NCBI GenBank assembly: GCA_903865745.1
Contig: CAIPKV010000070.1
Location: forward strand, 99,898 to 163,897
Source: an uncultured Verrucomicrobia subdivision 3 bacterium
Lineage (GTDB): Bacteria; Verrucomicrobiota; Verrucomicrobiia; Limisphaerales; UBA11358
DNA length: 64,000 nucleotides
Direction: 5' to 3'
Part shown: positions 1 through 64,000 of the stretch, in pieces
Numbering within the stretch: the first letter of the stretch is position 1
Layout: every line of letters begins with the position of its first letter
Notes under the pieces: model-generated
The model's input: the letters and a program-made list of their open reading frames with translations, nothing else
Database searches by the model: none
What the model was told of the DNA's origin: nothing
Program-made: the position numbers and the translations under genes

Positions 1-210
<210 letters not shown>

Positions 211-237
211 AGTTTGTTAAAACGTTGAAGCGTTGAA

Positions 238-606
238 TTGGCACTGGCCTGCAAACCGATACCCGTTCAACCATTTAACAATTTAACCAAGCGACCACTC
301 AACCAATCAACCGTGCCGCCGGCGACCTTCCTTCGCGAAACGTCCGGCGGCACTTTGCTTTCGGTGAAGCTTCAACCGCGCGCTTCCAAGAATGAAATCG
401 GCGCGCCCCTCGGTGATGAATTAAAAATCAAAGTCACCGCCCCGCCCGTGGACGCCGCGGCGAATCAGGCCTTGATTGAATTTCTCGCCGATAAGCTCGG
501 TTGCTCGCGCGGCCACGTTGAATTGCTGCGCGGCCAGACTTCGCGGCACAAAACCATCCTGCTCCACGGCTTCAAAGCGGCGGATGTCCTTCAGCGCCTC
601 GGCTGA
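238..606 (+). CDS. DUF167 (YggU-like) family protein
   Basis: LSVKLQPRASKNEI...LKIKVTAPPVDAAANQALIEFLADKLG...VELLRGQTSRHK matches the YggU/DUF167 pattern. The listed ORF starts at TTG 238 and its first ~25 codons read through a dispersed TTCAACCATTTAACA-type repeat. In-frame GTG 313 (98 aa) is therefore a likelier start. Confidence 0.75.
   Translation: MALACKPIPVQPFNNLTKRPLNQSTVPPATFLRETSGGTLLSVKLQPRASKNEIGAPLGDELKIKVTAPPVDAAANQALIEFLADKLGCSRGHVELLRGQTSRHKTILLHGFKAADVLQRLG
265..288. repeat. Copy of the TTCAACCATTTAACA dispersed repeat
   Basis: gttcaaccatttaacaatttaacc. A related copy lies at 2021-2056. Confidence 0.7.
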
Positions 607-1982
607 ATCTGCTCCGCCAACGCTTCCGCCGGATACGTCCAGATTTCCGCCAGCGTGGGATGATAGTGCGGCGTCGCGGCAAGCTCGTGCACCGTCATGC
701 GCTTCGCCATCGCGATGACGATTTCATGGATGAGTTCGCCGCCGCTGGGTCCGACGCACGCGCCGCCAATGATTTCGCCCGTCTTAGGATTCGCGAGCAA
801 TTTCACAAAACCGTCTTTCGCTTCCATGAGGAGCGATTTGCCGTGGTCATTAAAGGGATAACTCGCCGCAACAAATTTAATGCCGCGCGCCGTCGCTACT
901 TTTTCCGTCAATCCAACCGTCGCCACCTGCGGGTCGGTGAAGACGACGGAGATGAGCAGTCGATAATCCATTTGGCGCGGTGCTTTCGGCTTCACTATGT
1001 TATGAACCGCCGTTTCGCCCTGCTGAATCGCGATATGCACAATCTCATGCGGCCCGCAGACATCGCCCGCCGCAAAAATGTGCGGTGCGCTCGTCTGCAT
1101 CCTGTCGTTCGCGACGACGCGGCCAGCTTCCGTTTTTACGCCGGCGTTTGCCAGGTCGAGCAACGCCGTGTTCGGCACGCGGCCGAGCGCGAACAAGATT
1201 TCTTCCGCCGCGACCGTAACCGTCTTGCCCGACTGCTCGAACATAACCGCCTTCAATTTCCCTTTGCGTGCAGCCTTTAAAAGTTTGGTGCCGGTGAAAA
1301 CTTGCATGCCTTCGCGCTGAAACACTTTGGCGACTTGGGCGCCCGCATCGGCATCAAACTCTTTCAAGATGGTTTCGCTGCGTTGAATCAAAGTGACCTT
1401 CACGCCGAAGCGCGCGAAGAATTGCGCGAACTCGCACGCAATCGCCCCGCCGCCGAGGATGATGAGCGACTTCGGCAATCTCTTGAGCGCCACCGCGTCG
1501 TCACTGGTGATGTAGCCAACTTCGTCCAGCGGCAACGGCGAAGGCGCGACACTGGAACCCGTGGCGACGACAAAGTTTTTTGCAGTCAGCTTTTTACCAT
1601 TACTCAACGCCACCGTATGCGCAGCCACAAACTTCGCGTTGGCGCGGATGAACTTAAACTTGCCCGCGTTGATCTGCTGCGCGCGGAAGTCCGCGAAATC
1701 TTTAATCTGCGCCGCCTTGCGCGCCATGACTTGGGCGAAATCGAAGCCGACCTTCCCCGTGCGCAGCCCCCAGGTCGCCGCGTGTTCGGCGAGATGTTTG
1801 ACTTCCGCCGCGTAGAGCAGCGCCTTCGTGGGCATGCAACCGCGCAGGATGCAGAGGCCGCCCACCTCCGCGCCGCCCTCGATAACCACCGTTTTCAAAC
1901 CCGCCGCCGTCGCCGTGCGCGCCGCCGCGTAACCGCCACTGCCACCGCCAATCACCGCCACGTCAAAGTCAAATTGCTTCAT
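591..1982 (-). CDS. Class I pyridine nucleotide-disulfide oxidoreductase (dihydrolipoyl dehydrogenase / glutathione reductase family flavoprotein)
   Basis: Has the FAD fold VAVIGGGSGG, the redox-active CxxxxC (GGLCILRGCMPTK), a second NAD(P) fold ILGGGAIACEF, and the C-terminal dimerisation motif HPTLAEI. Start chosen at ATG 1982 (MKQFDFDVAVIGGG). The longer ORF to 2039 would translate a dispersed repeat. Confidence 0.85.
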   Translation of the reverse strand: MKQFDFDVAVIGGGSGGYAAARTATAAGLKTVVIEGGAEVGGLCILRGCMPTKALLYAAEVKHLAEHAATWGLRTGKVGFDFAQVMARKAAQIKDFADFRAQQINAGKFKFIRANAKFVAAHTVALSNGKKLTAKNFVVATGSSVAPSPLPLDEVGYITSDDAVALKRLPKSLIILGGGAIACEFAQFFARFGVKVTLIQRSETILKEFDADAGAQVAKVFQREGMQVFTGTKLLKAARKGKLKAVMFEQSGKTVTVAAEEILFALGRVPNTALLDLANAGVKTEAGRVVANDRMQTSAPHIFAAGDVCGPHEIVHIAIQQGETAVHNIVKPKAPRQMDYRLLISVVFTDPQVATVGLTEKVATARGIKFVAASYPFNDHGKSLLMEAKDGFVKLLANPKTGEIIGGACVGPSGGELIHEIVIAMAKRMTVHELAATPHYHPTLAEIWTYPAEALAEQIQPRR

Positions 1983-2020
1983 GCCAGAGAAGATGCGCTC
2001 CATTTCAAATTTGACAACTC

Positions 2021-2056
2021 GATTTAACAGTTCAACCATTCAACCATTTAACAAAA
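2021..2056. repeat. Copy of the TTCAACCATTTAACA dispersed repeat (tandemised)
   Basis: gatttaacagttcaaccattcaaccatttaacaaaa, in the divergent intergenic region between the oxidoreductase and DUF5069 genes. Confidence 0.7.
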
Positions 2057-2063
2057 TACAATT

Positions 2064-2489
2064 ATGAGCGACCTGATTTATCCCCGCAGCCCGCGCGAAA
2101 CCATGGACGGCTGGCATTACCTGCCGCGTTACGTTGACAAAATCCGCCTGCACCTCGCGGGCAAGCTGCATGCCGACTACCAGGATAATCTGGGCAAAGC
2201 CTTTGACGGATTCTGGCTCAAGGCGGCGGGCGTGACGCACGAACAATTTGTGGAAGTTGTCAAAAACAGCATCACCGACGGCCAGGTCTGCGACTGGGTG
2301 CGCCAGAATGTGAAACGCACGGCGGCCGAGAAGGCCGCGCACTGGCAGGATGTGCTGAGCCGCCCCTTGGCGAACGACGCCACCGCCGTGGCCCGGCTCC
2401 AGATGCGCAAGGAGCAGGCCGGCCTCGGCCAGCGCGACGACATCAAATGTTTCGTGGACATGCTCGACGCCGACGAGAAGCGGATTTGA
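2064..2489 (+). CDS. DUF5069 family protein
   Basis: YPRSPRETMDGWHYLPRYVDKIR...FDGFWLKAAGV...DGQVCDWV resembles the DUF5069 pattern as I recall it. It is divergent from the oxidoreductase gene. Confidence 0.65.
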   Translation: MSDLIYPRSPRETMDGWHYLPRYVDKIRLHLAGKLHADYQDNLGKAFDGFWLKAAGVTHEQFVEVVKNSITDGQVCDWVRQNVKRTAAEKAAHWQDVLSRPLANDATAVARLQMRKEQAGLGQRDDIKCFVDMLDADEKRI

Positions 2490-2945
2490 CCACGCAAGTT
2501 CTATAGCTCAGACCGCCGCCGCCGCAAATCTGGCCACAGATGGACACAATCTGAAGCATTGATATCAGATAAAAGGATATTAGCAGATGGCGGGGAAAAC
2601 TGAAGAGTATTCGGCGCAAACCGGCAGAATTTTCGCCTATTCTCCTCAGCTTTTACTGACAGTTTCACTTGATGCAACATAAGGTCGCTCGAACAATTGT
2701 TGGTTATAGACACATCGCAAACAAAGCTGCGGTTTCGTCCGCATTGTGCATGTAAGCAAATATTTCGGATTCATTTTTTAGCGGAGATGTGCCAGAACTT
2801 GCCCGCTTCCAAGAGCAGGCGGGCGACCACACCCGCCGCGCAAACTTCGAAATCATAAACGACAAGGGCAACGCAACCGTAGTGCAAATTGATAAGAAAT
2901 TGCTGCCAGCTTCATTTTGGCTGGCACAATTTGACGGGCGGGCTT

Positions 2946-4751
2946 TTATTCCATCGGACTGATGTGAACGGCTGACAAGCTGGCCTTGGCGCGATCCCCT
3001 GCGACAAGCGAAACAGTGAGCGTATGCTTGCCGGCCTTGGCAAACGGCAACAGCCCAAACGGGTAGGTGTGATAGACGGTTGCCGAGTTCTGTTGGTTTT
3101 GCAATTTGAATCCCTCGTCGGTCTCAATCCGCCAGACCAGGCGGCCTTCGCCTTTGTGGTTAAGATCAACCTGGTAATGGCCTGGTTCGGCCACATCCAC
3201 CGTCCAAATGGCGCTCCCTCCATTCTCCCAATTGCCCGCCTGGGTCATCTGCTTCCATTCCCCAAATTTCTCCATCCAGTTGAGTTGATTTTTTTCGGCT
3301 TTGCTCACTTCGGCAAATTCCACCAGCAGTGTCGAAGCGATATTGGGATAAACGCCCAGGGTCTGGTCAGCGACGGGTGCGGCACTCAAGGTGACTTGAA
3401 TCACGCTCGCCGGATGGTCGGCAGGCGCGGGCGGAACTTGCAATTCCATCCAGGTGCCGTGGGCCACCCATTTGACCCGTGATAATTTCCCGCCGGATAT
3501 AACCCCGGCGGAAATGATTTTGGTCTGCAATCCCGGCAGGAACAAACGCCCATCCTGCGGCCAGTTAAACACGACCAAGTTCAGCTTGTTGCTCTGGGTG
3601 GTGGCATCGCCCCAAGCGAGGGCGTGTCCCCACGGCGACGCCCCCGCAGTGTAGATCACTTGCGGATAGCGCTTGATCCAGGCGCCCGCCTTCAATAATG
3701 AATTGGTCGCCCCTTCCGGCACGTGGCCAAGTCCATCCGGCCCAATGTTCAGCAGGTAGGTGCCGCCACGCGCCACCGTCGAAACGAGTCGGTGCAAAAT
3801 CTCGCGGGAGTCTTTCCAATTCTGGTCATACCACGCGTAAGACCACGAATCATTGATCGTGTCGCAGGACTCCCACAGGCCGTCGGCATTGCGCGGCGGC
3901 ACTTCCATGTCGCCTTTGCTGGCGTAGTCGCCCATGCCATAACCGACGCGGCTGCACAATAGGGCTCCGGGTTGCGCCTGGCGCACATAGGCGGCCAGTT
4001 CTTTGACCAGGTTCTCCGGCATGTCACCGGGCGTATCGAACCAGATGTAATTCAGCGGGCCGTATTGCGTGCAGATTTCCTTCACCTGCGGAAAACATTT
4101 CTCGCGGAAGTATTGTTCAAACGTGGCGGGCGTGCCGTCCACGTTGGTCTTCGGCCCGCCAGTGCCGCCCGGCGCGGTCCAGTCCTGGTTGTGCGAATAG
4201 TAAAACCCGAAACCCAGCCCCTGTTCGCGGCAGGCGGCGGCGAGTTCCTTCATCGGGTCGCGGTGAAACGGCGACGCGTCCACGATGTTGAAGGGGTTCG
4301 CCGACTGAAACATCGCGAAACCCTCATGATGCTTTGCGGTGATGATGATCCACTTCATCCCGGATTCCTTGGCGAGCCGGGCGATGCCACGCGCATCAAA
4401 GTTCGTGGGATTAAAATCCTTGGCGAGCGCCATATAGTCGGCCTCGGAGATTTTCATCTGCCGCTTGATCCATTCGCCGATGCCGTAAAAAGTCTGGTCA
4501 TGCCACTGGCCGCCCAGCGAGGAAAATAATCCCCAGTGAATGAACATGCCGTAATTGCCGTCGCGGAACAGTGCGACGCGGGCGGATTTCTCGATCCCCT
4601 GCGGGCCGACGGATTCGCCCCACATCTTGTCCATGGAGCTACTGGCTGCAGGAGCTTTGGCCGCGGGAGTTTCGGCAGCGAAAACGCCTGCGGACTGCGA
4701 TAAATATGCCAACAGAAAGGTGGCGATGGTCAGGATGGTAAGTTTTTTCAT
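2946..4751 (-). CDS. Alpha-L-fucosidase, GH29 family, with C-terminal beta-sandwich extension
   Basis: GH29 motifs FGMFIHWGLFS, WIIITAKHHEGFAMF and YIWFDTPG. Signal peptide MKKLTILTIATFLLAYLSQSAGVFA begins at ATG 4751. A longer ORF to 4811 would overlap the upstream gene as ATGA. Confidence 0.85.
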   Translation of the reverse strand: MKKLTILTIATFLLAYLSQSAGVFAAETPAAKAPAASSSMDKMWGESVGPQGIEKSARVALFRDGNYGMFIHWGLFSSLGGQWHDQTFYGIGEWIKRQMKISEADYMALAKDFNPTNFDARGIARLAKESGMKWIIITAKHHEGFAMFQSANPFNIVDASPFHRDPMKELAAACREQGLGFGFYYSHNQDWTAPGGTGGPKTNVDGTPATFEQYFREKCFPQVKEICTQYGPLNYIWFDTPGDMPENLVKELAAYVRQAQPGALLCSRVGYGMGDYASKGDMEVPPRNADGLWESCDTINDSWSYAWYDQNWKDSREILHRLVSTVARGGTYLLNIGPDGLGHVPEGATNSLLKAGAWIKRYPQVIYTAGASPWGHALAWGDATTQSNKLNLVVFNWPQDGRLFLPGLQTKIISAGVISGGKLSRVKWVAHGTWMELQVPPAPADHPASVIQVTLSAAPVADQTLGVYPNIASTLLVEFAEVSKAEKNQLNWMEKFGEWKQMTQAGNWENGGSAIWTVDVAEPGHYQVDLNHKGEGRLVWRIETDEGFKLQNQQNSATVYHTYPFGLLPFAKAGKHTLTVSLVAGDRAKASLSAVHISPME

Positions 4752-4807
4752 GGAATTGTGAGGTTGTTTTTCGCGAGTGGCAGTTTCATATAATTTCGGG
4801 CTATGTG

Positions 4808-6220
4808 TCATTTTTGAGTCATGCTAGATGCGTCGTCAGTTTTGGTTTCGCTCACATCCTCCAGCACGATTGGCGGACGGGCATCGGGTGTCCTGGTGCT
4901 GAACTTGACGTTACGCAATGTGAGGCCCTCGACGTGTCGGGCAAAAAGTCCGCAGGCGGGCACGGTTCGCCCCAAATGCCTGTATTCGGGGTTGTCACCC
5001 TTTATTATTTCGGGAGTTAATTCATCCACTATATTTTTTGCATCCGCCTCCGTGCCTCCGCCCGGAAAGATCGCACGGATGTCGGTAAAACTAATATCCT
5101 TCACCGGATGCCCTGGCAGGCCGGCAATCACAAACGCGGATTCCTTGGAACCTGTATCAGAATCCACCATAATATTATGGAACTGAAGACCACGCACTGA
5201 TTTCATAGGGGCCAGTTCCTGGGGTGCATTCACCCATAATCGTGACTGGCAAAAGGTCAGGAAGACCGGGCGCGGCACGTTCTTCATGACCAAGTTGGCG
5301 AAGATCAGGTTTTTCATCTCGGCACCCTCGCACATCTGGATTTTGATCCCGGAATCGTTGTGGTCGCGGAAGGTGCAATTCTCCACCGTGACATTCTCAA
5401 AGTTGCCCCGTGACAGCAGTCCTATGCGCAAACCGGCCCAATGGCTGATGAAATGGCAGTTATTGATGACAATGTCCCGACAAGGTTCGTTGGTGAGCGA
5501 AGTTTGCAGACAGATGGAGTCGTCGCTGGTGTCAAATGTGGAATTGCTCACGCGCACCAAGTTGCATCCATCAAAATCAAGTCCATCGCCGTTCCAGTTG
5601 GCCCGACTCAAAATGGTGACACCGTCAACGGCGATGTCAGTGCAATAGCGCCACTCGGTTGTCCAGGAAGCAGGATTCAGCAAGGTGATGTCTCGAACCC
5701 GGATGCGCGAACAACCGAGGAGGCGAATCAGCTTAGGACGATTTTTTTGAGGGTCACCGCCTTGAGGAAAGGACTTGCCGCGCCCGTCAATTGTGCCCAT
5801 CCCTTCAATGCTGATGTTGTTGGCCTTCCTGGCAAAGATAAGGCAGCGATCCATGAAGGGTTCGCCCCGATACATTGTGCGATCAGTATCGGTCGTATAA
5901 TCGAAGATATTCGTGCTGCCAAGGATCATCGCACCGGGATCCACATGCAGACAGACATTGTCCTTAAGGTAAAGCGTGCCAGTGACAAAACATCCTCCCG
6001 CAACCAACACGGTTCCGCCGCCCGCGACGCTGCACTGATCAATCGCGGTTTGAATCGCTTTGGTATTGAGCGTTGCGCCGTCGCCGATAGCGCCAAATGA
6101 GCGAACATCATGGAAAACCCTGGCGATGGGCTCGGGCGTCACGGTTTCGGCAGAATGAAGTGTGGCCGCTGTGAGTAGCAGCCCCACGAGCGTTAGGTTA
6201 ATGGCGATATTTTTAATCAT
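4808..6220 (-). CDS. Glycoside hydrolase family 28 (polygalacturonase/rhamnogalacturonase-like, parallel beta-helix)
   Basis: Signal peptide, then the pectate-lyase-fold N-terminus VRSFGAIGDGATLNTKAIQTAIDQC. GH28-like catalytic strands NGDGLDFDGC, TSDDSICLQ and GIKIQ. Confidence 0.8.
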   Translation of the reverse strand: MIKNIAINLTLVGLLLTAATLHSAETVTPEPIARVFHDVRSFGAIGDGATLNTKAIQTAIDQCSVAGGGTVLVAGGCFVTGTLYLKDNVCLHVDPGAMILGSTNIFDYTTDTDRTMYRGEPFMDRCLIFARKANNISIEGMGTIDGRGKSFPQGGDPQKNRPKLIRLLGCSRIRVRDITLLNPASWTTEWRYCTDIAVDGVTILSRANWNGDGLDFDGCNLVRVSNSTFDTSDDSICLQTSLTNEPCRDIVINNCHFISHWAGLRIGLLSRGNFENVTVENCTFRDHNDSGIKIQMCEGAEMKNLIFANLVMKNVPRPVFLTFCQSRLWVNAPQELAPMKSVRGLQFHNIMVDSDTGSKESAFVIAGLPGHPVKDISFTDIRAIFPGGGTEADAKNIVDELTPEIIKGDNPEYRHLGRTVPACGLFARHVEGLTLRNVKFSTRTPDARPPIVLEDVSETKTDDASSMTQK

Positions 6221-6243
6221 TGGGGATTCGTTGCAGATATGAT

Positions 6244-8742
6244 TTACTTGGCCGCCATTCCGCCATCCTTTTTGGCGGGGGCAAAGCGAACTGTGTGGGG
6301 ACCACCTGCGGGGAGCGGAACATTATAGGTTTGCTGCCACCGCTGCGTGTTGGAATCATAGTCCGTCTGCCAGAAATCGTTGCCCTGCACGCTCTGGTTC
6401 AAACGCTGACCATCCACCCAGAGAGCATAACCTGAAGCTACCGTGAGTCCGGTGAAGGTGACCGGCACATAGCCCAGTCCGCCTGTGATGGTGATTTCTG
6501 CCGTTTGTTTGGCGTCCACGGCAATTTTCAAAGGATAGGGGTTCAACACCGAGCCGCGGCGGGCATTGCACTTGAGGGCATTGCCGACAGCTTCACGCTG
6601 CACCAGTTGCCAGGTGTCGGCTTTCTTGGCCAAGACTTCCTTGAATTCTTTGTCCGGTCCGTAGTAGGCCGCCGCATCGGCGGGGAAAACCACCAATTCC
6701 AAGTCGGCCTCCATAAAATCACCGGGGAGCAATTCCTTAATCCCGGGTGGTGGTGCAAGCTCGACGACCGTGCGGTTATTGCCTTTGCCCCACTCATTGC
6801 AGAAAAACGAAACGTGCGGCTGCGGAACCGGTTTGCCGCCCAGCTTCGCCCGCCAGGAACGCACAATGAATCCACGACTGGCGGCGGCCGCGCCTTTGCC
6901 TAACGTCGGAAAATCCACGCCGTGAATGGACACCCACGGCTGCGCTCCGGTCATCGGCACGTTGCTCCGGTCATACACATCCTTGCCATATTTCGGTTCC
7001 CATTCCTCATGCAACCCGTTCGCGTCGCCGAGCGCAACCCGACGGGCGGGTGTATCATTGTAGAAATCGGCGCCCAGTTGGAAAAACGCCAACCGCCGCC
7101 ATTGCATCGGCCGACGCACATCATAACGGAGGTGGAAGAACGTCCGAAGGTAGTCCTGGCTGCGCGGAACCGAGACGTCCATGCGCGCGGCGAGTTCACC
7201 GCCGGCCGATTCCTCGGTGTAGCTAGCGTCCGTGAGGCAAGGACCGTAGGCGCGGTAATCCGTGCGTGTCGCGGCCATCGGCTGATAGATTCCCTGCGCA
7301 TCCTGCCACATTAAAAAGTCGCCGCCGCCGCAGTTCTGCGCCCAGCCCCAAGGTTTCCCCAGCTGACCTTGAGGCAATGTCAGCAGCGGACGCACGTCAT
7401 CAATAAAACAGCGTCGCTGCACCCGCCCCGGCTCAAAGCAGATGCTCTCGCCAAAACTCCCAATGGCGGTCTGATCCCAAAACTGATTATGGCCCCAACC
7501 AATCAACGAAAGTTGTGCCAGCGATGCCGCGAAGACGCCGCCATAGCGTGCATAGACCATCTGGAAAACCAGTTCGCGCTTCGCGTGGGGTGGCAACCGC
7601 ACAAATGCGAAGCCGTGGAACCACGGCCCCTGATGCGGCACCACACCTTGCTTCGGTCGCTGGTGCCAGTCCTTCGAAATCTGCACCGGCAACCCCGTGG
7701 GCGTGCCGTCGGTCTCGCACAACATCGGCGTGAAGCCGGTGATGGGCAGGTTTTTCTCTTGAATGAACATGAGCCGGGCGACGGTAGGATGATCGGAGTC
7801 ATTTCGCAGGGTGAAATGCCAGCGATCCAACCGGTCCAAGTGTTCCTCGGGATAGTAAGTCCCTTTCGCGTTGCTCCACGCCTTCTCCGGCAACTGGAGC
7901 GTCTGGCACCCGAGTGCCTCATCGAATCCGACCTTCAGCGCCGGGTCAGCTTCCAAGTTCGGGCGGGAGGTAGTGTTGTCACCAAAAATTTCAAGCCGGA
8001 CGGACGTATTCGTGGTTAGCACGGCGGAGTCACGGTGATCCCCTAGTCGCAATTCCACCGTGCCGCCAGTTGGCAAGGCTTCGGGCTGCAACTCTAGGCG
8101 CAACGATAGCCGGTCGGGCCACGCGGAAATTTCCAGACTGCCACCGCAGGGAAACGCCTGGCCATCGCTGTCAGCAAACTGCAATCCGTCGATCACTACG
8201 CGCTGAAAAAAACGGCCGCTCTCAACAAAGCGCACTGGCTGAAGGAATTCATCCTTGGTTTCCATGTGTCCCACGCAGGTGAACCGATGGCCTGCCACCA
8301 CAACTGCGCAATCCCAGTCGACAGCCGGCAGATCGGCCAGCGTGGTGCGGCCGGGCTGAACCGCTTTTTCCACCCCCATCGGTTCCGTCCACTCGCCAGC
8401 CCGCAACGCCCGCACCTGCTTGGTGTCAAACGCCAACCCCCAGCCGCCGGACTGGAAACACAACGTCCCGTTGGTCGGCGACCTCTTGCTTCCCATGATC
8501 TGTGGTGGCCCGTCGGCCCACCATAGCAAAGTGTAGTCGCTCACGCGCGGCATCATCGCCACTGGTGCATCCGTTGCCGCCGCAGAGTGGCAGCAAGGTG
8601 GCAGCGCCAGCATCAGGGCGGCGAAGATGATGATTTTATGTATATTGCCTTCCTTGACTGTTAACGACCAGCCTTTAGCGATGGCTCCGCTTTTCCGTAA
8701 ACATGATTCTTGGCAATGCGAATTTGAAACGTGTGATATCAT
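6244..8742 (-). CDS. Secreted protein of unknown function (about 800-aa uncharacterised domain, paralogous to the central part of the giant protein at 20905-25953)
   Basis: Hydrophobic signal-like segment IIIFAALMLALPPCCHSAAA. Colinear similarity to aa ~620-1435 of the 1695-aa ORF (AWPDRLS, GLPVQ.SKDW, WFHG, FFQ, PW.SIH, I.RSW.A, YYGPD, GGL.YVPVTFTG, GNDFWQ.DY). Its start overlaps the upstream gene stop as ATGA at 8739-8742. Confidence 0.8.
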   Translation of the reverse strand: MISHVSNSHCQESCLRKSGAIAKGWSLTVKEGNIHKIIIFAALMLALPPCCHSAAATDAPVAMMPRVSDYTLLWWADGPPQIMGSKRSPTNGTLCFQSGGWGLAFDTKQVRALRAGEWTEPMGVEKAVQPGRTTLADLPAVDWDCAVVVAGHRFTCVGHMETKDEFLQPVRFVESGRFFQRVVIDGLQFADSDGQAFPCGGSLEISAWPDRLSLRLELQPEALPTGGTVELRLGDHRDSAVLTTNTSVRLEIFGDNTTSRPNLEADPALKVGFDEALGCQTLQLPEKAWSNAKGTYYPEEHLDRLDRWHFTLRNDSDHPTVARLMFIQEKNLPITGFTPMLCETDGTPTGLPVQISKDWHQRPKQGVVPHQGPWFHGFAFVRLPPHAKRELVFQMVYARYGGVFAASLAQLSLIGWGHNQFWDQTAIGSFGESICFEPGRVQRRCFIDDVRPLLTLPQGQLGKPWGWAQNCGGGDFLMWQDAQGIYQPMAATRTDYRAYGPCLTDASYTEESAGGELAARMDVSVPRSQDYLRTFFHLRYDVRRPMQWRRLAFFQLGADFYNDTPARRVALGDANGLHEEWEPKYGKDVYDRSNVPMTGAQPWVSIHGVDFPTLGKGAAAASRGFIVRSWRAKLGGKPVPQPHVSFFCNEWGKGNNRTVVELAPPPGIKELLPGDFMEADLELVVFPADAAAYYGPDKEFKEVLAKKADTWQLVQREAVGNALKCNARRGSVLNPYPLKIAVDAKQTAEITITGGLGYVPVTFTGLTVASGYALWVDGQRLNQSVQGNDFWQTDYDSNTQRWQQTYNVPLPAGGPHTVRFAPAKKDGGMAAK

Positions 8743-10112
8743 GAATTGTTGGGATTAGTGACGATGTATTCCAAAAGGTGGCCCCAGCTACCGGGGCTAG
8801 TCGGGGCCTTGCCACGACGCATCTCCGCAGAAAGTAATACTAGAATCGTGTGCAAAGCTTCTTTTGATTTAGTGTCAAGCAAGAAGACGTCATCGTGTGA
8901 AAAGGCTTGGTTGACCAGCAACAGCGACTCGACAATCTTGTCTTTGTTCATCACCCCTTGGCTCAGGATTTCCTCATTTCGCGTCTTCAGGCCAAGTTCA
9001 AGTGAGCGCCGCACCTCGGCTCGGTCGGCGTTATCGCACGGCATGACCATGTAAAGCTGCGCCAGCGCGCCTAACATGATGTAGTGGTAAGCGGGACGAG
9101 CATTGTGAGGATCCATCCATCTACCAACATGCAGCCCCTCGGTGAGTTGGCCGGGGATAACGCCAAGGTGCGCCTTCCGAATTGCAGCATTAAGATAATT
9201 CGTGTCTCGGGTGATGGCCCAAGCCTTCGCCAGCAAGCGGACAGTGAAACTGTTATAGTTCCAGTTAGGGCACAAGGGTTGAGCCACAGCCCAGTTGGCA
9301 GACTTGCGCACAGACTCGATATAGTGCTGATCCCGGGTAACTTCGTATAAATCCAACAATGCCAAGCCGCATTCCCCGTTGTCAAATTGCAGGCTTCCTT
9401 CGCCAAGATCGTCAAATATCCAGCCGTGGCGAACCACGCGATCCCATTGGCCCGCCTTCCCGGTCTTCTCCAGAAAACGGGTCGCCGCCTCCATTGTATG
9501 GGCCTTGGAGTTACCGCTCGCCGCGGGGAACGGGAAAACGCCGCTACCGGCCTGCTGCTGCGCCCAAAGCAGAAAATCCGCCGCGTCTTTTGCAATCGCG
9601 AGACTGCGGTCTGCCCCTTCGAGCTTCGCACGAACCACTGCCACACTACCGCTGATCACGGAGGCTGGGACGCGCAGGGGCGAGGTCAGCAGCGCCGGAT
9701 CAACGCCCACTTTCCACCAACGCGTCTCGTCGAGTCGCGCAATGTAGGGCATAAAAGCACGCTTGGCTTCTTGAGGCGTGAGCACTGTTTCACCCATTGG
9801 AACAGGCTGAAATTCATCGGCCACTTCCGGCTCGCCCGCCTGGTTGCCGAGCGCCTCGTGATAGGCAGCTACAGCGATGTGAATGGCGCCAGGATCTTCC
9901 TTCAGCAACGCCTCAGCCAAAGCGGAAACAGCCAATCCCTGAATACTCTTGGGCGCCTCGGCAGCACCCAGCACGACCGGCGATACCGGCAGCAGGACCA
10001 TGAGTAATGGTAAGGCGCGTATTATGCAGATTCTTGCATTTCTCACAAAATTTGATTTAGAAGAAAATCTCGATTTATTGACTTTATCAATTGGCCACAG
10101 ATTAATCGTCAT
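8739..10112 (-). CDS. Secreted hypothetical protein, possibly an (alpha/alpha)-toroid fold (AGE/LanC-like helical hairpin repeats)
   Basis: Long ORF with signal-like LPLLMVLLPVSPVVLGAAEA. Repeated helix-pair motifs of the type ...GECGLALLDLYEVTRDQHYIESVRKSANWAV... and ...LLAKAWAITRDTNYLNAAIRKA... The fold assignment is a guess. Confidence 0.6.
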   Translation of the reverse strand: MTINLWPIDKVNKSRFSSKSNFVRNARICIIRALPLLMVLLPVSPVVLGAAEAPKSIQGLAVSALAEALLKEDPGAIHIAVAAYHEALGNQAGEPEVADEFQPVPMGETVLTPQEAKRAFMPYIARLDETRWWKVGVDPALLTSPLRVPASVISGSVAVVRAKLEGADRSLAIAKDAADFLLWAQQQAGSGVFPFPAASGNSKAHTMEAATRFLEKTGKAGQWDRVVRHGWIFDDLGEGSLQFDNGECGLALLDLYEVTRDQHYIESVRKSANWAVAQPLCPNWNYNSFTVRLLAKAWAITRDTNYLNAAIRKAHLGVIPGQLTEGLHVGRWMDPHNARPAYHYIMLGALAQLYMVMPCDNADRAEVRRSLELGLKTRNEEILSQGVMNKDKIVESLLLVNQAFSHDDVFLLDTKSKEALHTILVLLSAEMRRGKAPTSPGSWGHLLEYIVTNPNNS

Positions 10113-10332
10113 TTGCGTTTTTATTATTTAGCGGCCTTGAGTCGCTTTTCCAAATATTCACCAGCACATCATTCTTCTGCGGCGAACCCCGCGAGCTGCG
10201 GCCGGCGGCGACATATTTCTCCAGCAACCTGGTCAGGTTCGTCACCACTTCGAGATTCTGACCCTGTAGATTAACCCGCTCGCCGACATCATCGTGCATA
10301 TTATAGAGTTGAATGGGCGGCAACCCGAGCAA
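10102..10332 (-). pseudogene. Remnant of the C-terminal ~65 aa of a formylglycine-type sulfatase
   Basis: The 76-aa ORF reads ...LYNMHDDVGERVNLQGQNLEVVTNLTRLLEKYVAAGRSSRGSPQKND... This is the typical sulfatase C-terminal tail (LY.L..D.GE..NL....PE.V..L...L......GRS..G..Q.ND). There is no catalytic N-terminal part, and the upstream frame is occupied by the GH29 gene, which it overlaps by 32 nt. Confidence 0.6.
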
Positions 10333-11740
10333 TCTTGTCCGTGATCTCGATACAGACGACCGAGGCGATTTTGTCCGGCGCTGCCGCCGGCAGATCGAGC
10401 GTCACGCCGGCAGCAGTTTGATGAAACGCCACTTCTTTGTGGTTGGCGAGAAGCCAGACCCGTTTGATTTTGCTTTGGAGGCCGGCCAGTTCAAATTTGC
10501 CGGTCACCGGCCAGTTGAAAATCATAACATAAAGCTTTCCCGGCTTGCTCGTGCAACGCCAGTCCCAGGCGGGGATGAACTTGGGCTTGCCGTCCTTGTC
10601 CTTTTCCACGCCACTAAATTTTCCCGCTTCGGCACCAAACGGCGTCGGGCCGCTGCCGTAAATCGCCTCGCGGTTGACCTTCATCCATTCGCCGACTTCA
10701 GCCAGCCGCTCGACACTCGGCGGCGGGATCAGGCCTTCGCTCGTTGGGCCGACATTGAGGAGATAATTGCCGCCCTTGCTGGCAATGTCACAAAGATTTT
10801 GAATGATCGTTGCCGGAGTCTTCCATTGGTTGTCGTGCTGGTTGTAGCCCCAATGATCATTCAGCGTCATGCAGCTTTCCCAGTCAACTCCGGGACCGAA
10901 GCCGGCGGGCGGAATCTGCTGTTCGGGGGTGCCAAAATCGCCGACGGCGGCGGCATCCGTGGACATGCCGGCCATGCCGGCGCGCGCCTTGTCAACGCGG
11001 TTGTTGATGATCAGCTTCGGATCCAGCGTGCGCAGATAATTGTAAAGATCAACCCCGCGCGCATGGGTCCAGGGCGATTCCCATTCGCCGTCGAACCACA
11101 AAACGCAGGGATGATAATTCGTGATGAGTTCCTTGAGTTGTCCCTTCATGTAGTCCGTGTAGTGGTCCATATCCGGCGTGCCGGTGGCCACATCATTCCA
11201 CGCCCGGCGGGTGCCCCAGTCGGAATTATGCCAGTCCATGATGGAATAATAGACGCAGAACTTGAGGCCTTGCCGGCGACATTCTTCCGACAATTCGCGC
11301 AGCGGGTCGCGCTGGAAGGGCGTGGACTTGATGCCCCAGTCGGTTAACGCCGACGGCCACAAGCAGAAGCCATCGTGATGTTTCGAGGTGATGACCATGT
11401 ATTTCATACCAGCGCCTTTCGCGGTTTTCACAAACATCTTGGCGTCAAATTTTACGGGATTAAATTCCTGCGCAAACTGCTCATAGCGGCTGACGGGAAT
11501 CTGCCCCTGCTCCATAATCCATTCGGCGTAATTGGTCTGCCCATTCCACTCGCCGGCGGGAACAGAATATACCCCCCAGTGAATGAACATGCCGAACTTG
11601 GCCTCGCGCCACCATTCCATGCGGGCGTCATGTTGAGCCTTGGTTTCAACTTGGGAGACCAGGTTAGTTTGGGCTTTGGCAACGGGCAGCAGGGCTGCCC
11701 AAGCCAGCGCGACGGCGACAACGAGTTGTTTTGCTTTCAT
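10301..11740 (-). CDS. Alpha-L-fucosidase, GH29 family
   Basis: Signal peptide MKAKQLVVAVALAWAALLPVAKA. GH29 motifs FGMFIHWGVYSVPAGEW, YMVITSKHHDGFCLW and LWFDGEW. Confidence 0.88.
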   Translation of the reverse strand: MKAKQLVVAVALAWAALLPVAKAQTNLVSQVETKAQHDARMEWWREAKFGMFIHWGVYSVPAGEWNGQTNYAEWIMEQGQIPVSRYEQFAQEFNPVKFDAKMFVKTAKGAGMKYMVITSKHHDGFCLWPSALTDWGIKSTPFQRDPLRELSEECRRQGLKFCVYYSIMDWHNSDWGTRRAWNDVATGTPDMDHYTDYMKGQLKELITNYHPCVLWFDGEWESPWTHARGVDLYNYLRTLDPKLIINNRVDKARAGMAGMSTDAAAVGDFGTPEQQIPPAGFGPGVDWESCMTLNDHWGYNQHDNQWKTPATIIQNLCDIASKGGNYLLNVGPTSEGLIPPPSVERLAEVGEWMKVNREAIYGSGPTPFGAEAGKFSGVEKDKDGKPKFIPAWDWRCTSKPGKLYVMIFNWPVTGKFELAGLQSKIKRVWLLANHKEVAFHQTAAGVTLDLPAAAPDKIASVVCIEITDKIARVAAHSTL

Positions 11741-12070
11741 AAATTATTATGTTTCATTGGTGGTCATTCCTAGTTTGTTCCAATCGCAATTTATTTTGTA
11801 GTATCCGCATGGTATTTGTTCTCGGCACTCTTCACGGCGGGCAGCTTCATCACGTTGCCGGCGAACCTGCAGGACTAACACCGCAAGCGTCACGGCAGCA
11901 ATGGGGGCAATATTTGTTTTCATATCGGACTTACCGTTTCTTCCATGGTGTGGCTTCGATCATAAGCGCTGTGTGCGGCACCAGTGCGGGCACGCGGTTT
12001 GCGCCTTCATGAACGCCAAGGAATTCACCGGTCCAATAGTTATTTAGGCTCACTTAGTGCGGGGGGTTGC

Positions 12071-14092
12071 TCATATCTTCGGCACAGTTTTCTCCAGCCA
12101 GCGGGCCGCCCGCTCACTGGCTTGAGGAATATCCTCGAGCTTGCGCTCTACTTGTGGCAGGAACTGCCACCGATCTGGCGTCTTCTCGACGTTCCCACGT
12201 GAGCGCACTATGTAGCCAGGCGGCACCTGGGGAGGATGGTGGTGTGCGAGCACGGTGGCCAAAGGCTTCTTGATCCTTCGCATACAGGCTCCTTCTGACT
12301 CGATGATGGCTGCGGCCTGATGCTGAGCATCTGCCAATTTCACCTTGCCCTCCCTGGCCTGATCACGCAAGACCGCCAGCCGATACATGTTCATTTCCGA
12401 TTCCGCCAACTCCCGCGCCAGTGCGACCTGCGCCACAGCCTGTTCACCATACCATCGGCTGTCCCGGCCCTTATTAGGCTCGTAGATGTGATCCGTGGGA
12501 ACAGTGCCTTCGGGGATGGCCTCAAGCGCCGATTGCATCGCCGCCAGCGCGGCATCGAGATACTCCAGCAAGCGGGGCATTTGCAACAGATTAGCCTCGC
12601 GTAACAACCGGTGATGTTCCGAACCGTCGAAGCAAATTCTCCACCACCACTCCCAGTCGCCCTCGGGCACGCTCGCGGGAAAGGTAAACGGGAAGTCAGC
12701 AGGCCAGGTGAATATCTTAAAACGCGCGCCGTAGAAACCTTGCCGCAAGTTGTGGTAGCCCAACCGCATCATCCATATCTGGGTGGCAGCGGACACGGCC
12801 CGAAAAGCGCGACCCCATTCGCTCGCGGCGTTCTTGCCGAATAACTTCACACATTCCTCCCGCACCAACTCCTCCTCCGGCGCCGCATTCCCGGCCAATA
12901 ATGTCCGGAGCATCCTGGCTTTGATTGTTTCAGCCGACAAAGACATCCCCCAGAAGGTGCCGATATTCTGGACCCGTTCCGCCTGCAAAGAACGAATCTG
13001 CCGCACCAGAGCGAAGGGGTCGGGGAAAGCGGCAGCCAATCCGTATTCCTCGGCGGCCAAAAACTCGTGATACGCATAAACCGTCGCACCGCTCTTGGAA
13101 AGCGCCGCATGGATGGAACGAAAAGAGGGGGCGGGCTCGAGGTGAGCGGCGTAACATTCCTCACCCGAAAACTTCGCCATGATGCCGAGTGGCCAGGAAA
13201 GCTGATTGATCAAATCAAATGTCCGATCCTTCATGTTGTGGTTCTCAATTAGGATTTCAATTCCGGAACGAACTTCGTTGGCGCCCGCATGCAGTTGATC
13301 GAGCAGCAAGGCGAAGCTCTCCATTTGCCTCCCAAATTCGTCCGCAGCCTTAAAACGCTTGGCGCAGCGGGGGCAATTCGTATCGCAGAATTCATTGCGC
13401 CCGTCACCCGACAGCACTATGGCTCCTTTGAGCAACGGAAACCGCCGGAATAGTTCACGGCTGCGGGTGCGGTAGTAGGCCTGGACCGTGGGATGGCTGA
13501 TGCAGAGCGGTCGGCCTGTCACGCTGCCATATTGGCGCACTCCAAGGCACTCCTCCGGGATGATCGCACGGGCCTCGTCGCGAACGCATTGAGGCGCATA
13601 CACCGAGAATTGCTCGAACGGAACCAGCGGCTCGATAAGGTATATGTATGCCTCCAATCCGTGTCGTCGGCACCGCTCGGTTTGCTCCTTTATCCACTGG
13701 CCGCTGAATTCCACAACCAGTGGGTCGCCCAAGCCCGGCCAGACTTCTGAATTACAATACTGATGCAGTTGCGGTGTGCCGGGCGCCCAAGAATCAGAGT
13801 TTATCAGGGCCTGATTGAAGCCAATCTTTGCGCAGGCGGCGAGCTCAGCGTCGGCAAAATCGGGATGAAATTCGTGGAAAGGCCAGCACATCCGCTTCTT
13901 GAATGGAAGGGGCCGGGACGCCGCCGAATCGAGGACGGCTTGGGGCTCTTTGGAGGCTGGGTCCGGCTGGGTTTTCGCTTGGACGGGGACAGAGATTTCT
14001 GATGCCGGACTGGCAATAGCGGCCAGCCCAGCCGCAGCCGCTGCCGATTTGGCGATAAATACTCGTCGGGAGGTTTGGTGATGCTGATTCAT
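12071..14092 (-). CDS. Tat-signal secreted protein of unknown function (possible glycan-active enzyme)
   Basis: N-terminus MNQHHQTSRRVFIAKSAAAAAGLAAIASPA is a twin-arginine-type signal (SRRVFI plus an Ala-rich h-region). The 673-aa ORF sits inside the CAZyme array. I recognise no family motif. Confidence 0.7.
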   Translation of the reverse strand: MNQHHQTSRRVFIAKSAAAAAGLAAIASPASEISVPVQAKTQPDPASKEPQAVLDSAASRPLPFKKRMCWPFHEFHPDFADAELAACAKIGFNQALINSDSWAPGTPQLHQYCNSEVWPGLGDPLVVEFSGQWIKEQTERCRRHGLEAYIYLIEPLVPFEQFSVYAPQCVRDEARAIIPEECLGVRQYGSVTGRPLCISHPTVQAYYRTRSRELFRRFPLLKGAIVLSGDGRNEFCDTNCPRCAKRFKAADEFGRQMESFALLLDQLHAGANEVRSGIEILIENHNMKDRTFDLINQLSWPLGIMAKFSGEECYAAHLEPAPSFRSIHAALSKSGATVYAYHEFLAAEEYGLAAAFPDPFALVRQIRSLQAERVQNIGTFWGMSLSAETIKARMLRTLLAGNAAPEEELVREECVKLFGKNAASEWGRAFRAVSAATQIWMMRLGYHNLRQGFYGARFKIFTWPADFPFTFPASVPEGDWEWWWRICFDGSEHHRLLREANLLQMPRLLEYLDAALAAMQSALEAIPEGTVPTDHIYEPNKGRDSRWYGEQAVAQVALARELAESEMNMYRLAVLRDQAREGKVKLADAQHQAAAIIESEGACMRRIKKPLATVLAHHHPPQVPPGYIVRSRGNVEKTPDRWQFLPQVERKLEDIPQASERAARWLEKTVPKI

Positions 14093-14172
14093 ATCGGATG
14101 TGGTTTCATCGTATTCATTCCGTCAATGGGCCGTTGTGTGCGTCAAGTTCTGCAATTTGGATTTCATGATAG

Positions 14173-16110
14173 TCACGAGGTAAATCGATGCGGCGCGGGT
14201 GCATTGTTCAAATGATTGCCGCCTTCCCAGCGCAAATTGCGGAATTCCGGAGCAGCGCCCTTCCAGTTGCCACCGAGGAAGACCGGCTTCGCCCCTTCTT
14301 TTTTTGAGCGAAGTGTTTCCTGCGCACCGAGGCGCAACTCTTTCAAGCCTGACCAGCTTGGGAGCGGGTTGCCATCCGCATCGTGGAAATCAGCCGGAAC
14401 CAGCGTGACGCTCCGCCATTCTGCGCCGCCGGCAAGCGACACCTCCGCCGCGTATCCATCAAGACCCACTACGAGTTTGTTCGGCGGTCCAGTGCGAACC
14501 TCCAGCGCGAGTTTCGCCCCCGCCGGAGCCTGCCATTGCGGGTCGTGGAGTTTGTGGGTCTTTCGCGCCCAATTGTCGGTCATTTCGTAAGTGAACCATT
14601 CCTTCTGCCAGTCTTTTTCAAAGCTCTCAATCAGCAGCGACGGCTTTGCGGTTGCCTGAACTCCGGCCGCCTTGAGTTGAGCGGGAGTTGCCACGAGCAT
14701 ACGGGAGGAAAGGTTGAACTGCCGTGCTTTGTAGCGGCCGTAATAATACCCGGCACCGGTGACGGGTTTGTCCAAGGCATAGAGCACATTGGCATATACC
14801 CAGAGCGGCTTCTCGATGGCGAGCAGGGGCAGATCCGCCGTCCAACTGTTCCCGTTCGGCTTGGCATCCGCATGGTGCCAGAAACGGGCTATCGTATTTT
14901 CCCGGTCGTTCTTCTCTCCCTCCATCTGCCCTTGCTGGGTGTAATAGATATCCACCGAAATAATCTGCCGGCTTGAATCCGGATTCACCGTGAATGACGG
15001 AACGGCATCCGCCGTTTTCAATTTCAAGGAGGCGTCGGGTGTCTGCGGAAACTGGAAATCACCTTTCAAATACTGGTCAAACCACAAGAGGCCGGCGACC
15101 TGGTAGGGTTCAGTGTCCTGATGGTTGTGATGCGGCGAGCAGGTTAATCGCCAGTCTTGGCTCTTGATTTCCCCAAGGGCCTTTTGCAAATCATCAATGC
15201 GGCCATGAAAATCATTGGCGGGACTGAGAAACACCATCGGGCACGAGATTCGTTTGAGACTTTGGTCGTCATTGATCGTCGCCCGATACAGCGGATTTTC
15301 AGAAGTGCGATCACTGAGGCCACCGCAGGATGGCGCTGCCGCCTTGACGCGGGCATCTGCCGCCGTAGTCATGACGGTCAGCTTGCCGCCCATGGAATGT
15401 CCGTAAACGCCGAGCTTTTGCGCATCCACTTCCGGCTGCTGTTCCAGGAAGGTCAACGCGCGCCGCGCAGCGAGCGTGCATAGAAACCAAGGACTGTTGC
15501 GGGGCGACTCCACGGCATCCAGCGTCCACGCGGCCGGGGCCACGGATCCAAATTCGTTCTTCGCGTTTCGGCAAGGGGCATGATAAGCATCCAACGCGCC
15601 CCAGTCGGTGGTGAGTTTGTAGGCCGGATCGTTAGTCTTTGCCTCCCAGAAAAGTTTCACCGTATCGCTGTTGACCTCATAGCCCGGCGCGCTGACTCTT
15701 CCCGCCCAGGCGATGGAAATCGTGGCATAACCGCGCTTGGCATTAGTCAACGGAGCTTTGTAGTCGGCGAACTGTCCGCCGCCATGAATCTGAACCAACC
15801 CCGGGAGGTTTGTGCCTCCTTTGGGAAATCCATAGACTGCCGCCATCATCGCTTTCTGCCCCTTGAAAATCCCGATGTGGTAGCGGACGATTTGCAATAC
15901 CACGCCATCTTCTTCCCAATGCTTGAGCACCTCCGTCTCGAGCGGTTCCTTCTGCGGATCGTAGCCGGTCCAAAGCTCTTCAAAAGTTTGCGGCGCTTTG
16001 CCGCCCGTGAGCGGAGGCAGCGATTCTTCCGCGCCCAAGATCCTATTTGCGCCAAAGCCCACGAGGCTCGCTAGAATAAACAGCGTTATTAATTTAGATT
16101 TATTTATCAT
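14173..16110 (-). CDS. Alpha/beta-hydrolase esterase (acetyl-xylan-esterase/dienelactone-hydrolase-like) with an uncharacterised C-terminal half
   Basis: Signal peptide. Nucleophile elbow GVYGHSMGG preceded by LVQIHGGG (oxyanion region). The C-terminal ~250 aa have no motif I recognise. Confidence 0.75.
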   Translation of the reverse strand: MINKSKLITLFILASLVGFGANRILGAEESLPPLTGGKAPQTFEELWTGYDPQKEPLETEVLKHWEEDGVVLQIVRYHIGIFKGQKAMMAAVYGFPKGGTNLPGLVQIHGGGQFADYKAPLTNAKRGYATISIAWAGRVSAPGYEVNSDTVKLFWEAKTNDPAYKLTTDWGALDAYHAPCRNAKNEFGSVAPAAWTLDAVESPRNSPWFLCTLAARRALTFLEQQPEVDAQKLGVYGHSMGGKLTVMTTAADARVKAAAPSCGGLSDRTSENPLYRATINDDQSLKRISCPMVFLSPANDFHGRIDDLQKALGEIKSQDWRLTCSPHHNHQDTEPYQVAGLLWFDQYLKGDFQFPQTPDASLKLKTADAVPSFTVNPDSSRQIISVDIYYTQQGQMEGEKNDRENTIARFWHHADAKPNGNSWTADLPLLAIEKPLWVYANVLYALDKPVTGAGYYYGRYKARQFNLSSRMLVATPAQLKAAGVQATAKPSLLIESFEKDWQKEWFTYEMTDNWARKTHKLHDPQWQAPAGAKLALEVRTGPPNKLVVGLDGYAAEVSLAGGAEWRSVTLVPADFHDADGNPLPSWSGLKELRLGAQETLRSKKEGAKPVFLGGNWKGAAPEFRNLRWEGGNHLNNAPAPHRFTS

Positions 16111-16114
16111 GTTT

Positions 16115-16954
16115 TCATTGGGCTTGTAGGGCGATCAGCGCTTCCGCGTAGCGTTGGCCCAAGATCCGCGCGGATTTGGCGTCGAAATGCAAGTGATCGC
16201 CCCGATCCTTCAATCTCCGGGAGGAAACGCAGACGTAGTCTTTCACTGTATTGGTTAAATCTTGCAGCACCGCGTTGAACCTTTCCGTGTCTGCCAGATT
16301 ATCAGGATTAAAGGTTCCCAACTCGCCCGAGACGAAAGGGAGGTTGGGCGCGTCGAACTCCCGGCGCAGCCGCGCAATCAGGCTGGCCAGAGACTGGCCA
16401 TAGGTGGCGCTGGCGGCACGGTCGGCTTCGCCCTGATGCCAAATGATGCCCTTGAGGATGCCAACTTTTTGCGCCTCACGGACACGCTTAAGCATGTCAT
16501 CGTAAGGATGGGTGTGCGTGGCCTGATCTTCCGCCCCCGGTGCCCAAGCCTCGATGGATGTTCCGCCGACCGCGCAAGGAATCAAGCCTATGCGCATCCG
16601 GGGATTGGCCTCTGCCATTTGTTTACCGAACGCCAAGCCCGGGCCGACGCCGGCAATAGGCTTGTCAAAATGCAGCGGGTCGGTGGCCGGTTTCCAAGTG
16701 AGTTCCTTAGTGAACATGAGGACGCGCGGGTTGGTTTTTTTGGATTCTTCGTCTATTTGCCCGCGTCCAGCCATGTTCGACTGGCCAATCAAGAGATAGA
16801 GATGGAAATTCGGATCGGGCAACCGCTTCGGAGTCTGGCCAAAAACGCTAACCACCTGCAGGAGGCAGAATAACGCCATCAAGACGGGATATTGTTTCAG
16901 AACATTGCCCCCGCACTGAACGACACCCAGGTTGTTGTTTTTCATTTTTTGCAT
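16115..16954 (-). CDS. Sialate/carbohydrate O-acetylesterase (SASA/DUF303, SGNH-like)
   Basis: LLIGQSNMAGRG (Ser nucleophile block), IPCAVGGTSI and IIWHQGEAD are the SASA-family blocks. Confidence 0.85.
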   Translation of the reverse strand: MQKMKNNNLGVVQCGGNVLKQYPVLMALFCLLQVVSVFGQTPKRLPDPNFHLYLLIGQSNMAGRGQIDEESKKTNPRVLMFTKELTWKPATDPLHFDKPIAGVGPGLAFGKQMAEANPRMRIGLIPCAVGGTSIEAWAPGAEDQATHTHPYDDMLKRVREAQKVGILKGIIWHQGEADRAASATYGQSLASLIARLRREFDAPNLPFVSGELGTFNPDNLADTERFNAVLQDLTNTVKDYVCVSSRRLKDRGDHLHFDAKSARILGQRYAEALIALQAQ

Positions 16955-18522
16955 GAAATGGCCTTGGTGTTTTTCGGCAGGCGATTGCCACTCTGCGAAA
17001 TCTGTTCCAGTTCATTGGCGCTGGCTTGAACCAGACAATTGGGCAAGCCCGTCACTTTGCAGTTTGATAACCCAATTTCAGAACTTTCGGCCGATTCCAA
17101 AACCGCAATACCATCGGCCTGAAGGTTGGAATCACGAAGCGTGAATCCATTGACATCCTCCAGAACAAATGCCGGCCGTTTCTCCTCGCCAGAGTAACTG
17201 AATTGGATTTCGTTCAGCTCGATATTCTCCGCGTGCCGGATGAACATCCCATACGAAGGCAGGCTTCCAAAAAAGAATTGCTCAGGATAGCGCTTTTCAT
17301 CCTCGGGAACAGTTCTTTCAGCCTTGTCGGCAGGCCCCATTCCCGGAAAGCGAATGACGATGTTATCCAGCCGGATACCTGAAACCTTGTGCCCGGGAAT
17401 CCCCGTGATCATGATTCCCGAACGGAGCTTTTCAGCGGTGGTCACCGTGGCGCGGACGTTGCTGATCGTGATATTTTTCAACGCCCCGACTTTCACCGGT
17501 GAGCCGTCCGACTCGGGCGTCTGGTAAGCGGCCCCTCGATTCCCCAGGCGAATGAATAGCGGCCCCTCAACCTGATCCATGATGATGTTTTGTATCAATA
17601 TATTTTCCAGGGTTCCGCCATCAACACATTCCAGCTTGATCGCGCCCATCTTGACATCCCGCATCACACAATCAGAGACGATGATATTCCTGAAGCCGGC
17701 CCGGGATGAGGTGCCGCACTTGAAAGCGGCCGTATCGCTGCTGATGACACAATTTTTTACAAAAATATTTTCGCAGGGTTTCCCGAAACTACTCTTGAGA
17801 CAAACCGCGTCGTCGCCCGAGGAAATATTGCTGTCCGAGATGAAAACATCACGGCATCCGTCAATGTCAATTCCGTCGTTGTTTTGATTGGCCCGATGGC
17901 TGATGTTCACACTCCGGATATGGATGTTGTCGCAATCCACCAGATGGACACCCCAGGATGCCGGGTTATTCAGGCTCACATTCTCCAACTGGACATTTTG
18001 ACACCGGTAAAATCGCATCAACATAGGCCGGCGTCCGAGTTCCTTTTGTCCGGCGATATGAACTGGAAACGTGTCCGGCTGCCCGCGCCCGTCAATCATG
18101 CCGGGACCTTCAATCCTTACATCTACCGCCCGATCTGCCACCAGCAGCGCTTGAATGAATTCTGAGGCGGTTAGCACCTGTCCGGTTGGAGATTTTTGAT
18201 TGGCGACAACTTCTCCGGAGCCCGGATTGCTGGTGGGATAGTCCGCCAACGAACGGCTCCCCAGCAACTCGGCTCCGCCTTGCAATGACAGCCAGACATG
18301 ACTTTTGAGATAGAGCGTTCCCGTTACAAATTGACCCGCTGGAATCAACACCCTGCCGCCACCCTGTTCATGAACTTGATCAATTGCTTTTTGAATCTGG
18401 GCGGTGTTGATTGCTTTTCCGTCGCCGACAGCTCCGCAATCTGCAATTGAAACATTCAGGGCCAATGCATTCAGTTGGCCGGAGGCAGCTATGAAAAGAA
18501 TTATGCCAGCGAAATATTTCAT
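16942..18522 (-). CDS. Glycoside hydrolase family 28 (parallel beta-helix)
   Basis: Signal peptide MKYFAGIILFIAASGQLNALA, then IADCGAVGDGKAINTAQIQKAIDQV. GH28-like strands NNDGIDIDGC, SGDDAVCLKS and GAIKLE. Confidence 0.8.
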   Translation of the reverse strand: MKYFAGIILFIAASGQLNALALNVSIADCGAVGDGKAINTAQIQKAIDQVHEQGGGRVLIPAGQFVTGTLYLKSHVWLSLQGGAELLGSRSLADYPTSNPGSGEVVANQKSPTGQVLTASEFIQALLVADRAVDVRIEGPGMIDGRGQPDTFPVHIAGQKELGRRPMLMRFYRCQNVQLENVSLNNPASWGVHLVDCDNIHIRSVNISHRANQNNDGIDIDGCRDVFISDSNISSGDDAVCLKSSFGKPCENIFVKNCVISSDTAAFKCGTSSRAGFRNIIVSDCVMRDVKMGAIKLECVDGGTLENILIQNIIMDQVEGPLFIRLGNRGAAYQTPESDGSPVKVGALKNITISNVRATVTTAEKLRSGIMITGIPGHKVSGIRLDNIVIRFPGMGPADKAERTVPEDEKRYPEQFFFGSLPSYGMFIRHAENIELNEIQFSYSGEEKRPAFVLEDVNGFTLRDSNLQADGIAVLESAESSEIGLSNCKVTGLPNCLVQASANELEQISQSGNRLPKNTKAISCKK

Positions 18523-18526
18523 GTCG

Positions 18527-20890
18527 TTACGTTTTTTTGAAGCTCAACAAGATTTTCTGTGGCCGGCCGGCTTCGCGGTCTTCGACATGGATCCGCCACA
18601 CGTTCTCGCCAGCGGCCTCGACCGGTTTCACCTGGCAACCGGCGGCGGATCCGGCAACCAGCGGCTTCATGCTGTAAATAAATAAATCGCCTTCGCGAGC
18701 GCCCGCATCGGTCAGTTCGATGTTGATTCCGTTCGGAGAGGGCTTGACGCTCTTGAGGTCAGCTGCCCCGCAGTAGATGTGGAGGTTTGAGCCGATGACC
18801 ACCGGCTGTCCGGGATGGTCGTCAAGATCGGTCAGACAGAGGTGCTGGCAACCGCTGGCGGGCAGCGCGGGCGTTTCCCACCGACCGGTGGCGATGCCCA
18901 GGAACCGGTTGTCCCAGAAAGACCAGACCGCATAACGGTGCGCCGGATTGAGGCCGGCTTTGGCGAAGTCCAGCGTGATGGCCTGTTCCTGCCGCCCCGG
19001 ATTCCACAAGAGAGCGACCGTCCAATCACCCCACGGGCGTTGGACATGGCTGATCAGCCGGGGCCACTCCTCGCTGGAGCAAAGGTCCAGGATTTGGGTG
19101 TGTTCCTTGGCGGGCGGAGTCAAGATTTCGGTCATGCGCCAATAGGGTTTGAAAATGTCCCATTGCCAGAAATCGGAGGTGAAGGCCGCGCCGGAGGAAA
19201 GCCCCATCATGCTGGCATAAGTCCTGACCATCGCCCAGCCGTCGTCAATGTTACCCACGTCCTTCAGGCCGGTGGCCAGGTAATAGCAATCATTGTCCAC
19301 CGCGAACCATCGGCCATTGAGGTCGTAAGAGCGCAGGACTTGATCAACGGCCTTGCGAACTCCACCGCGATAGGCATCCGAACTGGTGCGGCTGGCATCC
19401 ACCAGCCCGACGGTCGCGCGGTCAGGCGCTTCCGTGCAAAAAAGAATATAAGCGCCCTCGCCGGCCGCCTGGCGGATGTTGATGTAATGTTCGCGGAGGA
19501 TTTCAAAGGTGGTTTTTTTCTTCTCATACCAGCCGCCCCCACCGATGTTATTGAAATCGAGCTTAAGATAGGTAAAGCCATTCGTCACCGCATGGTGAAC
19601 CCGATCCGCTATGTAGGCCTTGGCCCGCGGCGCCGTGGGATCAATCCATCCGGTTTCATCCGGCCGGAAGGGCGACTCTTTTTTGAACTTTTTGCCCCAG
19701 ACCGTCTCCAGATTGGCTGGATCATTCAGCCAAGGCGCTTTCACTCCAATCATGGTCAAGGCCATCCAGAGCCCCGGCCGGGCTCCCGTCGCGGCAATTT
19801 TCCGGGCATAGAACGACATTCCCTTGGGAAATTTTGCATTCGCGTCCCAGTTGCCATCAAAATCCTGATAGCCGTCATCAATTTGAATCACGGCGGGCCG
19901 CAGCCGGCCGGCGGATGCCGACACGATGTCCACGAGGCCAAGAACATCCTCGCCGGTGATTTTCGAGGTCTTCAGATACCAGCTACACCAACCCGAAAGC
20001 GCCCCCTTATCCGAGCGGGCGTGATGCGTCTGCGCCACCCAGTCGGCTTGGCGTTGCAGGGCCACGCCGGGCTTCTCCATGAGCAGGATGGCTTGCTGTC
20101 CCCAGCGGGTTTCGCCGGGATCCACCTGCACGCCGCTCATACTTGACTCGATGCTGAAGGAAGTCCGGCCATTACCTTCATAAATGACGCTGGAATTCAG
20201 ATAAGCAATGGGATCACCCACCGGGGCAACTAGGAAGCCCACCCCGTCACGGCGATAGAAACCTCCTCTTTCCCTGATTACCAGGCGGTTGGTGAGCGTG
20301 CTAAGCGCACAAACGGCACCTGGCAACTGGCTTTGAAAGTTACCCGTCAGCCGGGTGATGAGCCAGTCGGCTGGATTACCCTTCACGGAAAATCCGGGGG
20401 CTTCGGTTTGCGCCGGCGTCAGGCTCGACACTTTAATGGGCCGCCCGCCACCATTGCGGATGCCCGCTTGAAAGAGAACCCCGGACACCCCCGGAATCTG
20501 GCCCAGTCGAAGCATTAGATCCAGATGGTCAGGTTCAAAATGGATGGTCGAGACGGCAACGATCGCCTGGCCATAGGGCGTTGATTCAGTGGTATTGGTG
20601 ATGGTTTGAATCAAGCCGCTATCAGAAGTGAAACGACGTTGCTTCCCCTCAATTTCGAGCAAGGCAGAAAACTGGGAGGGAAAAGCCGCCAGCCCGGGCG
20701 CCTGCAATGTTACTGAGCGACCATCCCTTGAATAAACAGCCGCAACCGGGTTTGGGTTGGACCCGGGTGACTGCGCCAGGCAGCTCGCCAGCGAGAACAA
20801 CAGGACTGCGAAAAAACCGGTTTTTCTTTCCAACGTGTCCACCTTAGCGATTGGCCAGTTCAAAATTGATGCAAATATTTCAATGCTCAT
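18527..20890 (-). CDS. GH36-like alpha-galactosidase / alpha-N-acetylgalactosaminidase family protein
   Basis: TIM-barrel blocks SGWCSWY, VIQIDDGYQDFDGNW..AKFPKGM and FTYLKLDFN are typical of clan GH-D (GH36/GH27). Confidence 0.7.
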   Translation of the reverse strand: MSIEIFASILNWPIAKVDTLERKTGFFAVLLFSLASCLAQSPGSNPNPVAAVYSRDGRSVTLQAPGLAAFPSQFSALLEIEGKQRRFTSDSGLIQTITNTTESTPYGQAIVAVSTIHFEPDHLDLMLRLGQIPGVSGVLFQAGIRNGGGRPIKVSSLTPAQTEAPGFSVKGNPADWLITRLTGNFQSQLPGAVCALSTLTNRLVIRERGGFYRRDGVGFLVAPVGDPIAYLNSSVIYEGNGRTSFSIESSMSGVQVDPGETRWGQQAILLMEKPGVALQRQADWVAQTHHARSDKGALSGWCSWYLKTSKITGEDVLGLVDIVSASAGRLRPAVIQIDDGYQDFDGNWDANAKFPKGMSFYARKIAATGARPGLWMALTMIGVKAPWLNDPANLETVWGKKFKKESPFRPDETGWIDPTAPRAKAYIADRVHHAVTNGFTYLKLDFNNIGGGGWYEKKKTTFEILREHYINIRQAAGEGAYILFCTEAPDRATVGLVDASRTSSDAYRGGVRKAVDQVLRSYDLNGRWFAVDNDCYYLATGLKDVGNIDDGWAMVRTYASMMGLSSGAAFTSDFWQWDIFKPYWRMTEILTPPAKEHTQILDLCSSEEWPRLISHVQRPWGDWTVALLWNPGRQEQAITLDFAKAGLNPAHRYAVWSFWDNRFLGIATGRWETPALPASGCQHLCLTDLDDHPGQPVVIGSNLHIYCGAADLKSVKPSPNGINIELTDAGAREGDLFIYSMKPLVAGSAAGCQVKPVEAAGENVWRIHVEDREAGRPQKILLSFKKT

Positions 20891-20904
20891 TTTTTGGGTT
20901 CAGA

Positions 20905-23900
20905 TCAGGGGCTTACCATCCGATAGAACTGTTGCATGGCATTGGTCGGAACCGGACTGGTATAATTAAATTGCCCATTCCCAGGGAAGGTGTTCGAAGT
21001 TTCCATCGTCCATTGTGCCCACGACAATGCCAGGTTCGTCGTAGTGAACAGCCGCCAGGGCTGTCCGGCCTGGCCCGTGCCGCCAAGCTGCAAACCGCCG
21101 CCGCCGTTCAGCCAGAGCACGTTTGTGAAAACGATCGGGGCCGGGGGGGTGATCGTGAAGGCGAAACTGGTGTTAGTGCCCAGATAATTGGCATCCGCGG
21201 CGACTAAGTTTGTGACATAATAGCTGCCAATGTTTGTCGGCGCGTTCGCACTTAAGTAGGTCGTTCCGGTAGTGCCAACATAGTTTGTGGTTCTCGTGCC
21301 ACTGGAACCGCTGATCACGATGTCGGGACCTTGACCCATGCCATTATAAATAAAGTTTGTTCCACTATAATTCACCGTGGTATTGGTCGGGTTGACCACC
21401 TGTGTCACCGCGTTCGTGCTGGGCAGGTAATAGCTGTCGCCTGAATAGATGGCTTGGATGGGGTAAGTGCCCGCGTTGAGCGCGTTGTTGGTGCAAAGGG
21501 CGGTTCCATTCGCAATGACGTTGGTGGCAACCGCGGTTCCGCCCACCGAAAACACCACGTTGCCTGTTGCCGCCGCCGCCGTGGTGCCGTTGGTTTGCAC
21601 CGTCGCGGTGAAAACAACTGCCTGGCCATAGACCGACGGGCTAGCGGGCGAGGCATTTAAGCCCAGCGTCGTGGCCCGAGGCACGACGGAGTTTGGATTG
21701 CGAAACCGGAAAGTGCGGGTTATTGCGTTTGTCTGGAGCGCGGCAATATCCTGATAATTGGTGCTGCCCAATTTTAGATTATAGGTGATATCCCACTTTA
21801 GATTCGCGCCATTGTAATCCGCCTGCCAGAAATCATTGCCGTTTACCGTCTGGTTGACAGCTGACCAGTTGGTTCCCACCAGTTCCTCCACGAGGGGATT
21901 CTGATAAGTGGATGCCCCGGTGAAGGTCACCGGCACATAGTTGAGGCCGCCCGTCACGGAAAATTGCGCAAAGTCATTTGTCACCCCAATGGCAATGCTG
22001 GGATAGGTTTGCACCAGCATCCCCGCCGAGATATTCAGCAAAAGGCTGTTGCCGATGGCCTCGCGTAATACCATTTTATAAGTGTTAGCGTAATTCGTGG
22101 CAGCCGTGGCCATATTGATGTCAGGACCGTAATATTCACCCGGCACAGAGGGCAGATAAATACGCTCAATGACTGCCTGCACATAATCCCCCGCCTGGAG
22201 CGTGGTCACGCCCGGAGGCGGCACGATGTCAATGGAGGATCCTGTGTAACCCGGGGCCAGACTATGTTCGATCAGATAAGGCGGCACATTATCCACCCCA
22301 TTGATCCGCGCCTTCCATGAGCGGATAATATAACCTTTAACTCCCGGACTATAACTTGTATCGCCTCCACTATAAACAAGACTATGAATGGAGATCCATG
22401 GCTGATTGTTGGTCAGGGCAACCGCCAAGCCGATGTTTTTGTTTTGTCCCGAGGTTGCGGCGCTCCATTCCCTGACCGCATTGGTTTGGTTGCTGTATCC
22501 GTAAGCCAGATTCGTTCCGTTATTGTAGGCATAACTGTCCCCCGGCATCTGAAAAAAGACCAGTCGGTTGAAGGAGAGGTTGGAATTGACGTTGACCGTC
22601 AACTGATGCAGCCCCCGGGTGTAGTCATCAGACCGGCCGAGCGAGGCGCTGTAGCTCAAAGCCATCTTGCCATCGTCGGTCTGGCCGGCATACGTCGCTT
22701 GCGTGAGGTTGGGACAATAGCGGGCATACTGCGTGCGCATGCGCCGATGTTGATGCTGAGTGTTGCCACTGTCGTAATAGCGCAAGAATTCCGCACCGCC
22801 AAGATTGATGCCCCAACCACCGGTCTGGCCGTTGGTGTTGAGCAACAGGATCGGACGCGAATCGGCCCCGTCATTGTCGGTCAGGACGTGCTCCACATCA
22901 TAAGTCAGCGATTCACCGCAATTGCCCAGCGCTGACTCATCCCACTGCTGATTCTGGTTGCCGTTACCATATCCATATTCACATAACTGGGAATGCGTGG
23001 CCGCCGGCACCCCGCCCCAATTCTGACCGGCCATCGTGAGTTCCAAATTCAAATTGGTATTGGGTGGCACCGTCAGCAGGGTCAGCCCATGAAACCATTG
23101 ATTGGCAAACATCGGGTAACTGGAGGGCGTATCCCAATCCTTTGACAACTGCACCGGAAGCCCCACCGGGTTCAGACTGGCGTCTCGCAACACCGCCGTG
23201 ATGCCAGGTATGTAAAAGGGGACACCGTCAAAATTGATTCGCACCACGCGCGGGGTGGGACTGTTATTCGTTACTGTTACCTGTGCGCGAAGGATGCCAT
23301 CGTCACCAGCGGTGCCACTGGCGGGAAGACTCACGTCATACCATCCCCGGTCGGTATCGTAATTCACGGCCAGGCCGCCCCCTGCGGGCAGGACGGGCGT
23401 GACCGCCAGCGGCAGCGGCGCAGCCTCCGTGACCACTGCGTTGGTCAGGGACCAAGCCACATTGGTCGCGACAGGATAAATGACCAACCCCACGGATCCT
23501 TGCTGGCTGGTTTGCCAGTTGTTTATGGCCGTCGTCACCGTGACCGTGGCATTGGTGGGATTGAAACTGATGGCGGAGCTGCCGGCGCTGGGGAGAAAAA
23601 TGAAGCCGGTGCCGTTGCTTGCCTGCAAGGCCCCGCCCACGCCGTAAGTCAAGAGGGTATTGTAAAGGTTCGTCAGCGTCAGCTTCATTTGAAGGGTCGC
23701 ACTTGATATCGTGTTGGATGGCGCGAGCCTCAGGACAAAGCTCAGGCGATCCGGCCAGGAGGCCATCTCCAAACCACACTGGTTCGTATCGAGCGGCAGC
23801 CCGCCAGCTTTGACCTTTTGCCAGCGCCGCTGGAAATATTTACCGCACTCAATCAGCGCCGTATTGGCGGTCAGGGTTCCAACATTATTGGTGACGCTGT

Positions 23901-25953
23901 TGGTAACCACCTGGCACGACAGGCTAACCGGCGGCGAACTCGTTGGAAAACTGGCCGCCCAGCTTTCGGTAAGGACCGCGGATTCCGGGCTGGGAATAGC
24001 TAATGGGAACAGGGTTGTGAGGGTCAGGTTGGCCGAATTGAACGACATTCCGTAGCGACTGGTTTTAATGCCATATACAGAAGACGCCGGGCCGTTGGAC
24101 CAGAACATAAACCCGTAGTCCTGGACATTGGTAAAAACCAGAGGCGGCAGCGATGCTATGCCCGCAGGATTGTTTACCAGGGAATCAATCACCAGATAAA
24201 GTGTGTTCCCGGAAACCGTCAGGTGCGCGGCGACCCAAAGTCCGGCGACCGCCACGGCGACGTTGGTGGGAGCGTTGCCGGTCTGGCTTGTCCAGGTCAT
24301 GAGCGGATATTGCGCGCCAGGAGAAGCGCCCAAGTAACCCATCTCCACCGTGACCGCCGGTCTGGCAGTGAACGCGGCGGTTCCAGACACAATCAACGGC
24401 GACAACGAAGCGTTGGGAAGATTATATCCAAAATTAAAATCCAAAACATTCGTGCCGCCGTTATTGCCCACCGTCAAACCGGCGCAAGTCCAAGGCTGTG
24501 TCTGGCTCAGCACACTCACACCAAATACGGCTTGCGTGCCCGTCGTGGCGCCCAGCGTGATGACGCTGTTGGAGCAGGAACCGCCGCTGACGCCCACCAG
24601 CGCGCCCGCGCGAATGGTTGTGGCTCCATGATAGGTGTTGTCACCATAAAGCGTCAGGGTGTTGGCGTTGGTCTTCACCACCCCTGTCACAAAGGTTCCG
24701 GCCGTGTTGTCCTGAATCACCCCAGTTAGGGCCAGGTCACTCGTCCCGCCAAACACCAACTGCTGACCTGCCCCGGTCTGCGCCCCGCCGTATCGGAGGT
24801 TAAACGGCGACGCCGTGAAGGTCGCCAGCCCGCTGCCGTTGTTATTGACATTGATGATGGAGGCGTTGCCGGTAATGCTCCGGGTCGTGCTCGCCGCTGC
24901 CCCGCCGTAATTGATGGTGCAGGGACCGTTGGCGACGCCCTGCCCCGCCATCGCCAAATAGGGGTAGGAACCCAGCGTGGCAAAGTTAGTCGTGATGAGG
25001 GTGCCAGAATTAAAGATGATGGCGGTAAAATTGTTGGCCGCATTATTCAGCGTCAAGGCACCGCCGCCGGTTAAAAAAAGTCCGCCGGAGTTGTCCAAAG
25101 CCGTGACGACACTGTTGATGGTCAGCATCCCGCCGCTGCCGGCATTGGCCAGATTGAAATAGCTGGAATTAGCCAAATTGGTAATGTTAAGGCTTTCGTT
25201 GATCACGGCGCTGGCGTTAGCCGCCACGGTGAACGCCGTGTAAGCGCCGCTGACCCCAAACATAAAATTGGTGCCGGTCCCATTGAGATTGCCGCCATTG
25301 ACACCGAAGCTGATGCCGCTGTTGTTGCCGGTGAAGTTGGTCGCGTTTTGTGAACCCAGATCCAGCGTGCCGCCGTTGATGGTGATGGCGCTGTTGGTCG
25401 CCAGCGCCCCGCTGCCGGTGAGCGCCAGCGTGCCGCCGTTCACCGTCGTCGCCCCAGTGTAGGTGTTCGCGTTGTTGAGCGTCAGCGTGCCCGCGCCGGA
25501 TTTGGTCAGGCCCATCCCGGTTCCACTGATGATCCCCAAAACCGTCAAGGTCTTGGCCGCGTTCACATTCCAGATCTGGCTCGCCCCAAGGGCCAGATTG
25601 TTCGTGATGGCCAGATTGACTGTGGCCGCCGACATATCGATCCCACTCGCGCCATTGGTCAGGGTGCCCGCCCCGGTGATGGCGATGTCACCCAAGGCGC
25701 CCGCCACACTGATGCCGCCCCACGTCTTGGAAGTTCCGAGTGTCAATCCCGCACCCAGCGATGAGCTGTTCCAGAGAGCAATGTCGCCGGAACCAGGCGA
25801 GCCGTTGGCGCCCGAACCGCCGGACCAGACCCCGGCGGTGGCCCCGGTAAGGTCGGTTCCTGTCCCCGTCTTAGTGGCGTTCGCCGCACAGACCGGCCCC
25901 GCCGTGAGCATCAGCATAGCAAGGGTCGTGGTGAGGTAATTGATTCTGTGCAT
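20905..25953 (-). CDS. Giant surface protein P1: PATR beta-helix, an ~800-aa uncharacterised domain, Ig-like (Big_3-type) and MBG-like domains, and a conserved C-terminal tail
   Basis: Signal peptide MHRINYLTTTLAMLMLTAGPVCA at ATG 25953; the 5' region is homologous to that of P2. Many G.GTLTL.NANTY(T/S)GATTVNGGTL repeats. Nt ~21688-24135 (aa ~620-1435) are paralogous to ORF 6244-8742. The protein ends ...AMQQFYRMVSP. Confidence 0.9.
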   Translation of the reverse strand: MHRINYLTTTLAMLMLTAGPVCAANATKTGTGTDLTGATAGVWSGGSGANGSPGSGDIALWNSSSLGAGLTLGTSKTWGGISVAGALGDIAITGAGTLTNGASGIDMSAATVNLAITNNLALGASQIWNVNAAKTLTVLGIISGTGMGLTKSGAGTLTLNNANTYTGATTVNGGTLALTGSGALATNSAITINGGTLDLGSQNATNFTGNNSGISFGVNGGNLNGTGTNFMFGVSGAYTAFTVAANASAVINESLNITNLANSSYFNLANAGSGGMLTINSVVTALDNSGGLFLTGGGALTLNNAANNFTAIIFNSGTLITTNFATLGSYPYLAMAGQGVANGPCTINYGGAAASTTRSITGNASIINVNNNGSGLATFTASPFNLRYGGAQTGAGQQLVFGGTSDLALTGVIQDNTAGTFVTGVVKTNANTLTLYGDNTYHGATTIRAGALVGVSGGSCSNSVITLGATTGTQAVFGVSVLSQTQPWTCAGLTVGNNGGTNVLDFNFGYNLPNASLSPLIVSGTAAFTARPAVTVEMGYLGASPGAQYPLMTWTSQTGNAPTNVAVAVAGLWVAAHLTVSGNTLYLVIDSLVNNPAGIASLPPLVFTNVQDYGFMFWSNGPASSVYGIKTSRYGMSFNSANLTLTTLFPLAIPSPESAVLTESWAASFPTSSPPVSLSCQVVTNSVTNNVGTLTANTALIECGKYFQRRWQKVKAGGLPLDTNQCGLEMASWPDRLSFVLRLAPSNTISSATLQMKLTLTNLYNTLLTYGVGGALQASNGTGFIFLPSAGSSAISFNPTNATVTVTTAINNWQTSQQGSVGLVIYPVATNVAWSLTNAVVTEAAPLPLAVTPVLPAGGGLAVNYDTDRGWYDVSLPASGTAGDDGILRAQVTVTNNSPTPRVVRINFDGVPFYIPGITAVLRDASLNPVGLPVQLSKDWDTPSSYPMFANQWFHGLTLLTVPPNTNLNLELTMAGQNWGGVPAATHSQLCEYGYGNGNQNQQWDESALGNCGESLTYDVEHVLTDNDGADSRPILLLNTNGQTGGWGINLGGAEFLRYYDSGNTQHQHRRMRTQYARYCPNLTQATYAGQTDDGKMALSYSASLGRSDDYTRGLHQLTVNVNSNLSFNRLVFFQMPGDSYAYNNGTNLAYGYSNQTNAVREWSAATSGQNKNIGLAVALTNNQPWISIHSLVYSGGDTSYSPGVKGYIIRSWKARINGVDNVPPYLIEHSLAPGYTGSSIDIVPPPGVTTLQAGDYVQAVIERIYLPSVPGEYYGPDINMATAATNYANTYKMVLREAIGNSLLLNISAGMLVQTYPSIAIGVTNDFAQFSVTGGLNYVPVTFTGASTYQNPLVEELVGTNWSAVNQTVNGNDFWQADYNGANLKWDITYNLKLGSTNYQDIAALQTNAITRTFRFRNPNSVVPRATTLGLNASPASPSVYGQAVVFTATVQTNGTTAAAATGNVVFSVGGTAVATNVIANGTALCTNNALNAGTYPIQAIYSGDSYYLPSTNAVTQVVNPTNTTVNYSGTNFIYNGMGQGPDIVISGSSGTRTTNYVGTTGTTYLSANAPTNIGSYYVTNLVAADANYLGTNTSFAFTITPPAPIVFTNVLWLNGGGGLQLGGTGQAGQPWRLFTTTNLALSWAQWTMETSNTFPGNGQFNYTSPVPTNAMQQFYRMVSP

Positions 25954-26007
25954 CGCAGATTTCTTTAATTGGCATTTTATAAAGGTTGTCATTATTTGGA
26001 TACAGGA

Positions 26008-29000
26008 TCACGGCATCTCGACCCAACGATAAAATCGCTGGCTGTGTCCGCTGATTGAATCGGCAACGGTTTGCACCGCGCCCGTTCCGGTTTGTGGCAG
26101 CGCCAAAGGAGACCAAGCCGACCCGCCAAGAGCGTCATTGTATTCGACCCACCACGTCACATTGTTGGGGACGGCGCAAGCGGATTGCACGCTACCGGCA
26201 TTGATTTGAATACCGGAAACCGGGAGCGAATTGGTCCACACCGGAATGCGAAAGGGCGACGCCGGCAGGCCGGCGCGGTTGTAGAGGTTCGTTCCCATCG
26301 GCACTCCCTTCCAAGCATAACGAACGAAGACAGGATTGGGCACCGACGGCGAAGAGACCACCACCGTCCCATTGGGGTCAATTTGCGCCGTGGCGGACAC
26401 ATAGAGCTGGTTGGACTCCGCAATTTCAAACCACTGCGGCGATACTCCCGGCAGTTCTTGAACCGGGTCCAGATTGTTCTTTTGCCCGGTCATCAACCCG
26501 CCGGCCACAAAGTCGAACGCAATTCGAATCTGATTGGTTTCAATCGCATAACTCCGGAATAACGGACCGCTGGGCACCACATTGGTGAAACCATAGTCGT
26601 GGTTCAAAGACAGCATCGCGAGCCGCGTCCCGACATCCACTTTGTTGCCGGGATGAATGGCGTTGGGATCATCCACATCGAAAATGACGGCCATCCCGGT
26701 GTTGGTCGCCGTTCGCAGGGTGAGCGTTTGCGCCTCACGGGTGTATGGCCAAAGGTTGTCGGTGCCGACGAGGCTCGGCAACTGGACAAAGTAGAAAGGC
26801 AGATTCGGCTGCTGCCACCGGCTGCGCCAGTCCTGGATCATGGTGGGAAACAATACGCGATACATCATGGTTCCACTGCCGCCGAGCGACTCTCCCTGAT
26901 ACCAGATCACGCCGCGCAGGCCGAACGGAACCAGGGGCGAAATCATGGCGTTGAACATCGCGCCGGGAACAAAGGTGGGGCTGGTCTGGAGGCCTTGAAA
27001 ATAGTTGGCCAGGCTCTGAGTGGCGAAAGCTTGCAGTTCGGGGATGGCATTCATCGCAGCCACACTGCTCCAGGCCTCCATCGGGGTGCCGCCATAAGAC
27101 GACTCCAAAATCCCGATGGGAACCACCATGCCTTGAACGCTGTTGCTCTGGAACAAGGTGCGCGCAAAGAAATAGGCCGCCGCGCTCAAGTTGGACACGC
27201 TGGCCGGAGAGCAGGGTGTCCAGGACCAATCGAGGGTGGCGTCCCAGGCCGGGTTGAGTGAGCCGGTTTGCCGGACGCGCATGTGCCGGATCAATGGGTA
27301 GTTGGCCGCGGCAGTTTCTGCAGCCGCGTTGGATACTGACTGATTGGGGTTATTGCCATTGACCGGGAAATACATATTGGACTGGCCGGAAGCCAGCCAG
27401 ACATCCCCAACCACCACATTGGTGAAAGACAGATTGGTGACCCCGGCAATCGAGATGCTGAGTTGCTGCCCATTCGTGTTAACCGGCATAGAGTCCAAGT
27501 AGACCCCCCACGAGCGGTCCGGAGCGGCGGTGGCCAGCTTAGTCTGTCCGCCAAAAGTCACCGTAATAGTTTGCCCCGGCTCGGCGGTGCCCCAGACCGG
27601 AACGGCCATGTCCCGCTGCAAGACCATATGGTTGGCGAACACTCCCGGCACGGACCAGGGCGGAACGACGCGAATGGTGCCGTTGTTGGTTAGCTGGCCC
27701 AAATCCCACTTCACGCCATTGCTCAACGCGGGAAGGTTGCTGGAACTAAACGTGCCGGAATAAGCCGACGCTTGAAACAACTGGAAAACATCTCCGGCGG
27801 TCAATGAAATATTGTTTGGATTGGTGACCACCAACGTGCCTCCATAAGTGATCTGGTTTAGGACCGCTACGCGGTTGTTGTAATTGGTAAAGTTCCTGCC
27901 CAATTGAAAAGCCGACACGCTGCCGACGGCCAGGGTCAAGCTACTGTTGATCGCCAGCTGGCCGCTGCCGGAAATCCCCGGAGACAAGGCGCCGCCGGCC
28001 TGGACGGTCACCGGCCCGTTGATGGCGCCAGCGCCAGAGAGAACTCCACCGCTCGCCAGCAAGGCACTGGTGGCCAGCGCGCCATTCACCGTCAGACCGC
28101 CCTTAGCCACGGTCGTGGCGCCGCCCAGGACACTGGTGCCGGTGAGGGCTAGGTTGCCCGTGCCCTGTTTGACCAGGCTGCCGGGGCCGCTGAGACTGCC
28201 GTCGTAAGTGGCATTCAAGTTGTTGGTTCCAACGCTAAGAGTGACCGGAGAGCTGCCGTTGAAGGTTAGCGCCAGACCGCCGCTGCCCGCCAGGCCACCC
28301 AAGGTCGCGGCGTTGACTGAAAACTTCAGGCCACCATCGCTATTCACCGTCACCAAACTGGCTGCCAAAGCATTGCCATTCCCCAAAATCACGCTGCCGC
28401 CGTTGATGGTGGTGGCGCCGCTGAAACTATTGGCGAGATTGAGGGTCAGATTACCGGAACCATCCTTCTCGAGCCCGGTCGCTCCGGCGATGCCGCCGCC
28501 GCTGCTGTTGAAGATGTAGTTTCCGCCGCTATTGTTCACGGTCACCCACCCGGGGGAAACGAGCGTGGCCACGTTCACCGTGTATTGGCGGTTGTTAGCG
28601 TCATTAAAGAGCACTTGGTCGCCATCATCGTAGTGCGTCCGGTCTGCGACGCTCTGCGCGGTGAACCAGTTCGTGTCGGTCTGGAGGTTGTTCCAGCGCG
28701 TCGGATTGGCGGCATCCGCGCCCGTCCAGGTCAGATTCACGACCACAGAATTGCTTCCCACAGCCACGAACAGTTCGCCATTGGTCACTTGCAATAGCGC
28801 CGTGCTGCCGCCGACAATTCCACCGCCGGTCACAACCACACCTGGCACGGCCCCGCCGACCTGCCCGCCGGAAGCCTTGCTGATGATTTTGTAAGCCCCG
28901 TTGGTCAGCGCCGTCCCGGTGTTGTTGACGGTAATAGTCGTTGCGGCGGCAAGAGTGAGGGTGCCGTTGGTGACCAGAAATGCCGACTGGCCGGCAGAGT

Positions 29001-30753
29001 AACTGACCGAAACGGTGCCAGCGGCGGTATTGAGGTTGCCGCTCAGCGTGCCCGTCGAAGCCGCGCTGTTGAATAAGGTTTGGCCCGGCGCCAGGTTTAG
29101 GCCGGAGGCTAACCCGGAGGCATCCAAAATGGCGCCATTGGTCACGCTGAGCAAAGCCGAGTTGCTGATGGAACCGCTGCCACTCAGAGCCAGCGTGCCG
29201 GAATTAATGAAAGTCGGGCCGCTGTAGGTGTTGGCTCCGGTCAGGGTCAACGTCCCGGCAGCACGCTTGATAACCACGCCCGAGCCACTGACAGCGGCGC
29301 CAAAGGTTTGCGGGTTTGGGTTGTTGAAAACGAGCGTGGAGTAATTCGTGATATTGCCCGTCACGAGGCCGTTCTTGGTGGCGCCATCCCCGAGTTGCAG
29401 AGTGCCGGCCCAGACCGTCGTCGGCCCGCTGTTGGTGTTGTTGCCGTAAAGCGTTAGCGTGTTGTTATTGGTCTTCACCACCCCCGTCACATAGGTTCCG
29501 GACGTGTTGTCCTGAATCACCCCCGCGATGGCAATGTCGCTGGGCCCGCCAAACACCAACTGCTGACCGGACCCGGTCTGCGCCCCGCCGTATCGGAGGT
29601 TGAAAGGCGAACCCGTGAAGGTCAACAGCCCGGTGCCATTGTTGTAAATGTTGATGACGGCGGCATTGCCATCAAGTTGCTTTGCCGTGCTCACCGCCGG
29701 CCCCGCATAGTTGAAGGTGCAGGGACCGCTGCCGGTATTTTGTCCCATCACCCCAAAAAACGGATAAGATCCGAGGGTGCCAAAGTTGGTCGTCGTCACG
29801 GTGCCGGCATTCCAACCCAACGCGGAAATGATGTTGCCCGGATTGTTCGCCACCAAGGTGCCGCCACCGCTCAACCATAGCTCGCTACCAGAATTCAAGG
29901 CGATGATCTTGCCGTTGATGGTCAGCGTCCCGCCGCTGCCCACACTGGCGATCTGGTCATAGTTGACCCCTGCCACATTGGTGATGTTGACATTCTCGTT
30001 GACCACCGCCGCCGCATTGGCCGGCACGGTAAAAGCGGTATATCCCCCGGTAAGCCCGATCAGATTATTGGTGCCGGTGCCATTGAGATTACCGCCGTTA
30101 GCGCCGAACGTGATGCCAGTGTTGCTGCCAAGAAAATTAGTGGCGTTTTGTGACCCCATATCCAGCGTGCCGCCGTTGATGGTGATGGCGCTGTTGGTCG
30201 CCAGCGCCCCGCTGCCCGATAGGACCAACGTGCCGCCGTTGACCGTCGTCGCCCCGCTATAAGTATTCGCGTTATTGAGCGTCAGCGTGCCCGCGCCGGA
30301 TTTGGTCAGGCCCATACCGGTTCCACTGATAATCCCCAAAGCCGTCAAGGTCTTGGCCGAATTCACATTCCAAGTCTGACTGGCTCCAAGGGTCAGGTTG
30401 TTCGTGATGGCCATATTCACCGTGGATGCCGACATATCGATCCCACTCGCGCCATTGGTCAGTGTGCCCGCGCCGGTGATGGCGATGTCACTCAAGGCTC
30501 CCGAGACGCTGATGCCACCCCACGACTTGGAAGTTCCGAGTGTCAATCCCGCACCCAGCGAGGCGCTGTTCCACAGGGCAATATCGCCGGAACCGGGCGA
30601 GCCGTTGGCTCCCGAACCGCCGGACCAGACCCCGGCGGTGGCTCCGGTAAGATCGGTTCCCGCCCCCGTCTTGGTGGCGTTTGCCGCGCAAACCGATCCC
30701 ATCGTGAGCAGCAACAAAACAAAGGTCGTGGTGAGCAAGCTTATTTTATGCAC
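26008..30753 (-). CDS. Giant surface protein P2: PATR beta-helix fused to a C-terminal SASA-type O-acetylesterase domain plus the conserved tail
   Basis: The first ~450 aa are colinear with P1. Start proposed at GTG 30753 (VHKISLLTTT...) by homology with the P1 start context (aaagaaatctgcgATG versus gaaggaatctgctGTG); the listed ORF extends to 30783. Nt ~26239-27663 encode NHMVLQR...VWGTAEPG...DVWLASGQSNM...GVIWYQGES, the SASA esterase blocks. The protein ends ...SQRFYRWVEMP. Confidence 0.9.
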   Translation of the reverse strand: MHKISLLTTTFVLLLLTMGSVCAANATKTGAGTDLTGATAGVWSGGSGANGSPGSGDIALWNSASLGAGLTLGTSKSWGGISVSGALSDIAITGAGTLTNGASGIDMSASTVNMAITNNLTLGASQTWNVNSAKTLTALGIISGTGMGLTKSGAGTLTLNNANTYSGATTVNGGTLVLSGSGALATNSAITINGGTLDMGSQNATNFLGSNTGITFGANGGNLNGTGTNNLIGLTGGYTAFTVPANAAAVVNENVNITNVAGVNYDQIASVGSGGTLTINGKIIALNSGSELWLSGGGTLVANNPGNIISALGWNAGTVTTTNFGTLGSYPFFGVMGQNTGSGPCTFNYAGPAVSTAKQLDGNAAVINIYNNGTGLLTFTGSPFNLRYGGAQTGSGQQLVFGGPSDIAIAGVIQDNTSGTYVTGVVKTNNNTLTLYGNNTNSGPTTVWAGTLQLGDGATKNGLVTGNITNYSTLVFNNPNPQTFGAAVSGSGVVIKRAAGTLTLTGANTYSGPTFINSGTLALSGSGSISNSALLSVTNGAILDASGLASGLNLAPGQTLFNSAASTGTLSGNLNTAAGTVSVSYSAGQSAFLVTNGTLTLAAATTITVNNTGTALTNGAYKIISKASGGQVGGAVPGVVVTGGGIVGGSTALLQVTNGELFVAVGSNSVVVNLTWTGADAANPTRWNNLQTDTNWFTAQSVADRTHYDDGDQVLFNDANNRQYTVNVATLVSPGWVTVNNSGGNYIFNSSGGGIAGATGLEKDGSGNLTLNLANSFSGATTINGGSVILGNGNALAASLVTVNSDGGLKFSVNAATLGGLAGSGGLALTFNGSSPVTLSVGTNNLNATYDGSLSGPGSLVKQGTGNLALTGTSVLGGATTVAKGGLTVNGALATSALLASGGVLSGAGAINGPVTVQAGGALSPGISGSGQLAINSSLTLAVGSVSAFQLGRNFTNYNNRVAVLNQITYGGTLVVTNPNNISLTAGDVFQLFQASAYSGTFSSSNLPALSNGVKWDLGQLTNNGTIRVVPPWSVPGVFANHMVLQRDMAVPVWGTAEPGQTITVTFGGQTKLATAAPDRSWGVYLDSMPVNTNGQQLSISIAGVTNLSFTNVVVGDVWLASGQSNMYFPVNGNNPNQSVSNAAAETAAANYPLIRHMRVRQTGSLNPAWDATLDWSWTPCSPASVSNLSAAAYFFARTLFQSNSVQGMVVPIGILESSYGGTPMEAWSSVAAMNAIPELQAFATQSLANYFQGLQTSPTFVPGAMFNAMISPLVPFGLRGVIWYQGESLGGSGTMMYRVLFPTMIQDWRSRWQQPNLPFYFVQLPSLVGTDNLWPYTREAQTLTLRTATNTGMAVIFDVDDPNAIHPGNKVDVGTRLAMLSLNHDYGFTNVVPSGPLFRSYAIETNQIRIAFDFVAGGLMTGQKNNLDPVQELPGVSPQWFEIAESNQLYVSATAQIDPNGTVVVSSPSVPNPVFVRYAWKGVPMGTNLYNRAGLPASPFRIPVWTNSLPVSGIQINAGSVQSACAVPNNVTWWVEYNDALGGSAWSPLALPQTGTGAVQTVADSISGHSQRFYRWVEMP

Positions 30754-30825
30754 AGCAGATTCCTTCGTTTGGGATGGTCGCAAGTTGTATTCAAATTAAA
30801 CTTTTTATTTTGTTTCTTTTTATTC

Positions 30826-30859
30826 GGGTGGCGGCGCCAACCCAAAAGCGCCGCCACCC
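30826..30859 (-). terminator. Perfect 12-bp-stem hairpin between the PEP-CTERM gene and P2 (possible terminator or REP; no U-tract)
   Basis: gggtggcggcgc-caacccaaaa-gcgccgccaccc, flanked by an AT-rich stretch (30795-30825) that may hold the P2 promoter. Confidence 0.3.
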
Positions 30860-30949
30860 ACCCCAAACCGGAACCCATGAACCGGTCTTTATGACGGAAA
30901 CCCAAACCCGCCACAGAGTTCTTAAGCAATCTGCCGCCAGCGGTTGAAT

Positions 30950-31594
30950 CTAAACGGGTTGGTTCGTCCGCAGATATCGGCGGAGCGACCCGAATCCCAC
31001 CACGCTCAATCCAAAGATGCCCAACGCCACGTTGATCGGTTCCGGCACCGCCGTGATGTCCAGGCTCCAGCCGTTCAGGGTGCTGGTGTAGCCAGTCGAT
31101 TCATCCGCAAAGAACAAAGTCCAGGTTCCGTTCGGATTTGAGCCGTTGAACGAAGCCAGGCTTCCGCCATCTGGCGTGTAGGACACACCAGACACCGGAT
31201 TCTGCACATTATGAATGCTCCCGCCACTGCCGGTATCACTCAACGTCACGTTGTTGAACCCGGAGGTCGAAAAACCAAACGTGTTCTGAATCGGATCTCC
31301 CGAACCCGTCCCCACCCGGTTCAATAAGGTCACCAGCGTTCCGTTGTAGCTCAAATACGCATACAAATCGCCGTTGTATCCGCCTGACACGTTCAGCGTC
31401 ACGCTCACGCTGGCCAACGAGAGGTTTGCTCCGCTGACCAGAATAGACGAGGTCACCCCAAACGGATTGGCATCCGGTATGGCCAGATTTAGCGAGGTTC
31501 CACTGCCATTGACATTGCCCGCCATGTAGAGTGACGCCTTTGCTGGCAACAACGCGCTCACGGCGAGCATCCCAAGGAGAAAGGGGGTTTTCAT
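30950..31594 (-). CDS. PEP-CTERM sorting-domain protein with a P-domain-like beta-sandwich body
   Basis: Signal peptide MKTPFLLGMLAVSALLPAKA. The C-terminus ...TAVPEPINVALGIFGLSVVGFGSLRRYLR has VPEP, a TM helix and a basic cluster, which is a PEP-CTERM signal. The body GGYNGDLYAYLSYNGTLVTLLNRVG resembles proprotein-convertase P-domain-like modules. Confidence 0.8.
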   Translation of the reverse strand: MKTPFLLGMLAVSALLPAKASLYMAGNVNGSGTSLNLAIPDANPFGVTSSILVSGANLSLASVSVTLNVSGGYNGDLYAYLSYNGTLVTLLNRVGTGSGDPIQNTFGFSTSGFNNVTLSDTGSGGSIHNVQNPVSGVSYTPDGGSLASFNGSNPNGTWTLFFADESTGYTSTLNGWSLDITAVPEPINVALGIFGLSVVGFGSLRRYLRTNQPV

Positions 31595-31632
31595 GGTTCA
31601 GTTTGTGATGAAAGGTTTTGGTTTTTGAACAT

Positions 31633-34600
31633 TTAGGGTTGCGACAGCCGATAGTATTGCTGGTCGTTGGTGGCGTTCGGATCGGTGAACAGCAAGAGGC
31701 CGTTGGTGCCGAATGTGTTGGTGGTGAGCGGCCACCACGGGAATGACAGATTGGTCGTCGTCTGCACAACGGCCTGATAATTCGGGATGCCATAGAAGGT
31801 GATGTTCACCAGGCCATTGGTTGGCTGGCCCATCTGGGCGGGGCCGGCGGCGCTGTAAACATCCACCAGAACATTTGCCGTGGCGGTGCCGCCAAAGCCG
31901 TCGCTCACGGTGTAGGTGAAACTGTCATTGGCATTGCTGTTGGCACCGGTGCTCGGAACATAGAAAATGTTGGCACTGTTGGTCATGATGGTCGCGCCCG
32001 TGCTGCTGGTTCCCAGGCTTTCCAATGTGTTGGTATCGCCGTCCACCCCATCCGTAACATTGGTGAGCAGGTCGGCAATGATGATCTTGAGCGTTGTGCC
32101 CTTGGCCCGGTAGTAAGTTGCGTCCACAGCCACCGGCGGATGGTTGGTGACGATCTGTTCCAGCGTGTTCGTGCTGCCGACATAATTGCCATCACCCAGA
32201 TAGGCCACGGTTAAGACGTTCGTCCCACGCGGCAGATTGGTGATGGAGAGGCTCGTGGCTGAGCCACTACTCACGCTGTTCGTGCTAATCGGCCCATTGG
32301 TGGTGGAGAATACCACGTCGCCCGTGGCAAGCGCCGGCAGCGTCGCGGTGAAGGCAACGGCATCCCTGTAGCCGGAGGGATTGTTGGTGGAGGCCGCTCC
32401 AACCGAAGTGCTGGCCGGACTGATGGTCAACGTGCCGTTGGTGTAGCTGATGGTGTAGTTGGCGGATGTCTGGCCGAGGGGAGTGATGGGGTAACTTCCG
32501 GCATTGGTCGCGCCTTGCGACGAACCATCATAACTCAAACTGCCGCCCAACACCGCCGGGGTTTCGCTGTTCACAAAACCGGAGTAGGTCACGCCGTTGC
32601 CGCCAGCAAACGGCACTCCGCCGTAGGTTATGTTGGTGTTGTTCGCCGTAATGCCGAGCGGAGCCTGGTTCACGGTTTGGGTCAGGCTGTTGGTGCTGGG
32701 CAGATAATTAGCATCGCCAACATAGATGGCACTAATCGTGTGCGACGGCACGGTGAGCAAGCTAGTGACATAGGTGGCCTGACCGCTCGAAAGACTGTTG
32801 GTGGTAACCGGCGTTCCATCCACGCTGAACACCACATTGCTGGTGGCATTCCCGGCCGTCACGCTGTTGGTTTGAATCGCCGCCGTGAACGTCACGGTCT
32901 GGCCATAGGTTGAGGCATTCAACGACGAATCCAAGGCGAGCGTGGTGGGCTGGGTGTTCAAGACTACATGCAGTTTGACGAGACCGCCGCCGGCGATAAT
33001 CGTGCCAGTGGTGTTTGCCGCCAGTCCCGCGCCGCTGATGACGGGCGTGGAGTTGAACGAGCCGCTGCTGCCGGTGGGGTTGTAAGTGATCAAGGTATAA
33101 TCCCCCGCGCCGAGGGCGGAAGGCGTGGCCACTTTCAGCGTATTGTTGTTCAGCGTCAGTGAACCGGTAATCGTGAGCGGCGAACCCTGATTGTTGGTCG
33201 CCAAAGATCCTGAGCCAAAGATGACATTGCCGCCGATCGTGCCGCTGCCGCCCAAGACGCTGCCACTGTTGACCACCGTAACCGAGTTGGTGCCAATCGA
33301 ACCGTTGACCAGCAGTGTCCCGCCGCTCACCGTGGTGACACCGGAGTAGGTGTTGTTTCCCGAGAGTGTCAGGGTGTTAACGTTGGTCTTCACCAGCGCG
33401 GTCAGGAAAGTGTTTGCCGTCGCATCTTGAATCACACCCGTGATGGTGATGTCGCCCGAACCGCCCAAGGTCAAAGTCTGCGGTGTGGCGCTGGACTGCG
33501 ATCCGTAGGGTGAATAAAAAGTGGAACGATTAAAGGTCACCGCCCCGCTGCCGTTGTTCAGAATGGTCGGAGTAAGATCTCCAGAATTGAACAGGATGGC
33601 ATTGGTGGTGGCCGGGCCGGCATAAATAAAAGTGGCCGGCCCGTTGCCGACGACTTGCCCGAGAGTCACAAACCCACCAGTTCCCAAGGTGGCGAAGTTG
33701 GTGCTGATAATGGTGCCACCGGTGTTCCAAACATTGATGGCATAATAGCTGGGGTTGGTATTGTTCAGGGTCAAGCTCCCGCCGCCTTGCAGCCAGAGCG
33801 TCCAGTTTTGCGGGCCTTTGACACTCCCGTTTACGGTTAAGCTGGCACCACTGACGACACTGGCCAGGGCTTCATACCCGCTGTTGGCCAAGTTGGTCAC
33901 CGCAATGTTTTCATTGACCACGGCGTTGCCGTTGGCCGCCACCTGCAGGGCAATCGCGGCACCGCTGGTGCCGACGATGGTGTTGGTGCCGGTGCCGTTG
34001 AGATAACCGCCATTGACGCCGAAACTGATGCCGTTGTTGTTGCCCTGATTATTGGTCGCGTTCTGTGATCCCATGTCGAGCGTTCCGCCGTTGATGGTGA
34101 TAGCGGCGGCGGTTGAGAGCGTGCCGTTATTGGTGAGAGCGAGTGTGCCGCCATTGACGGTGGTCGTGCCAGTGAATGAATTTGTCGTAGTGATTGTCAG
34201 CGTGCCCGCGCCGGACTTCGTTAATGCCGTGCTGCCCGCAATTCCACCGCTGCCGCTGATGGTGTAATTCGCCGTCGGATTGGTGACCGTGACGCTCGCC
34301 GGGCTGATGCTGGAGTTCAACGTGACCGTGCCGCCCGAACCCACTGTGTTGTTAAACACCACGGAGTCGCCATCCACGTAATACGTGCTGGCACTGGCGT
34401 TGTCTTTCCAGATGGTGTTGTTGGCGATGTTGTTGACATCCCAGGTGCCGTTGCCGCCCGTCCAACTCAAGGGTTCGGTGCTGCCGCTGCTTTGCAGATA
34501 CAGCGTGTTGCCCACGATGGCCAGAGTGCCGCCCGCACGGAAGGGTAGCGAGAGCGTCATGCCGTTGGTGGTGGCCGGGCCGCCCGAACCCCACGTCATC

Positions 34601-37470
34601 AAGGGATAGCCGTTGCCCGTGCTGGCGGGCAGGCTGCTGCCGGTGATGATAATTGCGGGTGTGGTGGTGAAGGTGAGCGCTCCCGTCACGTTCAGCGCGG
34701 CGGCCGTCGTGCCCGGCGTGAGGGCACCAAAATTGAATTGCAGGCTGGAACTCACACCGCCGTTATTGACGGTCAGGCTCGAAATGGTCCATTGCTTGGT
34801 GGTATTGGTCACCGTGACGCCAAGGATGGCGGAACTGCCGGTAATGGCTGCCAGCGTCACCGCGCTGTTGGAGCAGGAACCCGCCGTGACGCCAATCAGC
34901 GAGCCGCCTTTGATAGTGGTCGCGCCGCTGTAGGTGCTGTTGCCGTAAAGCGTCAGCGTGTTGGCGTTGGTTTTCACCACGGCCGTCGAATAGGTTCCCG
35001 GCGTGTTGTCCTGCATCACCCCCGCGATCGCCATGTCACTCGTCCCGCCAAACACCAATTGCTGACCTGCCCCGGTCTGCGCCCCGCCATATCGGAGGTT
35101 AAACGGCGACGCCGTGAAGGACACCAGCCCGCCGCCGTTGTTATTGATATTGATGATGGAGGCGTTGCCAATAACGCTCCGGGTCGTGCTCGCCGCCGGC
35201 CCGCCATAATTGAAGGTGCAAGGACCGTTGGCGACGCCTTGTCCCATCTGCGCCAAATAGGGGTAGGAACCCAGCGTGGCGAAGTTGGTCGTGATGAGGG
35301 TGCCGGAATTATAGATGATGGTGTTAAAATTGTTGGCCGCATTATTCAGCGTCAAGGCGCCGCCGCCGGCTAAAAAAAGTCCGCTGGGGTTGTTCAAGGC
35401 CGTGAGAACGCCGTTGATGGTCAGCATTCCGCCGCTGCCGGCATTGACCAGATTGAAATAGCCGGAATTCGCCGTATTGGTGATATTGAGGTTTTCGTTG
35501 ATCACGGCACTGGCGTTGGCCGGCACCGTGAACGCCGTGTAACTGCCGGCGTTTCCCAACATATAATTGGTGCCAGTCCCGTTGAGATTACCGCCGTTGG
35601 CGCCAAAGGTTATGCCGGTGGTGTTGCCCAGATTGTTCGTAGCGTTCTGCGAACCCAGGTCCAGCGTGCCGCCGTTGATGGTAATGGCGGTGTTGGTCGC
35701 CAAGGCACCGCTGCCGGAGAGCGCCAGGGTGCCGCCGTTGACGGTGGTGGCCCCGGTGTAGCTGTTAGCCGCAGTCAAGCTCAGCGTGCCGGCGCCCGAT
35801 TTGCTAAGTCCCCCGGTATTCGTGATGGCTCCGCTCAAAGTCAGGGTCTGAGATGTGGCGACGCCGACGGTGGAGTTGGCGCTCAAATTGACGGGAATGG
35901 AGAATGTGCCGCCCACGTTGTTGGACAGCGTCCCACCACCCAACGTGAGCAAGCCGGAACCCAACGCAGAATTATTGTCGGCCTCCAAAATACCTGCACT
36001 GATCGTGGTGCCACCGGCGTAGGTGTTTGCACCGGAGAAAATCAGCGTGCCGGTTCCGGAATCGGTGAATGAACCGGCACCGGCAATGACGCCACTCAAG
36101 GTCTGCGCGGCGCTGCTGTTGTAAATGAATGAACCTCCATTGGTGATGTTACCCGCGTAAGCGCCGCTACCCAATTGGCCGGCACCGCTGATCATCACCG
36201 TGCCAATATTGGTAATAATCGGACCGGTAAAGGTGTTCGTAGCCGTGAGCACGTTCGTGCCCGCCCCACTGATTGCCGCATTGAAGATGATGGAGTTGGC
36301 TGAACCATTGACAATGGGACCGTTGAGGGTCAGCGTCGAAGTGGATTGCGGGGCAAAGATGCCGGTGGCATTGAGGGTAATTCCGCCAGATACGACCGCA
36401 TTACCATTGGCGCCGGTGTTGTCCGTCCCCAGCACGCCTCCGACCATCACGATCGGTTTAAGCAGTTTCATATTGCTGGCGGATTGTCCGTAAAGTCCCA
36501 GTCGCAGCGTCCCGCCCGAATTGATGTAAATTGAACCCGGCGTGTTGTTGTCCAGCGTGAAGCTTTGAATCATCGCAATGTAACTGCTGTTGATATTGAT
36601 GTTCTGGATGTTCGTCAGCACACTGCCGGTGCCTTGAACATAAAAAGCTGCGGAACCAGCCGCCGTCAAATTATAGCCGCCGCCCGTTAGTGTCGCATTG
36701 CCTGCCGACTCGCCAGAAAGACCCCAGGCTCCGCTGCCGCCGAAGGTGGTGTCTCCAGTGAGGGTGATGTTTCTCAAGGCGTGCGTCTGCGTGCCCCCGC
36801 TGTTGTAGATGGCACCTTTGCCCCCAACTCCCGTGCCCGCAACCGACACGACATAGTTGCTGGTGCCATTATATCCGTTCAAAGAAATGGCATTCACATC
36901 CAGTGTCGCACCGGAAGCAATGGTGATAGCGCTGTTGTTCGGCCCGAAACAATTTGTGGTGCCCGCCTTGAGCGTTCCTCCCGAAACGGTCGTGCCGCCG
37001 CTGTAGGTGTTCGTGGCGGAGAGCGTCAGGATGCCCGCGCCAGCCTTGGTCAAACCTGCCGTGCCAGCCAGAAGATTACTAATGGTTGCAACCTTGCTGC
37101 CGCCCAACGTATTGACCGTGACGGTTGGTGACGCGCCACTCAGAGTCAATGTGGAGGTGGCCGGGGCACCAGGACTCAAAATCCAGCCAGCGGCGCTGCT
37201 GGTGGTGGTGTCGCCAAAGATGAGGGCATTGATACTTTGATTTCCATCCAGCGTGACCGTGGAGTCCGCCGTGATGTCCAGCGTGCTGAAATCAGCGGTG
37301 TCCGTGGCTCCCGGCAGCGCGCCGGTGCTCCAGGGCGGGGTGACGGCGGTGTTCCAACTGCCGGAGGCATCACCTCCGGAAAGCTGGTTCCAAGTGTCGG
37401 TGCCTGCCTGGGATTTTGCCGTGAGCAGCAGGGCGGTGACGGTCAGGGTGGCGGCAATGATTCTTTTCAT
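31633..37470 (-). CDS. Giant surface protein P3: PATR beta-helix with Big_3-like Ig, MBG (YG-type) and cadherin-like/Big_9-like domains and the conserved tail
   Basis: Signal peptide MKRIIAATLTVTALLLTAKSQA at ATG 37470. Dozens of PATR repeats. The C-terminal third has ...YGQTVTFTAAIQT... (Ig-like), ...NTNITYGGVPF...YSGFVNSETPAVLGG...AGSYPI...NYTISYTNGTLTI (MBG-like) and NHPPVAVDATYY...DSFTYTVSDGFGGTATANVLVDV (cadherin-like). The protein ends ...NDQQYYRLSQP. Confidence 0.9.
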   Translation of the reverse strand: MKRIIAATLTVTALLLTAKSQAGTDTWNQLSGGDASGSWNTAVTPPWSTGALPGATDTADFSTLDITADSTVTLDGNQSINALIFGDTTTSSAAGWILSPGAPATSTLTLSGASPTVTVNTLGGSKVATISNLLAGTAGLTKAGAGILTLSATNTYSGGTTVSGGTLKAGTTNCFGPNNSAITIASGATLDVNAISLNGYNGTSNYVVSVAGTGVGGKGAIYNSGGTQTHALRNITLTGDTTFGGSGAWGLSGESAGNATLTGGGYNLTAAGSAAFYVQGTGSVLTNIQNININSSYIAMIQSFTLDNNTPGSIYINSGGTLRLGLYGQSASNMKLLKPIVMVGGVLGTDNTGANGNAVVSGGITLNATGIFAPQSTSTLTLNGPIVNGSANSIIFNAAISGAGTNVLTATNTFTGPIITNIGTVMISGAGQLGSGAYAGNITNGGSFIYNSSAAQTLSGVIAGAGSFTDSGTGTLIFSGANTYAGGTTISAGILEADNNSALGSGLLTLGGGTLSNNVGGTFSIPVNLSANSTVGVATSQTLTLSGAITNTGGLSKSGAGTLSLTAANSYTGATTVNGGTLALSGSGALATNTAITINGGTLDLGSQNATNNLGNTTGITFGANGGNLNGTGTNYMLGNAGSYTAFTVPANASAVINENLNITNTANSGYFNLVNAGSGGMLTINGVLTALNNPSGLFLAGGGALTLNNAANNFNTIIYNSGTLITTNFATLGSYPYLAQMGQGVANGPCTFNYGGPAASTTRSVIGNASIININNNGGGLVSFTASPFNLRYGGAQTGAGQQLVFGGTSDMAIAGVMQDNTPGTYSTAVVKTNANTLTLYGNSTYSGATTIKGGSLIGVTAGSCSNSAVTLAAITGSSAILGVTVTNTTKQWTISSLTVNNGGVSSSLQFNFGALTPGTTAAALNVTGALTFTTTPAIIITGSSLPASTGNGYPLMTWGSGGPATTNGMTLSLPFRAGGTLAIVGNTLYLQSSGSTEPLSWTGGNGTWDVNNIANNTIWKDNASASTYYVDGDSVVFNNTVGSGGTVTLNSSISPASVTVTNPTANYTISGSGGIAGSTALTKSGAGTLTITTTNSFTGTTTVNGGTLALTNNGTLSTAAAITINGGTLDMGSQNATNNQGNNNGISFGVNGGYLNGTGTNTIVGTSGAAIALQVAANGNAVVNENIAVTNLANSGYEALASVVSGASLTVNGSVKGPQNWTLWLQGGGSLTLNNTNPSYYAINVWNTGGTIISTNFATLGTGGFVTLGQVVGNGPATFIYAGPATTNAILFNSGDLTPTILNNGSGAVTFNRSTFYSPYGSQSSATPQTLTLGGSGDITITGVIQDATANTFLTALVKTNVNTLTLSGNNTYSGVTTVSGGTLLVNGSIGTNSVTVVNSGSVLGGSGTIGGNVIFGSGSLATNNQGSPLTITGSLTLNNNTLKVATPSALGAGDYTLITYNPTGSSGSFNSTPVISGAGLAANTTGTIIAGGGLVKLHVVLNTQPTTLALDSSLNASTYGQTVTFTAAIQTNSVTAGNATSNVVFSVDGTPVTTNSLSSGQATYVTSLLTVPSHTISAIYVGDANYLPSTNSLTQTVNQAPLGITANNTNITYGGVPFAGGNGVTYSGFVNSETPAVLGGSLSYDGSSQGATNAGSYPITPLGQTSANYTISYTNGTLTISPASTSVGAASTNNPSGYRDAVAFTATLPALATGDVVFSTTNGPISTNSVSSGSATSLSITNLPRGTNVLTVAYLGDGNYVGSTNTLEQIVTNHPPVAVDATYYRAKGTTLKIIIADLLTNVTDGVDGDTNTLESLGTSSTGATIMTNSANIFYVPSTGANSNANDSFTYTVSDGFGGTATANVLVDVYSAAGPAQMGQPTNGLVNITFYGIPNYQAVVQTTTNLSFPWWPLTTNTFGTNGLLLFTDPNATNDQQYYRLSQP

Positions 37471-37689
37471 GTTTACTGATTCTTCGATTTCGGGTTTTTG
37501 ATACTTACTTGGAACGGGGTCAACTTCACGACAAAGTCGGGTTGCATTGAGAATTGGCGATGCGGGATGGCGCAGGAATTTCAATTCCATTTGGGCTGTG
37601 CCATCCCTTCGGATCGCATCATTTTTTGGATTTATGACAAACCGAGGCGCAAGCGGGTGGCCTGCGCCCCGGTGAATTTCAGTTCCAGT

Positions 37690-40600
37690 TTACGGCGCGG
37701 TGAACAGATAAAACCGTTGTTGATTGGTGGCCGCGCCCGGGTCGGTAATGGTGAACGGGCTTACCGTGACCGTGCCATTGGTCAGCAACGTCCAGGTGTT
37801 GGTGACCGGCGTCAGTGCCAGGTTGGTGGTGGCCCAGAGCTTGAACGTGCCGCCAATCGCGCCGGTGGCCGTGAGCGACATGGTGCCGTTGGCGTAGCTG
37901 AAACCGCCGGCCTGGAAGTTCGGCGCGCTGGTGACGGTGCCGACCGTGACCTGCAAGTAAAGCGTGCTGCCGACGACGGCGAGGTTGCCAACGATGCCGG
38001 CAGGCAGCGAGAGCGTCATGCCATTAGTGTTGGCAGGTCCGCCCGAACCCCAGTTCATAAGCGGATAACCGTTGCCGCTGCTGACCGGCAGGCTGCTGCC
38101 CGTGATTGTGATTCCGGGTGTGGTGGTGAAGGTGGCCGCGCCGGTGACATTCAAGGGCGCAACCGTTGCGCCGGGACTACCCGAGCCAAAGTTGAATTCC
38201 AGGCCGGAGCTGACGCCGCCGTTGTTCACCGTCAGGCTGGGAATCGTCCATTGCTTCGTGTTATTCGTCACCGCGACACCGAGGGCGGACGTATTTCCAG
38301 TCGTTGCCGCCAGCGTAAAGGCGCTGTTCGAGCACGAACCGCCAGTGACACCCAACAATTTTCCAGCGGGAATGGTGGTGGTTCCATGATACGGATTGTT
38401 GCCGCCAAGCGTGAGAATATTGCTGTTGGTTTTGACCAGCTTGGTGTTGAAATGCACACCGTCGGGATTGGCGTCTTGAATAATGCCAGAGATGGTCATG
38501 TCCGCCGTTCCACCCAGGGTCAAGGTCTGGCCGGTGGCGTTGGTCTGGGTGCCATATTTGGGATTGAAGGTTGCATTGTTAAAAACGACCGCGCCGCCGC
38601 CATTGTTAAGAACCGTCTGCGCCAAATCTCCAGATGAAAGTTGTATTCCCGTAGTTGCGCCTGAACCCGCGTAAATCAAAGCCGCCGGTCCGTTGCCGGT
38701 GCTTTGCCCCATGGTCATGTAGCCACCGCTGCCCAACGCGCCAAAGTTGGTGATGATGACCGTGCCGCCGGTGTTCCAGATGCCCAGCGTGGTAAAGACG
38801 TTGCTGGCATTGTTCAGCACCAGCGTGCCGCCGCCTTGCAGCCATGGATTGGATCCGGACTTGGTGTTGATCAGCCGGCCGTTGATGGTTAAGGTGGCGC
38901 CGGCGCCAACACTTCCGAGCGATTGATATACTTGGACCAGATTCGTGAACACAATGTTTTCATTGATCACCGCCGCCGCCCCCGCCGCCACATTGAAGGT
39001 CACGGCATTGCCGTCGGCACCGATGATGATATTGGTGCCGGTGCCGTTGAGCGTGCCACCGTTGCTGCCAAAAATAATGCCAGTGTCATTACCCTGATTG
39101 TTGACGGCCATCTGCGATCCCATGTCCAGCGTGCCGCCATTGATGGTGATGGCGGCGGCGGTTGAGAGCGTGCCGTTGTTGGTGAGAGCGAGTATGCCGC
39201 CGTTGACGGTGACGGCCGCGCTGGCCAGATAGCCGTTGGTGGCCAGCAGCAAGGTGCCGCCATTGACCGTGGTGGCCCCGGTGAATAAGTTTGCTGTGGT
39301 GAGCGTCAATTTTCCCGCACCGGATTTGGTCAGCCCAGTGCTGCCCGCAATCCCACCGCTGCCGCTGAAGGTGTAGTCGGCGGTAGGATTCGTAACTGTG
39401 ACGCTCGCCGGGCTGACGGTGGTGTTGTTGGTAATCACGCCCCCGGAGCCGACGGTGTTGTTGAAGACCACCGTATCACTGCTGCCGGCGGTTTCCTGAT
39501 AATAAGTGCTGGCTGAGGTGTTGTCCTTCCAAATCAAGTTGCCGCTGTTATTGATGTCCCAGGTGCCATTGCCGCCCGCCCAGGCCAGTGGCGCGGTGGT
39601 GCCGGTGACTTTCAAATACAGCGTGCTGCCCACGATGGCCAGGCTGCCAGAGACGCGCAACGGCAGGGTCAAGGCGATGCCGTTGGTGCTGGCAAGGCCG
39701 CCCGAACCCCACGTCATCAGCGGATAACCATTGCCGCTGCTGGTCGGCAGGCTGCTGCCGGTGATGGTGATATTGGTCGGCGTGGTGGTGAACGTGGCGG
39801 CACCGATGACATTCAGCGGGGCCAGAGTCGTGCCCGGGGTCAGCGTGCCGAAATTGAACTTCAGATCGGAACGAATTCCGCCGTTATTAACGGTCAGACT
39901 GGGAATGGTCCATTGTTTGGTGATATTCGTTACCGTGACGCCGAGCACGGCCGCATTGCCGGTGGTGGCGGCCAGCGTAATCGCACTGTTGGAACAACTG
40001 CCGCCCGTTACCCCCAACAGCGTGCCCGCGTAGATCGTGGTCGGCCCGCTGTTCGTGTTGTTGCCATAAAGCGTCAGGGTGTTGCTGTTGGTCTTCACCA
40101 CGGCCGTCAAATAGGTTCCCGGCGTGTTGTCCTGAATTACTCCCGCGATCGCCATGTCACTCGTCCCGCCAAACACCAACTGCTGAGCGGACCCGGTCTG
40201 CGCCCCGCCGTATCGGAGGTTAAACGGCGACGCCGTGAAGGTCACCAGCCCGCCCCCGTTGTTATTGACATTGATGATGGCGGCGTTGCCGATAACGCTC
40301 CGGGTCGTGCTCGCCGCCGGCCCGCCATAATTGAAGGCGCAGGGACCGTTGGCAACACCTTGTCCCATCTGCGCCAAATAGGGGTAGGAACCCAGCGCGG
40401 CGAAGTTGGTCGTGATGAGGGTGCCGGAATTATAGATGATGGTGTTAAAATTGTTGGCCGCATTATTCAGCGTCAAGGCGCCGCCGCCGGTTATAAACAG
40501 TCCGCTGGAGTTGTTCAAGGCCGTGAGGCCGCCGTTGATGGTCAGCATCCCGCCGCTGCCCGCATTGACCAGATTAAAATAGCCGGAATTCGCCAAATTG

Positions 40601-42807
40601 GTAATGTTAAGGTTTTCATTGATCACGGCGCTGGCGTTGGCCGCCACGGCAAAAGCCGTGTAACTGCCGCTGGTTCCGAACATATAATTGGTGCCGGTGC
40701 CGTTGAGATTGCCACCATTGGCACCAAAGGTGATGCTCGTGGTGTTGCCCATGAAGTTCGTCGCGTTCTGTGCCCCCTTGTCCAGCGTGCCGCCGTTGAT
40801 GGTAATGGGGCAGTTGGTGGCCAGCGCGCCGCCGTTGGTGAGGACGAGCGTGCCGCCGATGACCGTCGCGCCACCGGTAAAGCTGTTAACGGTGGACAAG
40901 GCCACCGTGCCCGCGCCGGACTTGGTCAGGCCGGTGGTTCCTGCAATGGCGCCGGTGCCGCTGATGGTGTAGCTGGCCGCGGAATTGCTAACCACAACGC
41001 CAATGGGACTGACATTGGTGTTGAGCGTGACCGTGCCACCCGAGCCAACGGTGTCATCAAATTGCACGGAATCATTGCCATTTGCAGTCTGCTGATAATA
41101 AGTGCCGGCGAGATTCTGATCCTTCCAAATCAGATTGCCGCCATTATTTACGTCCCAAGTGCCATTGCCGCCGGCCCAGCGCATCGGCACGATGGAAGTG
41201 ATTTGCAAATAGAGCGTGCTGCCAACAACTGAGAGGCTGCCGCTGACGCCACGGGGCAAGGCAAGCGTCAAACCATTGGTGTCTGCCGGCCCGCTGCCAT
41301 ACCAGCTCATCAAGGGGTAACCGTCGCCGGTGGTCACGAGCAGGCTGCTGCCGGTAACGGTGATAGTCGCCGCCGTCCAAAAATTCAAATTACCTTCCAC
41401 CGTCAGCGCGGGAATGGTGGCATGGGGCGTCAGCCCGCCGAAGGCAAATTGCAGCCCCGCAGACGTGCCGCCGTTGGTCACGTCCAAGCTGCCAATATCG
41501 TAACCGAAGGTGTAGTTGGTGGTGGAGACAGAAACTCCAAAGGCGGCGGCGTTGCCAGTGGTGGACGAAACCGTCACCGGGGTTATGCCGTTACCCGTGC
41601 CGTTGCCGCTGCCCACCGTGAATTGGGCGACGCCCGAATTGACCGTCACGGTTTTGAAATTGTTTATGCTGTTGCCGGTTTTGCCGGAGATAAATGTGCC
41701 CCCATTGACCAGCAGGTCATAGTTCTCCGGATGCGTGTAAAGGTCGCTCACACGCAAGACCCCGGCTCCCTGCTTGGTGATGATCCGCGTGGCGGAATTG
41801 TCCGATTGGAGATCCCAGGCACCGGTGACGCTCAAGTCTTGCACGGCTGCCGCACTGTGCGCGATGTCAAAAATAAAATTCTGAGTTCCCCCGGCAGTCA
41901 CTCCGGCATTCTGCATGGCAAACCGAAAAACGCTCGCACCGGAACCCGTGCCATCAAATTTCACCGTTTGCGTGGATACATTGGTGGCAGCGGTAGCGCC
42001 CAGCACAAGGATTAAGGGAAGATTTACGGATCCAATTTGCACGCAGGGGTTGATTTGGTCGAGTCCGCGCGTGGCGATTGACAGCGCGTTGGTCGTGGTG
42101 GAAACCAGTGCGCCCGTATCCAGTTGAACCAGCCCGCTGGAAAGCGAATAGGCAAGCTGAAGCGCGCCTCCGGACTGGACATGGAGAAGGTTGGCTACGT
42201 TCGCGTCATATAAAACAGCATTAATGTTGGTAACCGCCAGCGTTCCGCCATTTTGGACGGTAACCGCACCATTCTGTAGTTGTATGGCATAGTTGGTTGC
42301 CAACGCAAGCACGCCCCCGGCAATGGTCACGTTGCCGGTAAAGGTATTGTTGTTGGCGAGGGTCAGCGCGCCCGGGCCAGCTTTGGTGAAGCTAGCCGTG
42401 CCAGTAAGGCTGGCGCTGATGGTCGCCATCTTGCCAGCACCCAATGCATTGACCGTGATGGTCGGCGTGGTGCCGCCCAAGGTCAAGGTGGAGGTGGCGG
42501 GCGTGCCCGGACTCAAAATCCAGCCGGCCGCAGTGTTGGTCACGGTGTCGCCAAAAATGAGAGAATTGATGCTTTGGTTCCCATCCAGCGTGACGGTCGA
42601 GTCCGCCGTGATATCCAGCGTGCTGAAATCAGCGGTGTCCGTGGCACCCGGCAGCGCGCCGGTGCTCCAAGGCGGGTTAGCGGCGGTGTTCCAACTTCCG
42701 GAGGCATCACCTCCGGAAAGCTGGTTCCAGGCGTCGGAGCCTGCCCAGGATTTTTCCGCGAGCAGCAGCCCCGTAAGGGTCAGGATTGAAACAATTATTT
42801 TTTTCAT
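37690..42807 (-). CDS. Giant surface protein P4: PATR beta-helix protein with the conserved tail and no recognisable catalytic domain
   Basis: Signal peptide MKKIIVSILTLTGLLLAEKSWA at ATG 42807. The N-terminal ~170 aa are colinear with P3. It has repeated PATR units and two copies of the shared ~280-aa cassette. The protein ends ...TNQQRFYLFTAP. Confidence 0.9.
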   Translation of the reverse strand: MKKIIVSILTLTGLLLAEKSWAGSDAWNQLSGGDASGSWNTAANPPWSTGALPGATDTADFSTLDITADSTVTLDGNQSINSLIFGDTVTNTAAGWILSPGTPATSTLTLGGTTPTITVNALGAGKMATISASLTGTASFTKAGPGALTLANNNTFTGNVTIAGGVLALATNYAIQLQNGAVTVQNGGTLAVTNINAVLYDANVANLLHVQSGGALQLAYSLSSGLVQLDTGALVSTTTNALSIATRGLDQINPCVQIGSVNLPLILVLGATAATNVSTQTVKFDGTGSGASVFRFAMQNAGVTAGGTQNFIFDIAHSAAAVQDLSVTGAWDLQSDNSATRIITKQGAGVLRVSDLYTHPENYDLLVNGGTFISGKTGNSINNFKTVTVNSGVAQFTVGSGNGTGNGITPVTVSSTTGNAAAFGVSVSTTNYTFGYDIGSLDVTNGGTSAGLQFAFGGLTPHATIPALTVEGNLNFWTAATITVTGSSLLVTTGDGYPLMSWYGSGPADTNGLTLALPRGVSGSLSVVGSTLYLQITSIVPMRWAGGNGTWDVNNGGNLIWKDQNLAGTYYQQTANGNDSVQFDDTVGSGGTVTLNTNVSPIGVVVSNSAASYTISGTGAIAGTTGLTKSGAGTVALSTVNSFTGGATVIGGTLVLTNGGALATNCPITINGGTLDKGAQNATNFMGNTTSITFGANGGNLNGTGTNYMFGTSGSYTAFAVAANASAVINENLNITNLANSGYFNLVNAGSGGMLTINGGLTALNNSSGLFITGGGALTLNNAANNFNTIIYNSGTLITTNFAALGSYPYLAQMGQGVANGPCAFNYGGPAASTTRSVIGNAAIINVNNNGGGLVTFTASPFNLRYGGAQTGSAQQLVFGGTSDMAIAGVIQDNTPGTYLTAVVKTNSNTLTLYGNNTNSGPTTIYAGTLLGVTGGSCSNSAITLAATTGNAAVLGVTVTNITKQWTIPSLTVNNGGIRSDLKFNFGTLTPGTTLAPLNVIGAATFTTTPTNITITGSSLPTSSGNGYPLMTWGSGGLASTNGIALTLPLRVSGSLAIVGSTLYLKVTGTTAPLAWAGGNGTWDINNSGNLIWKDNTSASTYYQETAGSSDTVVFNNTVGSGGVITNNTTVSPASVTVTNPTADYTFSGSGGIAGSTGLTKSGAGKLTLTTANLFTGATTVNGGTLLLATNGYLASAAVTVNGGILALTNNGTLSTAAAITINGGTLDMGSQMAVNNQGNDTGIIFGSNGGTLNGTGTNIIIGADGNAVTFNVAAGAAAVINENIVFTNLVQVYQSLGSVGAGATLTINGRLINTKSGSNPWLQGGGTLVLNNASNVFTTLGIWNTGGTVIITNFGALGSGGYMTMGQSTGNGPAALIYAGSGATTGIQLSSGDLAQTVLNNGGGAVVFNNATFNPKYGTQTNATGQTLTLGGTADMTISGIIQDANPDGVHFNTKLVKTNSNILTLGGNNPYHGTTTIPAGKLLGVTGGSCSNSAFTLAATTGNTSALGVAVTNNTKQWTIPSLTVNNGGVSSGLEFNFGSGSPGATVAPLNVTGAATFTTTPGITITGSSLPVSSGNGYPLMNWGSGGPANTNGMTLSLPAGIVGNLAVVGSTLYLQVTVGTVTSAPNFQAGGFSYANGTMSLTATGAIGGTFKLWATTNLALTPVTNTWTLLTNGTVTVSPFTITDPGAATNQQRFYLFTAP

Positions 42808-42929
42808 GGTGGTTTTATTTTTTCGTATGTCGATGGTTTGGGTTTGAGAATTTACCCGCGCCGGGGTTTTTAGTCCGGCGGGGTGGGTTGCGAAATTTGG
42901 GGGATATTGGATGGTCTGATTAATGCCAT

Positions 42930-43736
42930 TCAAGGCATGACGTAGTTGGCACTCCAGTATAAGTTGTTTAGATTCGCAAGTTTTACGACCTCCGCATGAC
43001 CGTCCACCATGACCATGGTCTCGGCACCCGGCAGCGTTGTCTGGCCGGCCAGCAGACGACGGGGTGCCTTGGCGGGACTAAAACCGCCATGCCGGGGCAC
43101 CACGCCGCGCCCCAGACTGGTGCTGCCATTTCCATTGTAAAGATCCACGGCGGATGTGGTCGGCAGCGGGGGCGTGGTAAAAAATGTATCAACCCAACAC
43201 CCGTCCATCATTATTGGCGTCTGCGTAGAATGCGGAACCCCGGCCAATTTGTGAAAATACTGCCCGGTGGTGTCCGTCGCGGCCAAATCGGCGTAAAAAA
43301 GGCCATTATAGCAGTAGCTACCCCAGAGCCCACCGCAAAACCAAGGGCGCTCGGCGGTGCCAAACCCGGCTTGTGGGTCTGTGCTGGCCGGCTTGTTGGT
43401 GTCCGTCACCGGGCACAACCGCACCTTGTCAACACTGCCCTGATAGGCAATCAGGCCTCCCATCCAGGAAACTGAAGTGGCCGTGGAATAATGCACCGGC
43501 GCCTGATCCTGATTGTCCCCGGCATACATGATATAGGCCAGGCCCATCTGCTTCAAGTTGCTGACGCATTGGATGTCGTAAGCCCGTCGCTTGGCGCTCG
43601 ACAGGGCCGGCAGCAGCATCGCCGCCAGGATCGCTATGATGGCAATAACCACGAGCAATTCGATCAAGGTGAAACCATTTTGTTTCTGCAACCCCAGAAA
43701 AAGGGGGTGGGAACGGGTTCGCTGCAATCTTTTCAT
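42930..43736 (-). CDS. Prepilin-type N-terminal cleavage/methylation domain protein (H-X9-DG / DUF1559-like pseudopilin)
   Basis: The ...[27 protein letters not shown]... class III signal begins shortly after ATG 43736. The C-terminal ...[13 protein letters not shown] resembles the DGH motif of this family. The listed ORF extends 47 codons further upstream without support. Confidence 0.8.
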
Positions 43737-43913
43737 GTTTAAGCTGCTTTGTTTTGGCCAAATTATGGCGCAGGCGTTTGCGACTAAACTTGGCTTATTG
43801 AAAGCATTATCCCACACAACGAATTTTCCACAACGGACATATTGGGAAAAGCAATGGACATTTTGTTCCAACCGCAAGCTGTTTGGGAACCGCCGGCGAA
43901 GGCACCATGCGGT

Positions 43914-45104
43914 TCAGGCTTTCGCCGCCTGCCGCCACGCTTCGGGGCTGCATTTCTTCATTTTTCCGAAAAATCGGCAGAAGCTGCGCGCAGAAGAAAA
44001 ACCGCATCTTATCGCCACCTCATTGATGGACATGGCGCTTTCCTCCAGATGATAACAGGCCCGGCGAAGACGAATGTCATGGATCACCTGACCGGGCGGC
44101 CTTAATTTGGCATCAGCAAAGAGTTTTCCCAGCGTCCGCCGTGAATGACCAAACCGGGCGCTAAGACCTTTTACATTAACCTCGGGACTGTGAATTTGGT
44201 CATGCACATACTGGAGAATACTCGACAACTGTGAGTCGTTGGCCGCAATGATGTCGGAGCTGGCACGAACGATCACGCGCCGGGGTTGAATGATCACCGG
44301 CGCTTCCGGCAGTCCAGCTCCGGAAAGAAGTTTGCCCAGCAGGCGAGCCGCTTCATAGCCGTGCGAAAAAAGATCGTTGTCCACACTGGACAGGGGCACC
44401 TGCGCGCACTCGCAGATGATTTCCTCATTGTCCACCCCCAGCAAAGCGACCTGCTGCGGTATATTGAGATTGACCGCCCGACAGGCATCCATGATGGTCG
44501 CCCCCAGCAAATCATGCGCCGCCATCACCGCGAAGGGTGGATTTTCCTGCAATAAACGGGATGAAAGCCATTTCAATAAAAACCCAGACCCGGAAGCTTG
44601 CGGGGTTCGGTGAGGCAGGCAGAATTCACGGGCGGATGCCCGCTGTTTTATTGCCTCACGCCGAAATCCGGAAAAGCGGGCGTGGGAAATAGCATCCCGA
44701 TAACCAAAGAATAGCAGCCGTCGATAGCCGCGCTCCAAAAGATGTGTGGCTCCCATGGCTCCAATTGCTTCCTGATCCTGATAAACACAAGGCAGGCGAA
44801 TTTGCCCTTGTTCGTCCACGGCCAAGGTGACGATCGGAATCTTTTTGCGAAACAAGGGTTTAAGCTCGGGCACGCCCTGATGCAGCAGAATGAGACCATC
44901 CCAGATATTCGACTCCTGCAAATCAGGCGAATAGTCGAAAGAATCCAACACCCAACCCTGTTCCCGGCAAAAGGCCGCTACGCCTTCATGCAAATGCCGC
45001 CGATACCATTTCATGGCCAGCAAAATGCGAAATTGCTTGCCGGCGGAATTCCCGCGGGGAACGTAAATGATGGATTTTTTCCGAGGCGTATTCACGGTCG
45101 TCAA
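43914..45104 (-). CDS. AraC-family transcriptional regulator with N-terminal periplasmic-binding-protein-like sugar sensor domain (XylR-type)
   Basis: C-terminal double HTH ...IRLRRACYHLEESAMSINEVAIRCGFSSARSFCRFFGKMKKCSPEAWR. The N-terminal ~270 aa have a LacI/PBP-like layout (VALLGVDNEEIICE...). Confidence 0.8.
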   Translation of the reverse strand: MTTVNTPRKKSIIYVPRGNSAGKQFRILLAMKWYRRHLHEGVAAFCREQGWVLDSFDYSPDLQESNIWDGLILLHQGVPELKPLFRKKIPIVTLAVDEQGQIRLPCVYQDQEAIGAMGATHLLERGYRRLLFFGYRDAISHARFSGFRREAIKQRASAREFCLPHRTPQASGSGFLLKWLSSRLLQENPPFAVMAAHDLLGATIMDACRAVNLNIPQQVALLGVDNEEIICECAQVPLSSVDNDLFSHGYEAARLLGKLLSGAGLPEAPVIIQPRRVIVRASSDIIAANDSQLSSILQYVHDQIHSPEVNVKGLSARFGHSRRTLGKLFADAKLRPPGQVIHDIRLRRACYHLEESAMSINEVAIRCGFSSARSFCRFFGKMKKCSPEAWRQAAKA

Positions 45105-45250
45105 TGCCGGTTTACTTCAAGGATATTATGGGCAAGTGTCATCCATTACAATCTTCAGTCAAGTTTCCCAAATCATTGTTGCGAGATCAGATTTAGTGCA
45201 CGCGGCGGTCACCCAATATTGGAGCGCTCATTCGCGGCCTCCGCCGGGCA

Positions 45251-46324
45251 CTATTTATGGCGGGAATTTTCGGCGAGCGAATTGCCCAAGACCATAATCA
45301 ACGCGGCGATCAGGAGCAATCCAATCGATAGCCACATTTGCCTACGAGGGCGGCGGGACACCCCTCGCCATTCCCCGCTCGCAGCCCCAACCGCCTGCCC
45401 TCCCAGCATCCAAGAAATCTGCTGCAGTCCGGATCCCAAGGAAGCGCCCAGCACCCCCATGAGCAGCATGCCATGTCCGAGCAAGATCATCGCGGCACCA
45501 CCATTCAGTCCGATCACAGCCGCCAGCACAAACTCCCGACGGCTCCCGAACAGTATCCCCCAAGATTTATTCTTGGTCATCAGGAATGCCGCATACCCCA
45601 CACTCACCAATGCCCCCCCGGCCAGACCTACGGCCCAAACCGCAACGGAAGCAGCCATGTTCCCGGCTCCCTGTTGTTTGACGGCGGCCATAATTGGGCC
45701 TTGGCCATAGACAAACGACATCGTGCAACCGCAGGAAAATACCCCCGCCAGAATGGCCAGGGCGAGGGAGGCGGCGAAGCCACCCGAACGCGAGGCAGAT
45801 AGGGCCACTTGCTCACGCCGCGAGCCGGCCCAGCACGCCAAGATAATCGCCAAAACGGCAACCAATGCCCCGGTCAGCAAGGCCAGCCCTGCGGGCGAAA
45901 GGAGTGCCGGCGCGTCATGGAACTGACCTGAACCTTTCACTAACAATGGCACGGCCACGCCTAGACAAACCCCGAGTCCGCTCAAAATTGCCGTAGTCAA
46001 CCCCATGCCGATCCGGACATAACATTGGCCGCACAGAATATTGGCCACCCCCCACGCCGTCGCCCACAGGTTGGCTAGCACATAACTATGCAGAGGAACG
46101 GCCAAGAGGGCGGTGAGGAGATGGGGGCAATAAATGACCGTAGCGGCCCAAGGGATAAGGATCAGGGCGAACAGCATACCGACGAACCACCAGTGTTCAA
46201 ACTGGTATCGTCGCATTAGCTTCATTGGCCAAGCCGCGCTCCCGCTCATAAGGCCGGCCACAATTACAAGCATCGCTCCCGTATTTAGCGACATAGCTTT
46301 TTGCCAAGGCTGGTTCGTGTCCAA
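45251..46324 (-). CDS. RhaT-family sugar:proton symporter (L-rhamnose transporter-like)
   Basis: About 10 TM segments. The N-terminus ...AGLMSGSAAWPMKLMRRYQFEHWWFVGMLFALILIPWA parallels the E. coli RhaT N-terminal pattern (P.K....W.WE..W......PW). Size ~350 aa. Confidence 0.65.
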   Translation of the reverse strand: MDTNQPWQKAMSLNTGAMLVIVAGLMSGSAAWPMKLMRRYQFEHWWFVGMLFALILIPWAATVIYCPHLLTALLAVPLHSYVLANLWATAWGVANILCGQCYVRIGMGLTTAILSGLGVCLGVAVPLLVKGSGQFHDAPALLSPAGLALLTGALVAVLAIILACWAGSRREQVALSASRSGGFAASLALAILAGVFSCGCTMSFVYGQGPIMAAVKQQGAGNMAASVAVWAVGLAGGALVSVGYAAFLMTKNKSWGILFGSRREFVLAAVIGLNGGAAMILLGHGMLLMGVLGASLGSGLQQISWMLGGQAVGAASGEWRGVSRRPRRQMWLSIGLLLIAALIMVLGNSLAENSRHK

Positions 46325-47209
46325 AACGCCGGAGGTCCGGGCGAAGCGCCATCGGCGGAGCCATGCGCTGGCAGCGGCATACCCATGAACGCCAGTGGAT
46401 CGGCGAGGCTGACCGCTTGGCTAAGCAATTGGCTTTGCACTGGCAAGGAGAAACAAGAATTCCATCGGTGAGTCAATCCCCAAGTAAAGGCATCGAACTG
46501 ACCGCACTTTTCAACCGCCGTTTACGGAACCGTAGGTTCGGCTTTCGATTTTACTTCTCATATCGAACGATCACTGTGACCACTTCATCTCGCGCGTGTA
46601 ATTACCAACACACCACTCTGACGCTTAATGCGGGCTTGGAGAAAACATGAAATCAACGAGTAGAATTCCCGCCAGCGCCCGCCAATGATCGTCGTTGGGG
46701 CCAAGAATCCACTCCCGAACAAATTTGCCTTGGCAATCATAAATTGGCGGCGTTTTTACCCCGATTGACAGTGGGGTAATTTTGAGGCAAATCGGAAACT
46801 AAAAATGTCACAAATCTGTAACAACGACGCGGGGATTTGCGGCGACAGCAGAACGTGTAAAACCAATAAGTAGCAGGGCTTGCAGGGTCATTTCCCGCAA
46901 TGGTGACGGGCATCGGCGCGTGGCCAAACGATGAACAGCCTTTCTTTTCGATGCCGGCAAACGTCAAAACTTTTTTGAAATTTTTTCGAGCCGGTAAATG
47001 CGCGGGGAAATCGGTGAAGATGTCATCACTCAATATGCGGGCGCGATATTTCTCAGTAAGCTGATAAGTGCGACTTGTCGCCAGAGCACTCCAAGCGGAG
47101 GCTTTGAAACTTTTACCGGGCCGGTTCTGATGGACCGCACCGAGAAACCTTAAATCAGAGAGGACAGGCCCGCTGGCGTCACAGGGACGGGGCGGCAAAG
47201 AGGACAGCG

Positions 47210-48013
47210 ATGACGGTGACGGCACAGATTGGCGCGGCGATTCCCAGCGTCCCGGCGATGGCAGGGCAATGGGCGGAGGCGCGGGCGTTTCCCGGCGGCA
47301 TCACCACCGCGACGGGCGGCATTTTGGTGGAACTGGTCCAGCCGGACGGGCACCGGACGGACGCCGCAGCGCGAGCGTCCCTACCTCGGGGAACGGAAAG
47401 ACTGAAATCTGCGCCGGGGCCACGCTATTGCATCCGCAAGGGTTTAGGGGGTTGGATTCTGATTTATGACTGGGAGGTGACGACGTTGCCGGATGACAAG
47501 GCGGTTTATTACGCCGCCCACCTTTTGCTGGAGCCCCCGCCGGCACCAATCCACGCCACGGAGCTGGACAATCTGGTGTTTGGTCATGCCTTGGTGGAAA
47601 ACCAACGGAATCTGGGGCGGGATGACCAGGAAACGCTGGCGAAGCAAGGGCTGGCCCGGCGCAAGTGCCAGGCGATTCTGGAGGATGACTCGGCCACGGC
47701 GTTGGAACGGGCCGAGGCGCAGCGGGATCTGGACGAAATCAATGCGTGGGCGAAGAACTATCAGCGCGGAACGGAGGCGGGCGAACAGAAGCAGGTCCGG
47801 GCGATCTCGGCAGGGCTGCTGCGGCTGATCAAAGATCTCGAACGGGCGACGGGCCGGAAGCGGGAGCCGGTGCCGGTGTTGCGGGCGTTCGGCCGCCATT
47901 TGCGCACGCATCTTTGGGAGGCTTCCGGCCGGTCCAGCGGCCGGCGGGGACGGCCGGGGCGGTCGGGGTGTTTCACCTACGAGCCGCCGGCGGGGGTTGT
48001 GTGGGAAAGATGA
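47210..48013 (+). CDS. Hypothetical protein (left-most ORF of the prophage-like region; start uncertain)
   Basis: Protein-like helical sequence (LEDDSATALERAEAQRDLDEINAWAKNYQRG...), whereas the antisense ORF 47444-48112 is Arg/Pro-rich. No family recognised. Confidence 0.45.
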   Translation: MTVTAQIGAAIPSVPAMAGQWAEARAFPGGITTATGGILVELVQPDGHRTDAAARASLPRGTERLKSAPGPRYCIRKGLGGWILIYDWEVTTLPDDKAVYYAAHLLLEPPPAPIHATELDNLVFGHALVENQRNLGRDDQETLAKQGLARRKCQAILEDDSATALERAEAQRDLDEINAWAKNYQRGTEAGEQKQVRAISAGLLRLIKDLERATGRKREPVPVLRAFGRHLRTHLWEASGRSSGRRGRPGRSGCFTYEPPAGVVWER

Positions 48014-48050
48014 GGATGAGCCAAGCCCACGGTTGGCGGACGAAAATGGG

Positions 48051-48899
48051 CTATCCTTTTTTTTCGTGAGCTTCAATCTCCCGGGCAAATTTTTCTGAAA
48101 ATTCACCAGCATGATCTTCGCGGATCACTTCGCTGTCCACCGGCAGCCGATGCAAAATGCTCACGGCCTTGTCGAAGGCCGGACGCAGGGCTTCCTGCTG
48201 TGGTTCGCCGAGCAACAGATACACTTTGAAAGGCTCTTTGGTGTCTTTCACGCTCAGGAGCTGGCCCAGCCATTTATGCGCCTTCTCCCGGATGCTGTCG
48301 GCGGAGCTTAAATCGAAGGACACCGGTTCCAGGCAGTGCCAGACGCCATTTTTCCAGGCGTATTGAAATTCCACCTCATCGTCCTGCACGGAAATTTTCT
48401 TGGACTGGAGATGTTTCAACACGTGGCGGCTTTCCAGGCTGCGACGATATTTCCGCCAAACTTCGTCGTCGCTGCGGCGCTCCTGCTGGGGGCGCTCGTC
48501 GTAACGAGTCACAAGCCGTTCGAAAAGCGTTTCCAAGGTTTGCGAGAGATTCTCGGCCAGCCCGCTGCCGGGCGGAGACCATTGGAGCGAGCTGTCATCC
48601 GGCGGCAACACCGCATGGGCAACTTCCACGACGGAGGCCGGGTGGCCGTTCAACGGCAGTTCCTTCTTCAACTCGTCGCCGATCTCCTCGATGCGGGACT
48701 GGACGAAGCGCATCTGGCTTTTGAAGGCATCGCCATCCATGCCGGGAAACGTTTTGGAGAGGCGGCCGAACGTGCTGCGGCAGATGGCGCTGGCATAGCG
48801 GGCCTCGCGGGAATACAACACCACCCCGACGTTCACGAATTCACCGGTGGTGATGTCGTGCACGTAGCGTAACGCAGAATAGGTGTAGGGTATTTTCAT
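48051..48899 (-). CDS. DUF3037 domain protein
   Basis: N-terminus MKIPYTYSALRYVHDITTGEFVNVGVVLYS matches the DUF3037 signature (Y...RY.PD...GEF.NVGVV). Its ATG overlaps the stop of the upstream kinase gene as ATGA (48896-48899). Confidence 0.75.
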   Translation of the reverse strand: MKIPYTYSALRYVHDITTGEFVNVGVVLYSREARYASAICRSTFGRLSKTFPGMDGDAFKSQMRFVQSRIEEIGDELKKELPLNGHPASVVEVAHAVLPPDDSSLQWSPPGSGLAENLSQTLETLFERLVTRYDERPQQERRSDDEVWRKYRRSLESRHVLKHLQSKKISVQDDEVEFQYAWKNGVWHCLEPVSFDLSSADSIREKAHKWLGQLLSVKDTKEPFKVYLLLGEPQQEALRPAFDKAVSILHRLPVDSEVIREDHAGEFSEKFAREIEAHEKKG

Positions 48900-49711
48900 C
48901 GCAGTGCTTCGCTTAAATTATTTATAGCGGCATCCAGATTTTGTTTCAATGCCCGAACATAGTCCAAAATGCCCGCCAAGTCGCCTTCATTCTGGAGCCA
49001 CTCCGCTGGCAGCGCCACCTGATATTCCTGCAATCTGGCCTCCGTCAACACGTCGAACGCTCCGCCGAAACGCTGAAAGTCGGGAGCGCTCCCGCGCAAT
49101 TCGTCCAGGAAAACATGGCGCAGTTTGTCCGGCTGGCCCTTCGGGAAGCTGATGCCGCCTTTTTCCCAAGGTGCTTTCCAAAACAAGATTCCTTCCGTGC
49201 GGAACGCCAGCTCGTGATCAAAAATCCCGAACTCGCGGCCGTTGGACTGGCAATTGGGATTTGCGACTGTCCGGTCGGGGTTGGCGATGAACGTATCGAA
49301 CGCCAGGATCTCGGCGGCCATCGGCAGCATGGCTTGCGAGATAGGGCGGCCCTTGGCAATGGTGGCAAAACCCGGCGGCAGCTTTTGGGAGCCGAAATTC
49401 CAGCCCAGGCTGGCGGCGGCATTGCGTTTCGCCAGACGGTAGCGGTCATTGGCCTCAGGAATGGTGGCGACGAAATCCGGCTCCACTTGCACCAGGAACG
49501 GTTCGGGCACGGGCAAATCCAGATCGGCCGCCATCAAGGCGGCCACGGCCTCGCGCAGGAGCGAACCAATTCCCGCCTCGCAGCCGCCGGCAAACTTAAC
49601 GACCAATTCCTCCGACCGGCCATCGGCACGCGCACAGGTGACCAAGGACGGCGCGGTTTTCCCAACGCCCATGGGCCGGTGGAATTGATTGGCGGTGACG
49701 GGTGTTAGCAT
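48896..49711 (-). CDS. HipA-like Ser/Thr kinase family protein
   Basis: ...FDTFIANPDRTVANPNCQSNGREFGIFDHELAF... is a HipA_C-type catalytic loop (D.h..N.DR...N.N) plus an (I/F)DH motif. ATG 49711 lies 7-8 nt after GGAG and 10 nt after the stop of the R-M gene. The listed ORF start at 49747 would overlap that gene. Confidence 0.7.
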   Translation of the reverse strand: MLTPVTANQFHRPMGVGKTAPSLVTCARADGRSEELVVKFAGGCEAGIGSLLREAVAALMAADLDLPVPEPFLVQVEPDFVATIPEANDRYRLAKRNAAASLGWNFGSQKLPPGFATIAKGRPISQAMLPMAAEILAFDTFIANPDRTVANPNCQSNGREFGIFDHELAFRTEGILFWKAPWEKGGISFPKGQPDKLRHVFLDELRGSAPDFQRFGGAFDVLTEARLQEYQVALPAEWLQNEGDLAGILDYVRALKQNLDAAINNLSEALR

Positions 49712-49721
49712 CCGTTTCTCC

Positions 49722-52712
49722 TCAGGATGATGGCCGGATGCAATCATCCGTCACCAGTTTTTTTGCATCGGGATAAATGGATGGGACACCGGGAGCCATG
49801 ACGGGTTCGCCCTTCTCAATCTTCGCAACGACTTGCTGGTTCAGGGCGAGGAGTTGGGCGAGCAAATCCTTTTTGGCGTTGAAGCCGTAGGCGGTGAGGA
49901 CGGCGGTGTCCAGCGCGGCGTGGGCGTCCTTCAACGGATTCGCGCCGGGCAATTCGAGGGTGCGATAGAGCGCGCGCAGGCCGCCCTTCAGTTTCGGCAA
50001 CGCCTCGGCGCGCACGCGGCGCAACTCGCGCGCCGCCGCCGCGATGGCGTCAATCTGCTTCACCGTCGCCGTCTGCGGCCACGGGAACGTGTCGAAGACG
50101 GATTCGGCACTGTAACGAAAATCGGATTTCAACTTTCCGCATTTGGTGATGAACCAAAGCCAATGCGTGTGCGATTGCAAAACTCCAAAACTGTAGTCAT
50201 CGGCGAAACCGAACACTTGAATCAGGTTGCTTGGACGAATTGCTGACGAAACAAACATGAAGATCGGGCGCTTCGTCACATAGGCGCAGGCGAGGAACCG
50301 TGGCAGCGGTGTGATAACGGAAAGCATTTCAGGCCGGCCAAAGGAAAGCTGCCACCAACGCGACAGAAATGCTTTGTGGTGCGGGCGCATCTTTCCGTCT
50401 TTATCAATTCCCTCTTTGGCTTTGCGCTCGCGGTCTGGCAACACGTGAGTCTTCACCCATTCAAACGCTCCCGGAAACGTGGCTGCATCAAATTGATTGC
50501 GCTGCCCGAAATCAATGACATGGCGGTCAAGACTCAACTGCGTCAGCGCATCAACACCGTTAAGATATGGGAAGATGACTTCCGCAGACTTCGGGTCTTT
50601 GCTCGTGATTGCCGCGCGTTGATCTTCGCTGAGTAACAAACCTTCGTGTCCAACCATCTGGCCGTTGAAGCAGCGTTGGGGTTCGGTGTTGCAAGCAAGC
50701 GGGCCAGTGACACTCACGTCGGTTTGATCCGAGAGACCAGAACTGATTTCTTCGCACTCGCGGACGTCGAGTTCATAATCCTTGGTTGCCGGGCCACTGC
50801 CGCGCTTGCGCAGTTTCTTTGCAGCGGTAGACGGCTCGACCTTAATCCAGAGCTTGCGGGATTTGGGCAGCAGCGCGGCATCCTGAGTTTTCACCCAGTT
50901 GGCGATCGATACGTGGACTTTGGCTTCGCCCGACCACGGCTGGTTTTCCACGGCTTCCACAATCGTGCCGGTCTTCACCACATAATCGAGTCCGCCCACG
51001 CGGGATTGGTTGTTGCGGATGTTCTGCGTGCCAACGAGTCCGGCGCGTCCGGTCACGGGATCGGCGGCGGTGCAAGCGGGCAGATGGTCGTGGGCTTTGC
51101 GAATCCAATAGACGCAGTAGTCGGCCATGCCCGGAACTTCCGCGTAAGCGCGTCGCAAAGTGTTCACGTAGTCCGGCCCGCGTTCGGGCTTCAGAAGTTT
51201 CGCGCCGAGGAACGGCGGGTTGCCGATGATGACGTCGGCTTTGGGCCATTGCGTCGGAATGTATTCCTGTGTTGTAGCGGCGGTCTGTGACCGCCGTTCT
51301 TCCGCGTCGCCCTCCCGGCGGTCACAGACCGCCGCTACAGGAGAGATCAATGCATCGCAGGCGATGAAATTCTGGTCGAGGTTGTCGAGCGGGAGCGGTT
51401 GTTCGGTGATGTGCAGTTCGTCAATCGCCAGCTTGCGCGCAATCATCATCGTCACCTTGGCGATCTCCACGGCAAAGGGCAGGATGTCGAGACCGTAAAA
51501 GTTTTGCGCGCTCAAATAACTGAAGCGCATCTGACCCTCGCCTTCGCTGGCGTGTTTAGGGAACTCGGTATCAATGCGCTCATAGATGCGCGCCTCCAGC
51601 CGTTTCATCTCGCGGTAGGCGATGTAGAGGAAGTTGCCGGAACCGCAGGCGGGATCTAGCACGCGGAAAGTGTGCATCCGGTCGCGCAGTTCGCGCAGGC
51701 GCTTGAAAGTTTTGGCACCTTCGATCTGTTCCTTCCACGGATCAGTGATCGTCGGCTTGACGATCTTCATGATGTCCGCCGGACTGGTGAAATGCGCGCC
51801 GAATGCGTGACGCTCGTCATCATCCATCGAATGCTGAAAGAGCGTGCCGAACACTTCGGGCTGCACCTTGGACCAGTCGTAAGCCGCCGCCTTGCGAAGC
51901 AGGACGAGTTCGCCGCCCTGGAGTTCCACCCGGGCCGGGTCGCGGAACAGGCCACCATTAAAATAGCGGACATCCTTGTAGCGGCCGCCGGTTTTGGGCG
52001 GATTGGTATTCATGGCCTCGAACAGGCCGCCAATCAAATCGTAACTTTCCGCCGGCGTGCAACATTCCTCCAGGATTTTGGCGACGGTGTATTTCGGCAG
52101 CAGATCAATGTCCTCAGCAAAGAGAGCCACGAGCATTTGCAGGATGAAACGCTGCGCCTCGGGCTGGGGCACGCCGCGCTTCACAAGTTTGCGAAAGCAT
52201 TCGGCCAGACAATCGGCGGCCTCGCGCGTGACGGTTTCACGATCGTTAACAAACGTGGGCTTGGGATTGCCGGGCGCGAGAAATGCGAGCGGTCCCCAGC
52301 GTTGCGCCAAATCTTTCAGCGCGAGCGTGTCCTTGGGCGTGTCGAGGTCGGTGTCGAAATCGTAAATGCGAAACTCATCGAAGTTGCACAGCACGACGTA
52401 GCGCGGGCGATTGGGAACAAGCCGCATCCAATAATCGAAGGCCTGACGGTAGTGCTTTTGCAAATCCGTGCCGCGCTTCTTCATTTCGATCAGCACGACG
52501 GGCTTCCAGACGAGATCGGCAAATGAGGTGCCACCCGTTTCCCCCTTGCTCACACGCATTTCGAGGGTGGCCCCGGCTTCTTTTAGCCCGCCGGCATAGC
52601 CAAAGGCTTGAAAGAGGTGGTCGAGGAAGATTTGTGATTCGCCCTTTTCGTCACCCGTGATGTGCTGCGCGCACCACGCAACGAATTCAGAAAGTTTAGT
52701 CCCGTCCGGCAT
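49722..52712 (-). CDS. Type IIL restriction-modification enzyme, MmeI-like (N-terminal PD-(D/E)xK nuclease fused to gamma-class N6-adenine methyltransferase and a target-recognition region)
   Basis: N-terminal FLDHLFQAFGY...FADLVWKPVVLIEMKKRGTDLQKHYRQAFDYW (D...ExK nuclease). SAM motif VLDPACGSGNFL. Motif IV VIIGNPPFLGAKLL. Start taken at ATG 52712 (MPDGTKLSEF...); the listed ORF runs to 52997 through improbable W/R-rich sequence. Confidence 0.8.
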   Translation of the reverse strand: MPDGTKLSEFVAWCAQHITGDEKGESQIFLDHLFQAFGYAGGLKEAGATLEMRVSKGETGGTSFADLVWKPVVLIEMKKRGTDLQKHYRQAFDYWMRLVPNRPRYVVLCNFDEFRIYDFDTDLDTPKDTLALKDLAQRWGPLAFLAPGNPKPTFVNDRETVTREAADCLAECFRKLVKRGVPQPEAQRFILQMLVALFAEDIDLLPKYTVAKILEECCTPAESYDLIGGLFEAMNTNPPKTGGRYKDVRYFNGGLFRDPARVELQGGELVLLRKAAAYDWSKVQPEVFGTLFQHSMDDDERHAFGAHFTSPADIMKIVKPTITDPWKEQIEGAKTFKRLRELRDRMHTFRVLDPACGSGNFLYIAYREMKRLEARIYERIDTEFPKHASEGEGQMRFSYLSAQNFYGLDILPFAVEIAKVTMMIARKLAIDELHITEQPLPLDNLDQNFIACDALISPVAAVCDRREGDAEERRSQTAATTQEYIPTQWPKADVIIGNPPFLGAKLLKPERGPDYVNTLRRAYAEVPGMADYCVYWIRKAHDHLPACTAADPVTGRAGLVGTQNIRNNQSRVGGLDYVVKTGTIVEAVENQPWSGEAKVHVSIANWVKTQDAALLPKSRKLWIKVEPSTAAKKLRKRGSGPATKDYELDVRECEEISSGLSDQTDVSVTGPLACNTEPQRCFNGQMVGHEGLLLSEDQRAAITSKDPKSAEVIFPYLNGVDALTQLSLDRHVIDFGQRNQFDAATFPGAFEWVKTHVLPDRERKAKEGIDKDGKMRPHHKAFLSRWWQLSFGRPEMLSVITPLPRFLACAYVTKRPIFMFVSSAIRPSNLIQVFGFADDYSFGVLQSHTHWLWFITKCGKLKSDFRYSAESVFDTFPWPQTATVKQIDAIAAAARELRRVRAEALPKLKGGLRALYRTLELPGANPLKDAHAALDTAVLTAYGFNAKKDLLAQLLALNQQVVAKIEKGEPVMAPGVPSIYPDAKKLVTDDCIRPSS
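51273..51339. repeat. 67-bp palindromic (REP/MITE-like) element inside the MmeI-like coding sequence
   Basis: Perfect 24-nt inverted arms, tgtagcggcggtctgtgaccgccg (51273-51296) and cggcggtcacagaccgccgctaca (51316-51339), around a 19-nt spacer. Each arm is itself a small hairpin (cggcggtc-tgt-gaccgccg). Confidence 0.85.
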
Positions 52713-52810
52713 GAATCGGAGATTAACGACAGAGCCGAAAAGTTGCGAGTTTGATTTTGCAGGCTGAAAAAATCGCGGTGGTAATATTTTTTTTAAATAA
52801 GTATCACCAC

Positions 52811-52877
52811 AATCGCCAATGTTCACGGGGCGATTGAATTTCGGCACACGGATTGTGCCAAAAAGCACACGGTTTGT
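52811..52877. promoter_or_regulatory. Operator-like inverted and direct repeats in the divergent region between the R-M operon and the HTH gene
   Basis: aatcgcc-N11-ggcgatt (52811-52835); palindrome ggcacacggattgtgcc (52843-52859); direct half-site repeat gcacacggtttgt (52865-52877). An AT-rich stretch lies just upstream (52775-52800). Confidence 0.4.
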
Positions 52878-52930
52878 AACGCCATAGGGGGTAAAGCGGC
52901 AAAAAGATCGCCGCCGCCACCAAAACCACC

Positions 52931-53242
52931 ATGGCAAAGACAAACATCTCACCGGTCGGGCCGCTTGCGAACACCGCTTCGGTTGTTTCTGCGCCAACGA
53001 CTTCCTCCCAGCCGGCGGCCAATCCCAAAAGCCAAGATGAAATGCTGACCAAGCAGGAAATGGCGGCGCGGTTCAAGGTGTCGGTGCGGACGATTGAAAA
53101 TTGGCTTAACGACGGCTTTCTACCCCGCATCCGCATTACCACCAGGGTGATCCGCTTTTACTGGCCGGAGGTGGTGGCGCATCTGCTCAAAAATTCCAGC
53201 GGGCCGGGGCCGAAGGTCCCTCCAGACGGGCCCAAGGCCTGA
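52931..53242 (+). CDS. Excisionase/MerR-like helix-turn-helix DNA-binding protein
   Basis: MLTKQEMAARFKVSVRTIENWLNDGFLPRIRITTRVIRFYWPEV is a typical Xis/AlpA-type HTH. The true start may be ATG 53042. It is divergent from the R-M operon. Confidence 0.7.
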   Translation: MAKTNISPVGPLANTASVVSAPTTSSQPAANPKSQDEMLTKQEMAARFKVSVRTIENWLNDGFLPRIRITTRVIRFYWPEVVAHLLKNSSGPGPKVPPDGPKA

Positions 53243-53244
53243 AG

Positions 53245-53258
53245 GTGCGTGCCGCACC
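53245..53258. promoter_or_regulatory. Copy 1 of the palindromic junction motif GTGCGNGCCGCACC
   Basis: gtgcgtgccgcacc, 3 nt after the stop of the HTH gene. Confidence 0.4.
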
Positions 53259-53308
53259 GGCCACTGATTTTTAACCGCGAAACACACCAAATACACGAAA
53301 CAAAAAAA

Positions 53309-53947
53309 ATGAAACACATCGTATTCGACATCGAGACCGTGGCGCAGGATCCGACGAAGCTGCTGGCGCTCGCGCCGGAATTCACGGCCGCCGCCAATCT
53401 CAAAGATCCCGATAAGATCGCGGCGAGCATCGCCAAGAAAAAAGCCGACTACCTGGCCGATGCGGCGCTGAATTGGAAGACCGCCGAGGTGGTGTTGATC
53501 GGCGCGGGCGACGATACGGAAATCCAATCGTTCACCGCTGATTCCGAGAAGCAGCTCATCGGTGATTTTCTGAATCTCCTCGGCGATGCGCTGGGCGATG
53601 GCGTGGTGGTGGGCGGGCACAACGTCAAGGCGTTCGATTTGCCGATGCTCGTGAACCGCGCGCGCGTGCACGGCCTGAAAATTCCGCGCAATGTGCTGTC
53701 GTTCTGGCGCGGTCGGCCGCAATGGCACGACAACATTTTCGACACGCTGGAAATTCTCTCCTTCGGGAAATCATTCGATGGCAACGGCGTGGATGACGTG
53801 GCCCGCGTGTTCGGGCTGCCGCCGAAGCTGGGTCACGGCGGTGACTTTCCCCTGCTCTGGCGCGCCGACCGCGACGGGGCCATCGCCTATAACCGGCGGG
53901 ATGTGGAAATAGAAATCGAGATCGCGCGGATTTGTGGGGCGATTTAA
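53309..53947 (+). CDS. DEDD-type 3'-5' exonuclease (PolB-exo-like / RNase H fold), phage recombination module
   Basis: MKHIVFDIETVA (Exo I DxE), VVGGHNVKAFDLPML (Exo II) and a later acidic residue (NIFDTLE or RRD) as the possible Exo III position. Start at ATG 53309 after an A8 tract. Confidence 0.7.
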   Translation: MKHIVFDIETVAQDPTKLLALAPEFTAAANLKDPDKIAASIAKKKADYLADAALNWKTAEVVLIGAGDDTEIQSFTADSEKQLIGDFLNLLGDALGDGVVVGGHNVKAFDLPMLVNRARVHGLKIPRNVLSFWRGRPQWHDNIFDTLEILSFGKSFDGNGVDDVARVFGLPPKLGHGGDFPLLWRADRDGAIAYNRRDVEIEIEIARICGAI

Positions 53948-54051
53948 CCGCGAAACACACGAAACACGCGAAAGAAAAACCATGAACAAATCTGAATCCA
54001 TCACGCACCTGGCGCTCCTTGCGGAGGGCCACCTTTAAACCACCAACAGCT

Positions 54052-54651
54052 ATGAACCGATCCGATTCCATTACACACCTCGCTACTGCGTTGGCTAAAG
54101 CGCAGGCGGAAATGCCGGTGGCGGTGTTTGACGCGACGAATCCGTTTCTCAAATCCAAATACGCCTCACTCGGCGCGGTCATCCACGCGAGCCGGCCGAT
54201 TCTGGCGAAGCATGGGCTGAGTTTGATTCAGTTTCCGATTAGCGGGGGCGCACCTCATCCGGCCTGCGGCCAACTTCTCCCCGGCGCGGAGAAGGATGCC
54301 CCGTCGCCCCGGACATCGCAGCGCGATGTCCCTACCAATGGCGGTCCAGCTGCTGAGTTGGTCGGTGTGGAATCCATCTTGATGCATGAGTCGGGCGAGT
54401 TCGTCGCGGAACGCATCTTGATTCCGCTCACGGAGGAAAAAGGGAAATCTAAAGTGCAATCCGCCGGCAGCACGCTGACGTATCTCCGCCGTTATTCCTG
54501 GGCTTCCATTCTCGGCATGTATTCCGACGAAGATTCTGACGGGGTGGCAACGCCACCTGTCAATGTGCCGCAAGGGGCAAGCTCAACCGGCAAATCCATT
54601 TCTCCAAAACCGGTAGCGGCACTTCCGCCGCCGCCGGCACAACGCAAGTAA
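54052..54651 (+). CDS. ERF-family single-strand annealing recombinase
   Basis: ITHLATALAKAQAEMPVAVFDATNPFLKSKYASLGAVIHASRPILAKHGLSLIQ...ILMHESGEF...GSTLTYLRRYSWASILG are the ERF blocks. It contains an in-frame palindromic repeat insert at ~54247-54345. Confidence 0.8.
   Translation: MNRSDSITHLATALAKAQAEMPVAVFDATNPFLKSKYASLGAVIHASRPILAKHGLSLIQFPISGGAPHPACGQLLPGAEKDAPSPRTSQRDVPTNGGPAAELVGVESILMHESGEFVAERILIPLTEEKGKSKVQSAGSTLTYLRRYSWASILGMYSDEDSDGVATPPVNVPQGASSTGKSISPKPVAALPPPPAQRK
54247..54345. repeat. Palindrome-rich dispersed-repeat-like insert inside erf
   Basis: cttctcc-ccggcgc-ggagaag, plus a perfect 9-bp-stem hairpin ggacatcgc-agc-gcgatgtcc at 54311-54331. It encodes GGAPHPACGQLLPGAEKDAPSPRTSQRDVPT between conserved ERF blocks. 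Confidence 0.6.
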
Positions 54652-54675
54652 ACAACCAACAAACACACAACTGAT

Positions 54676-55425
54676 ATGGAAATACCAAACGAAGGAAAAT
54701 ACGTCTGCAAACTCAATGGCCCACTGGTCATTTACGAGGCATCCACCGGTTCGCTCTGCGCGGCGGTGCCGTGTCAAATGACTGACTCCGGCTTCACGTT
54801 CAAGCACACGATGGTGCTGGTCAAAGCTGACGGAACTATCATGACCAAATCCACCGACACGCTGAAATCTGTGTTCGGCTGGGATGGCGTGGATCCGTTC
54901 TGGCTGATGGATCACTCGCTTGACGACGGCGCGATGCGCGCCGTCGAGTTTGAAATCGTGGGCGGGCCGGAAACGGGCGACAAGGGCGGACAATACTTCA
55001 AATCGCAATGGCTCAATCCGCTGGGCGGCGGATTGAAGACGCCGGAGGCGGCGAATCGGCAGTCGGTGCTGGCGAAGTATGGCAACAAGTTCAAGGCGCT
55101 GGCTGGGGTGGCTAATGGCGGAACATCCAACATTCAACATCCAACATCGAACATCCAATCGGGGAAGGTGCCCGGCAGGATGTCGGCCATAACAGGCAGG
55201 ATGCCGGTTCCACCCGTGCCACCGCCGTTGTTGCCGACGGCCACGATGGAGGAGGCGTGGGCGGCGGTGAATGAAAATAATCCGGGCAAGGATGCCGCCG
55301 TGATTGAAAAAATCTGGTTCGACACGATCGGCAAATTGTTCCCGAACAAATCCAACACGGATCTCAAGGTTCATGAATGGGGTCGGCTCAAGGCGGAGTT
55401 CGAAAAGGATGAACTGCCCATGTAA
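54676..55425 (+). CDS. Phage hypothetical protein (position and N-terminal pattern compatible with an SSB-like/DUF669-type protein)
   Basis: ORF follows erf after 24 nt. The N-terminal beta-rich EGKYVCKLNGPLVIYEAS...FKHTMVLVKADG is suggestive. The C-terminal part carries an in-frame low-complexity repeat (NIQHPTSNIQ...GRMPVPP). The functional call is weak. Confidence 0.5.
   Translation: MEIPNEGKYVCKLNGPLVIYEASTGSLCAAVPCQMTDSGFTFKHTMVLVKADGTIMTKSTDTLKSVFGWDGVDPFWLMDHSLDDGAMRAVEFEIVGGPETGDKGGQYFKSQWLNPLGGGLKTPEAANRQSVLAKYGNKFKALAGVANGGTSNIQHPTSNIQSGKVPGRMSAITGRMPVPPVPPPLLPTATMEEAWAAVNENNPGKDAAVIEKIWFDTIGKLFPNKSNTDLKVHEWGRLKAEFEKDELPM
55122..55215. repeat. Tandem AACATCCAACAT(T/C)(C/G) units followed by duplicated GGCAGGATG motifs, in frame in ORF 54676-55425
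   Basis: aacatccaacattcaacatccaacatcgaacatccaat (55122-55159), then ggcaggatg at ~55174 and ~55194. Confidence 0.7.
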
Positions 55426-55519
55426 GCGGGTAGCACCCGCTGGCCACCAGCCAGACGGGCCACTATCAAAAACCTGAAACGCTGAAATCTGAGACCTGAA
55501 ATCAATTCACCGCGCTGGA

Positions 55520-55542
55520 GTGAGTGCGGGCCGCACCTGCCA
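55520..55542. promoter_or_regulatory. Copy 2 of the junction motif (23-nt version GTGAGTGCGGGCCGCACCTGCCA)
   Basis: 22 of 23 nt match the copy at 57427-57449. The core gtgcgg-g-ccgcac is a 13-bp palindrome. Confidence 0.45.
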
Positions 55543-55580
55543 CCGGCGCCATTTATCAACCACGAAACAAAAAAGTGTTC

Positions 55581-55622
55581 GGCGAGACGCCGACCACGAC
55601 CCGCGAGACGCGGGTGCTACCC
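55581..55622. repeat. Dispersed hairpin element upstream of the ParB-like gene
   Basis: ggcgagacgccgaccacgacccgcgagacgcgggtgctaccc, with a perfect stem acccgcg-aga-cgcgggt at 55599-55615. Confidence 0.6.
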
Positions 55623-55634
55623 AAAATAACAACT

Positions 55635-56492
55635 ATGAAAAACAACGTAACAACTGCTGAATTACTGGGGAAGAATCATCAAGGAGCAGACAAAGTCGCG
55701 CACTACAATTGGAACATTCGGAACGCGCCGGGCGAGTTCCTGATGATTCCGAAACAGGAGCTGGAGGTGGATCACGCCTACCAGCGGAATCAGGTCAATC
55801 CGCGGCGCGTGGACGCGTTGTGCCGCGCCTGGGACTGGATCGCCTGCGGCTGCCTGGTGGTGGCGCTGCGCGATGACAACAAGTGGTATGTGCTGGACGG
55901 CCAGCACCGGAAGCTGGCCGCCGATCAGCGGTCGGATATTAACGAACTGCCGTGCCTGGTGTTTGAGACGACCGGCCGGCGCGAAGAGGCTCTGGGTTTC
56001 CTGGCGATCAATCAGGGGCGGATGGTGGTGGGCTGTCTCGACCGATACAAGGCGCAGTTGCTGGCGGGCGATCCGACGGCGTTTGCGCTGGAAAAGTTGG
56101 TGCGCAGCACGGGGCATCGGTTTGGCCCCAAGCCTTCGGCCCGGACGGTATCTTGCGTGCAGTGTCTTTACACGCTGATGCAGGAGGAGCGGGAACGGTG
56201 CGAACGGCTGTGGCCGCTGCTGGTGGAATTGCATCCGAACGGCCCGATGACGGACGCGGTGATCAAGGGGCTGTGGGTGGTGGACAAGTGGCTGGGCAAA
56301 GAAGGGCGGACGGTGACGACGTCGCCGTATCGGGAAAAGCTCGTGGCGCTGGGCGGCGAAGGGCTCGGGCATGAAATCCGGCGCGAGATCGCGCTGATCG
56401 GGCAAGGTGGCGTGCGGATCAATGGATGCGCCATCGCCAAATACCTCAACAAACAGCGGATGCCCGCGCATTACAAAATCCAACTGAGCTGA
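55635..56492 (+). CDS. ParB-like nuclease (ParB/Srx N-terminal) domain protein
   Basis: ELEVDHAYQRN...RVDALCRAWDWIACGCLVVALRDDNKWYVLDGQHRKLAA matches the ParB N-terminal domain (…DGQHR). Start at ATG 55635; the upstream in-frame sequence is a dispersed hairpin repeat. Confidence 0.7.
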   Translation: MKNNVTTAELLGKNHQGADKVAHYNWNIRNAPGEFLMIPKQELEVDHAYQRNQVNPRRVDALCRAWDWIACGCLVVALRDDNKWYVLDGQHRKLAADQRSDINELPCLVFETTGRREEALGFLAINQGRMVVGCLDRYKAQLLAGDPTAFALEKLVRSTGHRFGPKPSARTVSCVQCLYTLMQEERERCERLWPLLVELHPNGPMTDAVIKGLWVVDKWLGKEGRTVTTSPYREKLVALGGEGLGHEIRREIALIGQGGVRINGCAIAKYLNKQRMPAHYKIQLS

Positions 56493-56575
56493 CCGGCAAG
56501 CTGCCGGTGGCCACCTATAAGAAATTAATTCACCGCGCCAGAGTAACTAAGGCGTATTCACACAAAAAATATAAT

Positions 56576-57430
56576 ATGAAAAATCATACCCAAGTGATGA
56601 GCATCCGGGAGTCACAACGGCTGGTGGAGCTGGAAAAGACCATTGCCAAAGGCAAACAGACCTTTGTGGAGGTGGGGCTGGCGCTGGCGGAAATCCGCGA
56701 TCTGCGGCTTTACAAGCGGGAATACGGCGGATTCGAGGAGTATTGCCGGGAGAAGTGGGGCTGGACGAAGCAGCATGCTTACCGGCTGATTGAGGCGGCT
56801 CCGATCGCAAAGAGTAACTTGCAAGTTACTCTTTCTCAGAACGCCGCCATCGAACTCGCCAAGGCGGAACCGAAGCTTCGCGCCGGGATTGTGCAATCGG
56901 TGGTGGACGAGGGAAAACCGGTGACAGCGGCGGAAATTAAGAAACATCTGCCGCCGGTGCCGGTTCGCCCCACCTCGCCCGTGGTGGCATCACCACCACC
57001 GCCGCCGTCGCGGGTATTGGACGGAACGGGCTGGCCGATTCCGACCCAGCTTATTCCGCTCTGGCTGCGGTCGGATGAAGTCCAGGAAATGCTGACCACG
57101 TTGAGCCGGGTGAAAGGGGCGCTGCGCGCTGCGCAGGATAATCAGGACAAGCTGTTCACCGAGGTCAACTTTTCATCGGCGCTCTCGCAACTGGATCAGG
57201 CGTGGGCGGACATCAAGACGGCGAAGCCATTCGCCGTGTGTCCGACGTGCCAGGGTCAGCTCCCCGACCAGTGCGCCTTGTGCCGCGGTCGCGGGTTGAT
57301 CTCGGAACATCGCTGGAACACCTGTGTGACACGGGAAGACAAGGAATTCCGGTTGCGAGCCGGTGGCAGCGCCACTGGCAACCGGGCCACCGGGGGAAAA
57401 CTAAAACCGGAAACGCTTAAACCAGCGTGA
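56576..57430 (+). CDS. Phage DNA-binding protein: N-terminal KorB/ParB-type HTH-like region plus a C-terminal CxxC...CxxCxGxG zinc ribbon
   Basis: FVEVGLALAEIRDLRLYKREYGGFEEYCREKWGWTKQHAYRLIEAAPI is a common plasmid/phage HTH pattern. The C-terminus has FAVCPTCQGQLPDQCALCRGRGLI. Confidence 0.6.
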   Translation: MKNHTQVMSIRESQRLVELEKTIAKGKQTFVEVGLALAEIRDLRLYKREYGGFEEYCREKWGWTKQHAYRLIEAAPIAKSNLQVTLSQNAAIELAKAEPKLRAGIVQSVVDEGKPVTAAEIKKHLPPVPVRPTSPVVASPPPPPSRVLDGTGWPIPTQLIPLWLRSDEVQEMLTTLSRVKGALRAAQDNQDKLFTEVNFSSALSQLDQAWADIKTAKPFAVCPTCQGQLPDQCALCRGRGLISEHRWNTCVTREDKEFRLRAGGSATGNRATGGKLKPETLKPA

Positions 57431-57449
57431 GTGCGAGCCGCACCTGCCA
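57427..57449. promoter_or_regulatory. Copy 3 of the junction motif, spanning the upstream stop codon and ending 3 nt before the helicase ATG
   Basis: gtgagtgcgagccgcacctgcca. Confidence 0.45.
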
Positions 57450-57452
57450 TAT

Positions 57453-59132
57453 ATGAACCTGCGACCTTATCAATCGGCGGCCAGCAATGCTATTTTTCAA
57501 GAATGGCAGACGGTTAATGCCACGCTGGCGGTCATGGCCACCGGGCTGGGCAAGACAGTCTTGGCCGCCGATCTGGCCCGACGGATGTTTCCCCGCCGCA
57601 CGCTGTTTCTCGCCCATCGCCGCGAACTGATTCATCAGGCGGCGGACAAAATCACGCGCGCCACCGGCCTGCGCTGTGAGATTGAGATGGGCGACTTACG
57701 GGCAGCGGAACATTCGCTGTTCAGTCGCGCGCCGGTCATTGTGTCGAGCATCCAGACACAATGTGCCGGCGGCGACGGCGGCGGGCGCATGGCCAAGTTT
57801 GATCCAGCCCGGTTCGGCTGCGTGATCCTGGACGAGTGTCATCACGCGACGTCGAGCCAATGGCAGCGGGTCATCAACTATTTTCGCACGAATCCCAATT
57901 TAAAAATCTGCGGCATCACGGCCACGCCGGACCGCGCCGATGAGGCGGCGCTGGGACAGGTGTTTCAGTCGGTGGCGTTTGAATACGAAATCCTCGACGG
58001 TATCAAGGATGCTTGGCTTGTTCCCGTGCAGCAGCAACTTGTGCATGTGGCCGGCCTCGACTTCTCCGGCATCCGCACGACGGCCGGCGATTTGAACGGC
58101 GGCGACCTGGCCTCGGTGATGGAAGCCGAGAAAAACATGCAACAGGTGGCGTCGTCGAGCATCGAGATCATCGGGAACAAACGGGCATTGGCATTCACGC
58201 AGTCGGTGAAGCAAGCGGAGATGTTGGCGGAGATTTTCAATCGGAACCGCGCCGGTTCGGCGGCATGGATCTGCGGCAAGACGCCGCACGACAAGCGCAA
58301 GATCATCCTGTCCGATTACGCGCATGGTCATATCCAAATCTTGTGCAACTGCGGCATCACCACCGAAGGTTGGGATGATCCGGCCAATGATATGCAGGGC
58401 GTGCAGGTGTGCATCATGGCCAAGCCGACCAAAAGTAGGAGCCTTTACACGCAGATGGCGGGTCGCGTGATCCGGCCATTGCCGAACACAGTGGACGGGT
58501 TTGATCTGGTCGAAGACCGGAAGTTGTCGATCGCGTCTAGCGCGAAGCCGAGTTGCCTCGTCGTGGATTTTGTCGGCAACAGCGGCCGGCACAAGCTGAT
58601 GACCACCGCCGACATTTTAGGCGGCAAGGTCAGCGACGAGGCCGTCGAAATCGCCGTGCGCAACGCGAAGAAGTCCGGCAAGCCAGTGAACATGACCGAG
58701 GCGCTCGATGAGGCCGAGGAGGAATTGCAGCGGCGCGAGCAGGCGCGGCTCGCCGATGCCGCGCGCCGTGCCCGGCTGGTCGCGAAGGCACGGTTCACGA
58801 CGCAGGAGGTGAACCCGTTTGATGTGCTGGAAATTCAGCCGGTCAAAGCGCGCGGCTGGGACAACGGCCAGCGGCTGTCGGAGAAATGCCGGTCGATGTT
58901 GCAAAAGCATCTGGGTGTGAATCCGGATGCCATTCCCTACGCGCAGGCGATGCAACTGGTGCGCGAGCAGATCCGGCGCTGGGATAACAAGCTGTGCTCG
59001 TTCAAGCAGGCGAAGGTGCTCAAGAAATACGGTTACAGCACCGAGGTCACATTCGAGCAGGCCAGCGCAACGATTGATGCGCTGGCCCGGAATAATTGGC
59101 ACAAGCCCGCACCCGAAACCCAAGCTGCATGA
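57453..59132 (+). CDS. Superfamily 2 DEAD/DEAH-box helicase (phage replication/recombination helicase)
   Basis: LRPYQ, motif I MATGLGKT, motif II ILDECHH, motif III GITATP, and later helicase-C blocks (ILCNCGITTEGWDDP, QMAGRVIRP). Confidence 0.85.
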   Translation: MNLRPYQSAASNAIFQEWQTVNATLAVMATGLGKTVLAADLARRMFPRRTLFLAHRRELIHQAADKITRATGLRCEIEMGDLRAAEHSLFSRAPVIVSSIQTQCAGGDGGGRMAKFDPARFGCVILDECHHATSSQWQRVINYFRTNPNLKICGITATPDRADEAALGQVFQSVAFEYEILDGIKDAWLVPVQQQLVHVAGLDFSGIRTTAGDLNGGDLASVMEAEKNMQQVASSSIEIIGNKRALAFTQSVKQAEMLAEIFNRNRAGSAAWICGKTPHDKRKIILSDYAHGHIQILCNCGITTEGWDDPANDMQGVQVCIMAKPTKSRSLYTQMAGRVIRPLPNTVDGFDLVEDRKLSIASSAKPSCLVVDFVGNSGRHKLMTTADILGGKVSDEAVEIAVRNAKKSGKPVNMTEALDEAEEELQRREQARLADAARRARLVAKARFTTQEVNPFDVLEIQPVKARGWDNGQRLSEKCRSMLQKHLGVNPDAIPYAQAMQLVREQIRRWDNKLCSFKQAKVLKKYGYSTEVTFEQASATIDALARNNWHKPAPETQAA

Positions 59133-59527
59133 ATCTCCCAATTCCAACCCCAACGCTCGCGCGGCTCAATCCGCATCTTTTCGGAATGAAGAATGTAGAA
59201 TGCAGAATGCAGAATTCTGCGGTGAGCCGTGAGGCGGAGCTCCACGAGCAGATTTTTGACGCGTGCCGGCAGCGCGGTTGGATTGCGCTGCACGGCAGCA
59301 TGGCCGAGCGCTCGCACCGCACGCTCGGCGAGCCGGATTTCACGATTCTGGCCGATGGCGGTCGGGTGCTGTTCGTGGAGTGCAAGACCCGGACGGGAAA
59401 ACTTTCGCCCGCGCAAGCCGCGCTGAAATTTCATGCGGAGAAACTCGGGCACACGATCCACGTCGTGCGGTCTTTGGAAGACTTCATTTCCATTACATCA
59501 AACGACGTTCGCCATACATCGACATGA
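59129..59527 (+). CDS. VRR-NUC domain nuclease (PD-(D/E)xK)
   Basis: ...LGEPDFTILADGGRVLFVECKTRTGKLSPAQ... is the VRR-NUC core (D...ExK). ATG 59129 overlaps the helicase stop as ATGA. The N-terminus includes a GAATG-type dispersed repeat. Confidence 0.75.
   Translation: MNLPIPTPTLARLNPHLFGMKNVECRMQNSAVSREAELHEQIFDACRQRGWIALHGSMAERSHRTLGEPDFTILADGGRVLFVECKTRTGKLSPAQAALKFHAEKLGHTIHVVRSLEDFISITSNDVRHTST
59183..59220. repeat. GAATG-type tandem repeat ending in the palindrome GCAGAATTCTGC
   Basis: ggaatgaagaatgtagaatgcagaatgcagaattctgc. It translates in frame as GMKNVECRMQNSA at the VRR-NUC N-terminus. Confidence 0.7.
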
Positions 59528-60336
59528 GTTTCATTCGCGTCACCAAAATGAATCCTTGTCCTATTTGCCGTCAGGCAGGATTACGGGGCATAGATTGGTG
59601 CCGGATTTTTGCTGACGGTTGGATCGAGTGCATGCGCGTCCCGTCGCCCAAGCCGGCGAAGTCCGGCGGCTGGATGTGGCGCTCGCAACGCGAGTTGTCA
59701 CCGGGGCCGAGCCGGGAACCGCGACGGTCCGTCCCACCGCCACCGACCATTAACGCGACGAAGCTGCACCGGGGCTGGTGGGCCAGCACCGATGATGAGA
59801 TGCGTGATGCCTTTGCCCGCGAGCTCGGTTTGTCGGTCGCCGCTTTGAAGTCCGCCGGTGCGGCCTGGGCACCGCTATACGCGTCCTGGGCGTTTCCGAT
59901 GTGCGATGGCTGTGGAAACACCCTCGGCATCCGCCTCCGGGCAAATGACGGGCGCAAGTTCGCCGTGCGCGGCAGTAAGCAGGGCATTTTCATCGCGAAG
60001 GTGCCGCAGCAGCCGACGCTGTTTGTCTGCGAAGGCCCGACCGACACCGCCGCCGCGGTGGAACTCGGATTTTTCGCCGTCGGTCGCCCGAACTGTTGTT
60101 GCGGCGGCACGGACATCAAGATTTTTGTCCGCCGCCACCAGTGTCATCGCGTCGTCGTGGTCTCGGACAACGACAAGCCTGGTCTCGACGGTGCGCGCAA
60201 AGTGGCATTGGAAATCGGTCTGCCGTTTGCTGTGTATGTGCCGCCGGCAAAGGATCTCCGAGAATTCGTCCAACTCGGCGGCACGCGGGCGATGATCGAG
60301 AACACCTTGAAAGGAACGATATGGCGAAATGGATAA
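59524..60336 (+). CDS. Toprim-domain primase-like protein with N-terminal zinc-binding motif
   Basis: MNPCPICRQ...WIEC (Zn motif), then LFVCEGPTDTAAAVELGFFAVG...VVVVSDNDKPGLDGARKVA (Toprim E...DxD). ATG 59524 overlaps the VRR-NUC stop as ATGA. The listed ORF start at 59263 lies inside the previous gene. Confidence 0.75.
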   Translation: MSFIRVTKMNPCPICRQAGLRGIDWCRIFADGWIECMRVPSPKPAKSGGWMWRSQRELSPGPSREPRRSVPPPPTINATKLHRGWWASTDDEMRDAFARELGLSVAALKSAGAAWAPLYASWAFPMCDGCGNTLGIRLRANDGRKFAVRGSKQGIFIAKVPQQPTLFVCEGPTDTAAAVELGFFAVGRPNCCCGGTDIKIFVRRHQCHRVVVVSDNDKPGLDGARKVALEIGLPFAVYVPPAKDLREFVQLGGTRAMIENTLKGTIWRNG

Positions 60337-60764
60337 AGATTGAAACGCACACTCCCGAAAAGGCTGAACTCCGGCAGATTGCCCGGCTGTGCCAATGCAC
60401 GAAAGCGGAGGCGTTTCTGGCGTTCTTCCGCGTGTTCGTCTGGCTGGATGAACAAACCGAGGACGGTCATGTGGATTTTTTCACGCCGGACGATGCCGAT
60501 GAAATCGGCGGGTTGTCCGGCCTGGGCAACGCGCTGGAATCCGTGCGCTGGATCACCTTCAGCCCCGGCGGCGCGGTGGTGGCGAATTGGGAGCGGCACA
60601 ATGGTGAATCGGCCAAAAAGCGGTGTCTGGCCGCCGAACGCATCAAGCGATATCGCAAGAATCACCCGGAATACGGCACCGATGATCCGAAATCTGGAAA
60701 CTACCGTAACGCACAAAGCGTTACCGCAGCGTTACCGGAAGCGTTACCAGATAAGATAAGATAA
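60321..60764 (+). CDS. Phage hypothetical protein (candidate replication initiator/organiser; its 3' end runs into iteron-like repeats)
   Basis: MAKWIKIETHTPEKAELRQIARLCQCTKAEAFLAFFRVFVWLDEQTEDG... starts at ATG 60321 and overlaps the primase 3' end. The last codons are encoded by 3x GCGTTACC and GATAAG repeats. Confidence 0.55.
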   Translation: MAKWIKIETHTPEKAELRQIARLCQCTKAEAFLAFFRVFVWLDEQTEDGHVDFFTPDDADEIGGLSGLGNALESVRWITFSPGGAVVANWERHNGESAKKRCLAAERIKRYRKNHPEYGTDDPKSGNYRNAQSVTAALPEALPDKIR

Positions 60765-60870
60765 GAGGAGATAAGATAAGAATTCTTCCATAGGTAATAA
60801 GGTATAAAGAATACAAGGATATGAGTATAATAGGATATACAGGTATAATAGAAGAGGTAGTAACTCAGAC
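60703..60870. other. Iteron-like repeats plus an AT-rich tract: putative phage origin of replication (or pac/late promoter region)
   Basis: GCGTTACC x3 at 60718, 60729 and 60741 (11-12 bp phasing), plus an inverted near-copy at 60703-60712. GATAAG x5 at 60750-60780. Then GGTATAA/GGATAT-rich AT-rich DNA to ~60870, in an otherwise GC-rich region. Confidence 0.45.
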
Positions 60871-61153
60871 TAGTTATAAGGGACGGCTGCTCCGGTTTCT
60901 TTTTAATCCACCGCCGCTCGCACCGTTGCCGGTGCGGCCAGCGCGCTGCGGCTTTGCTGAACGGCTCGCGAAATATCCGCCTGATCTGGTCACGCACCTC
61001 GGCATGATCCGTTCGAACGCCTACTTCGACGCCGGTTGTCCGCTGGAACTTTGCGACCACGCTGCCGCCCGTGATTTGTGGGCGGTAATTCACGCCGACG
61101 ATCTTGGCGGTGAGCCACCATCAACCAAGGAAGATTATGCCACACCCGTTTGA
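60821..61153 (+). CDS. Possible small hypothetical protein (weak)
   Basis: Only ORF filling the gap between the ori-like tract and terS. Its first ~20 codons lie in the AT-rich repeat tract, and no motif is recognised. Confidence 0.25.
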   Translation: MSIIGYTGIIEEVVTQTSYKGRLLRFLFNPPPLAPLPVRPARCGFAERLAKYPPDLVTHLGMIRSNAYFDAGCPLELCDHAAARDLWAVIHADDLGGEPPSTKEDYATPV

Positions 61154-61742
61154 AAGATTGCCGCGAGAGTCAGAAAAAGCATTTGCCGCGTTCAGCTTGT
61201 ATTTGAGTTTGGGGCCGCAGCGGTCTACCCGCGAGGTAGGGGGAAAATTGGGAAAGAGTGAGGGTTTGATTGAGCGCTGGGCCGCGAAGTTCGACTGGCG
61301 CAGTCGCGTGGCCGCACACACCGCACACCTCGCCATGGTCGAGCGCGAAGCGATCGAGGCGGTGGCGCGTGGCAAGTCGGCGGAATGGTCCAGCCGGGAG
61401 CAGAAATTGCGCGAAACCGAGTGGGCCATGCACGAGCGGGCCATCGCCGCCGCCAAGCGTGGCTTGGATGCCTATATGGCCCGCGAAAAAGTTTACGCGA
61501 ATCTGGCCGACATCGCGCGGATGCTGGAAATCGCGAGCAAGCTGGGGCGGCTGGCGACCGGCCTCGGCGACGGCGAGCGGCGCAACGGCGACGATCTGCC
61601 GGCGATGCGCGTCGAGGTCACCGTTGCGCTGGAAAAAATCTACGGGGTGGCAGCGCCACCGGCCAATGGTTCTGGACTCAATTCGCCGCCAGAGGCGGCG
61701 GCAAAACCGGCCATCGTGGATGTGGAGGAGGTGAAGCCATGA
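61137..61742 (+). CDS. Terminase small subunit (HTH type)
   Basis: MPHPFERLPRESEKAFAAFSLYLSLGPQRSTREVGGKLGKSEGLIERWAAKFDWRSR is the usual TerS HTH N-terminus. AAGGAAG lies upstream of ATG 61137. Its stop overlaps the TerL start as ATGA. Confidence 0.7.
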   Translation: MPHPFERLPRESEKAFAAFSLYLSLGPQRSTREVGGKLGKSEGLIERWAAKFDWRSRVAAHTAHLAMVEREAIEAVARGKSAEWSSREQKLRETEWAMHERAIAAAKRGLDAYMAREKVYANLADIARMLEIASKLGRLATGLGDGERRNGDDLPAMRVEVTVALEKIYGVAAPPANGSGLNSPPEAAAKPAIVDVEEVKP

Positions 61743-63139
61743 CATCCTGGGAACGATATTTTTTGGCGGGAAAACTGGCGGGATGTCCGAGGGATCAGAT
61801 GGACCGGTTTCAGGCCGCCGATGTGATTTTACAGGAGCGGCAACTCGCCGCCAGTGCCGCCGCGCGTCTGTGCGATTTGCCGAACGGCCCGACGGCCATC
61901 GGCTACGGCGGCGCTCGCGGTGGCGGAAAATCACACTGGCTTTTGGCCCAGCTCGGGGCCGACGATTGTCAAAAAATTCCGGCGTTGAAATGTCTCCTAT
62001 TGAGAAAACAGGCCAAATCCAACGTCGAAAACTTCGAGGACTTTCGCCGGCGACTGTTCACGCGGCTGCCGCATGAGTTTTCGGCCTTTCGTGGCATCCT
62101 GACTTTCAAGAATGGTTCTCGCATTGTCTTGGGTCACTACAAGACTGAGTCAGAGATTGATAATTTTTTGGGGATTGAGTTCGATGTGATCGCCGTGGAG
62201 GAAGCGACCACCCTGACCGCCAGAAAATATCAGGATATTTCGACTTGCTGCCGGTCATCGAAACCGAATTGGCGGCCGCGCATTTACAGCACGACGAACC
62301 CGGGCGGTGTGGGACATGCTTGGTATCGGACGAGGTTCGTCCTCCCGTATCTGGAACAGCGCGAAACGGAGACGCGGTTTGTGCCGGCGCGGGTGGCGGA
62401 CAATTCCTTTAACAACCCGGAATATCGCCAGGTGCTGGAGAATCTGACCGGCTGGCAGAAGCGCGCGTGGCTAGATGGCGATTGGGACATTGCCGCCGGC
62501 CAGTATTTCACGACGTTCCGCCGCGACGTTCACGTCGTCGGCTCCGGGCCGGAGGGGCCAATTTTTGATGAAACGCGGGCGGTGGACTGGTTTTGCGCAA
62601 TGGACTATGGGTTTGCGCATTACACCGTGGTGCTGCTGGGTTGCACGGATGGCGACGGAAATATTTTCATCGTGGACGAACACGCGGAACGGCTATGGCT
62701 GCCGGCGCGGCACGCGGCGGCGATCAAGGCGATGTTAGGTCGGCATGGTCTGCACCCAAGCATGTTGAAGCGCTTTGTCGCCGGGGCCGATGTTTTCTCG
62801 CGCCAGAGCGACGGGACGACCGTCGCGGCACAGTATGCAAAGCATGGGATCAATCTGCGGGTGGCGAACACGGATCGGATCAACGGCTGGGCGGAAATCA
62901 TGACGCGGTTTGGGGATGTAGACGCGGGGATTCGGCCGACATTGTTCGTGCATGAACGGTGTGGGCGGCTATCGGAAACGCTGCCTAGCCTGCTGCGAGA
63001 TCCGAACCGGCCAGAGGATTTATTGAAGGTGGATGCGGACGAGGATGGCATTGGGGGCGATGATGCCGCCGACGCACTGCGCTACCTGGTGGCGACGAAA
63101 AACCGGACGATCACGCAGCGGAAGTTGCGGGGGCTTTAG
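61739..63139 (+). CDS. Terminase large subunit
   Basis: Walker A GYGGARGGGKSH, Walker B-like DVIAVEEAT, and a C-terminal RNase H-like nuclease region (FCAMDYGFAHYTVVLLG...IFIVDEH...DAADALRY). Start at ATG 61739. Confidence 0.85.
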   Translation: MTSWERYFLAGKLAGCPRDQMDRFQAADVILQERQLAASAAARLCDLPNGPTAIGYGGARGGGKSHWLLAQLGADDCQKIPALKCLLLRKQAKSNVENFEDFRRRLFTRLPHEFSAFRGILTFKNGSRIVLGHYKTESEIDNFLGIEFDVIAVEEATTLTARKYQDISTCCRSSKPNWRPRIYSTTNPGGVGHAWYRTRFVLPYLEQRETETRFVPARVADNSFNNPEYRQVLENLTGWQKRAWLDGDWDIAAGQYFTTFRRDVHVVGSGPEGPIFDETRAVDWFCAMDYGFAHYTVVLLGCTDGDGNIFIVDEHAERLWLPARHAAAIKAMLGRHGLHPSMLKRFVAGADVFSRQSDGTTVAAQYAKHGINLRVANTDRINGWAEIMTRFGDVDAGIRPTLFVHERCGRLSETLPSLLRDPNRPEDLLKVDADEDGIGGDDAADALRYLVATKNRTITQRKLRGL

Positions 63140-63163
63140 AGACGGCCTATTGGCCAATGCGGA

Positions 63164-63889
63164 TTATTCATGCCCTTCGATTATCTGCCTGCCCTTAAAT
63201 TCTTTTCGCTTTTTTTGATAAACTTTTGTGGCAACCATTGCGGCACCTATCAGAGCTAGAGTGGATGTTTTTGGCTCCGGCGCGACTTGAGTGAAATCAA
63301 TGATGCCACCGGATGTATAATCAAAGGAATTTTCAAACGTGTCAGGTTGCCAAGTCATATTACCGGGATTCCAGATTGAAAAGGAAAAGTCAAAGTAAAC
63401 CGATTCACCAACCGAAGCGGAGAAGTAATCAAAATTATAATGTGGATCAAGATTATCCGGGGGCGAATTAGCGAGGATTGTCGCATAACCGGAAAAGGTT
63501 GCTTCTTGCGAACCAATTGCCGCAAATAAAACAACATCATTAATCCAGCCCAAGGTGCCTTGTGAGAAATTTTGATCGCTGGCATCTTTCTGCTGGTAAA
63601 GCACGCCAATATCCAGAGGTGAAAAGTGATAATAAACATACCCATTCGAAACGACGGTAGATTCATAGGTTGCCGTCGGTGTATAGAAAATGCCGGCACC
63701 TGTTTGCCAAGCTGTGCCATCACTAAGGAAATAAGTGCCTGCCGGGGCTGGTATTTTAAACTGCTTATCAACGGGTGAATAGCTGCCTCCGCTGTATTCA
63801 GCAAAATTCAAACTGTCAATGGTGGCACCGTGGGCAGATAGGAAAAGAAATGGGGCAACGAATAGAATGAAATATCGCCGGTTTAACAT
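63164..63889 (-). CDS. PEP-CTERM sorting-domain protein, visibly lower GC than its surroundings
   Basis: Signal peptide MLNRRYFILFVAPFLFLSAHG. The C-terminus ...VAPEPKTSTLALIGAAMVATKVYQKKRKE has PEP, a TM helix and a basic cluster. Convergent with terL, 24 nt away. Confidence 0.7.
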   Translation of the reverse strand: MLNRRYFILFVAPFLFLSAHGATIDSLNFAEYSGGSYSPVDKQFKIPAPAGTYFLSDGTAWQTGAGIFYTPTATYESTVVSNGYVYYHFSPLDIGVLYQQKDASDQNFSQGTLGWINDVVLFAAIGSQEATFSGYATILANSPPDNLDPHYNFDYFSASVGESVYFDFSFSIWNPGNMTWQPDTFENSFDYTSGGIIDFTQVAPEPKTSTLALIGAAMVATKVYQKKRKEFKGRQIIEGHE

Positions 63890-64000
63890 AGAGTTAAAAT
63901 AAATTAGAAACTGGGGTTAGTTAAAACCCCACTTTATATAACTGACGGCCGATAATATTGAAGGGCTAAAATCTAGTCCATGCTAATGTGACAACGGAAC

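Follow-up and report, generated by a model that had tools for sequence, protein, structure and literature searches.

We know of no account of how Verrucomicrobiota move their very numerous giant "autotransporter-like" proteins that have no barrel across or onto the outer membrane, and these barrel-less giants include surface-displayed carbohydrate-active enzymes. Here, we approach this question through a 64,000-nucleotide stretch of DNA from an uncultured Verrucomicrobia subdivision 3 bacterium (the window), in which four consecutive giant genes end in the same short tail. Its function can only be inferred here, and the tail offers a testable entry point to the display of such proteins.

Four giant genes in a pectin/fucose-type locus

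Positions 20905-42933 of the window hold four consecutive minus-strand giant ORFs (P1-P4) of 1591-1985 aa. The ORFs, the genes called within them and the two small PEP-CTERM proteins of the window are as follows:

20905-25992, minus strand: P1 ORF, translated
20905..25953, minus strand: P1 gene, likely start MHRINY..., 1682 aa
26008-30783, minus strand: P2 ORF, translated
26008..30753, minus strand: P2 gene, about 1581 aa
30950-31594: small PEP-CTERM protein, between P3 and P2
31633-37590, minus strand: P3 ORF, translated
31633..37470, minus strand: P3 gene, about 1945 aa from MKRIIAATL...
37690-42933, minus strand: P4 ORF, translated
37690..42807, minus strand: P4 gene, about 1705 aa from MKKIIVSIL...
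63164-63889: small PEP-CTERM protein

Each of the four proteins begins with a type-I signal peptide (e.g., ...GPVCA/ANAT and ...KSQA/GTDT) and carries 2-6 repeats of the PF12951/TIGR02601 (PATR) type, with E-values from 1e-14 to 1e-39. P1-P4 are PATR, or autotransporter-associated beta-strand repeat, proteins, an assignment that concerns the carriers and not the tail; a Pfam scan did not find the autotransporter barrel PF03797 in any of them. Beyond the repeats, their layouts diverge. The PATR beta-helix of P1 is followed by an enzyme-like region of ~820 aa and a Big_3_5 domain, and the repeats of P2 by a SASA carbohydrate esterase domain. P3 combines its repeats with two Big_3_5 domains and a cadherin-like/Big_9 domain, and P4 consists of signal peptide, PATR repeats and tail, with no further domain. 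Over their N-terminal 484 aa, P1 and P2 are 71% identical (BLASTP).

The gene calls for P1 and P2 agree with those of the databases. P0038, a database protein identical to P1, is called there as 1682 aa and is present on 14 contigs from ENA/NCBI metagenome assemblies, the longest of 285,766 bp; its neighbour there is a called gene of 1581 aa that has PATR and SASA domains and matches P2. The locus as a whole is a pectin/fucose-type degradation and utilisation cluster: the surroundings of the four genes within the window comprise two GH29 fucosidases, two GH28 proteins, a SASA esterase, another esterase, RhaT and an AraC-type regulator.

A homologous tail ends all four proteins

The tails of the four proteins occupy the following positions:

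20908..21108, minus strand: P1 tail, 67 aa, ends ...QQFYRMVSP; stop codon at 20905-20907
26011..26205, minus strand: P2 tail, 65 aa, divergent member, ends ...QRFYRWVEMP
31636..31827, minus strand: P3 tail, 64 aa, ends ...QQYYRLSQP
37693..37899, minus strand: P4 tail, 69 aa, ends ...QRFYLFTAP; member of the most populous subfamily

Measured by the HMM envelope, the homologous module comprises 64-69 aa and follows the pattern ...G..G..Y...(S/T)TNL...W...D...RFY(R/L)xxxP-stop. When the entire window was scanned for the motif in six frames, long ORFs carried this ending at these four sites only. The family HMM, which was trained in part on relatives of the P1-P4 tails, matched each giant ORF once, 1-2 residues before the stop (the envelope stops 1 residue before the stop codon in P1 and 2 residues before it in P2), with scores of 62.1 bits for P1, 33.2 for P2, 54.1 for P3 and 88.0 for P4. 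A second, independent HMM was built from 71 repeat units taken from proteins with at least three tandem copies; these units give no significant BLASTP alignment to the P1-P4 tails beyond about 20 residues. This array-only model scored 50.7, 22.9, 59.5 and 57.2 bits for P1 to P4, respectively, and the best score among 1000 shuffled tails was 11.6 bits. The shared tail of P1-P4 is real and lies far beyond chance. The preliminary description of this DNA, drawn up from the sequence alone, had claimed that the four giant proteins share a homologous end; the translations and the HMM matches just before each stop agree with it.

Pairwise identity among the four tails is 15-43%. In the P2 tail, YNDALGGSAW replaces TTNL..W, and identity with the other three tails is 15-23%; it is a divergent member whose homology is visible at the profile level only, and two close relatives of P2 (P0125 and P0147) carry the same tail. 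BLASTP did not align the tails of P1 and P2 despite the 71% identity of their N-terminal 484 residues, which argues that the tail is not the product of a recent gene duplication.

Predicted fold and database searches

Over 219 domain instances, the consensus reads ..lp.G.vsLTaTGa.G.tY.LwASTNLaL...tWTlLtsgTit.sPFtftDp.ATNypqRFYRfs.P. The most conserved positions in these instances are two glycines (88% each), a third glycine (78%), a tyrosine (75%), a tryptophan (97%), an aspartate (94%), an arginine (86%), a phenylalanine (90%) and a further tyrosine (97%). Using AlphaFold2 with a 93-sequence alignment, we obtained a confident model for the P4 tail (pLDDT 88, pTM 0.74). It is a beta-sandwich of six strands in which a long, conserved loop bears the TNL...W motif; an earlier model from a 7-sequence alignment had the same fold. 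On these models, the tail folds on its own as an FN3-like beta-sandwich of six strands. The best neighbours in a Foldseek search against the PDB were of the FN3 type, namely the FN3 domain of the pectate lyases Pel3/PelI and the FN3 domains of cytokine receptors, at a TM-score of about 0.6 over about 70 residues and with E-values of 0.03-0.3, which are not significant. T9SS C-terminal domain structures were absent from the top 50 matches to the model.

Neither Pfam-A (2025) nor NCBIfam (June 2026) yielded a match, at E-values up to 1-10, for the four tails or for 35 diverse tails, and the tail region was equally without a match in Pfam and NCBIfam scans of full-length P1-P4. A profile search of PDB sequences with the tail returned nothing significant, the best hit being a pullulanase segment at an E-value of 0.027. 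Likewise, no description of the domain was found in the literature searched, which covered Verrucomicrobia sorting, autotransporters, giant surface proteins and Pedosphaera/PEP-CTERM. The tail represents a large, so far uncatalogued domain family, mainly of Verrucomicrobiota.

Distribution and placement at the C-terminus

Searched exhaustively with HMMER, a set of 1.84 billion cluster representatives yielded 5748 proteins at E≤1e-3, 350 of them at E≤1e-10. The named sources are almost all Verrucomicrobiota, and the P4 tail has its closest genomic relatives in MAGs that carry the label Verrucomicrobia subdivision 3 or Verrucomicrobiota. The preliminary description had described such endings as common in giant proteins of the PVC group; common they are, with 5748 clusters, but nearly all named sources are Verrucomicrobiota, and no evidence of the tail was seen in other PVC phyla among the named sources. 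Word-indexed searches with the tail returned mostly short fragments. Apparent stand-alone, tail-only ORFs on long contigs (P0202 and P0185) were dismissed as artefacts, as their assemblies contain many split genes.

Placement was determined on the best-scoring 150 and 120 of the thousands of matches, and lower-scoring members could differ. Within the best 154 matches, the domain ends no more than 5 residues from the C-terminus in all 118 single-copy proteins. The 36 multi-copy proteins hold 2-5 tandem copies, and the array abuts the C-terminus in 34 of them; the exceptions are P0019, where one more, degenerate copy closes the chain, and P0067, with eight extra residues. The second, differently collected sample gave a similar picture: 115 of 116 proteins end in the domain and 23 have more than one copy, so that proteins with 2-5 tandem copies make up 20-23% over the two samples. 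No other domain follows the last copy in any of about 270 proteins. The chain ends exactly five residues past the FY pair in 204 of 266 proteins (77%) and 4-7 residues past it in 262, and the last residue is proline in 216 (81%). At the DNA level, a six-frame scan of the window and 12 genomic loci gave 22 matches, all 1-3 codons before a stop and lying on stop-to-stop ORFs of 161-2138 codons, some of them cut by contig ends; these loci were found with a narrow P4-like alignment and are biased to the P4-like subfamily. Tail genes occur in clusters of 2-4 per locus, within 15-64 kb.

Internal copies account for 67 of the 219 domain instances (about 30%), and they carry the same conserved motifs (G, G, Y, W, D, RFY) as terminal ones. 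P0102 is a special case, in which the domain alternates three times with an unrelated domain of ~150 aa. The strict C-terminal location that had been proposed for the tail therefore holds for the end of the protein, at 118 of 118 single-copy proteins and 115 of 116 in the second sample, but not for every copy of the domain. The behaviour of an ordinary internal repeat, which had been named beforehand as evidence against a sorting role, is likewise present in part, in the 36 of 154 and 23 of 116 proteins with 2-5 copies and in the alternation seen in P0102.

Carriers and the anchor position

Among 47 full-length carriers scanned, 30 contain PATR repeats; the remaining domain types include DUF11, PA14, heparinase II/III, TPS, invasin D3, Ig and fn3 as well as CHB_HEX_C_1/Fn3_assoc and Golvesin_C. 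The passengers are heterogeneous, and all are extracellular-type modules. At their N-termini, carriers show classical Sec signal peptides; a lipobox is almost never present. The PF03797 barrel was found in 0 of the 47 carriers, and the PEP-CTERM pattern in 0 of 270 tail proteins. Conversely, 120 PATR homologues of other lineages, collected with the N-terminal region of P3, comprise 31 PEP-CTERM-like ends, 3 autotransporter barrels and not one copy of this tail. The tail thus fills the position usual for an envelope anchor in the PATR superfamily and excludes other anchors. Two further points of the preliminary description are borne out here: the tail is kept while the upstream domains differ (PATR beta-helices, SASA, Ig/cadherin-like, DUF11, PA14, heparinase and TPS), and the two PEP-CTERM proteins of the window use a different signal, their ends being distinct from the tail.

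Directly upstream of P4 lies a prepilin-type N-methyl gene. Genes of this type (H-X9-DG-like) adjoin tail genes in the window and in the loci L002, L008 and L010, and we take the family to be highly multicopy in these genomes. They were considered as machinery for the tail and set aside: they occur in only 4 of 13 regions, and enrichment could not be shown.

Relation to known C-terminal systems

In function, the tail looks akin to the C-terminal domains already known for surface sorting or anchoring, though it belongs to no family described among them. With the type A and type B C-terminal domains (CTDs) of the T9SS in Bacteroidota, which measure roughly 70-100 aa, it shares the extreme C-terminal position on large, surface or secreted proteins exported by Sec signal peptides, the diversity of passengers and the many carriers per genome. 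Unlike them, it has no match to the sorting-domain models of NCBIfam and Pfam, it forms tandem arrays of 2-5 copies where a T9SS cargo has one copy, and its host phylum, Verrucomicrobiota, is one in which the T9SS is not described. The tail is outside the T9SS CTD families; the likeness is one of behaviour, a folded C-terminal sandwich on giant Sec-exported cargo. Candidate secretion or attachment machinery, including T9SS core genes or a sortase-like peptidase, was not found within the 64-kb window.

PEP-CTERM/exosortase signals occupy the same C-terminal slot on PATR-repeat proteins, and both kinds of ending are present in the window. A PEP-CTERM ending combines a short motif with a downstream transmembrane helix and basic cluster (PMC1569441). 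In contrast, the tail is predicted to be a soluble beta-sandwich of 65-70 aa that ends in ...RFYxxxxP and has neither a hydrophobic helix nor a basic cluster. The sorting- or anchoring-like behaviour originally proposed for it therefore stands as regards the terminal position on diverse proteins, but the predicted folded FN3-like sandwich differs in kind from short tripartite signals such as LPXTG or PEP-CTERM. The autotransporter (T5aSS) barrel PF03797 is another C-terminal element placed after PATR passenger repeats; this 12-stranded barrel keeps the passenger at the outer membrane, whereas the tail, at about 70 aa and with a predicted six-stranded sandwich, is far too short to form one. Three other signal types were discarded: a T1SS-type C-terminal signal does not fit carriers with Sec signal peptides, an OMP beta-signal does not fit a terminal residue that is proline and not aromatic, and a sortase/exosortase-type signal does not fit a tail that has neither a transmembrane helix nor a basic cluster.

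Small modules that abut the C-terminus of secreted proteins in one to several copies are also known from the bacterial pre-peptidase C-terminal (PPC, PF04151), SLH, GW and choline-binding families. These repeats mediate binding or retention, gain avidity from tandem copies and have known ligands; they belong to other phyla and envelope types than the tail. No PF04151 match was obtained for the tails in Pfam at E-values up to 1-10, and no sequence relationship to SLH, GW or choline-binding repeats was found. Finally, FN3-like domains such as the N-terminal FN3 of Pel3/PelI are the best structural neighbours of the tail model (TM about 0.6, with non-significant E-values); unlike the tail, they are not restricted in position, and the tail has no Pfam fn3 match.

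What the tail may do

Chance likeness, low-complexity T/N/S-rich sequence or trivial paralogy of recent duplicates might be invoked for the four tails, which are rich in T, S and N and sit on genes with large N-terminal modules in common. We give this reading practically no credence, as the independent HMM separates the tails (23-60 bits) from 1000 shuffles (≤11.6), identity is much lower between the tails (15-43%) than between the N-terminal modules (71%), thousands of homologues exist in other organisms and the fold is predicted with confidence (pLDDT 88); homologue count, fold model and independent HMM refute it. More substance attaches to a true export or sorting signal of the T9SS-CTD kind, read by a putative outer-membrane translocon or attachment enzyme of Verrucomicrobiota and possibly cleaved. 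Such a signal would agree with the exclusive position at the extreme C-terminus, the fixed distance to the chain end and the terminal proline, with the 2-4 carriers of diverse passengers found within 15-64 kb of a locus, and with the mutual exclusivity of tail and PEP-CTERM; the combination of a Sec signal peptide and a C-terminal beta-sandwich is also the layout described for T9SS cargo (PMC12618676). We nonetheless consider it unlikely: the 20-23% of proteins with 2-5 equally conserved copies carry more than a signal needs, internal and terminal copies have the same conserved motifs, T9SS sorting-domain models do not match, the window yielded no candidate machinery, and the T9SS is described as restricted to Bacteroidetes (10.1101/483123). 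Improbable, too, in our judgement, is that the tail serves as the cargo tag of an undescribed, Verrucomicrobiota-specific pathway for secretion across, or attachment to, the outer membrane, which would make it the T9SS CTD's counterpart in the PVC group. Recognition would then proceed through the folded sandwich and the free ...RFYxxxxP-COOH end, and in each genome the pathway would handle giant adhesins and surface enzymes by the dozen. Tandem arrays typically mark binding or anchoring modules that work by avidity, such as non-covalent anchors, and not export signals, and the equally conserved tandem copies argue against a pure export tag and for a binding module of this type.

An ordinary FN3-like structural or ligand-binding (e.g., glycan-binding) repeat, with no role in localisation, could also form such arrays, and its terminal position would then only reflect domain addition at 3' ends in this lineage. 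The predicted FN3-like fold, with FN3 domains of pectate lyases and cytokine receptors as its nearest, non-significant neighbours, points in this direction, as do the interspersed copies in P0102 and the occurrence in a carbohydrate-degradation locus. Spacer or CBM-type modules, however, normally sit at varied positions in proteins, whereas the last copy is followed by another domain in 0 of about 270 proteins and the distance from FY to the chain end is 4-7 residues in 262 of 266. Moreover, the tail is found on adhesin-like PATR proteins that have no enzyme module, such as P4, and never together with PEP-CTERM, although the latter is common in PATR proteins and present in the window. Terminal placement, the fixed ...xxxxP-COOH end, mixed passengers and PEP-CTERM exclusivity argue against an ordinary spacer or CBM, and we hold this reading to be rather doubtful.

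Because the arrays speak against an export tag, and placement and exclusivity against a spacer, we tentatively favour a non-covalent surface-retention or docking module. The tail probably keeps its carriers at the cell surface or directs them there. According to this proposal, the giant proteins, which have type-I signal peptides and no lipid anchor, would be exported by Sec, and at the cell surface the tail would bind, non-covalently, an envelope component or a putative outer-membrane partner protein. It would thereby stand where homologous PATR proteins of other lineages have a PEP-CTERM anchor or an autotransporter barrel, and extra tandem copies would add avidity or length. Together with the PATR beta-helix, the tail would display the SASA esterase of P2, the enzyme-like module of P1 and adhesin-like modules on the cell. 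Several observations sit less easily with retention. Structure comparison gives no functional lead, the best Foldseek E-values (0.03-0.08) being non-significant; SLH-like anchors sit at either end of a protein, and a strictly terminal ...xxxxP-COOH is not obviously required for pure binding; and the domain in P0102 alternates with another, like an ordinary repeat.

Uses of the family and paired modules in the locus

Since the tail marks at least 5748 protein clusters, has no entry in Pfam or NCBIfam and sits almost perfectly at the C-terminus, it provides a handle for defining the surface proteome of environmentally abundant polysaccharide degraders. It can be used to search for partners or machinery by phylogenetic profiling, and it might become the basis of a surface-display tag for Verrucomicrobiota. 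Should it prove to be only a binding repeat, it would still be a new domain family worth curating.

The locus itself holds modules of the giant proteins in a second, tail-less form. A stand-alone SASA protein without the tail is encoded at 16115-16954, and a stand-alone, tail-less P1-like module at 6244-8742; the latter ORF is 34% identical to the ~820-aa region of P1. The coexistence of tail-less and PATR-plus-tail versions of the same modules suggests that the locus makes free and cell-displayed forms of the same activities.

Modular architecture of the giant genes

The four consecutive giant genes P1–P4 (20905–42933), each encoding PATR repeats and ending in the C-terminal tail module, are mosaics. 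P1 and P2 have a 484-aa N-terminal module in common (71% identity), and visual inspection showed one or two copies of a related module (...GTLDLGSQNATN...GGNLNGTGTN...) in the interior of P3 and P4. Such recurrence suggests that these genes have often recombined or been duplicated, while the tails have remained diverged.

A candidate enzyme family in the CAZyme cluster

Comparison of P1 with a stand-alone secreted ORF revealed homology over ~820 aa (34% identity, E 2e-87), and neither this region of P1 nor the ORF matched any Pfam family. Given the lack of a Pfam match and the surrounding GH28, GH29 and esterase genes, the two may represent an uncatalogued carbohydrate-active enzyme family, occurring in the window as one free form and one form fused to PATR repeats and the tail. 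Pfam likewise returned no match for three more sizeable ORFs inside the cluster, a pectin/fucose-type degradation locus.

6244–8742, minus strand, stand-alone secreted ORF
~21770–24220, minus strand, enzyme-like region of P1 (residues ~590–1408)
8739–10112, minus strand, ORF without Pfam match
12071–14092, minus strand, ORF without Pfam match, with an N-terminal twin-arginine-like signal (SRRVFIAKSAAAAAGLAA)
18527–20890, minus strand, ORF without Pfam match

Genes and signals accompanying the tail

Directly upstream of P4 lies a prepilin-type gene, and similar genes were found less than 10 kb from tail genes at three other loci (L002, L008 and L010). This proximity may reflect a functional link, e.g., a candidate pseudopilin-dependent export route, or may be a mere effect of the high copy number of the family.

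42930–43877, minus strand, prepilin-type N-terminal methylation protein (PF07963)
L002 10300–11145, prepilin-type gene
L008 ~4584–4883, prepilin-type gene
L010 ~10210–12148, prepilin-type gene

Two small PEP-CTERM-like proteins carry a C-terminal signal consisting of VPEP/APEP, a hydrophobic helix and a basic cluster.

30950–31594, minus strand, between the P3 and P2 genes, containing a proprotein-convertase P-domain
63164–63889, minus strand

Tail counts and locus labels

Locus L009 encodes two additional ORFs (10255–12495, plus strand; a 551-codon ORF, minus strand) with the tail-like ends ...QRFYRVVIP and ...RRFYRLLAQ, both below the HMM threshold; HMM-based numbers of tail proteins are therefore underestimates. 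For MAG contigs with such content, the label Candidatus Sulfotelmatobacter (Acidobacteriota) of L009 and the label Akkermansia muciniphila of L004 seem questionable. We rejected the short tail-only ORFs P0202 and P0185 as stand-alone tail proteins: on their long metagenome contigs (L015 and L016) they lie amid many split genes, including an alanyl-tRNA synthetase in pieces, and are thus most likely fragments of error-prone assemblies.

Defence-type and prophage-like blocks

A three-gene defence-type cluster (48051–52997, minus strand) and a plus-strand prophage-like block (~53200–63140) were also observed, the latter similar in GC content to the remaining window.

49722–52997, minus strand, MmeI-like type IIL restriction-modification enzyme
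48896–49747, minus strand, HipA-like kinase, following the MmeI-like gene
48051–48899, minus strand, DUF3037 protein
53249–53947, plus strand, PolB-type exonuclease
54019–54651, plus strand, ERF recombinase
within the prophage-like block, plus strand, DUF6551
57453–59132, plus strand, SNF2/ResIII helicase
61385–63139, plus strand, terminase large subunit

Follow-up and report, generated by a model that had tools for sequence, protein, structure and literature searches.

A predicted CE20 acetylesterase joined to a PATR beta-helix and a C-terminal RFYR tail in an uncultured Verrucomicrobiota bacterium

Members of the carbohydrate-active enzyme family CE20 share a three-part fold composed of an N-terminal beta-sandwich, an SGNH domain and, at the C-terminus, another beta-sandwich, while an inserted ancillary beta-sandwich, found in clusters I-VI, is optional (PMC12313940). 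Their oxyanion hole is formed by a backbone Gly and the Gln of the GQSNM motif, and mutating the Ser found at the classical Asn position (S434A) has only mild effects (PMC12313940). Enzymes bearing the ancillary domain use a water-mediated triad with Asp or Asn two residues before the catalytic His (position His-2), and the D513A mutation at this position inactivates Fl8CE20_II. CE20 proteins without the ancillary domain, such as mammalian SIAE, are active as Ser-His dyads with Ser at His-2 (PMC12313940). Work on CE20 has so far been confined to free-standing enzymes about 500-650 aa long. Display of an SGNH-fold enzyme is exemplified by EstA of Pseudomonas aeruginosa, a GDSL/SGNH esterase autotransporter exported to the Gram-negative cell surface, in which the esterase is an N-terminal passenger placed directly on a C-terminal beta-barrel with no beta-helix. 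Extracellular polysaccharide handling in the phylum Verrucomicrobiota is poorly understood.

The window analyzed here, a 64,000-nucleotide stretch of DNA from an uncultured Verrucomicrobiota bacterium, encodes a 1581-aa protein (P2) in which a CE20 core follows a giant predicted beta-helix. The parts are arranged in the order signal peptide, PATR beta-helix of about 1000 aa, CE20 esterase and 77-aa tail:

26008..30753, minus strand: P2 gene (PATR, CE20 and tail), from the ORF list and translation; GTG start at 30753, stop codon 26010..26008
30685..30753, minus strand: predicted Sec signal peptide, MHKISLLTTTFVLLLLTMGSVCA with cleavage before ANATK, read by eye from the translation
27670..30684, minus strand: PATR beta-helix region (the stalk), about 1000 aa; PF12951 in 4 stretches, TIGR02601 in 5 stretches
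27421..27669, minus strand: CE20 N-terminal beta-sandwich, ORF aa 1039-1121; AlphaFold strands E25-E83, pLDDT 97-98; aligns to the N-terminal domain of 9EGA, 9H4U and 7KMM
26581..27420, minus strand: SGNH/SASA catalytic domain, ORF aa 1122-1401; PF03629 at 47 bits
26242..26580, minus strand: CE20 C-terminal beta-sandwich, ORF aa 1402-1514, with LPASPFRIPV as its last residues; model strands E379-E473
26011..26241, minus strand: RFYR tail, a 77-aa C-terminal six-strand beta-sandwich ending in QRFYRWVEMP and the stop codon; model pLDDT 84

The enclosing ORF spans 26008..30783 (minus strand), and the likely start is the GTG at 30753, which is preceded 7 nt upstream by a GAAGGA ribosome-binding site (30766..30761). 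The initial annotation had proposed PATR repeats leading into a complete SASA-type esterase and a conserved tail within a CAZyme locus, and Pfam bears out these domain calls: PATR (PF12951) is found in 4 stretches at 99.7 bits, and SASA (PF03629) scores 47.4 bits, above its cut-off of 24.8. The motifs DVWLASGQSNM, GVIWYQGES and NAIHPGNK are all present in the translation, and the esterase range first proposed (26239-27663) agrees within 6 nt with the module as delimited here (27669..26242, ORF aa 1039-1514).

This module belongs to CAZy CE20 and Pfam SASA (PF03629). Its sequence resembles the founding member XacXaeA, its PF03629 score lies above the gathering threshold, and phmmer matches it to the CE20 structures 9EGA (8e-88), 9H4U (2e-81) and 7KMM (2.9e-67). 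The AlphaFold model (pLDDT 91.3, pTM 0.92) displays the three-part CE20 fold and superimposes on XacXaeA 7KMM over 480 columns with an rmsd of 2.2 Å (Foldseek E 1e-47, TM 0.93). The C-terminal beta-sandwich aligns to those of 9EGA, 9H4U and 7KMM up to their last residues. Alignments to the same three proteins skip chain residues ~220-400, which places P2 in the class without an ancillary insert. Free-standing CE20 genes also occur among the genome contigs searched and are only 36-44% identical to P2.

Neighboring genes in the window lie on the same strand:

20905..25992, minus strand: P1, a paralogous PATR giant with Big_3_5 and an RFYR tail, immediately downstream of P2
31633..42933, minus strand: P3 and P4, further PATR giants with RFYR tails, upstream of P2 in the same orientation
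30950..31594, minus strand: small P_proprotein-like protein with a PEP-CTERM end (VPEP, TM and RR), directly upstream of P2
42930..45104, minus strand: GspG-like gene of N-methyl pseudopilin type and AraC/periplasmic-binding regulator, which head the row
2946..20890, minus strand: downstream CAZyme row of GH36-like, GH28, small SASA esterase, alpha/beta-hydrolase esterase, GH29, GH28, GH29 and three unknowns

The P2 stalk is predicted to adopt a beta-helix fold. It is weakly homologous to the solved beta-helix passengers of the autotransporters Ssp (8E7F, 2.6e-6) and IcsA (5KE1, 0.007), and G, T, S, N, A and L make up 72% of its residues. The first ~1300 nt are paralogous to P1, with 80% nucleotide identity over 1307 aligned nt inside the first 1320 nt; at the protein level the shared region, originally put at about 450 aa, covers aa 4-486 at 71% identity. 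The beta-helix may serve as a rigid spacer, a glycan-binding rod or both, and would measure roughly 15-20 nm if it forms one continuous rod, as estimated from typical rung sizes. The analogy with autotransporters drawn in the initial annotation does not extend to the translocator. Searches of Pfam and NCBIfam at E<=0.01 found no beta-barrel (PF03797 or TIGR01414) in P2; of the type V features it has the PATR beta-helix passenger, and its C-terminus is taken up by the CE20 module and tail. PF03797 is present in some of the other PATR proteins found.

We infer that P2 is extracellular solely from the signal peptide, as read by eye, and the types of domain. The cleavage motif is V-C-A, and a canonical lipobox is absent. 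Lipoprotein anchoring was considered and rejected, as GSVC before the Ala makes a poor lipobox and the Cys is missing in P3 and P4.

The protein ends in a small, uncharacterized domain, the RFYR tail. A conserved C-terminal segment of ~77 aa, first estimated at about 70 aa, is of a type common to all four PATR giants of the window. The P2 tail is only 20-23% identical to those of P1, P3 and P4. Its identity to the tails of other CE20+tail proteins is 60-69% in four cases and 29-44% in four more distant ones. Searches with four tails matched no Pfam or NCBIfam model at E<=10, Foldseek against the PDB gave no specific match (generic FN3 domains were best, at E>0.1), and literature searches for the RFYR motif and for PATR proteins in PVC bacteria returned nothing relevant. 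Its sequence profile retrieves 10,765 representative proteins (~10,800 clusters when grouped at 50% identity). In 143 of 147 proteins the final copy stops no more than 6 aa short of the C-terminus, whatever cargo precedes it, and one to five copies occur in tandem. The RFYR tail is the best candidate for an element that directs export or keeps P2 attached to the cell envelope; the tandem copies argue against a simple cleaved signal.

The CE20+tail cassette recurs behind N-terminal regions that range in length from 0 to about 1560 aa, and it also stands alone in related organisms: one protein (P0003) consists of signal peptide, CE20 and tail with nothing more, and four others (P0006, P0007, P0008, P0009) carry an N-terminal region of a non-PATR type. 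The full architecture of P2 is repeated in P0179 (2112 aa), P0180, P0185, P0184, P0309 and P0012. P2 was probably assembled from two pre-existing units, a P1-paralogous PATR N-terminal region and the cassette.

This order of parts does not bear out deacetylation at a distance from the cell surface, as first proposed: the enzyme lies at the C-terminal rather than the N-terminal end of the beta-helix, directly before a strictly C-terminal tail. Were P2 attached through its RFYR tail, the esterase would be the cell-proximal part and the beta-helix would project outward, the reverse of the original picture. In that original geometry, which we regard as rather doubtful, P2 would be held by its N-terminal part or its beta-helix; the esterase would form a distal tip acting 15-20 nm out from the surface, with the tail serving as a distal binding module. 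Beta-sandwich modules repeated in tandem at the ends of proteins often bind carbohydrate, and the tail is FN3-like in fold with no sorting-domain signature; yet its position at the extreme C-terminus regardless of cargo is a pattern typical of sorting or anchoring modules. Enzyme-at-tip designs do occur in the SPATE and subtilase autotransporters that the 8E7F match brings to mind, but true autotransporters are anchored by their C-terminus and P2 has no beta-barrel. Nor would the N-terminus left by signal-peptide cleavage offer a hold, since it bears no lipobox or anchor motif and its Cys is not kept in P3 or P4.

Whether the module can act as an esterase depends on a small set of positions:

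27381..27379, minus strand: Ser1135 of GQSNM, the nucleophile; Ser in 120 of the 120 aligned among 121 homologues
26655..26653, minus strand: His1377, the catalytic base; His in 121 of 121 homologues
26886..26884, minus strand: Leu1300, an unusual residue (N to L); Asn in 117 of 121 homologues
26673..26671, minus strand: Asp1371, an unusual residue (G to D); Gly in 117 of 121 homologues
26661..26659, minus strand: Ala1375, an unusual residue at His-2 (NAIHP); variable position

G1133-Q-S1135-N-M, the Gly of SSYGGT and H1377 are all kept, at positions conserved in at least 116 of the 121 homologues. P2 thereby has the residues of CE20 blocks I (Ser and oxyanion-hole Gln within GQSNM), II (Gly) and V (His). 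It most likely works by a Ser1135-His1377 dyad, and its oxyanion hole would consist of Gln1134 and a backbone Gly, as in CE20 and mammalian SIAE. Loss of this hole, suspected from the change of YQGESN to YQGESL, was rejected: the hole is made of the backbone Gly and the GQSNM Gln (PMC12313940), and the changed Asn comes one residue after the Ser occupying the classical Asn position.

The initial annotation had named the absence of the catalytic Ser, His or Asp residues as one finding that would overturn its reading. Half of that concern stands, in that Ser and His are present and the triad-Asp position, His-2, is Ala instead of the Asp or Asn of ancillary-bearing enzymes. Across the 121 homologues this residue is D in 60, T in 41, N in 13, A in 3, V in 3 and E in 1. 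His-2 is a marker of CE20 sub-type rather than of the family, because the position is variable and SIAE has Ser there. For the same reasons, the lack of a triad Asp was rejected as decisive proof of inactivity; SIAE and other CE20 enzymes of the ancillary-less kind manage with a Ser-His dyad. The D513A inactivation of Fl8CE20_II stays a caveat, and the module is likely to be active as an esterase, to judge from its residues.

It is unlikely, by contrast, that the CE20 module is a pseudo-esterase that keeps the fold and the substrate groove but is dead or very slow, and serves as an acetyl-glycan-binding head. Ala at His-2 would fit such a head, given that D513A kills Fl8CE20_II, but dyad-type CE20 with a non-acidic His-2 is active (SIAE), and T, V or N occupies the position in other members of the P2 clade. 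The N to L and G to D changes, both near the active site, fall at positions conserved in 117 of 121 homologues and are confined among these to P2 and its 91%-identical orthologue; P2 departs from the consensus at only 4 of 96 highly conserved columns, yet this exceeds the median of 1. These deviations are set against the retained Ser nucleophile, His, Gln and Gly, and against a low dN/dS of 0.175 for the module relative to that orthologue, which has the same Leu and Asp fixed. The surroundings lend the pseudo-esterase something: the paralogues P1, P3 and P4 bear only Ig-like or cadherin-like binding domains, and two other esterases are encoded in the locus. In that case P2 would serve for adhesion or capture, with deacetylation left to the downstream small SASA esterase and alpha/beta-hydrolase.

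The likely substrate can be approached through the neighboring genes. The locus encodes two GH28 and two GH29 enzymes, a GH36-like gene and RhaT, and the small SASA esterase that had been noted at 16115..16954 is real (222 bits, Pfam). Searches of the PDB and NCBIfam with the three unknown proteins found nothing. Sialate specificity, entertained at first, is unsupported; the closest characterized relatives act on xylan and xyloglucan. The neighbors point to acetylated pectin-like or fucosylated glycans, and an association with pectin has been reported for another CE20 cluster (PMC12313940). P2 most likely strips O-acetyl groups from such a polysaccharide outside the cytoplasm, which would open the glycan to the GH28, GH29 and GH36-like enzymes encoded downstream. 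It is distinctly unlikely that P2 serves matrix remodelling or biofilm dispersal instead of nutrient acquisition, by acting on the exopolysaccharide or capsule of its own cell or of a neighbor. One PATR-CE20-tail homologue (P0012) does sit among the exopolysaccharide-synthesis genes GT2/PilZ, TPR, GT4 and polysaccharide-deacetylase, but in the window and two further loci (L084 and L087) the gene lies in catabolic rows with GH28, GH29, GH36-like, GH2, GH130, sugar transporters and AraC/PBP sugar regulators. The gene context is itself partly shared: a similar P_proprotein gene of ~218 aa precedes the 2112-aa orthologue of P2, the pairing of pseudopilin and AraC/PBP regulator also adjoins the CE20+tail gene in L087, and an N_methyl gene adjoins the PATR-CE20 gene in L084, where no regulator was seen.

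Comparison across assemblies confirms, at the level of sequence, that P2 is a genuine fusion recurring in relatives. Separate gene predictions agree on the 1581-aa product, and the gene neighboring P2 is found in 57 index blocks. Although PATR paralogues 80% identical across 1.3 kb are repeats of a kind that can mislead assemblers, a PATR gene and a separate esterase gene joined by an assembly or gene-calling error is an extremely improbable origin for P2, in view of the recovery of an identical product (P0319) from independent assemblies, on 11 contigs of up to 286 kb, the uninterrupted reading frame, the same domain order in independent orthologues 47-60% identical, and the position of the P1/P2 repeat at the far N-terminus, away from the PATR-CE20 junction.

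Taken as a whole, P2 is rather probably a Sec-exported giant built from a PATR N-terminal region and a CE20+tail cassette, likely acting as a Ser-His dyad deacetylase of an acetylated glycan. If it is both active and surface-bound, it would offer a concrete example of enzyme display in Verrucomicrobiota without SusCD systems or T9SS; an ordinary secreted esterase would be a modest note on domain architecture. A bolder and quite speculative reading takes the RFYR tail as an undescribed, cargo-independent C-terminal module for export or envelope attachment in Verrucomicrobiota and relatives. On that reading, the four PATR giants with their tails would join the AraC/PBP regulator and the GspG-like pseudopilin gene in a surface "fibre" apparatus for capturing and pre-processing polysaccharide. 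Such an apparatus would be a counterpart to SusCD or the T9SS-displayed enzymes of Bacteroidota, and P2 the first such fibre with a recognizable enzyme. As a lead the tail has the wider reach, since thousands of proteins carry it; identification of its partner could uncover a route of sorting or anchoring.

Among known systems, the closest to the esterase are XacXaeA (7KMM), Fl8CE20_II (9H4U) and PpCE20_II (9EGA), which share its N-terminal beta-sandwich, GQSNM SGNH domain and C-terminal beta-sandwich at 34-35% identity and a TM of 0.93. Characterized CE20 enzymes are, like P2, encoded within polysaccharide-degradation gene rows. These three, however, carry an ancillary insert of ~175 aa that P2 lacks and a water-anchoring Asp or Asn at His-2 where P2 has Ala, and characterized members are free-standing proteins of ~640 aa, whereas P2 has about 1000 aa of PATR ahead and the RFYR tail behind. 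Mammalian SIAE (8F9O-8F9R) resembles P2 in lacking the ancillary domain and in its non-acidic His-2 (Ser in SIAE, Ala in P2), matches the model at a Foldseek E of about 1e-37 to 1e-39, and is reported to use a Ser-His dyad (PMC12313940). It is only 25-28% identical, keeps the YQGESN Asn and DLG Gly that are changed in P2, and is a eukaryotic enzyme of sialate, while nothing in the P2 locus suggests sialic acid. The natural changes in P2 at His-2 and at two near-invariant positions provide a ready-made test of a distinction proposed recently for CE20, between water-mediated triad and dyad.

In its strictly C-terminal, cargo-independent placement and small size, the RFYR tail is reminiscent of the T9SS CTD, PEP-CTERM and SLH/GW repeats, and its tandem copies recall the wall-binding SLH or GW repeats. 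It differs from the T9SS CTD in having no match to TIGR04183 (Por secretion tail), and from PEP-CTERM exosortase substrates in that P2 ends in QRFYRWVEMP with no hydrophobic or transmembrane helix.

As displayed enzymes, EstA and P2 have an SGNH-fold esterase in common, but P2 has a beta-helix, no barrel and its esterase at the C-terminal side. SPATEs and the subtilase Ssp (8E7F) combine a PATR-containing beta-helix with a hydrolase, and the P2 stalk aligns to that of Ssp (E 2.6e-6); their order, however, is enzyme, helix and barrel, whereas P2 runs from helix to enzyme to tail with no PF03797. The tailspike of the cyanopodophage Pan3 (9VYH), although a viral trimeric fibre only 13% identical to P2 and without PATR repeats or RFYR tail, likewise mounts an SGNH esterase of related fold (Foldseek E 8e-12) on a long fibre in contact with surface polysaccharide.

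P2, which follows its signal peptide with a PATR beta-helix, an esterase and a short C-terminal tail, is encoded by a single open reading frame.

26008..30783, minus strand: P2-encoding ORF of 1591 codons (ORF list)

Its probable start is a GTG at 30753, 7 nt downstream of a GAAGGA site. This yields a 1581-aa product, also given by independent gene calls and found in identical form on 11 contigs of up to 286 kb. The N-terminus, MHKISLLTTTFVLLLLTMGSVCA|ANATK, reads as a predicted Sec signal peptide whose cleavage motif would be V-C-A; it does not make a convincing lipobox. The initial annotation placed PATR repeats and a SASA-type esterase in one protein, and Pfam confirms both: PF12951 in four stretches (99.7 bits) and PF03629 at 47.4 bits, above its cut-off of 24.8. 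NCBIfam adds five autotransporter-associated repeats, and neither database finds a beta-barrel translocator. All three esterase motifs cited earlier are in the translation, and the range originally assigned to the esterase (26239-27663) coincides with the module delimited here at 27669..26242.

The esterase belongs to family CE20. A phmmer search of the PDB with the last 553 aa of P2 retrieved the following structures.

PDB matches to the C-terminal part of P2 (phmmer)
9EGA: PpCE20_II, E 8e-88
9H4U: Fl8CE20_II, E 2e-81
7KMM: XacXaeA, founder of CAZy CE20, E 3e-67
8F9O-8F9R: mammalian SIAE, E about 1e-35

An AlphaFold model of ORF aa 1030-1591, built from 82 homologues, reached a pLDDT of 91.3 and a pTM of 0.92, and its esterase superposes on 7KMM with a TM-score of 0.93 and an rmsd of 2.2 Å. 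The three CE20 core parts are present and the ancillary insert is absent, the alignments skipping chain residues ~220-400; P2 therefore carries an ancillary-less CE20 and not specifically a "sialate" esterase. It is a CE20/SASA member by sequence, fold and catalytic motifs, and departs from the family in sub-type features, having neither the ancillary domain nor Asp/Asn at the position two before the catalytic His (His-2).

Active-site conservation was scored on an alignment of 121 homologues. The catalytic residues presumed initially are borne out for Ser (GQSNM, 120/120 aligned sequences) and His (block V, 121/121); the Asp/Asn position, His-2, is Ala in P2. The CE20 oxyanion hole is formed by a backbone Gly and the Gln of GQSNM (PMC12313940); P2 keeps both this Gln and the Gly of block II, each near-invariant. 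In Fl8CE20_II, Asp at His-2 anchors the catalytic water and D513A is inactive. This position nevertheless varies among the homologues (D 60, T 41, N 13, A 3, V 3, E 1), and it is Ser in mammalian SIAE, a CE20 enzyme that likewise lacks the ancillary domain and is described as working with a Ser-His dyad (PMC12313940). Two further substitutions, Asn to Leu in YQGESN and Gly to Asp in D-I-G (Asn and Gly each occur in 117/121 homologues), are restricted to P2 and the orthologue P0001, to which it is 91% identical. The module deviates at 4 of 96 highly conserved columns (median 1). Between P2 and this orthologue, dN/dS is 0.175 in the CE20 module, compared with 0.31 in the PATR end and 0.39 in the tail. 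The few altered columns and the low dN/dS argue that the module is not decaying, and the esterase is probably catalytically active.

Between signal peptide and CE20 lie ~1000 aa composed to 72% of G/T/S/N/A/L and holding 4-5 PATR cores (Pfam, NCBIfam). A beta-helix fold is well supported for this stalk because it aligns, weakly but significantly, to the solved passengers Ssp (8E7F, 2.6e-6) and IcsA (5KE1, 0.007); typical rung sizes give an estimated length of 15-20 nm. The N-terminal part is indeed common to P1 (20905..25992), the downstream paralogue, as first noted: aa 4-486 are 71% identical, with 80% nucleotide identity over 1307 aligned nt in the first 1320 nt. On the minus strand, ~1.3 kb is similar (29434-30735 in P2, 24634-25935 in P1), with complete divergence beyond. 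The paralogues P1, P3 and P4 have 63-69% identical blocks in common at shifted positions, which suggests module shuffling. PATR giants of related metagenomes (P0384, P0391, P0392, P0397, P0415 and others) end in different cargo, including a PF04185 phosphoesterase, PF13287/PF13290, PF21348 with fn3, PEP-CTERM and true autotransporter barrels; the PATR rod thus seems to serve as a general-purpose carrier of diverse modules.

The conserved C-terminal tail claimed initially is a ~77-aa module (the RFYR tail) that closes all four PATR giants of the window, with last residues ...Q(R/Q)(F/Y)Y(R/L)xxxP.

RFYR tails, by sequence
26011-26241, minus strand: tail of P2
20908-21147, minus strand: tail of P1
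31636-31854, minus strand: tail of P3
37693-37926, minus strand: tail of P4

It is modelled as a six-strand beta-sandwich (pLDDT 84), has no Pfam or NCBIfam match even at E<=10, and retrieves only generic FN3-like folds from the PDB (E>0.1). A profile built from 12 tails and run against 1.84 billion proteins (E<=1e-3) matches 10,765 representative proteins (about 10,800 clusters at 50% identity). Among the best 147 of these, the tail is single or, often, in tandem (two to five copies) and the last copy ends <=6 residues from the C-terminus in 143. This strict position, whatever the cargo, resembles that of sorting or anchoring modules, and its tandem arrangement favours a binding role over a cleaved signal. 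The tail is thus a candidate for a sorting or anchoring module not yet characterised, and a more far-reaching lead than the PATR-CE20 fusion itself. Barrel, lipobox and PEP-CTERM are all absent from P2, which leaves the tail as the one element that might mediate attachment or export. If it does so, the adjacent esterase would be cell-proximal and the beta-helix would project outward, so the earlier proposal of deacetylation at a distance from the cell is not supported but may still hold.

CE20 plus tail is a recurring cassette and not an artefact. It stands without a further N-terminal region in P0003 (562 aa), after a non-PATR region in P0006, P0007, P0008 and P0009 (~900 aa), and after PATR stretches spanning roughly 430 to 1560 aa in P0012, P0309, P0184, P0185, P0180, P2 and P0179 (2112 aa). 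The P2 tail is 60-69% identical to those of four other CE20+tail proteins and 29-44% to four more distant ones. It is only 20-23% identical to the P1/P3/P4 tails, whereas the N-terminus is P1-like; P2 thus has the look of a P1-type beta-helix joined to the cassette by recombination. Gene order is conserved in part: a small P_proprotein-domain gene lies before the orthologue P0179 (locus L085), in loci L084 and L087 tail-bearing CE20 proteins and glycoside hydrolases are found together with a GspG-like N-methyl gene, and the AraC/PBP regulator recurs in L087.

Gene row around P2
Upstream part: RhaT-like transporter, AraC/PBP regulator, GspG-like N-methyl protein
Middle: P4, P3, small PEP-CTERM protein, P2, P1
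Downstream part: GH36-like, GH28, small SASA esterase, alpha/beta-hydrolase esterase, GH29, GH28, GH29, and three matchless proteins

The separate small SASA esterase noted at 16115..16954 is real (222 bits, Pfam). With this content, the row makes an acetylated pectin-like or fucosylated heteropolysaccharide the likely substrate, and another CE20 cluster is tied to GH28/GH36 pectin loci (PMC12313940). Action of P2-type proteins on bacterial matrix polymers must also be kept in consideration, because P0012, a 966-aa PATR-CE20-tail homologue in locus L086, is surrounded not by glycoside hydrolases but by genes for exopolysaccharide synthesis (GT2 with PilZ, TPR proteins, GT4, polysaccharide deacetylase).

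Several neighbours on the minus strand merit description. The 787-aa product of 18527-20890 has no Pfam match; it is a distant relative of GH36 alpha-galactosidases (PDB 6LCJ, 3e-20) and weakly matches a beta-L-arabinopyranosidase model. The products of 6244-8742, 8739-10112 and 12071-14092 (832, 457 and 673 aa) match nothing in Pfam, in NCBIfam or among PDB sequences and could be unclassified glycan-active enzymes. Between P3 and P2, 30950-31594 encodes a 214-aa protein that contains a P_proprotein-like domain and terminates in PEP-CTERM fashion (VPEP, TM helix, RR); a terminator-like GC hairpin and then an A/T-rich stretch (about 30835-30870) separate this gene from P2. At the head of the row, 42930-45104 holds the AraC-type regulator with periplasmic-binding domain and the adjoining GspG-like N-methyl (pseudopilin-type) gene. 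This pair is seen again in L087 (6133-8351), and in L084 an N-methyl gene (8622-9491) adjoins the PATR-CE20 gene; these genes may be connected with type II secretion or a pseudopilus. The polysaccharide locus is bordered by a defence or toxin-antitoxin-like islet at 48051-52997, where a 1091-aa MmeI-type restriction-modification enzyme is encoded beside a pair made up of a HipA_2-like kinase and DUF3037.

The searchable literature yielded no account of a PATR-CE20 fusion, nor any of the RFYR tail. The tests run reject P2 as a PEP-CTERM substrate and as a T9SS substrate, the tail lacking a Pfam or NCBIfam match. The likeness to autotransporters drawn initially does not hold either, as Pfam and NCBIfam find no beta-barrel translocator, and P2 is rejected as an autotransporter. 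Its resemblance to enzyme-tipped autotransporters, and to esterase-bearing phage tailspikes (9VYH), is one of general design only.

Follow-up and report, generated by a model that had tools for sequence, protein, structure and literature searches.

A REPIN-like GTAG REP dimer probably inserted in frame into an MmeI-type restriction-modification gene of an uncultured Verrucomicrobiota bacterium

How does a perfect palindrome come to be read in frame within a restriction-modification gene, and does the encoded enzyme tolerate it? This question was raised by a locus in the 64,000-nt stretch of DNA analyzed here (the window). The initial annotation had described a nested 67-bp palindrome ahead of the NPPF motif of an MmeI-like gene, considered it a translated REP-type repeat that had inserted there, and proposed that the insert was tolerated in a loop, that it had inactivated the enzyme, or that it served as a phase switch through excision or inversion. 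Our preferred answer, to which we assign a probability of roughly 0.8, is that a REPIN-like GTAG REP dimer inserted in frame into the MmeI-type gene and has survived in a tolerant loop. The following features are relevant to the argument:

Positions 49722 to 52712, minus strand, stop codon included: host gene, intact, for a 996-aa MmeI-type Type IIL/IIG restriction-modification enzyme.
Positions 51348 to 51356, minus strand: D453-A-L455 motif, just upstream of the insertion, aligning with NAL in 'NANALQ' of MmeI.
Positions 51210 to 51221, minus strand: N498-P-P-F501, catalytic motif IV of the N6-adenine methyltransferase domain.
Positions 51267 to 51338, minus strand: 72-nt (24-codon) segment V459-Q482, missing from homologues and made up of the palindrome and about 5 extra nt, with borders uncertain by a few bases.
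Positions 51273 to 51339, no strand assigned: REP dimer (REPIN-like), 67 bp, in which two GTAG-tagged REPs are arranged tail-to-tail in inverted orientation around a 19-nt spacer, their GTAG heads pointing outward.
Positions 51273 to 51296, plus strand: REP unit 1, consisting of T, GTAG (51274 to 51277), stem CGGCGGTC, loop TGT and stem GACCGCCG.
Positions 51297 to 51315, no strand assigned: 19-nt spacer TTCTTCCGCGTCGCCCTCC.
Positions 51316 to 51339, minus strand: REP unit 2, identical to unit 1 when reverse-complemented; the GTAG head of unit 2 occupies 51335 to 51338.

The start of the host gene was set at the methionine that matches P0001. The encoded protein displays the MmeI-type architecture, in which an N-terminal endonuclease is followed by a helical spacer, a gamma-class N6A methyltransferase containing NPPF, a target recognition domain (TRD) and a C-terminal domain. 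The Pfam domains MmeI_N, MmeI_hel, MmeI_Mtase and MmeI_TRD were all detected above their cut-offs, MmeI_C, with 22.6 bits, fell short of its cut-off of 27, and PADLOC classified the protein as REase_MTase_IIG with 1105 bits. Its best match, both in sequence and in AlphaFold fold, was MmeI (PDB 5HR4), with which it has the five-domain architecture and the catalytic motifs in common at approximately 21% sequence identity; residues D66, E76 and K78 and the DPACGSGNF and NPPF motifs were invariant in the alignment with homologues. Compared to MmeI, the host protein has 24 additional residues between the equivalents of 'NANALQ' and 'CCFILGNPPF'.

The palindrome was confirmed as it had been described, namely as a perfect 24-nt inverted repeat around a 19-nt spacer in which each arm is itself a hairpin. 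Each arm consists of GTAG followed by an 8-bp stem with a 3-nt loop, that is, a short GC-rich stem-loop with an unpaired 5' GTAG on both sides, and the arms are complementary at 24 of 24 positions. Together with the spacer they fold as a 24-bp hairpin, and the mRNA strand was predicted to form a perfect 24-bp duplex of -58.7 kcal/mol. Two further GTAG hairpins are present in the window (at 55620 and 54335, both on the minus strand; 2 vs. 0.38 expected); they were rejected as kin of the element, as the excess is unconvincing and no family membership is visible.

Comparison with homologues identified the 24-codon segment as an insertion into the MmeI-type gene, as had been proposed. The segment was missing in 113 of the 119 closest homologues (67–89% identity), which read roughly DALLTPEGLPAQWPKADVIIGNPPF at this place, and DNA alignment with two of them (L124 and L125) produced one clean 72-nt gap. 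Two alignments of the insert borders were equally good, giving either TCTCC plus the palindrome or GTAG...CTAC plus AACACAG. Further, the right-hand junction GCTACAacacag differs from the family consensus GCTACAG, which leaves it ambiguous exactly which unit was inserted and whether the target was duplicated. The insert was carried by all five assemblies, and the allele was unchanged in at least four samples processed with different assembly pipelines. No insertion-free allele was found in the 90% protein cluster: besides the window protein it contains only P0241, in which the insert is likewise present.

Where might such a segment come from? The 23-mer head of the arm (GTAGCGGCGGTCNNNGACCGCCG) matched more than 120 stretches of species-representative genomes, a lower bound, and, among the matches listed, it was found in Verrucomicrobiota, Acidobacteriota and other MAGs, usually as inverted doublets. 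Across the 120 loci listed there were 147 elements (51 inverted doublets and 96 singles), with variable doublet spacers whose mode was 21–24 nt. Stem variants in the related loci preserved perfect pairing (CGGCGGTC, 159 copies; CGGCGCTC, 30; CGCCGGTC, 5). At the same loci, the dinucleotide 5' of perfect GTAG hairpins was CT in 148 of 213 cases and TT in 45 of 213. This CT dinucleotide and the GTAG head fit the published behavior of TnpA-REP, which requires GTAG for binding and cleaves at CT (PMC3479197). Related MAGs hold several copies each, as in DATKST01 (L001, L017, L115 and L126). On these sequence comparisons, the 67-bp palindrome belongs to a GTAG-tagged REP family, and the earlier suspicion of a translated REP-type repeat was borne out by the distribution of its head and by the GTAG hairpin dimers. 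A search of JGI metagenome contigs for sibling copies by arm end and spacer returned a single match (L132), which was dismissed as a chance match, having neither a REP nor homology to the window.

The family is also linked to a transposase in related genomes. In three genomes (loci L039, L127 and L126), REPs of this family directly flank a Y1_Tnp gene of about 152–162 aa of the RayT type, and in L075 they flank a partial Y1_Tnp gene. Homologues numbered 2469, and RayT or REP-associated tyrosine transposase is the name given to several of these; five more RAYT ORF calls translate the adjoining REP. From these arrangements a REP-RAYT linkage is evident in related genomes, and we infer that a RAYT is also present in the source genome. 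Neither a profile made from 120 homologues of RAYT nor a phmmer search with E. coli YafM detected a RAYT gene in 35 IMG/VR contigs. The same searches detected none in the window, where the arm sequence is single-copy; the spacer has no match in any other retrieved copy, and these observations weigh against the preferred reading.

The single-copy arm would also be expected if the segment were not mobile DNA at all but an ancestral or host-evolved palindromic loop, or an assembly chimera. We give this next to no weight, as it is refuted by the gap in the great majority of homologues, by the identical 23-mer flanking RAYT genes in other genomes and by the identical assembly of the locus with different pipelines in several samples.

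The window copy is not extragenic but lies inside a gene, and it is not alone in this. In-frame copies of the family were detected in genes for LeuRS, an aminotransferase, a PKS and a BadF/BcrA ATPase, among others, and two of them were confirmed as insertions against solved structures. Every in-frame copy enters as VAAV[YC]DRR, the sole stop-free frame, and a second MmeI-like gene (P0094/L168) carries a REP of this family at a different site. The in-frame occurrence is a recurrent one. Long open frames hold 8 of 47 doublets and 9 of 75 singles, compared to about 50% of random positions; a survey of GTAG REPs likewise describes a minority of REPs as intragenic (PMC3733652).

Under the preferred reading, one copy of the REP dimer entered the coding sequence of the MmeI-type gene. 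The analogy of E. coli TnpA-REP and IS200/IS605 suggests that a RAYT carried it there through single-stranded DNA. The copy would have survived because of three circumstances. Firstly, a length of 72 nt preserves the reading frame. Secondly, the element is read in the only stop-free entry frame (GTA GCG GCG GTC ..., VAAVCDRR), and its TGT/ACA loop variant escapes the TAG that would arise in the exit frame with TAT/ATA, the commoner loop. Thirdly, the landing site is a variable loop of the methyltransferase domain, between DAL and NPPF.

Several observations argue for the tolerance of this loop, which the initial annotation had considered. In three homologues (L129, L130 and L131) this DAL-NPPF loop is occupied by palindromic insertions different from the one in the window, at least six otherwise intact homologues have inserts of 10–30 aa there, and the alignment of 120 homologues displayed only two internal indel hot spots. 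Insertions into the loop are recurrent among the aligned sequences. In the AlphaFold model, residues 461–480 had a pLDDT below 50 and the flanking strands were kept, so that the model retains the fold and lets the insert protrude from it at low confidence. Most likely, the variable loop can accommodate a charged 24-aa excursion of this kind, and we infer that the insert is neutral for enzyme function. The insert starts only 3 residues past the DAL motif, which we take, by homology with gamma-class methyltransferases, to lie near the cofactor pocket; this proximity counts against a tolerated insert.

The same position, 3 residues past DAL and 16 ahead of NPPF, would favor a recent insertion that crippled or abolished the methyltransferase and/or the endonuclease, leaving a young pseudogene or hypomorph that has not yet acquired stops. 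The perfect complementarity of the arms implies little time since insertion, so that an inactivating event might not yet show decay, and the closest insertion-free homologue is only 89% identical. The dN/dS of the host gene was 0.10–0.15, similar to that of insertion-free homologues, although this is a whole-branch measure that is blind to the period after insertion. We nevertheless consider inactivation unlikely. Selection for an intact product would leave an exactly kept frame and admit none but the stop-free frame and loop variant, as is observed here; intact homologues accommodate inserts in the same loop, the essential LeuRS tolerates the same REP family, and the allele is constant between samples. 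Accordingly, with an intact ORF, intact catalytic motifs and this dN/dS, no sign of the inactivation first envisaged was observed.

Could the element instead act as a switch or modulator, by excision or slippage (phase variation), by cruciform formation or recombination leading to rearrangement, or by down-tuning of expression through an mRNA hairpin (RNase III, ribosome pausing)? The strength of the predicted mRNA duplex would be compatible with such a role. Furthermore, the sole two substitutions in 22,991 nt between two otherwise identical samples both fall in arm 1, which makes the palindrome a local hot spot either for mutations or for errors. Illumina sequence-specific errors have been reported at inverted repeats, and the substitutions could be errors of this type in a hairpin-forming region. 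Excised or inverted variants were found in none of the five independent assemblies, all of which retain the insert, so that the suggested phase switch left no trace. Neither promoter-like nor terminator-like sites were found at the element, and no Rfam family was detected there apart from sub-threshold miRNA-precursor-like matches, as expected for any long hairpin. The family also occurs in unrelated housekeeping genes, where switching would be senseless. Taken together, we regard a switch or modulator as very improbable.

A further-reaching idea is that the family, with its 23-nt head in more than 100 species of several phyla, is adapted to persist in genes through one open entry frame and a charged, disordered, loop-tolerated peptide. 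Its repeated arrival in MmeI-like genes would then reflect targeting or a selected effect on restriction-modification, by a 24-bp hairpin dampening expression or by an altered enzyme, beyond a mere tolerance filter. We hold this to be speculative and rather improbable. The repeated arrival is based on two independent hits of the family in MmeI-like genes and on three or more further palindromic insertions into the DAL-NPPF loop.

The REP dimer insertion accounts for an unusual stretch of peptide in a restriction-modification enzyme that is conserved elsewhere. The signature VAAV[Y/C]DRR...RRSQTAAT, or ...GGHRPPLQ, is diagnostic of REP dimers that are translated within proteins of Verrucomicrobiota and Acidobacteriota. 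MmeI-type enzymes would have two permissive loops, DAL-NPPF and the one after FPWPQ, into which 10–55 residues have been inserted naturally and repeatedly; such loops would be useful for engineering in a family that has already been much engineered.

With regard to known systems, rickettsial palindromic elements of the RPE type, described by Ogata et al. in 2000, reportedly sit in frame in many genes, essential ones included, and add surface peptides. Their likeness to the window element is one of behavior only, i.e., in-frame insertion: RPE are about 100–150 bp long, AT-rich, known only from Rickettsia and not known to have an associated RAYT, in contrast with the 67-bp, GC-rich, GTAG-tagged element, which belongs to a Verrucomicrobiota/Acidobacteriota family and is not an RPE. 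Di Nocera et al. assign RPE-4 and RPE-6 to the CGTC class (PMC3733652).

The element is closer to REPIN-RAYT systems (Nunvar 2010; Bertels & Rainey 2011, PMC3116915), in that two inverted REPs form a long hairpin. Its family shares with them compensatory stem variants and, in related genomes, a short REP-flanked Y1/HUH transposase gene, apparently one per genome; the GTAG head with CT just 5' is shared with these systems and with E. coli TnpA-REP (Messing 2012, PMC3479197). Classical REPINs, however, are extragenic and lineage-specific in sequence, whereas the window copy is intragenic, its 23-nt head is common across phyla, and the spacer differs between copies of the family.

The closest precedent stems from the same phylum. 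Di Nocera, De Gregorio & Rocco (2013, BMC Genomics 14:522, PMC3733652), who describe 24 GTAG families, report intragenic GTAG REP dimers of Opitutus terrae that encode 20–30 aa, one of them in the N-6 DNA methylase Oter_3011. The O. terrae REPs resemble the window element in the 5' GTAG with a 6–9-bp GC-rich stem and in inverted dimers read in frame within known proteins as V-A-x-V... (GTA GCx). Their hosts include the N-6 DNA methylase, tRNA synthetases and DNA-repair genes, and RAYT genes with flanking repeats are common to those families and the present one. The stem sequence is different, and the O. terrae GTAG-17 peptide reads VAGVADPGPG... rather than the VAAVYDRR... of this family, which in MAG data occurs in many species belonging to several phyla. 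An in-frame REP dimer in a restriction-modification gene is therefore a known type of event in this phylum and involves no new mechanism, and the published picture of Verrucomicrobia tolerating many intragenic REPs is extended to a REP/RAYT family across many uncultured lineages.

Our results support reading the palindrome in the MmeI-like gene as a REP-type insertion that is translated and lies in a loop tolerant of insertions. Its layout is as follows:

51273-51339: 67-bp palindrome; arms and spacer read TGTAGCGGCGGTCTGTGACCGCCG - TTCTTCCGCGTCGCCCTCC - CGGCGGTCACAGACCGCCGCTACA

A repeat search of the window returned two arms of 24 nt each, 100% complementary and separated by 19 nt, and each arm contained an internal 8-bp stem (CGGCGGTC/GACCGCCG) closed by a 3-nt loop. 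This was the sole inverted repeat of such quality within the 64-kb window, and no match to the arm was found in shuffles of the window sequence. The nested palindrome reported in the initial annotation, with its arms, spacer, inner stems and in-gene position, had thus been described accurately. Both arms show the REP signature, a GC-rich hairpin preceded by the tetranucleotide GTAG, and the two inverted units therefore correspond to a REPIN-like dimer.

The distribution of this REP was analyzed by scanning one genome per species with the head GTAGCGGCGGTCNNNGACCGCCG, which matched at least 120 stretches. Among the matches listed, most were from Verrucomicrobiota (all classes) and many from Acidobacteriota, with a few from Pirellulales, Kiritimatiellia, Lentisphaerae and Nitrospirae and a few from MAGs whose labels are doubtful. 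The typical unit reads cTGTAGCGGCGGTC-TAT-GACCGCCG, spacer, CGGCG(G/C)TC-ATA-GA(C/G)CGCCGCTACAg, with the GTAG heads facing outward and spacers that vary among genomes (mode 21-24 nt). In 213 perfect GTAG hairpins, the stem was CGGCGGTC (159), CGGCGCTC (30), CGCCGGTC (5) or another variant, with full pairing in all, and these variants are compensatory changes. The loops were TAT (102) or TGT (45), as well as TGC, TCT and TCC, while the dinucleotide 5' of GTAG was CT in 148 hairpins and TT in 45. The GTAG head and preceding CT are in line with biochemical work on E. coli TnpA-REP, which requires a 5' GTAG for hairpin binding and cuts ssDNA at a CT dinucleotide (PMC3479197). The same REP head was also present in 35 viral or proviral IMG/VR contigs (L133-L167), with 5-6 copies in some (L137, L147); no RAYT, the cognate RayT-type Y1/HUH transposase, was detected in these 35 contigs.

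RAYT genes adjoining the family were observed in other genomes, and none was present within the 64-kb window. In an Opitutia MAG (L039), a 152-aa ORF with the HUH motif DHLHLFV, a C-terminal Y...NPV motif and a Pfam Y1_Tnp match is located exactly between two inverted REP copies, at 3235-3257 (plus strand) and 3744-3766 (minus strand). A Verrucomicrobiota MAG (L127) showed the same layout with two perfect copies, and its protein is named REP-associated tyrosine transposase by NCBI. Several REPs surround the RAYT of a Terriglobia MAG (L126), with the compensatory stem variant GTAGCGCCGGTC...GACCGGCG; this MAG is also the source of the REP loci L001, L017 and L115. There, the RAYT and its flanking REPs (L126 1501-1962, DATKST010000009) separate cas1 from cas2 in a type II CRISPR locus with Cas9. 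In the stretch L075, a partial RAYT adjoins a REP. RAYT homologues numbered 2469 at E <= 1e-10, many of them annotated RayT, and five homologue ORF calls extended into the flanking repeat, translating RRSQTAAT, GGHRPPLQ, AVIDRRY or VAAVCDRR.

The REP head has only one open frame, GTA GCG GCG GTC TxT GAC CGC CG, which encodes VAAV(Y/C)DRR, the other two being stopped by TAG or TGA; in the second arm, two or three frames are open. The common ATA loop produces a stop in the RRS*TAAT frame, whereas the ACA loop of the window's copy yields RRSQTAAT. [quoted passage not shown] The family is thus 3-4-fold depleted from genes but not excluded, and a minority of its copies is regularly found in frame. 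All nine candidate in-frame doublets enter as VAA[VL][YC][DE]RR and exit as RRSQTAAT, GGHRPPL[QH] or AVADRRY. Seven of the nine lie within Pfam-domain proteins, namely a LeuRS, a class I/II aminotransferase, a PKS (DH-KR linker), a BadF/BcrA ATPase, an M20 peptidase, a TPR protein and an LRR protein. In-frame copies in other MAGs were located at:

L009 5475-5541: in a leucyl-tRNA synthetase
L072 6048-6118: in a class I/II aminotransferase
L098 5011-5078: in a polyketide synthase linker
L008 7538-7591: in a BadF/BcrA-type ATPase

Alignments of the LeuRS and the aminotransferase with solved structures were interrupted exactly at the element, the LeuRS having about 21 extra residues and the aminotransferase about 26. 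Such in-frame copies, the GTAG hairpin arms and the breadth of family matches support the earlier proposal of a translated REP-type repeat.

In the window, the palindrome lies inside a minus-strand ORF (49722-52997), for which the M at 52712 is the most likely true start, given that P0001, a database protein of 996 aa, shows 100% identity from that residue onward. MmeI_N, MmeI_hel, MmeI_Mtase and MmeI_TRD exceeded the Pfam cut-offs, with MmeI_C slightly under its own; PADLOC classed the protein as a Type IIG REase-MTase, and its sole relative with a solved structure is MmeI (5HR4). Among the 119 closest homologues (67-89% identity), 113 read roughly DALLTPEGLPAQWPKADVIIGNPPF, without the extra segment. 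When the gene was aligned at the DNA level with its closest two homologues lacking the insertion (L124 for P0003 and L125 for P0002), a single clean 72-nt gap appeared between well-conserved flanks. It comprises the 67-nt palindrome and about 5 nt, its borders can be placed to within a few bases, and no target duplication is readable. Relative to its homologues, the segment is thus an insertion, as had been suggested. An assembly artefact was ruled out by contigs L121, L122 and L123, obtained from several samples and assemblers, which are identical to the window across 5-23 kb, including the palindrome.

The initial annotation had considered either a tolerated insertion or one that inactivated or modulates the enzyme. 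Inactivation found no support, although it retains a small probability: the family-invariant residues (nuclease D66, E76 and K78; DPACGSGNF; NPPF) are all retained, and dN/dS was 0.10 against P0002 and 0.15 against P0003 (0.13 between these two insertion-free genes), values which show long purifying selection on the gene and give neither an insertion date nor proof of activity since.

Profile alignment to MmeI placed the insert between 'NANALQ' and 'IDWNDVLEAKKCCFILGNPPF', in the link from the strand that ends with the DAL motif to the NPPF-bearing strand. This DAL-NPPF loop was one of only two internal indel hot spots in an alignment of 120 homologues, the other being located after FPWPQ (about residue 880-886). 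Three homologues carry palindromic inserts in the DAL-NPPF loop, each different from the window's element, indicating that the loop has been hit repeatedly:

L129 501-3515 (P0114): GTAG...CTAC dimer, stem GGGACGG
L131 501-3464 (P0046): GTGG-tagged 14-nt inverted repeat
L130 501-3500 (P0059): 10-nt inverted repeat

At the post-FPWPQ site (about 50055-50075, minus strand), more than 20 homologues have diverse 10-55-aa inserts, several of which resemble translated repeats (e.g. SRRKEALTS...DQSLVTS, YKDSAPDGAA), and no such insert is present in the window protein. Another MmeI-like gene, with 70% identity to that of the window (P0094; L168 2537-2611, JGI 3300042991), carries there an in-frame perfect dimer of the window's REP family, CTGTAGCGGCGGTCTATGACCGCCG - 24 nt - CGGCGGTCATAGACCGCCGCTACAG, translated as VAAVYDRRNSAHDPANGGHRPPLQ. 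An AlphaFold2 model of the host protein (43 homologues; mean pLDDT 77.6), with MmeI as top structural match (E 1e-32, TM 0.65 on target), kept the strands flanking the insert (456-458, 484-486, 494-497), and the pLDDT of residues 461-480 was under 50. Together with the hot spot, the other inserts and an inserted peptide rich in D, E and R, the model suggests a permissive loop acting as a survival filter for insertions, in support of the tolerated insertion.

With regard to a switch or regulator, a perfect 24-bp duplex (-58.7 kcal/mol) was predicted on the mRNA strand, and neither a terminator-like or promoter-like site nor an Rfam family was found at the palindrome. Phase switching, also raised initially, was not supported, since the insert was retained in five of five assemblies. 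One of the five assemblies (L128, allele P0241; ENA ERZ18628969) was identical to the window across 22,991 nt save for two substitutions, both in arm 1 at the equivalents of 51322 and 51325. The loop has a G-to-T change and the stem an A-to-T change, which together convert CD to FV. As the chance of both changes falling within the 67 nt is about 1e-5, the palindrome would be a local hot spot, either of mutation or of sequencing error.

Directly downstream of the MmeI-like gene, two minus-strand genes (48051-49711) with the Pfam domains HipA_2 and DUF3037 correspond to PDC-M66A/B, a candidate defence pair in PADLOC (E 5e-71 and 6e-93); with the MmeI-like gene they form a small defence island. 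An adjoining phage-like plus-strand block (about 52931-63139), probably a prophage, encodes an HTH_17 excisionase-like protein, DNA_pol_B_exo2, an ERF recombinase, a DEAD/SNF2 helicase and a large terminase; this neighbourhood is absent around the insertion-free homologue P0003 (L124). Inside this block, two further GTAG-tagged perfect hairpins (55620 and 54335, minus strand) have unrelated stems (GTAGCACCCGCGTCTCGCGGGT, GTAGGGACATCGCGCTGCGATGTCC), and their number is not clearly above chance expectation. Further away, four giant minus-strand ORFs (1591-1985 aa; 20905-42933), next to an ORF annotated as PATR-repeat, share internal segments 75-85% identical (e.g. 24537-25512, 29398-30312 and 34604-35803).

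The element behaves similarly to Rickettsia palindromic elements but is not a member of them. GTAG-tagged REP families flanking RAYT genes are described for numerous phyla, the PVC group among them, by Di Nocera et al. (2013, PMC3733652), who report that over half of intragenic REP inserts are dimers encoding 20-30 aa, with hosts such as N-6 DNA methylase, DNA ligase, uvrA, dnaE2 and tRNA synthetases. The O. terrae REP peptides in that account (VAGVADPGPG...) share the frame logic of the window's family but differ in the stem. Intragenic GTAG REP dimers are, on that account, already known, and the present case adds another instance with a different stem.
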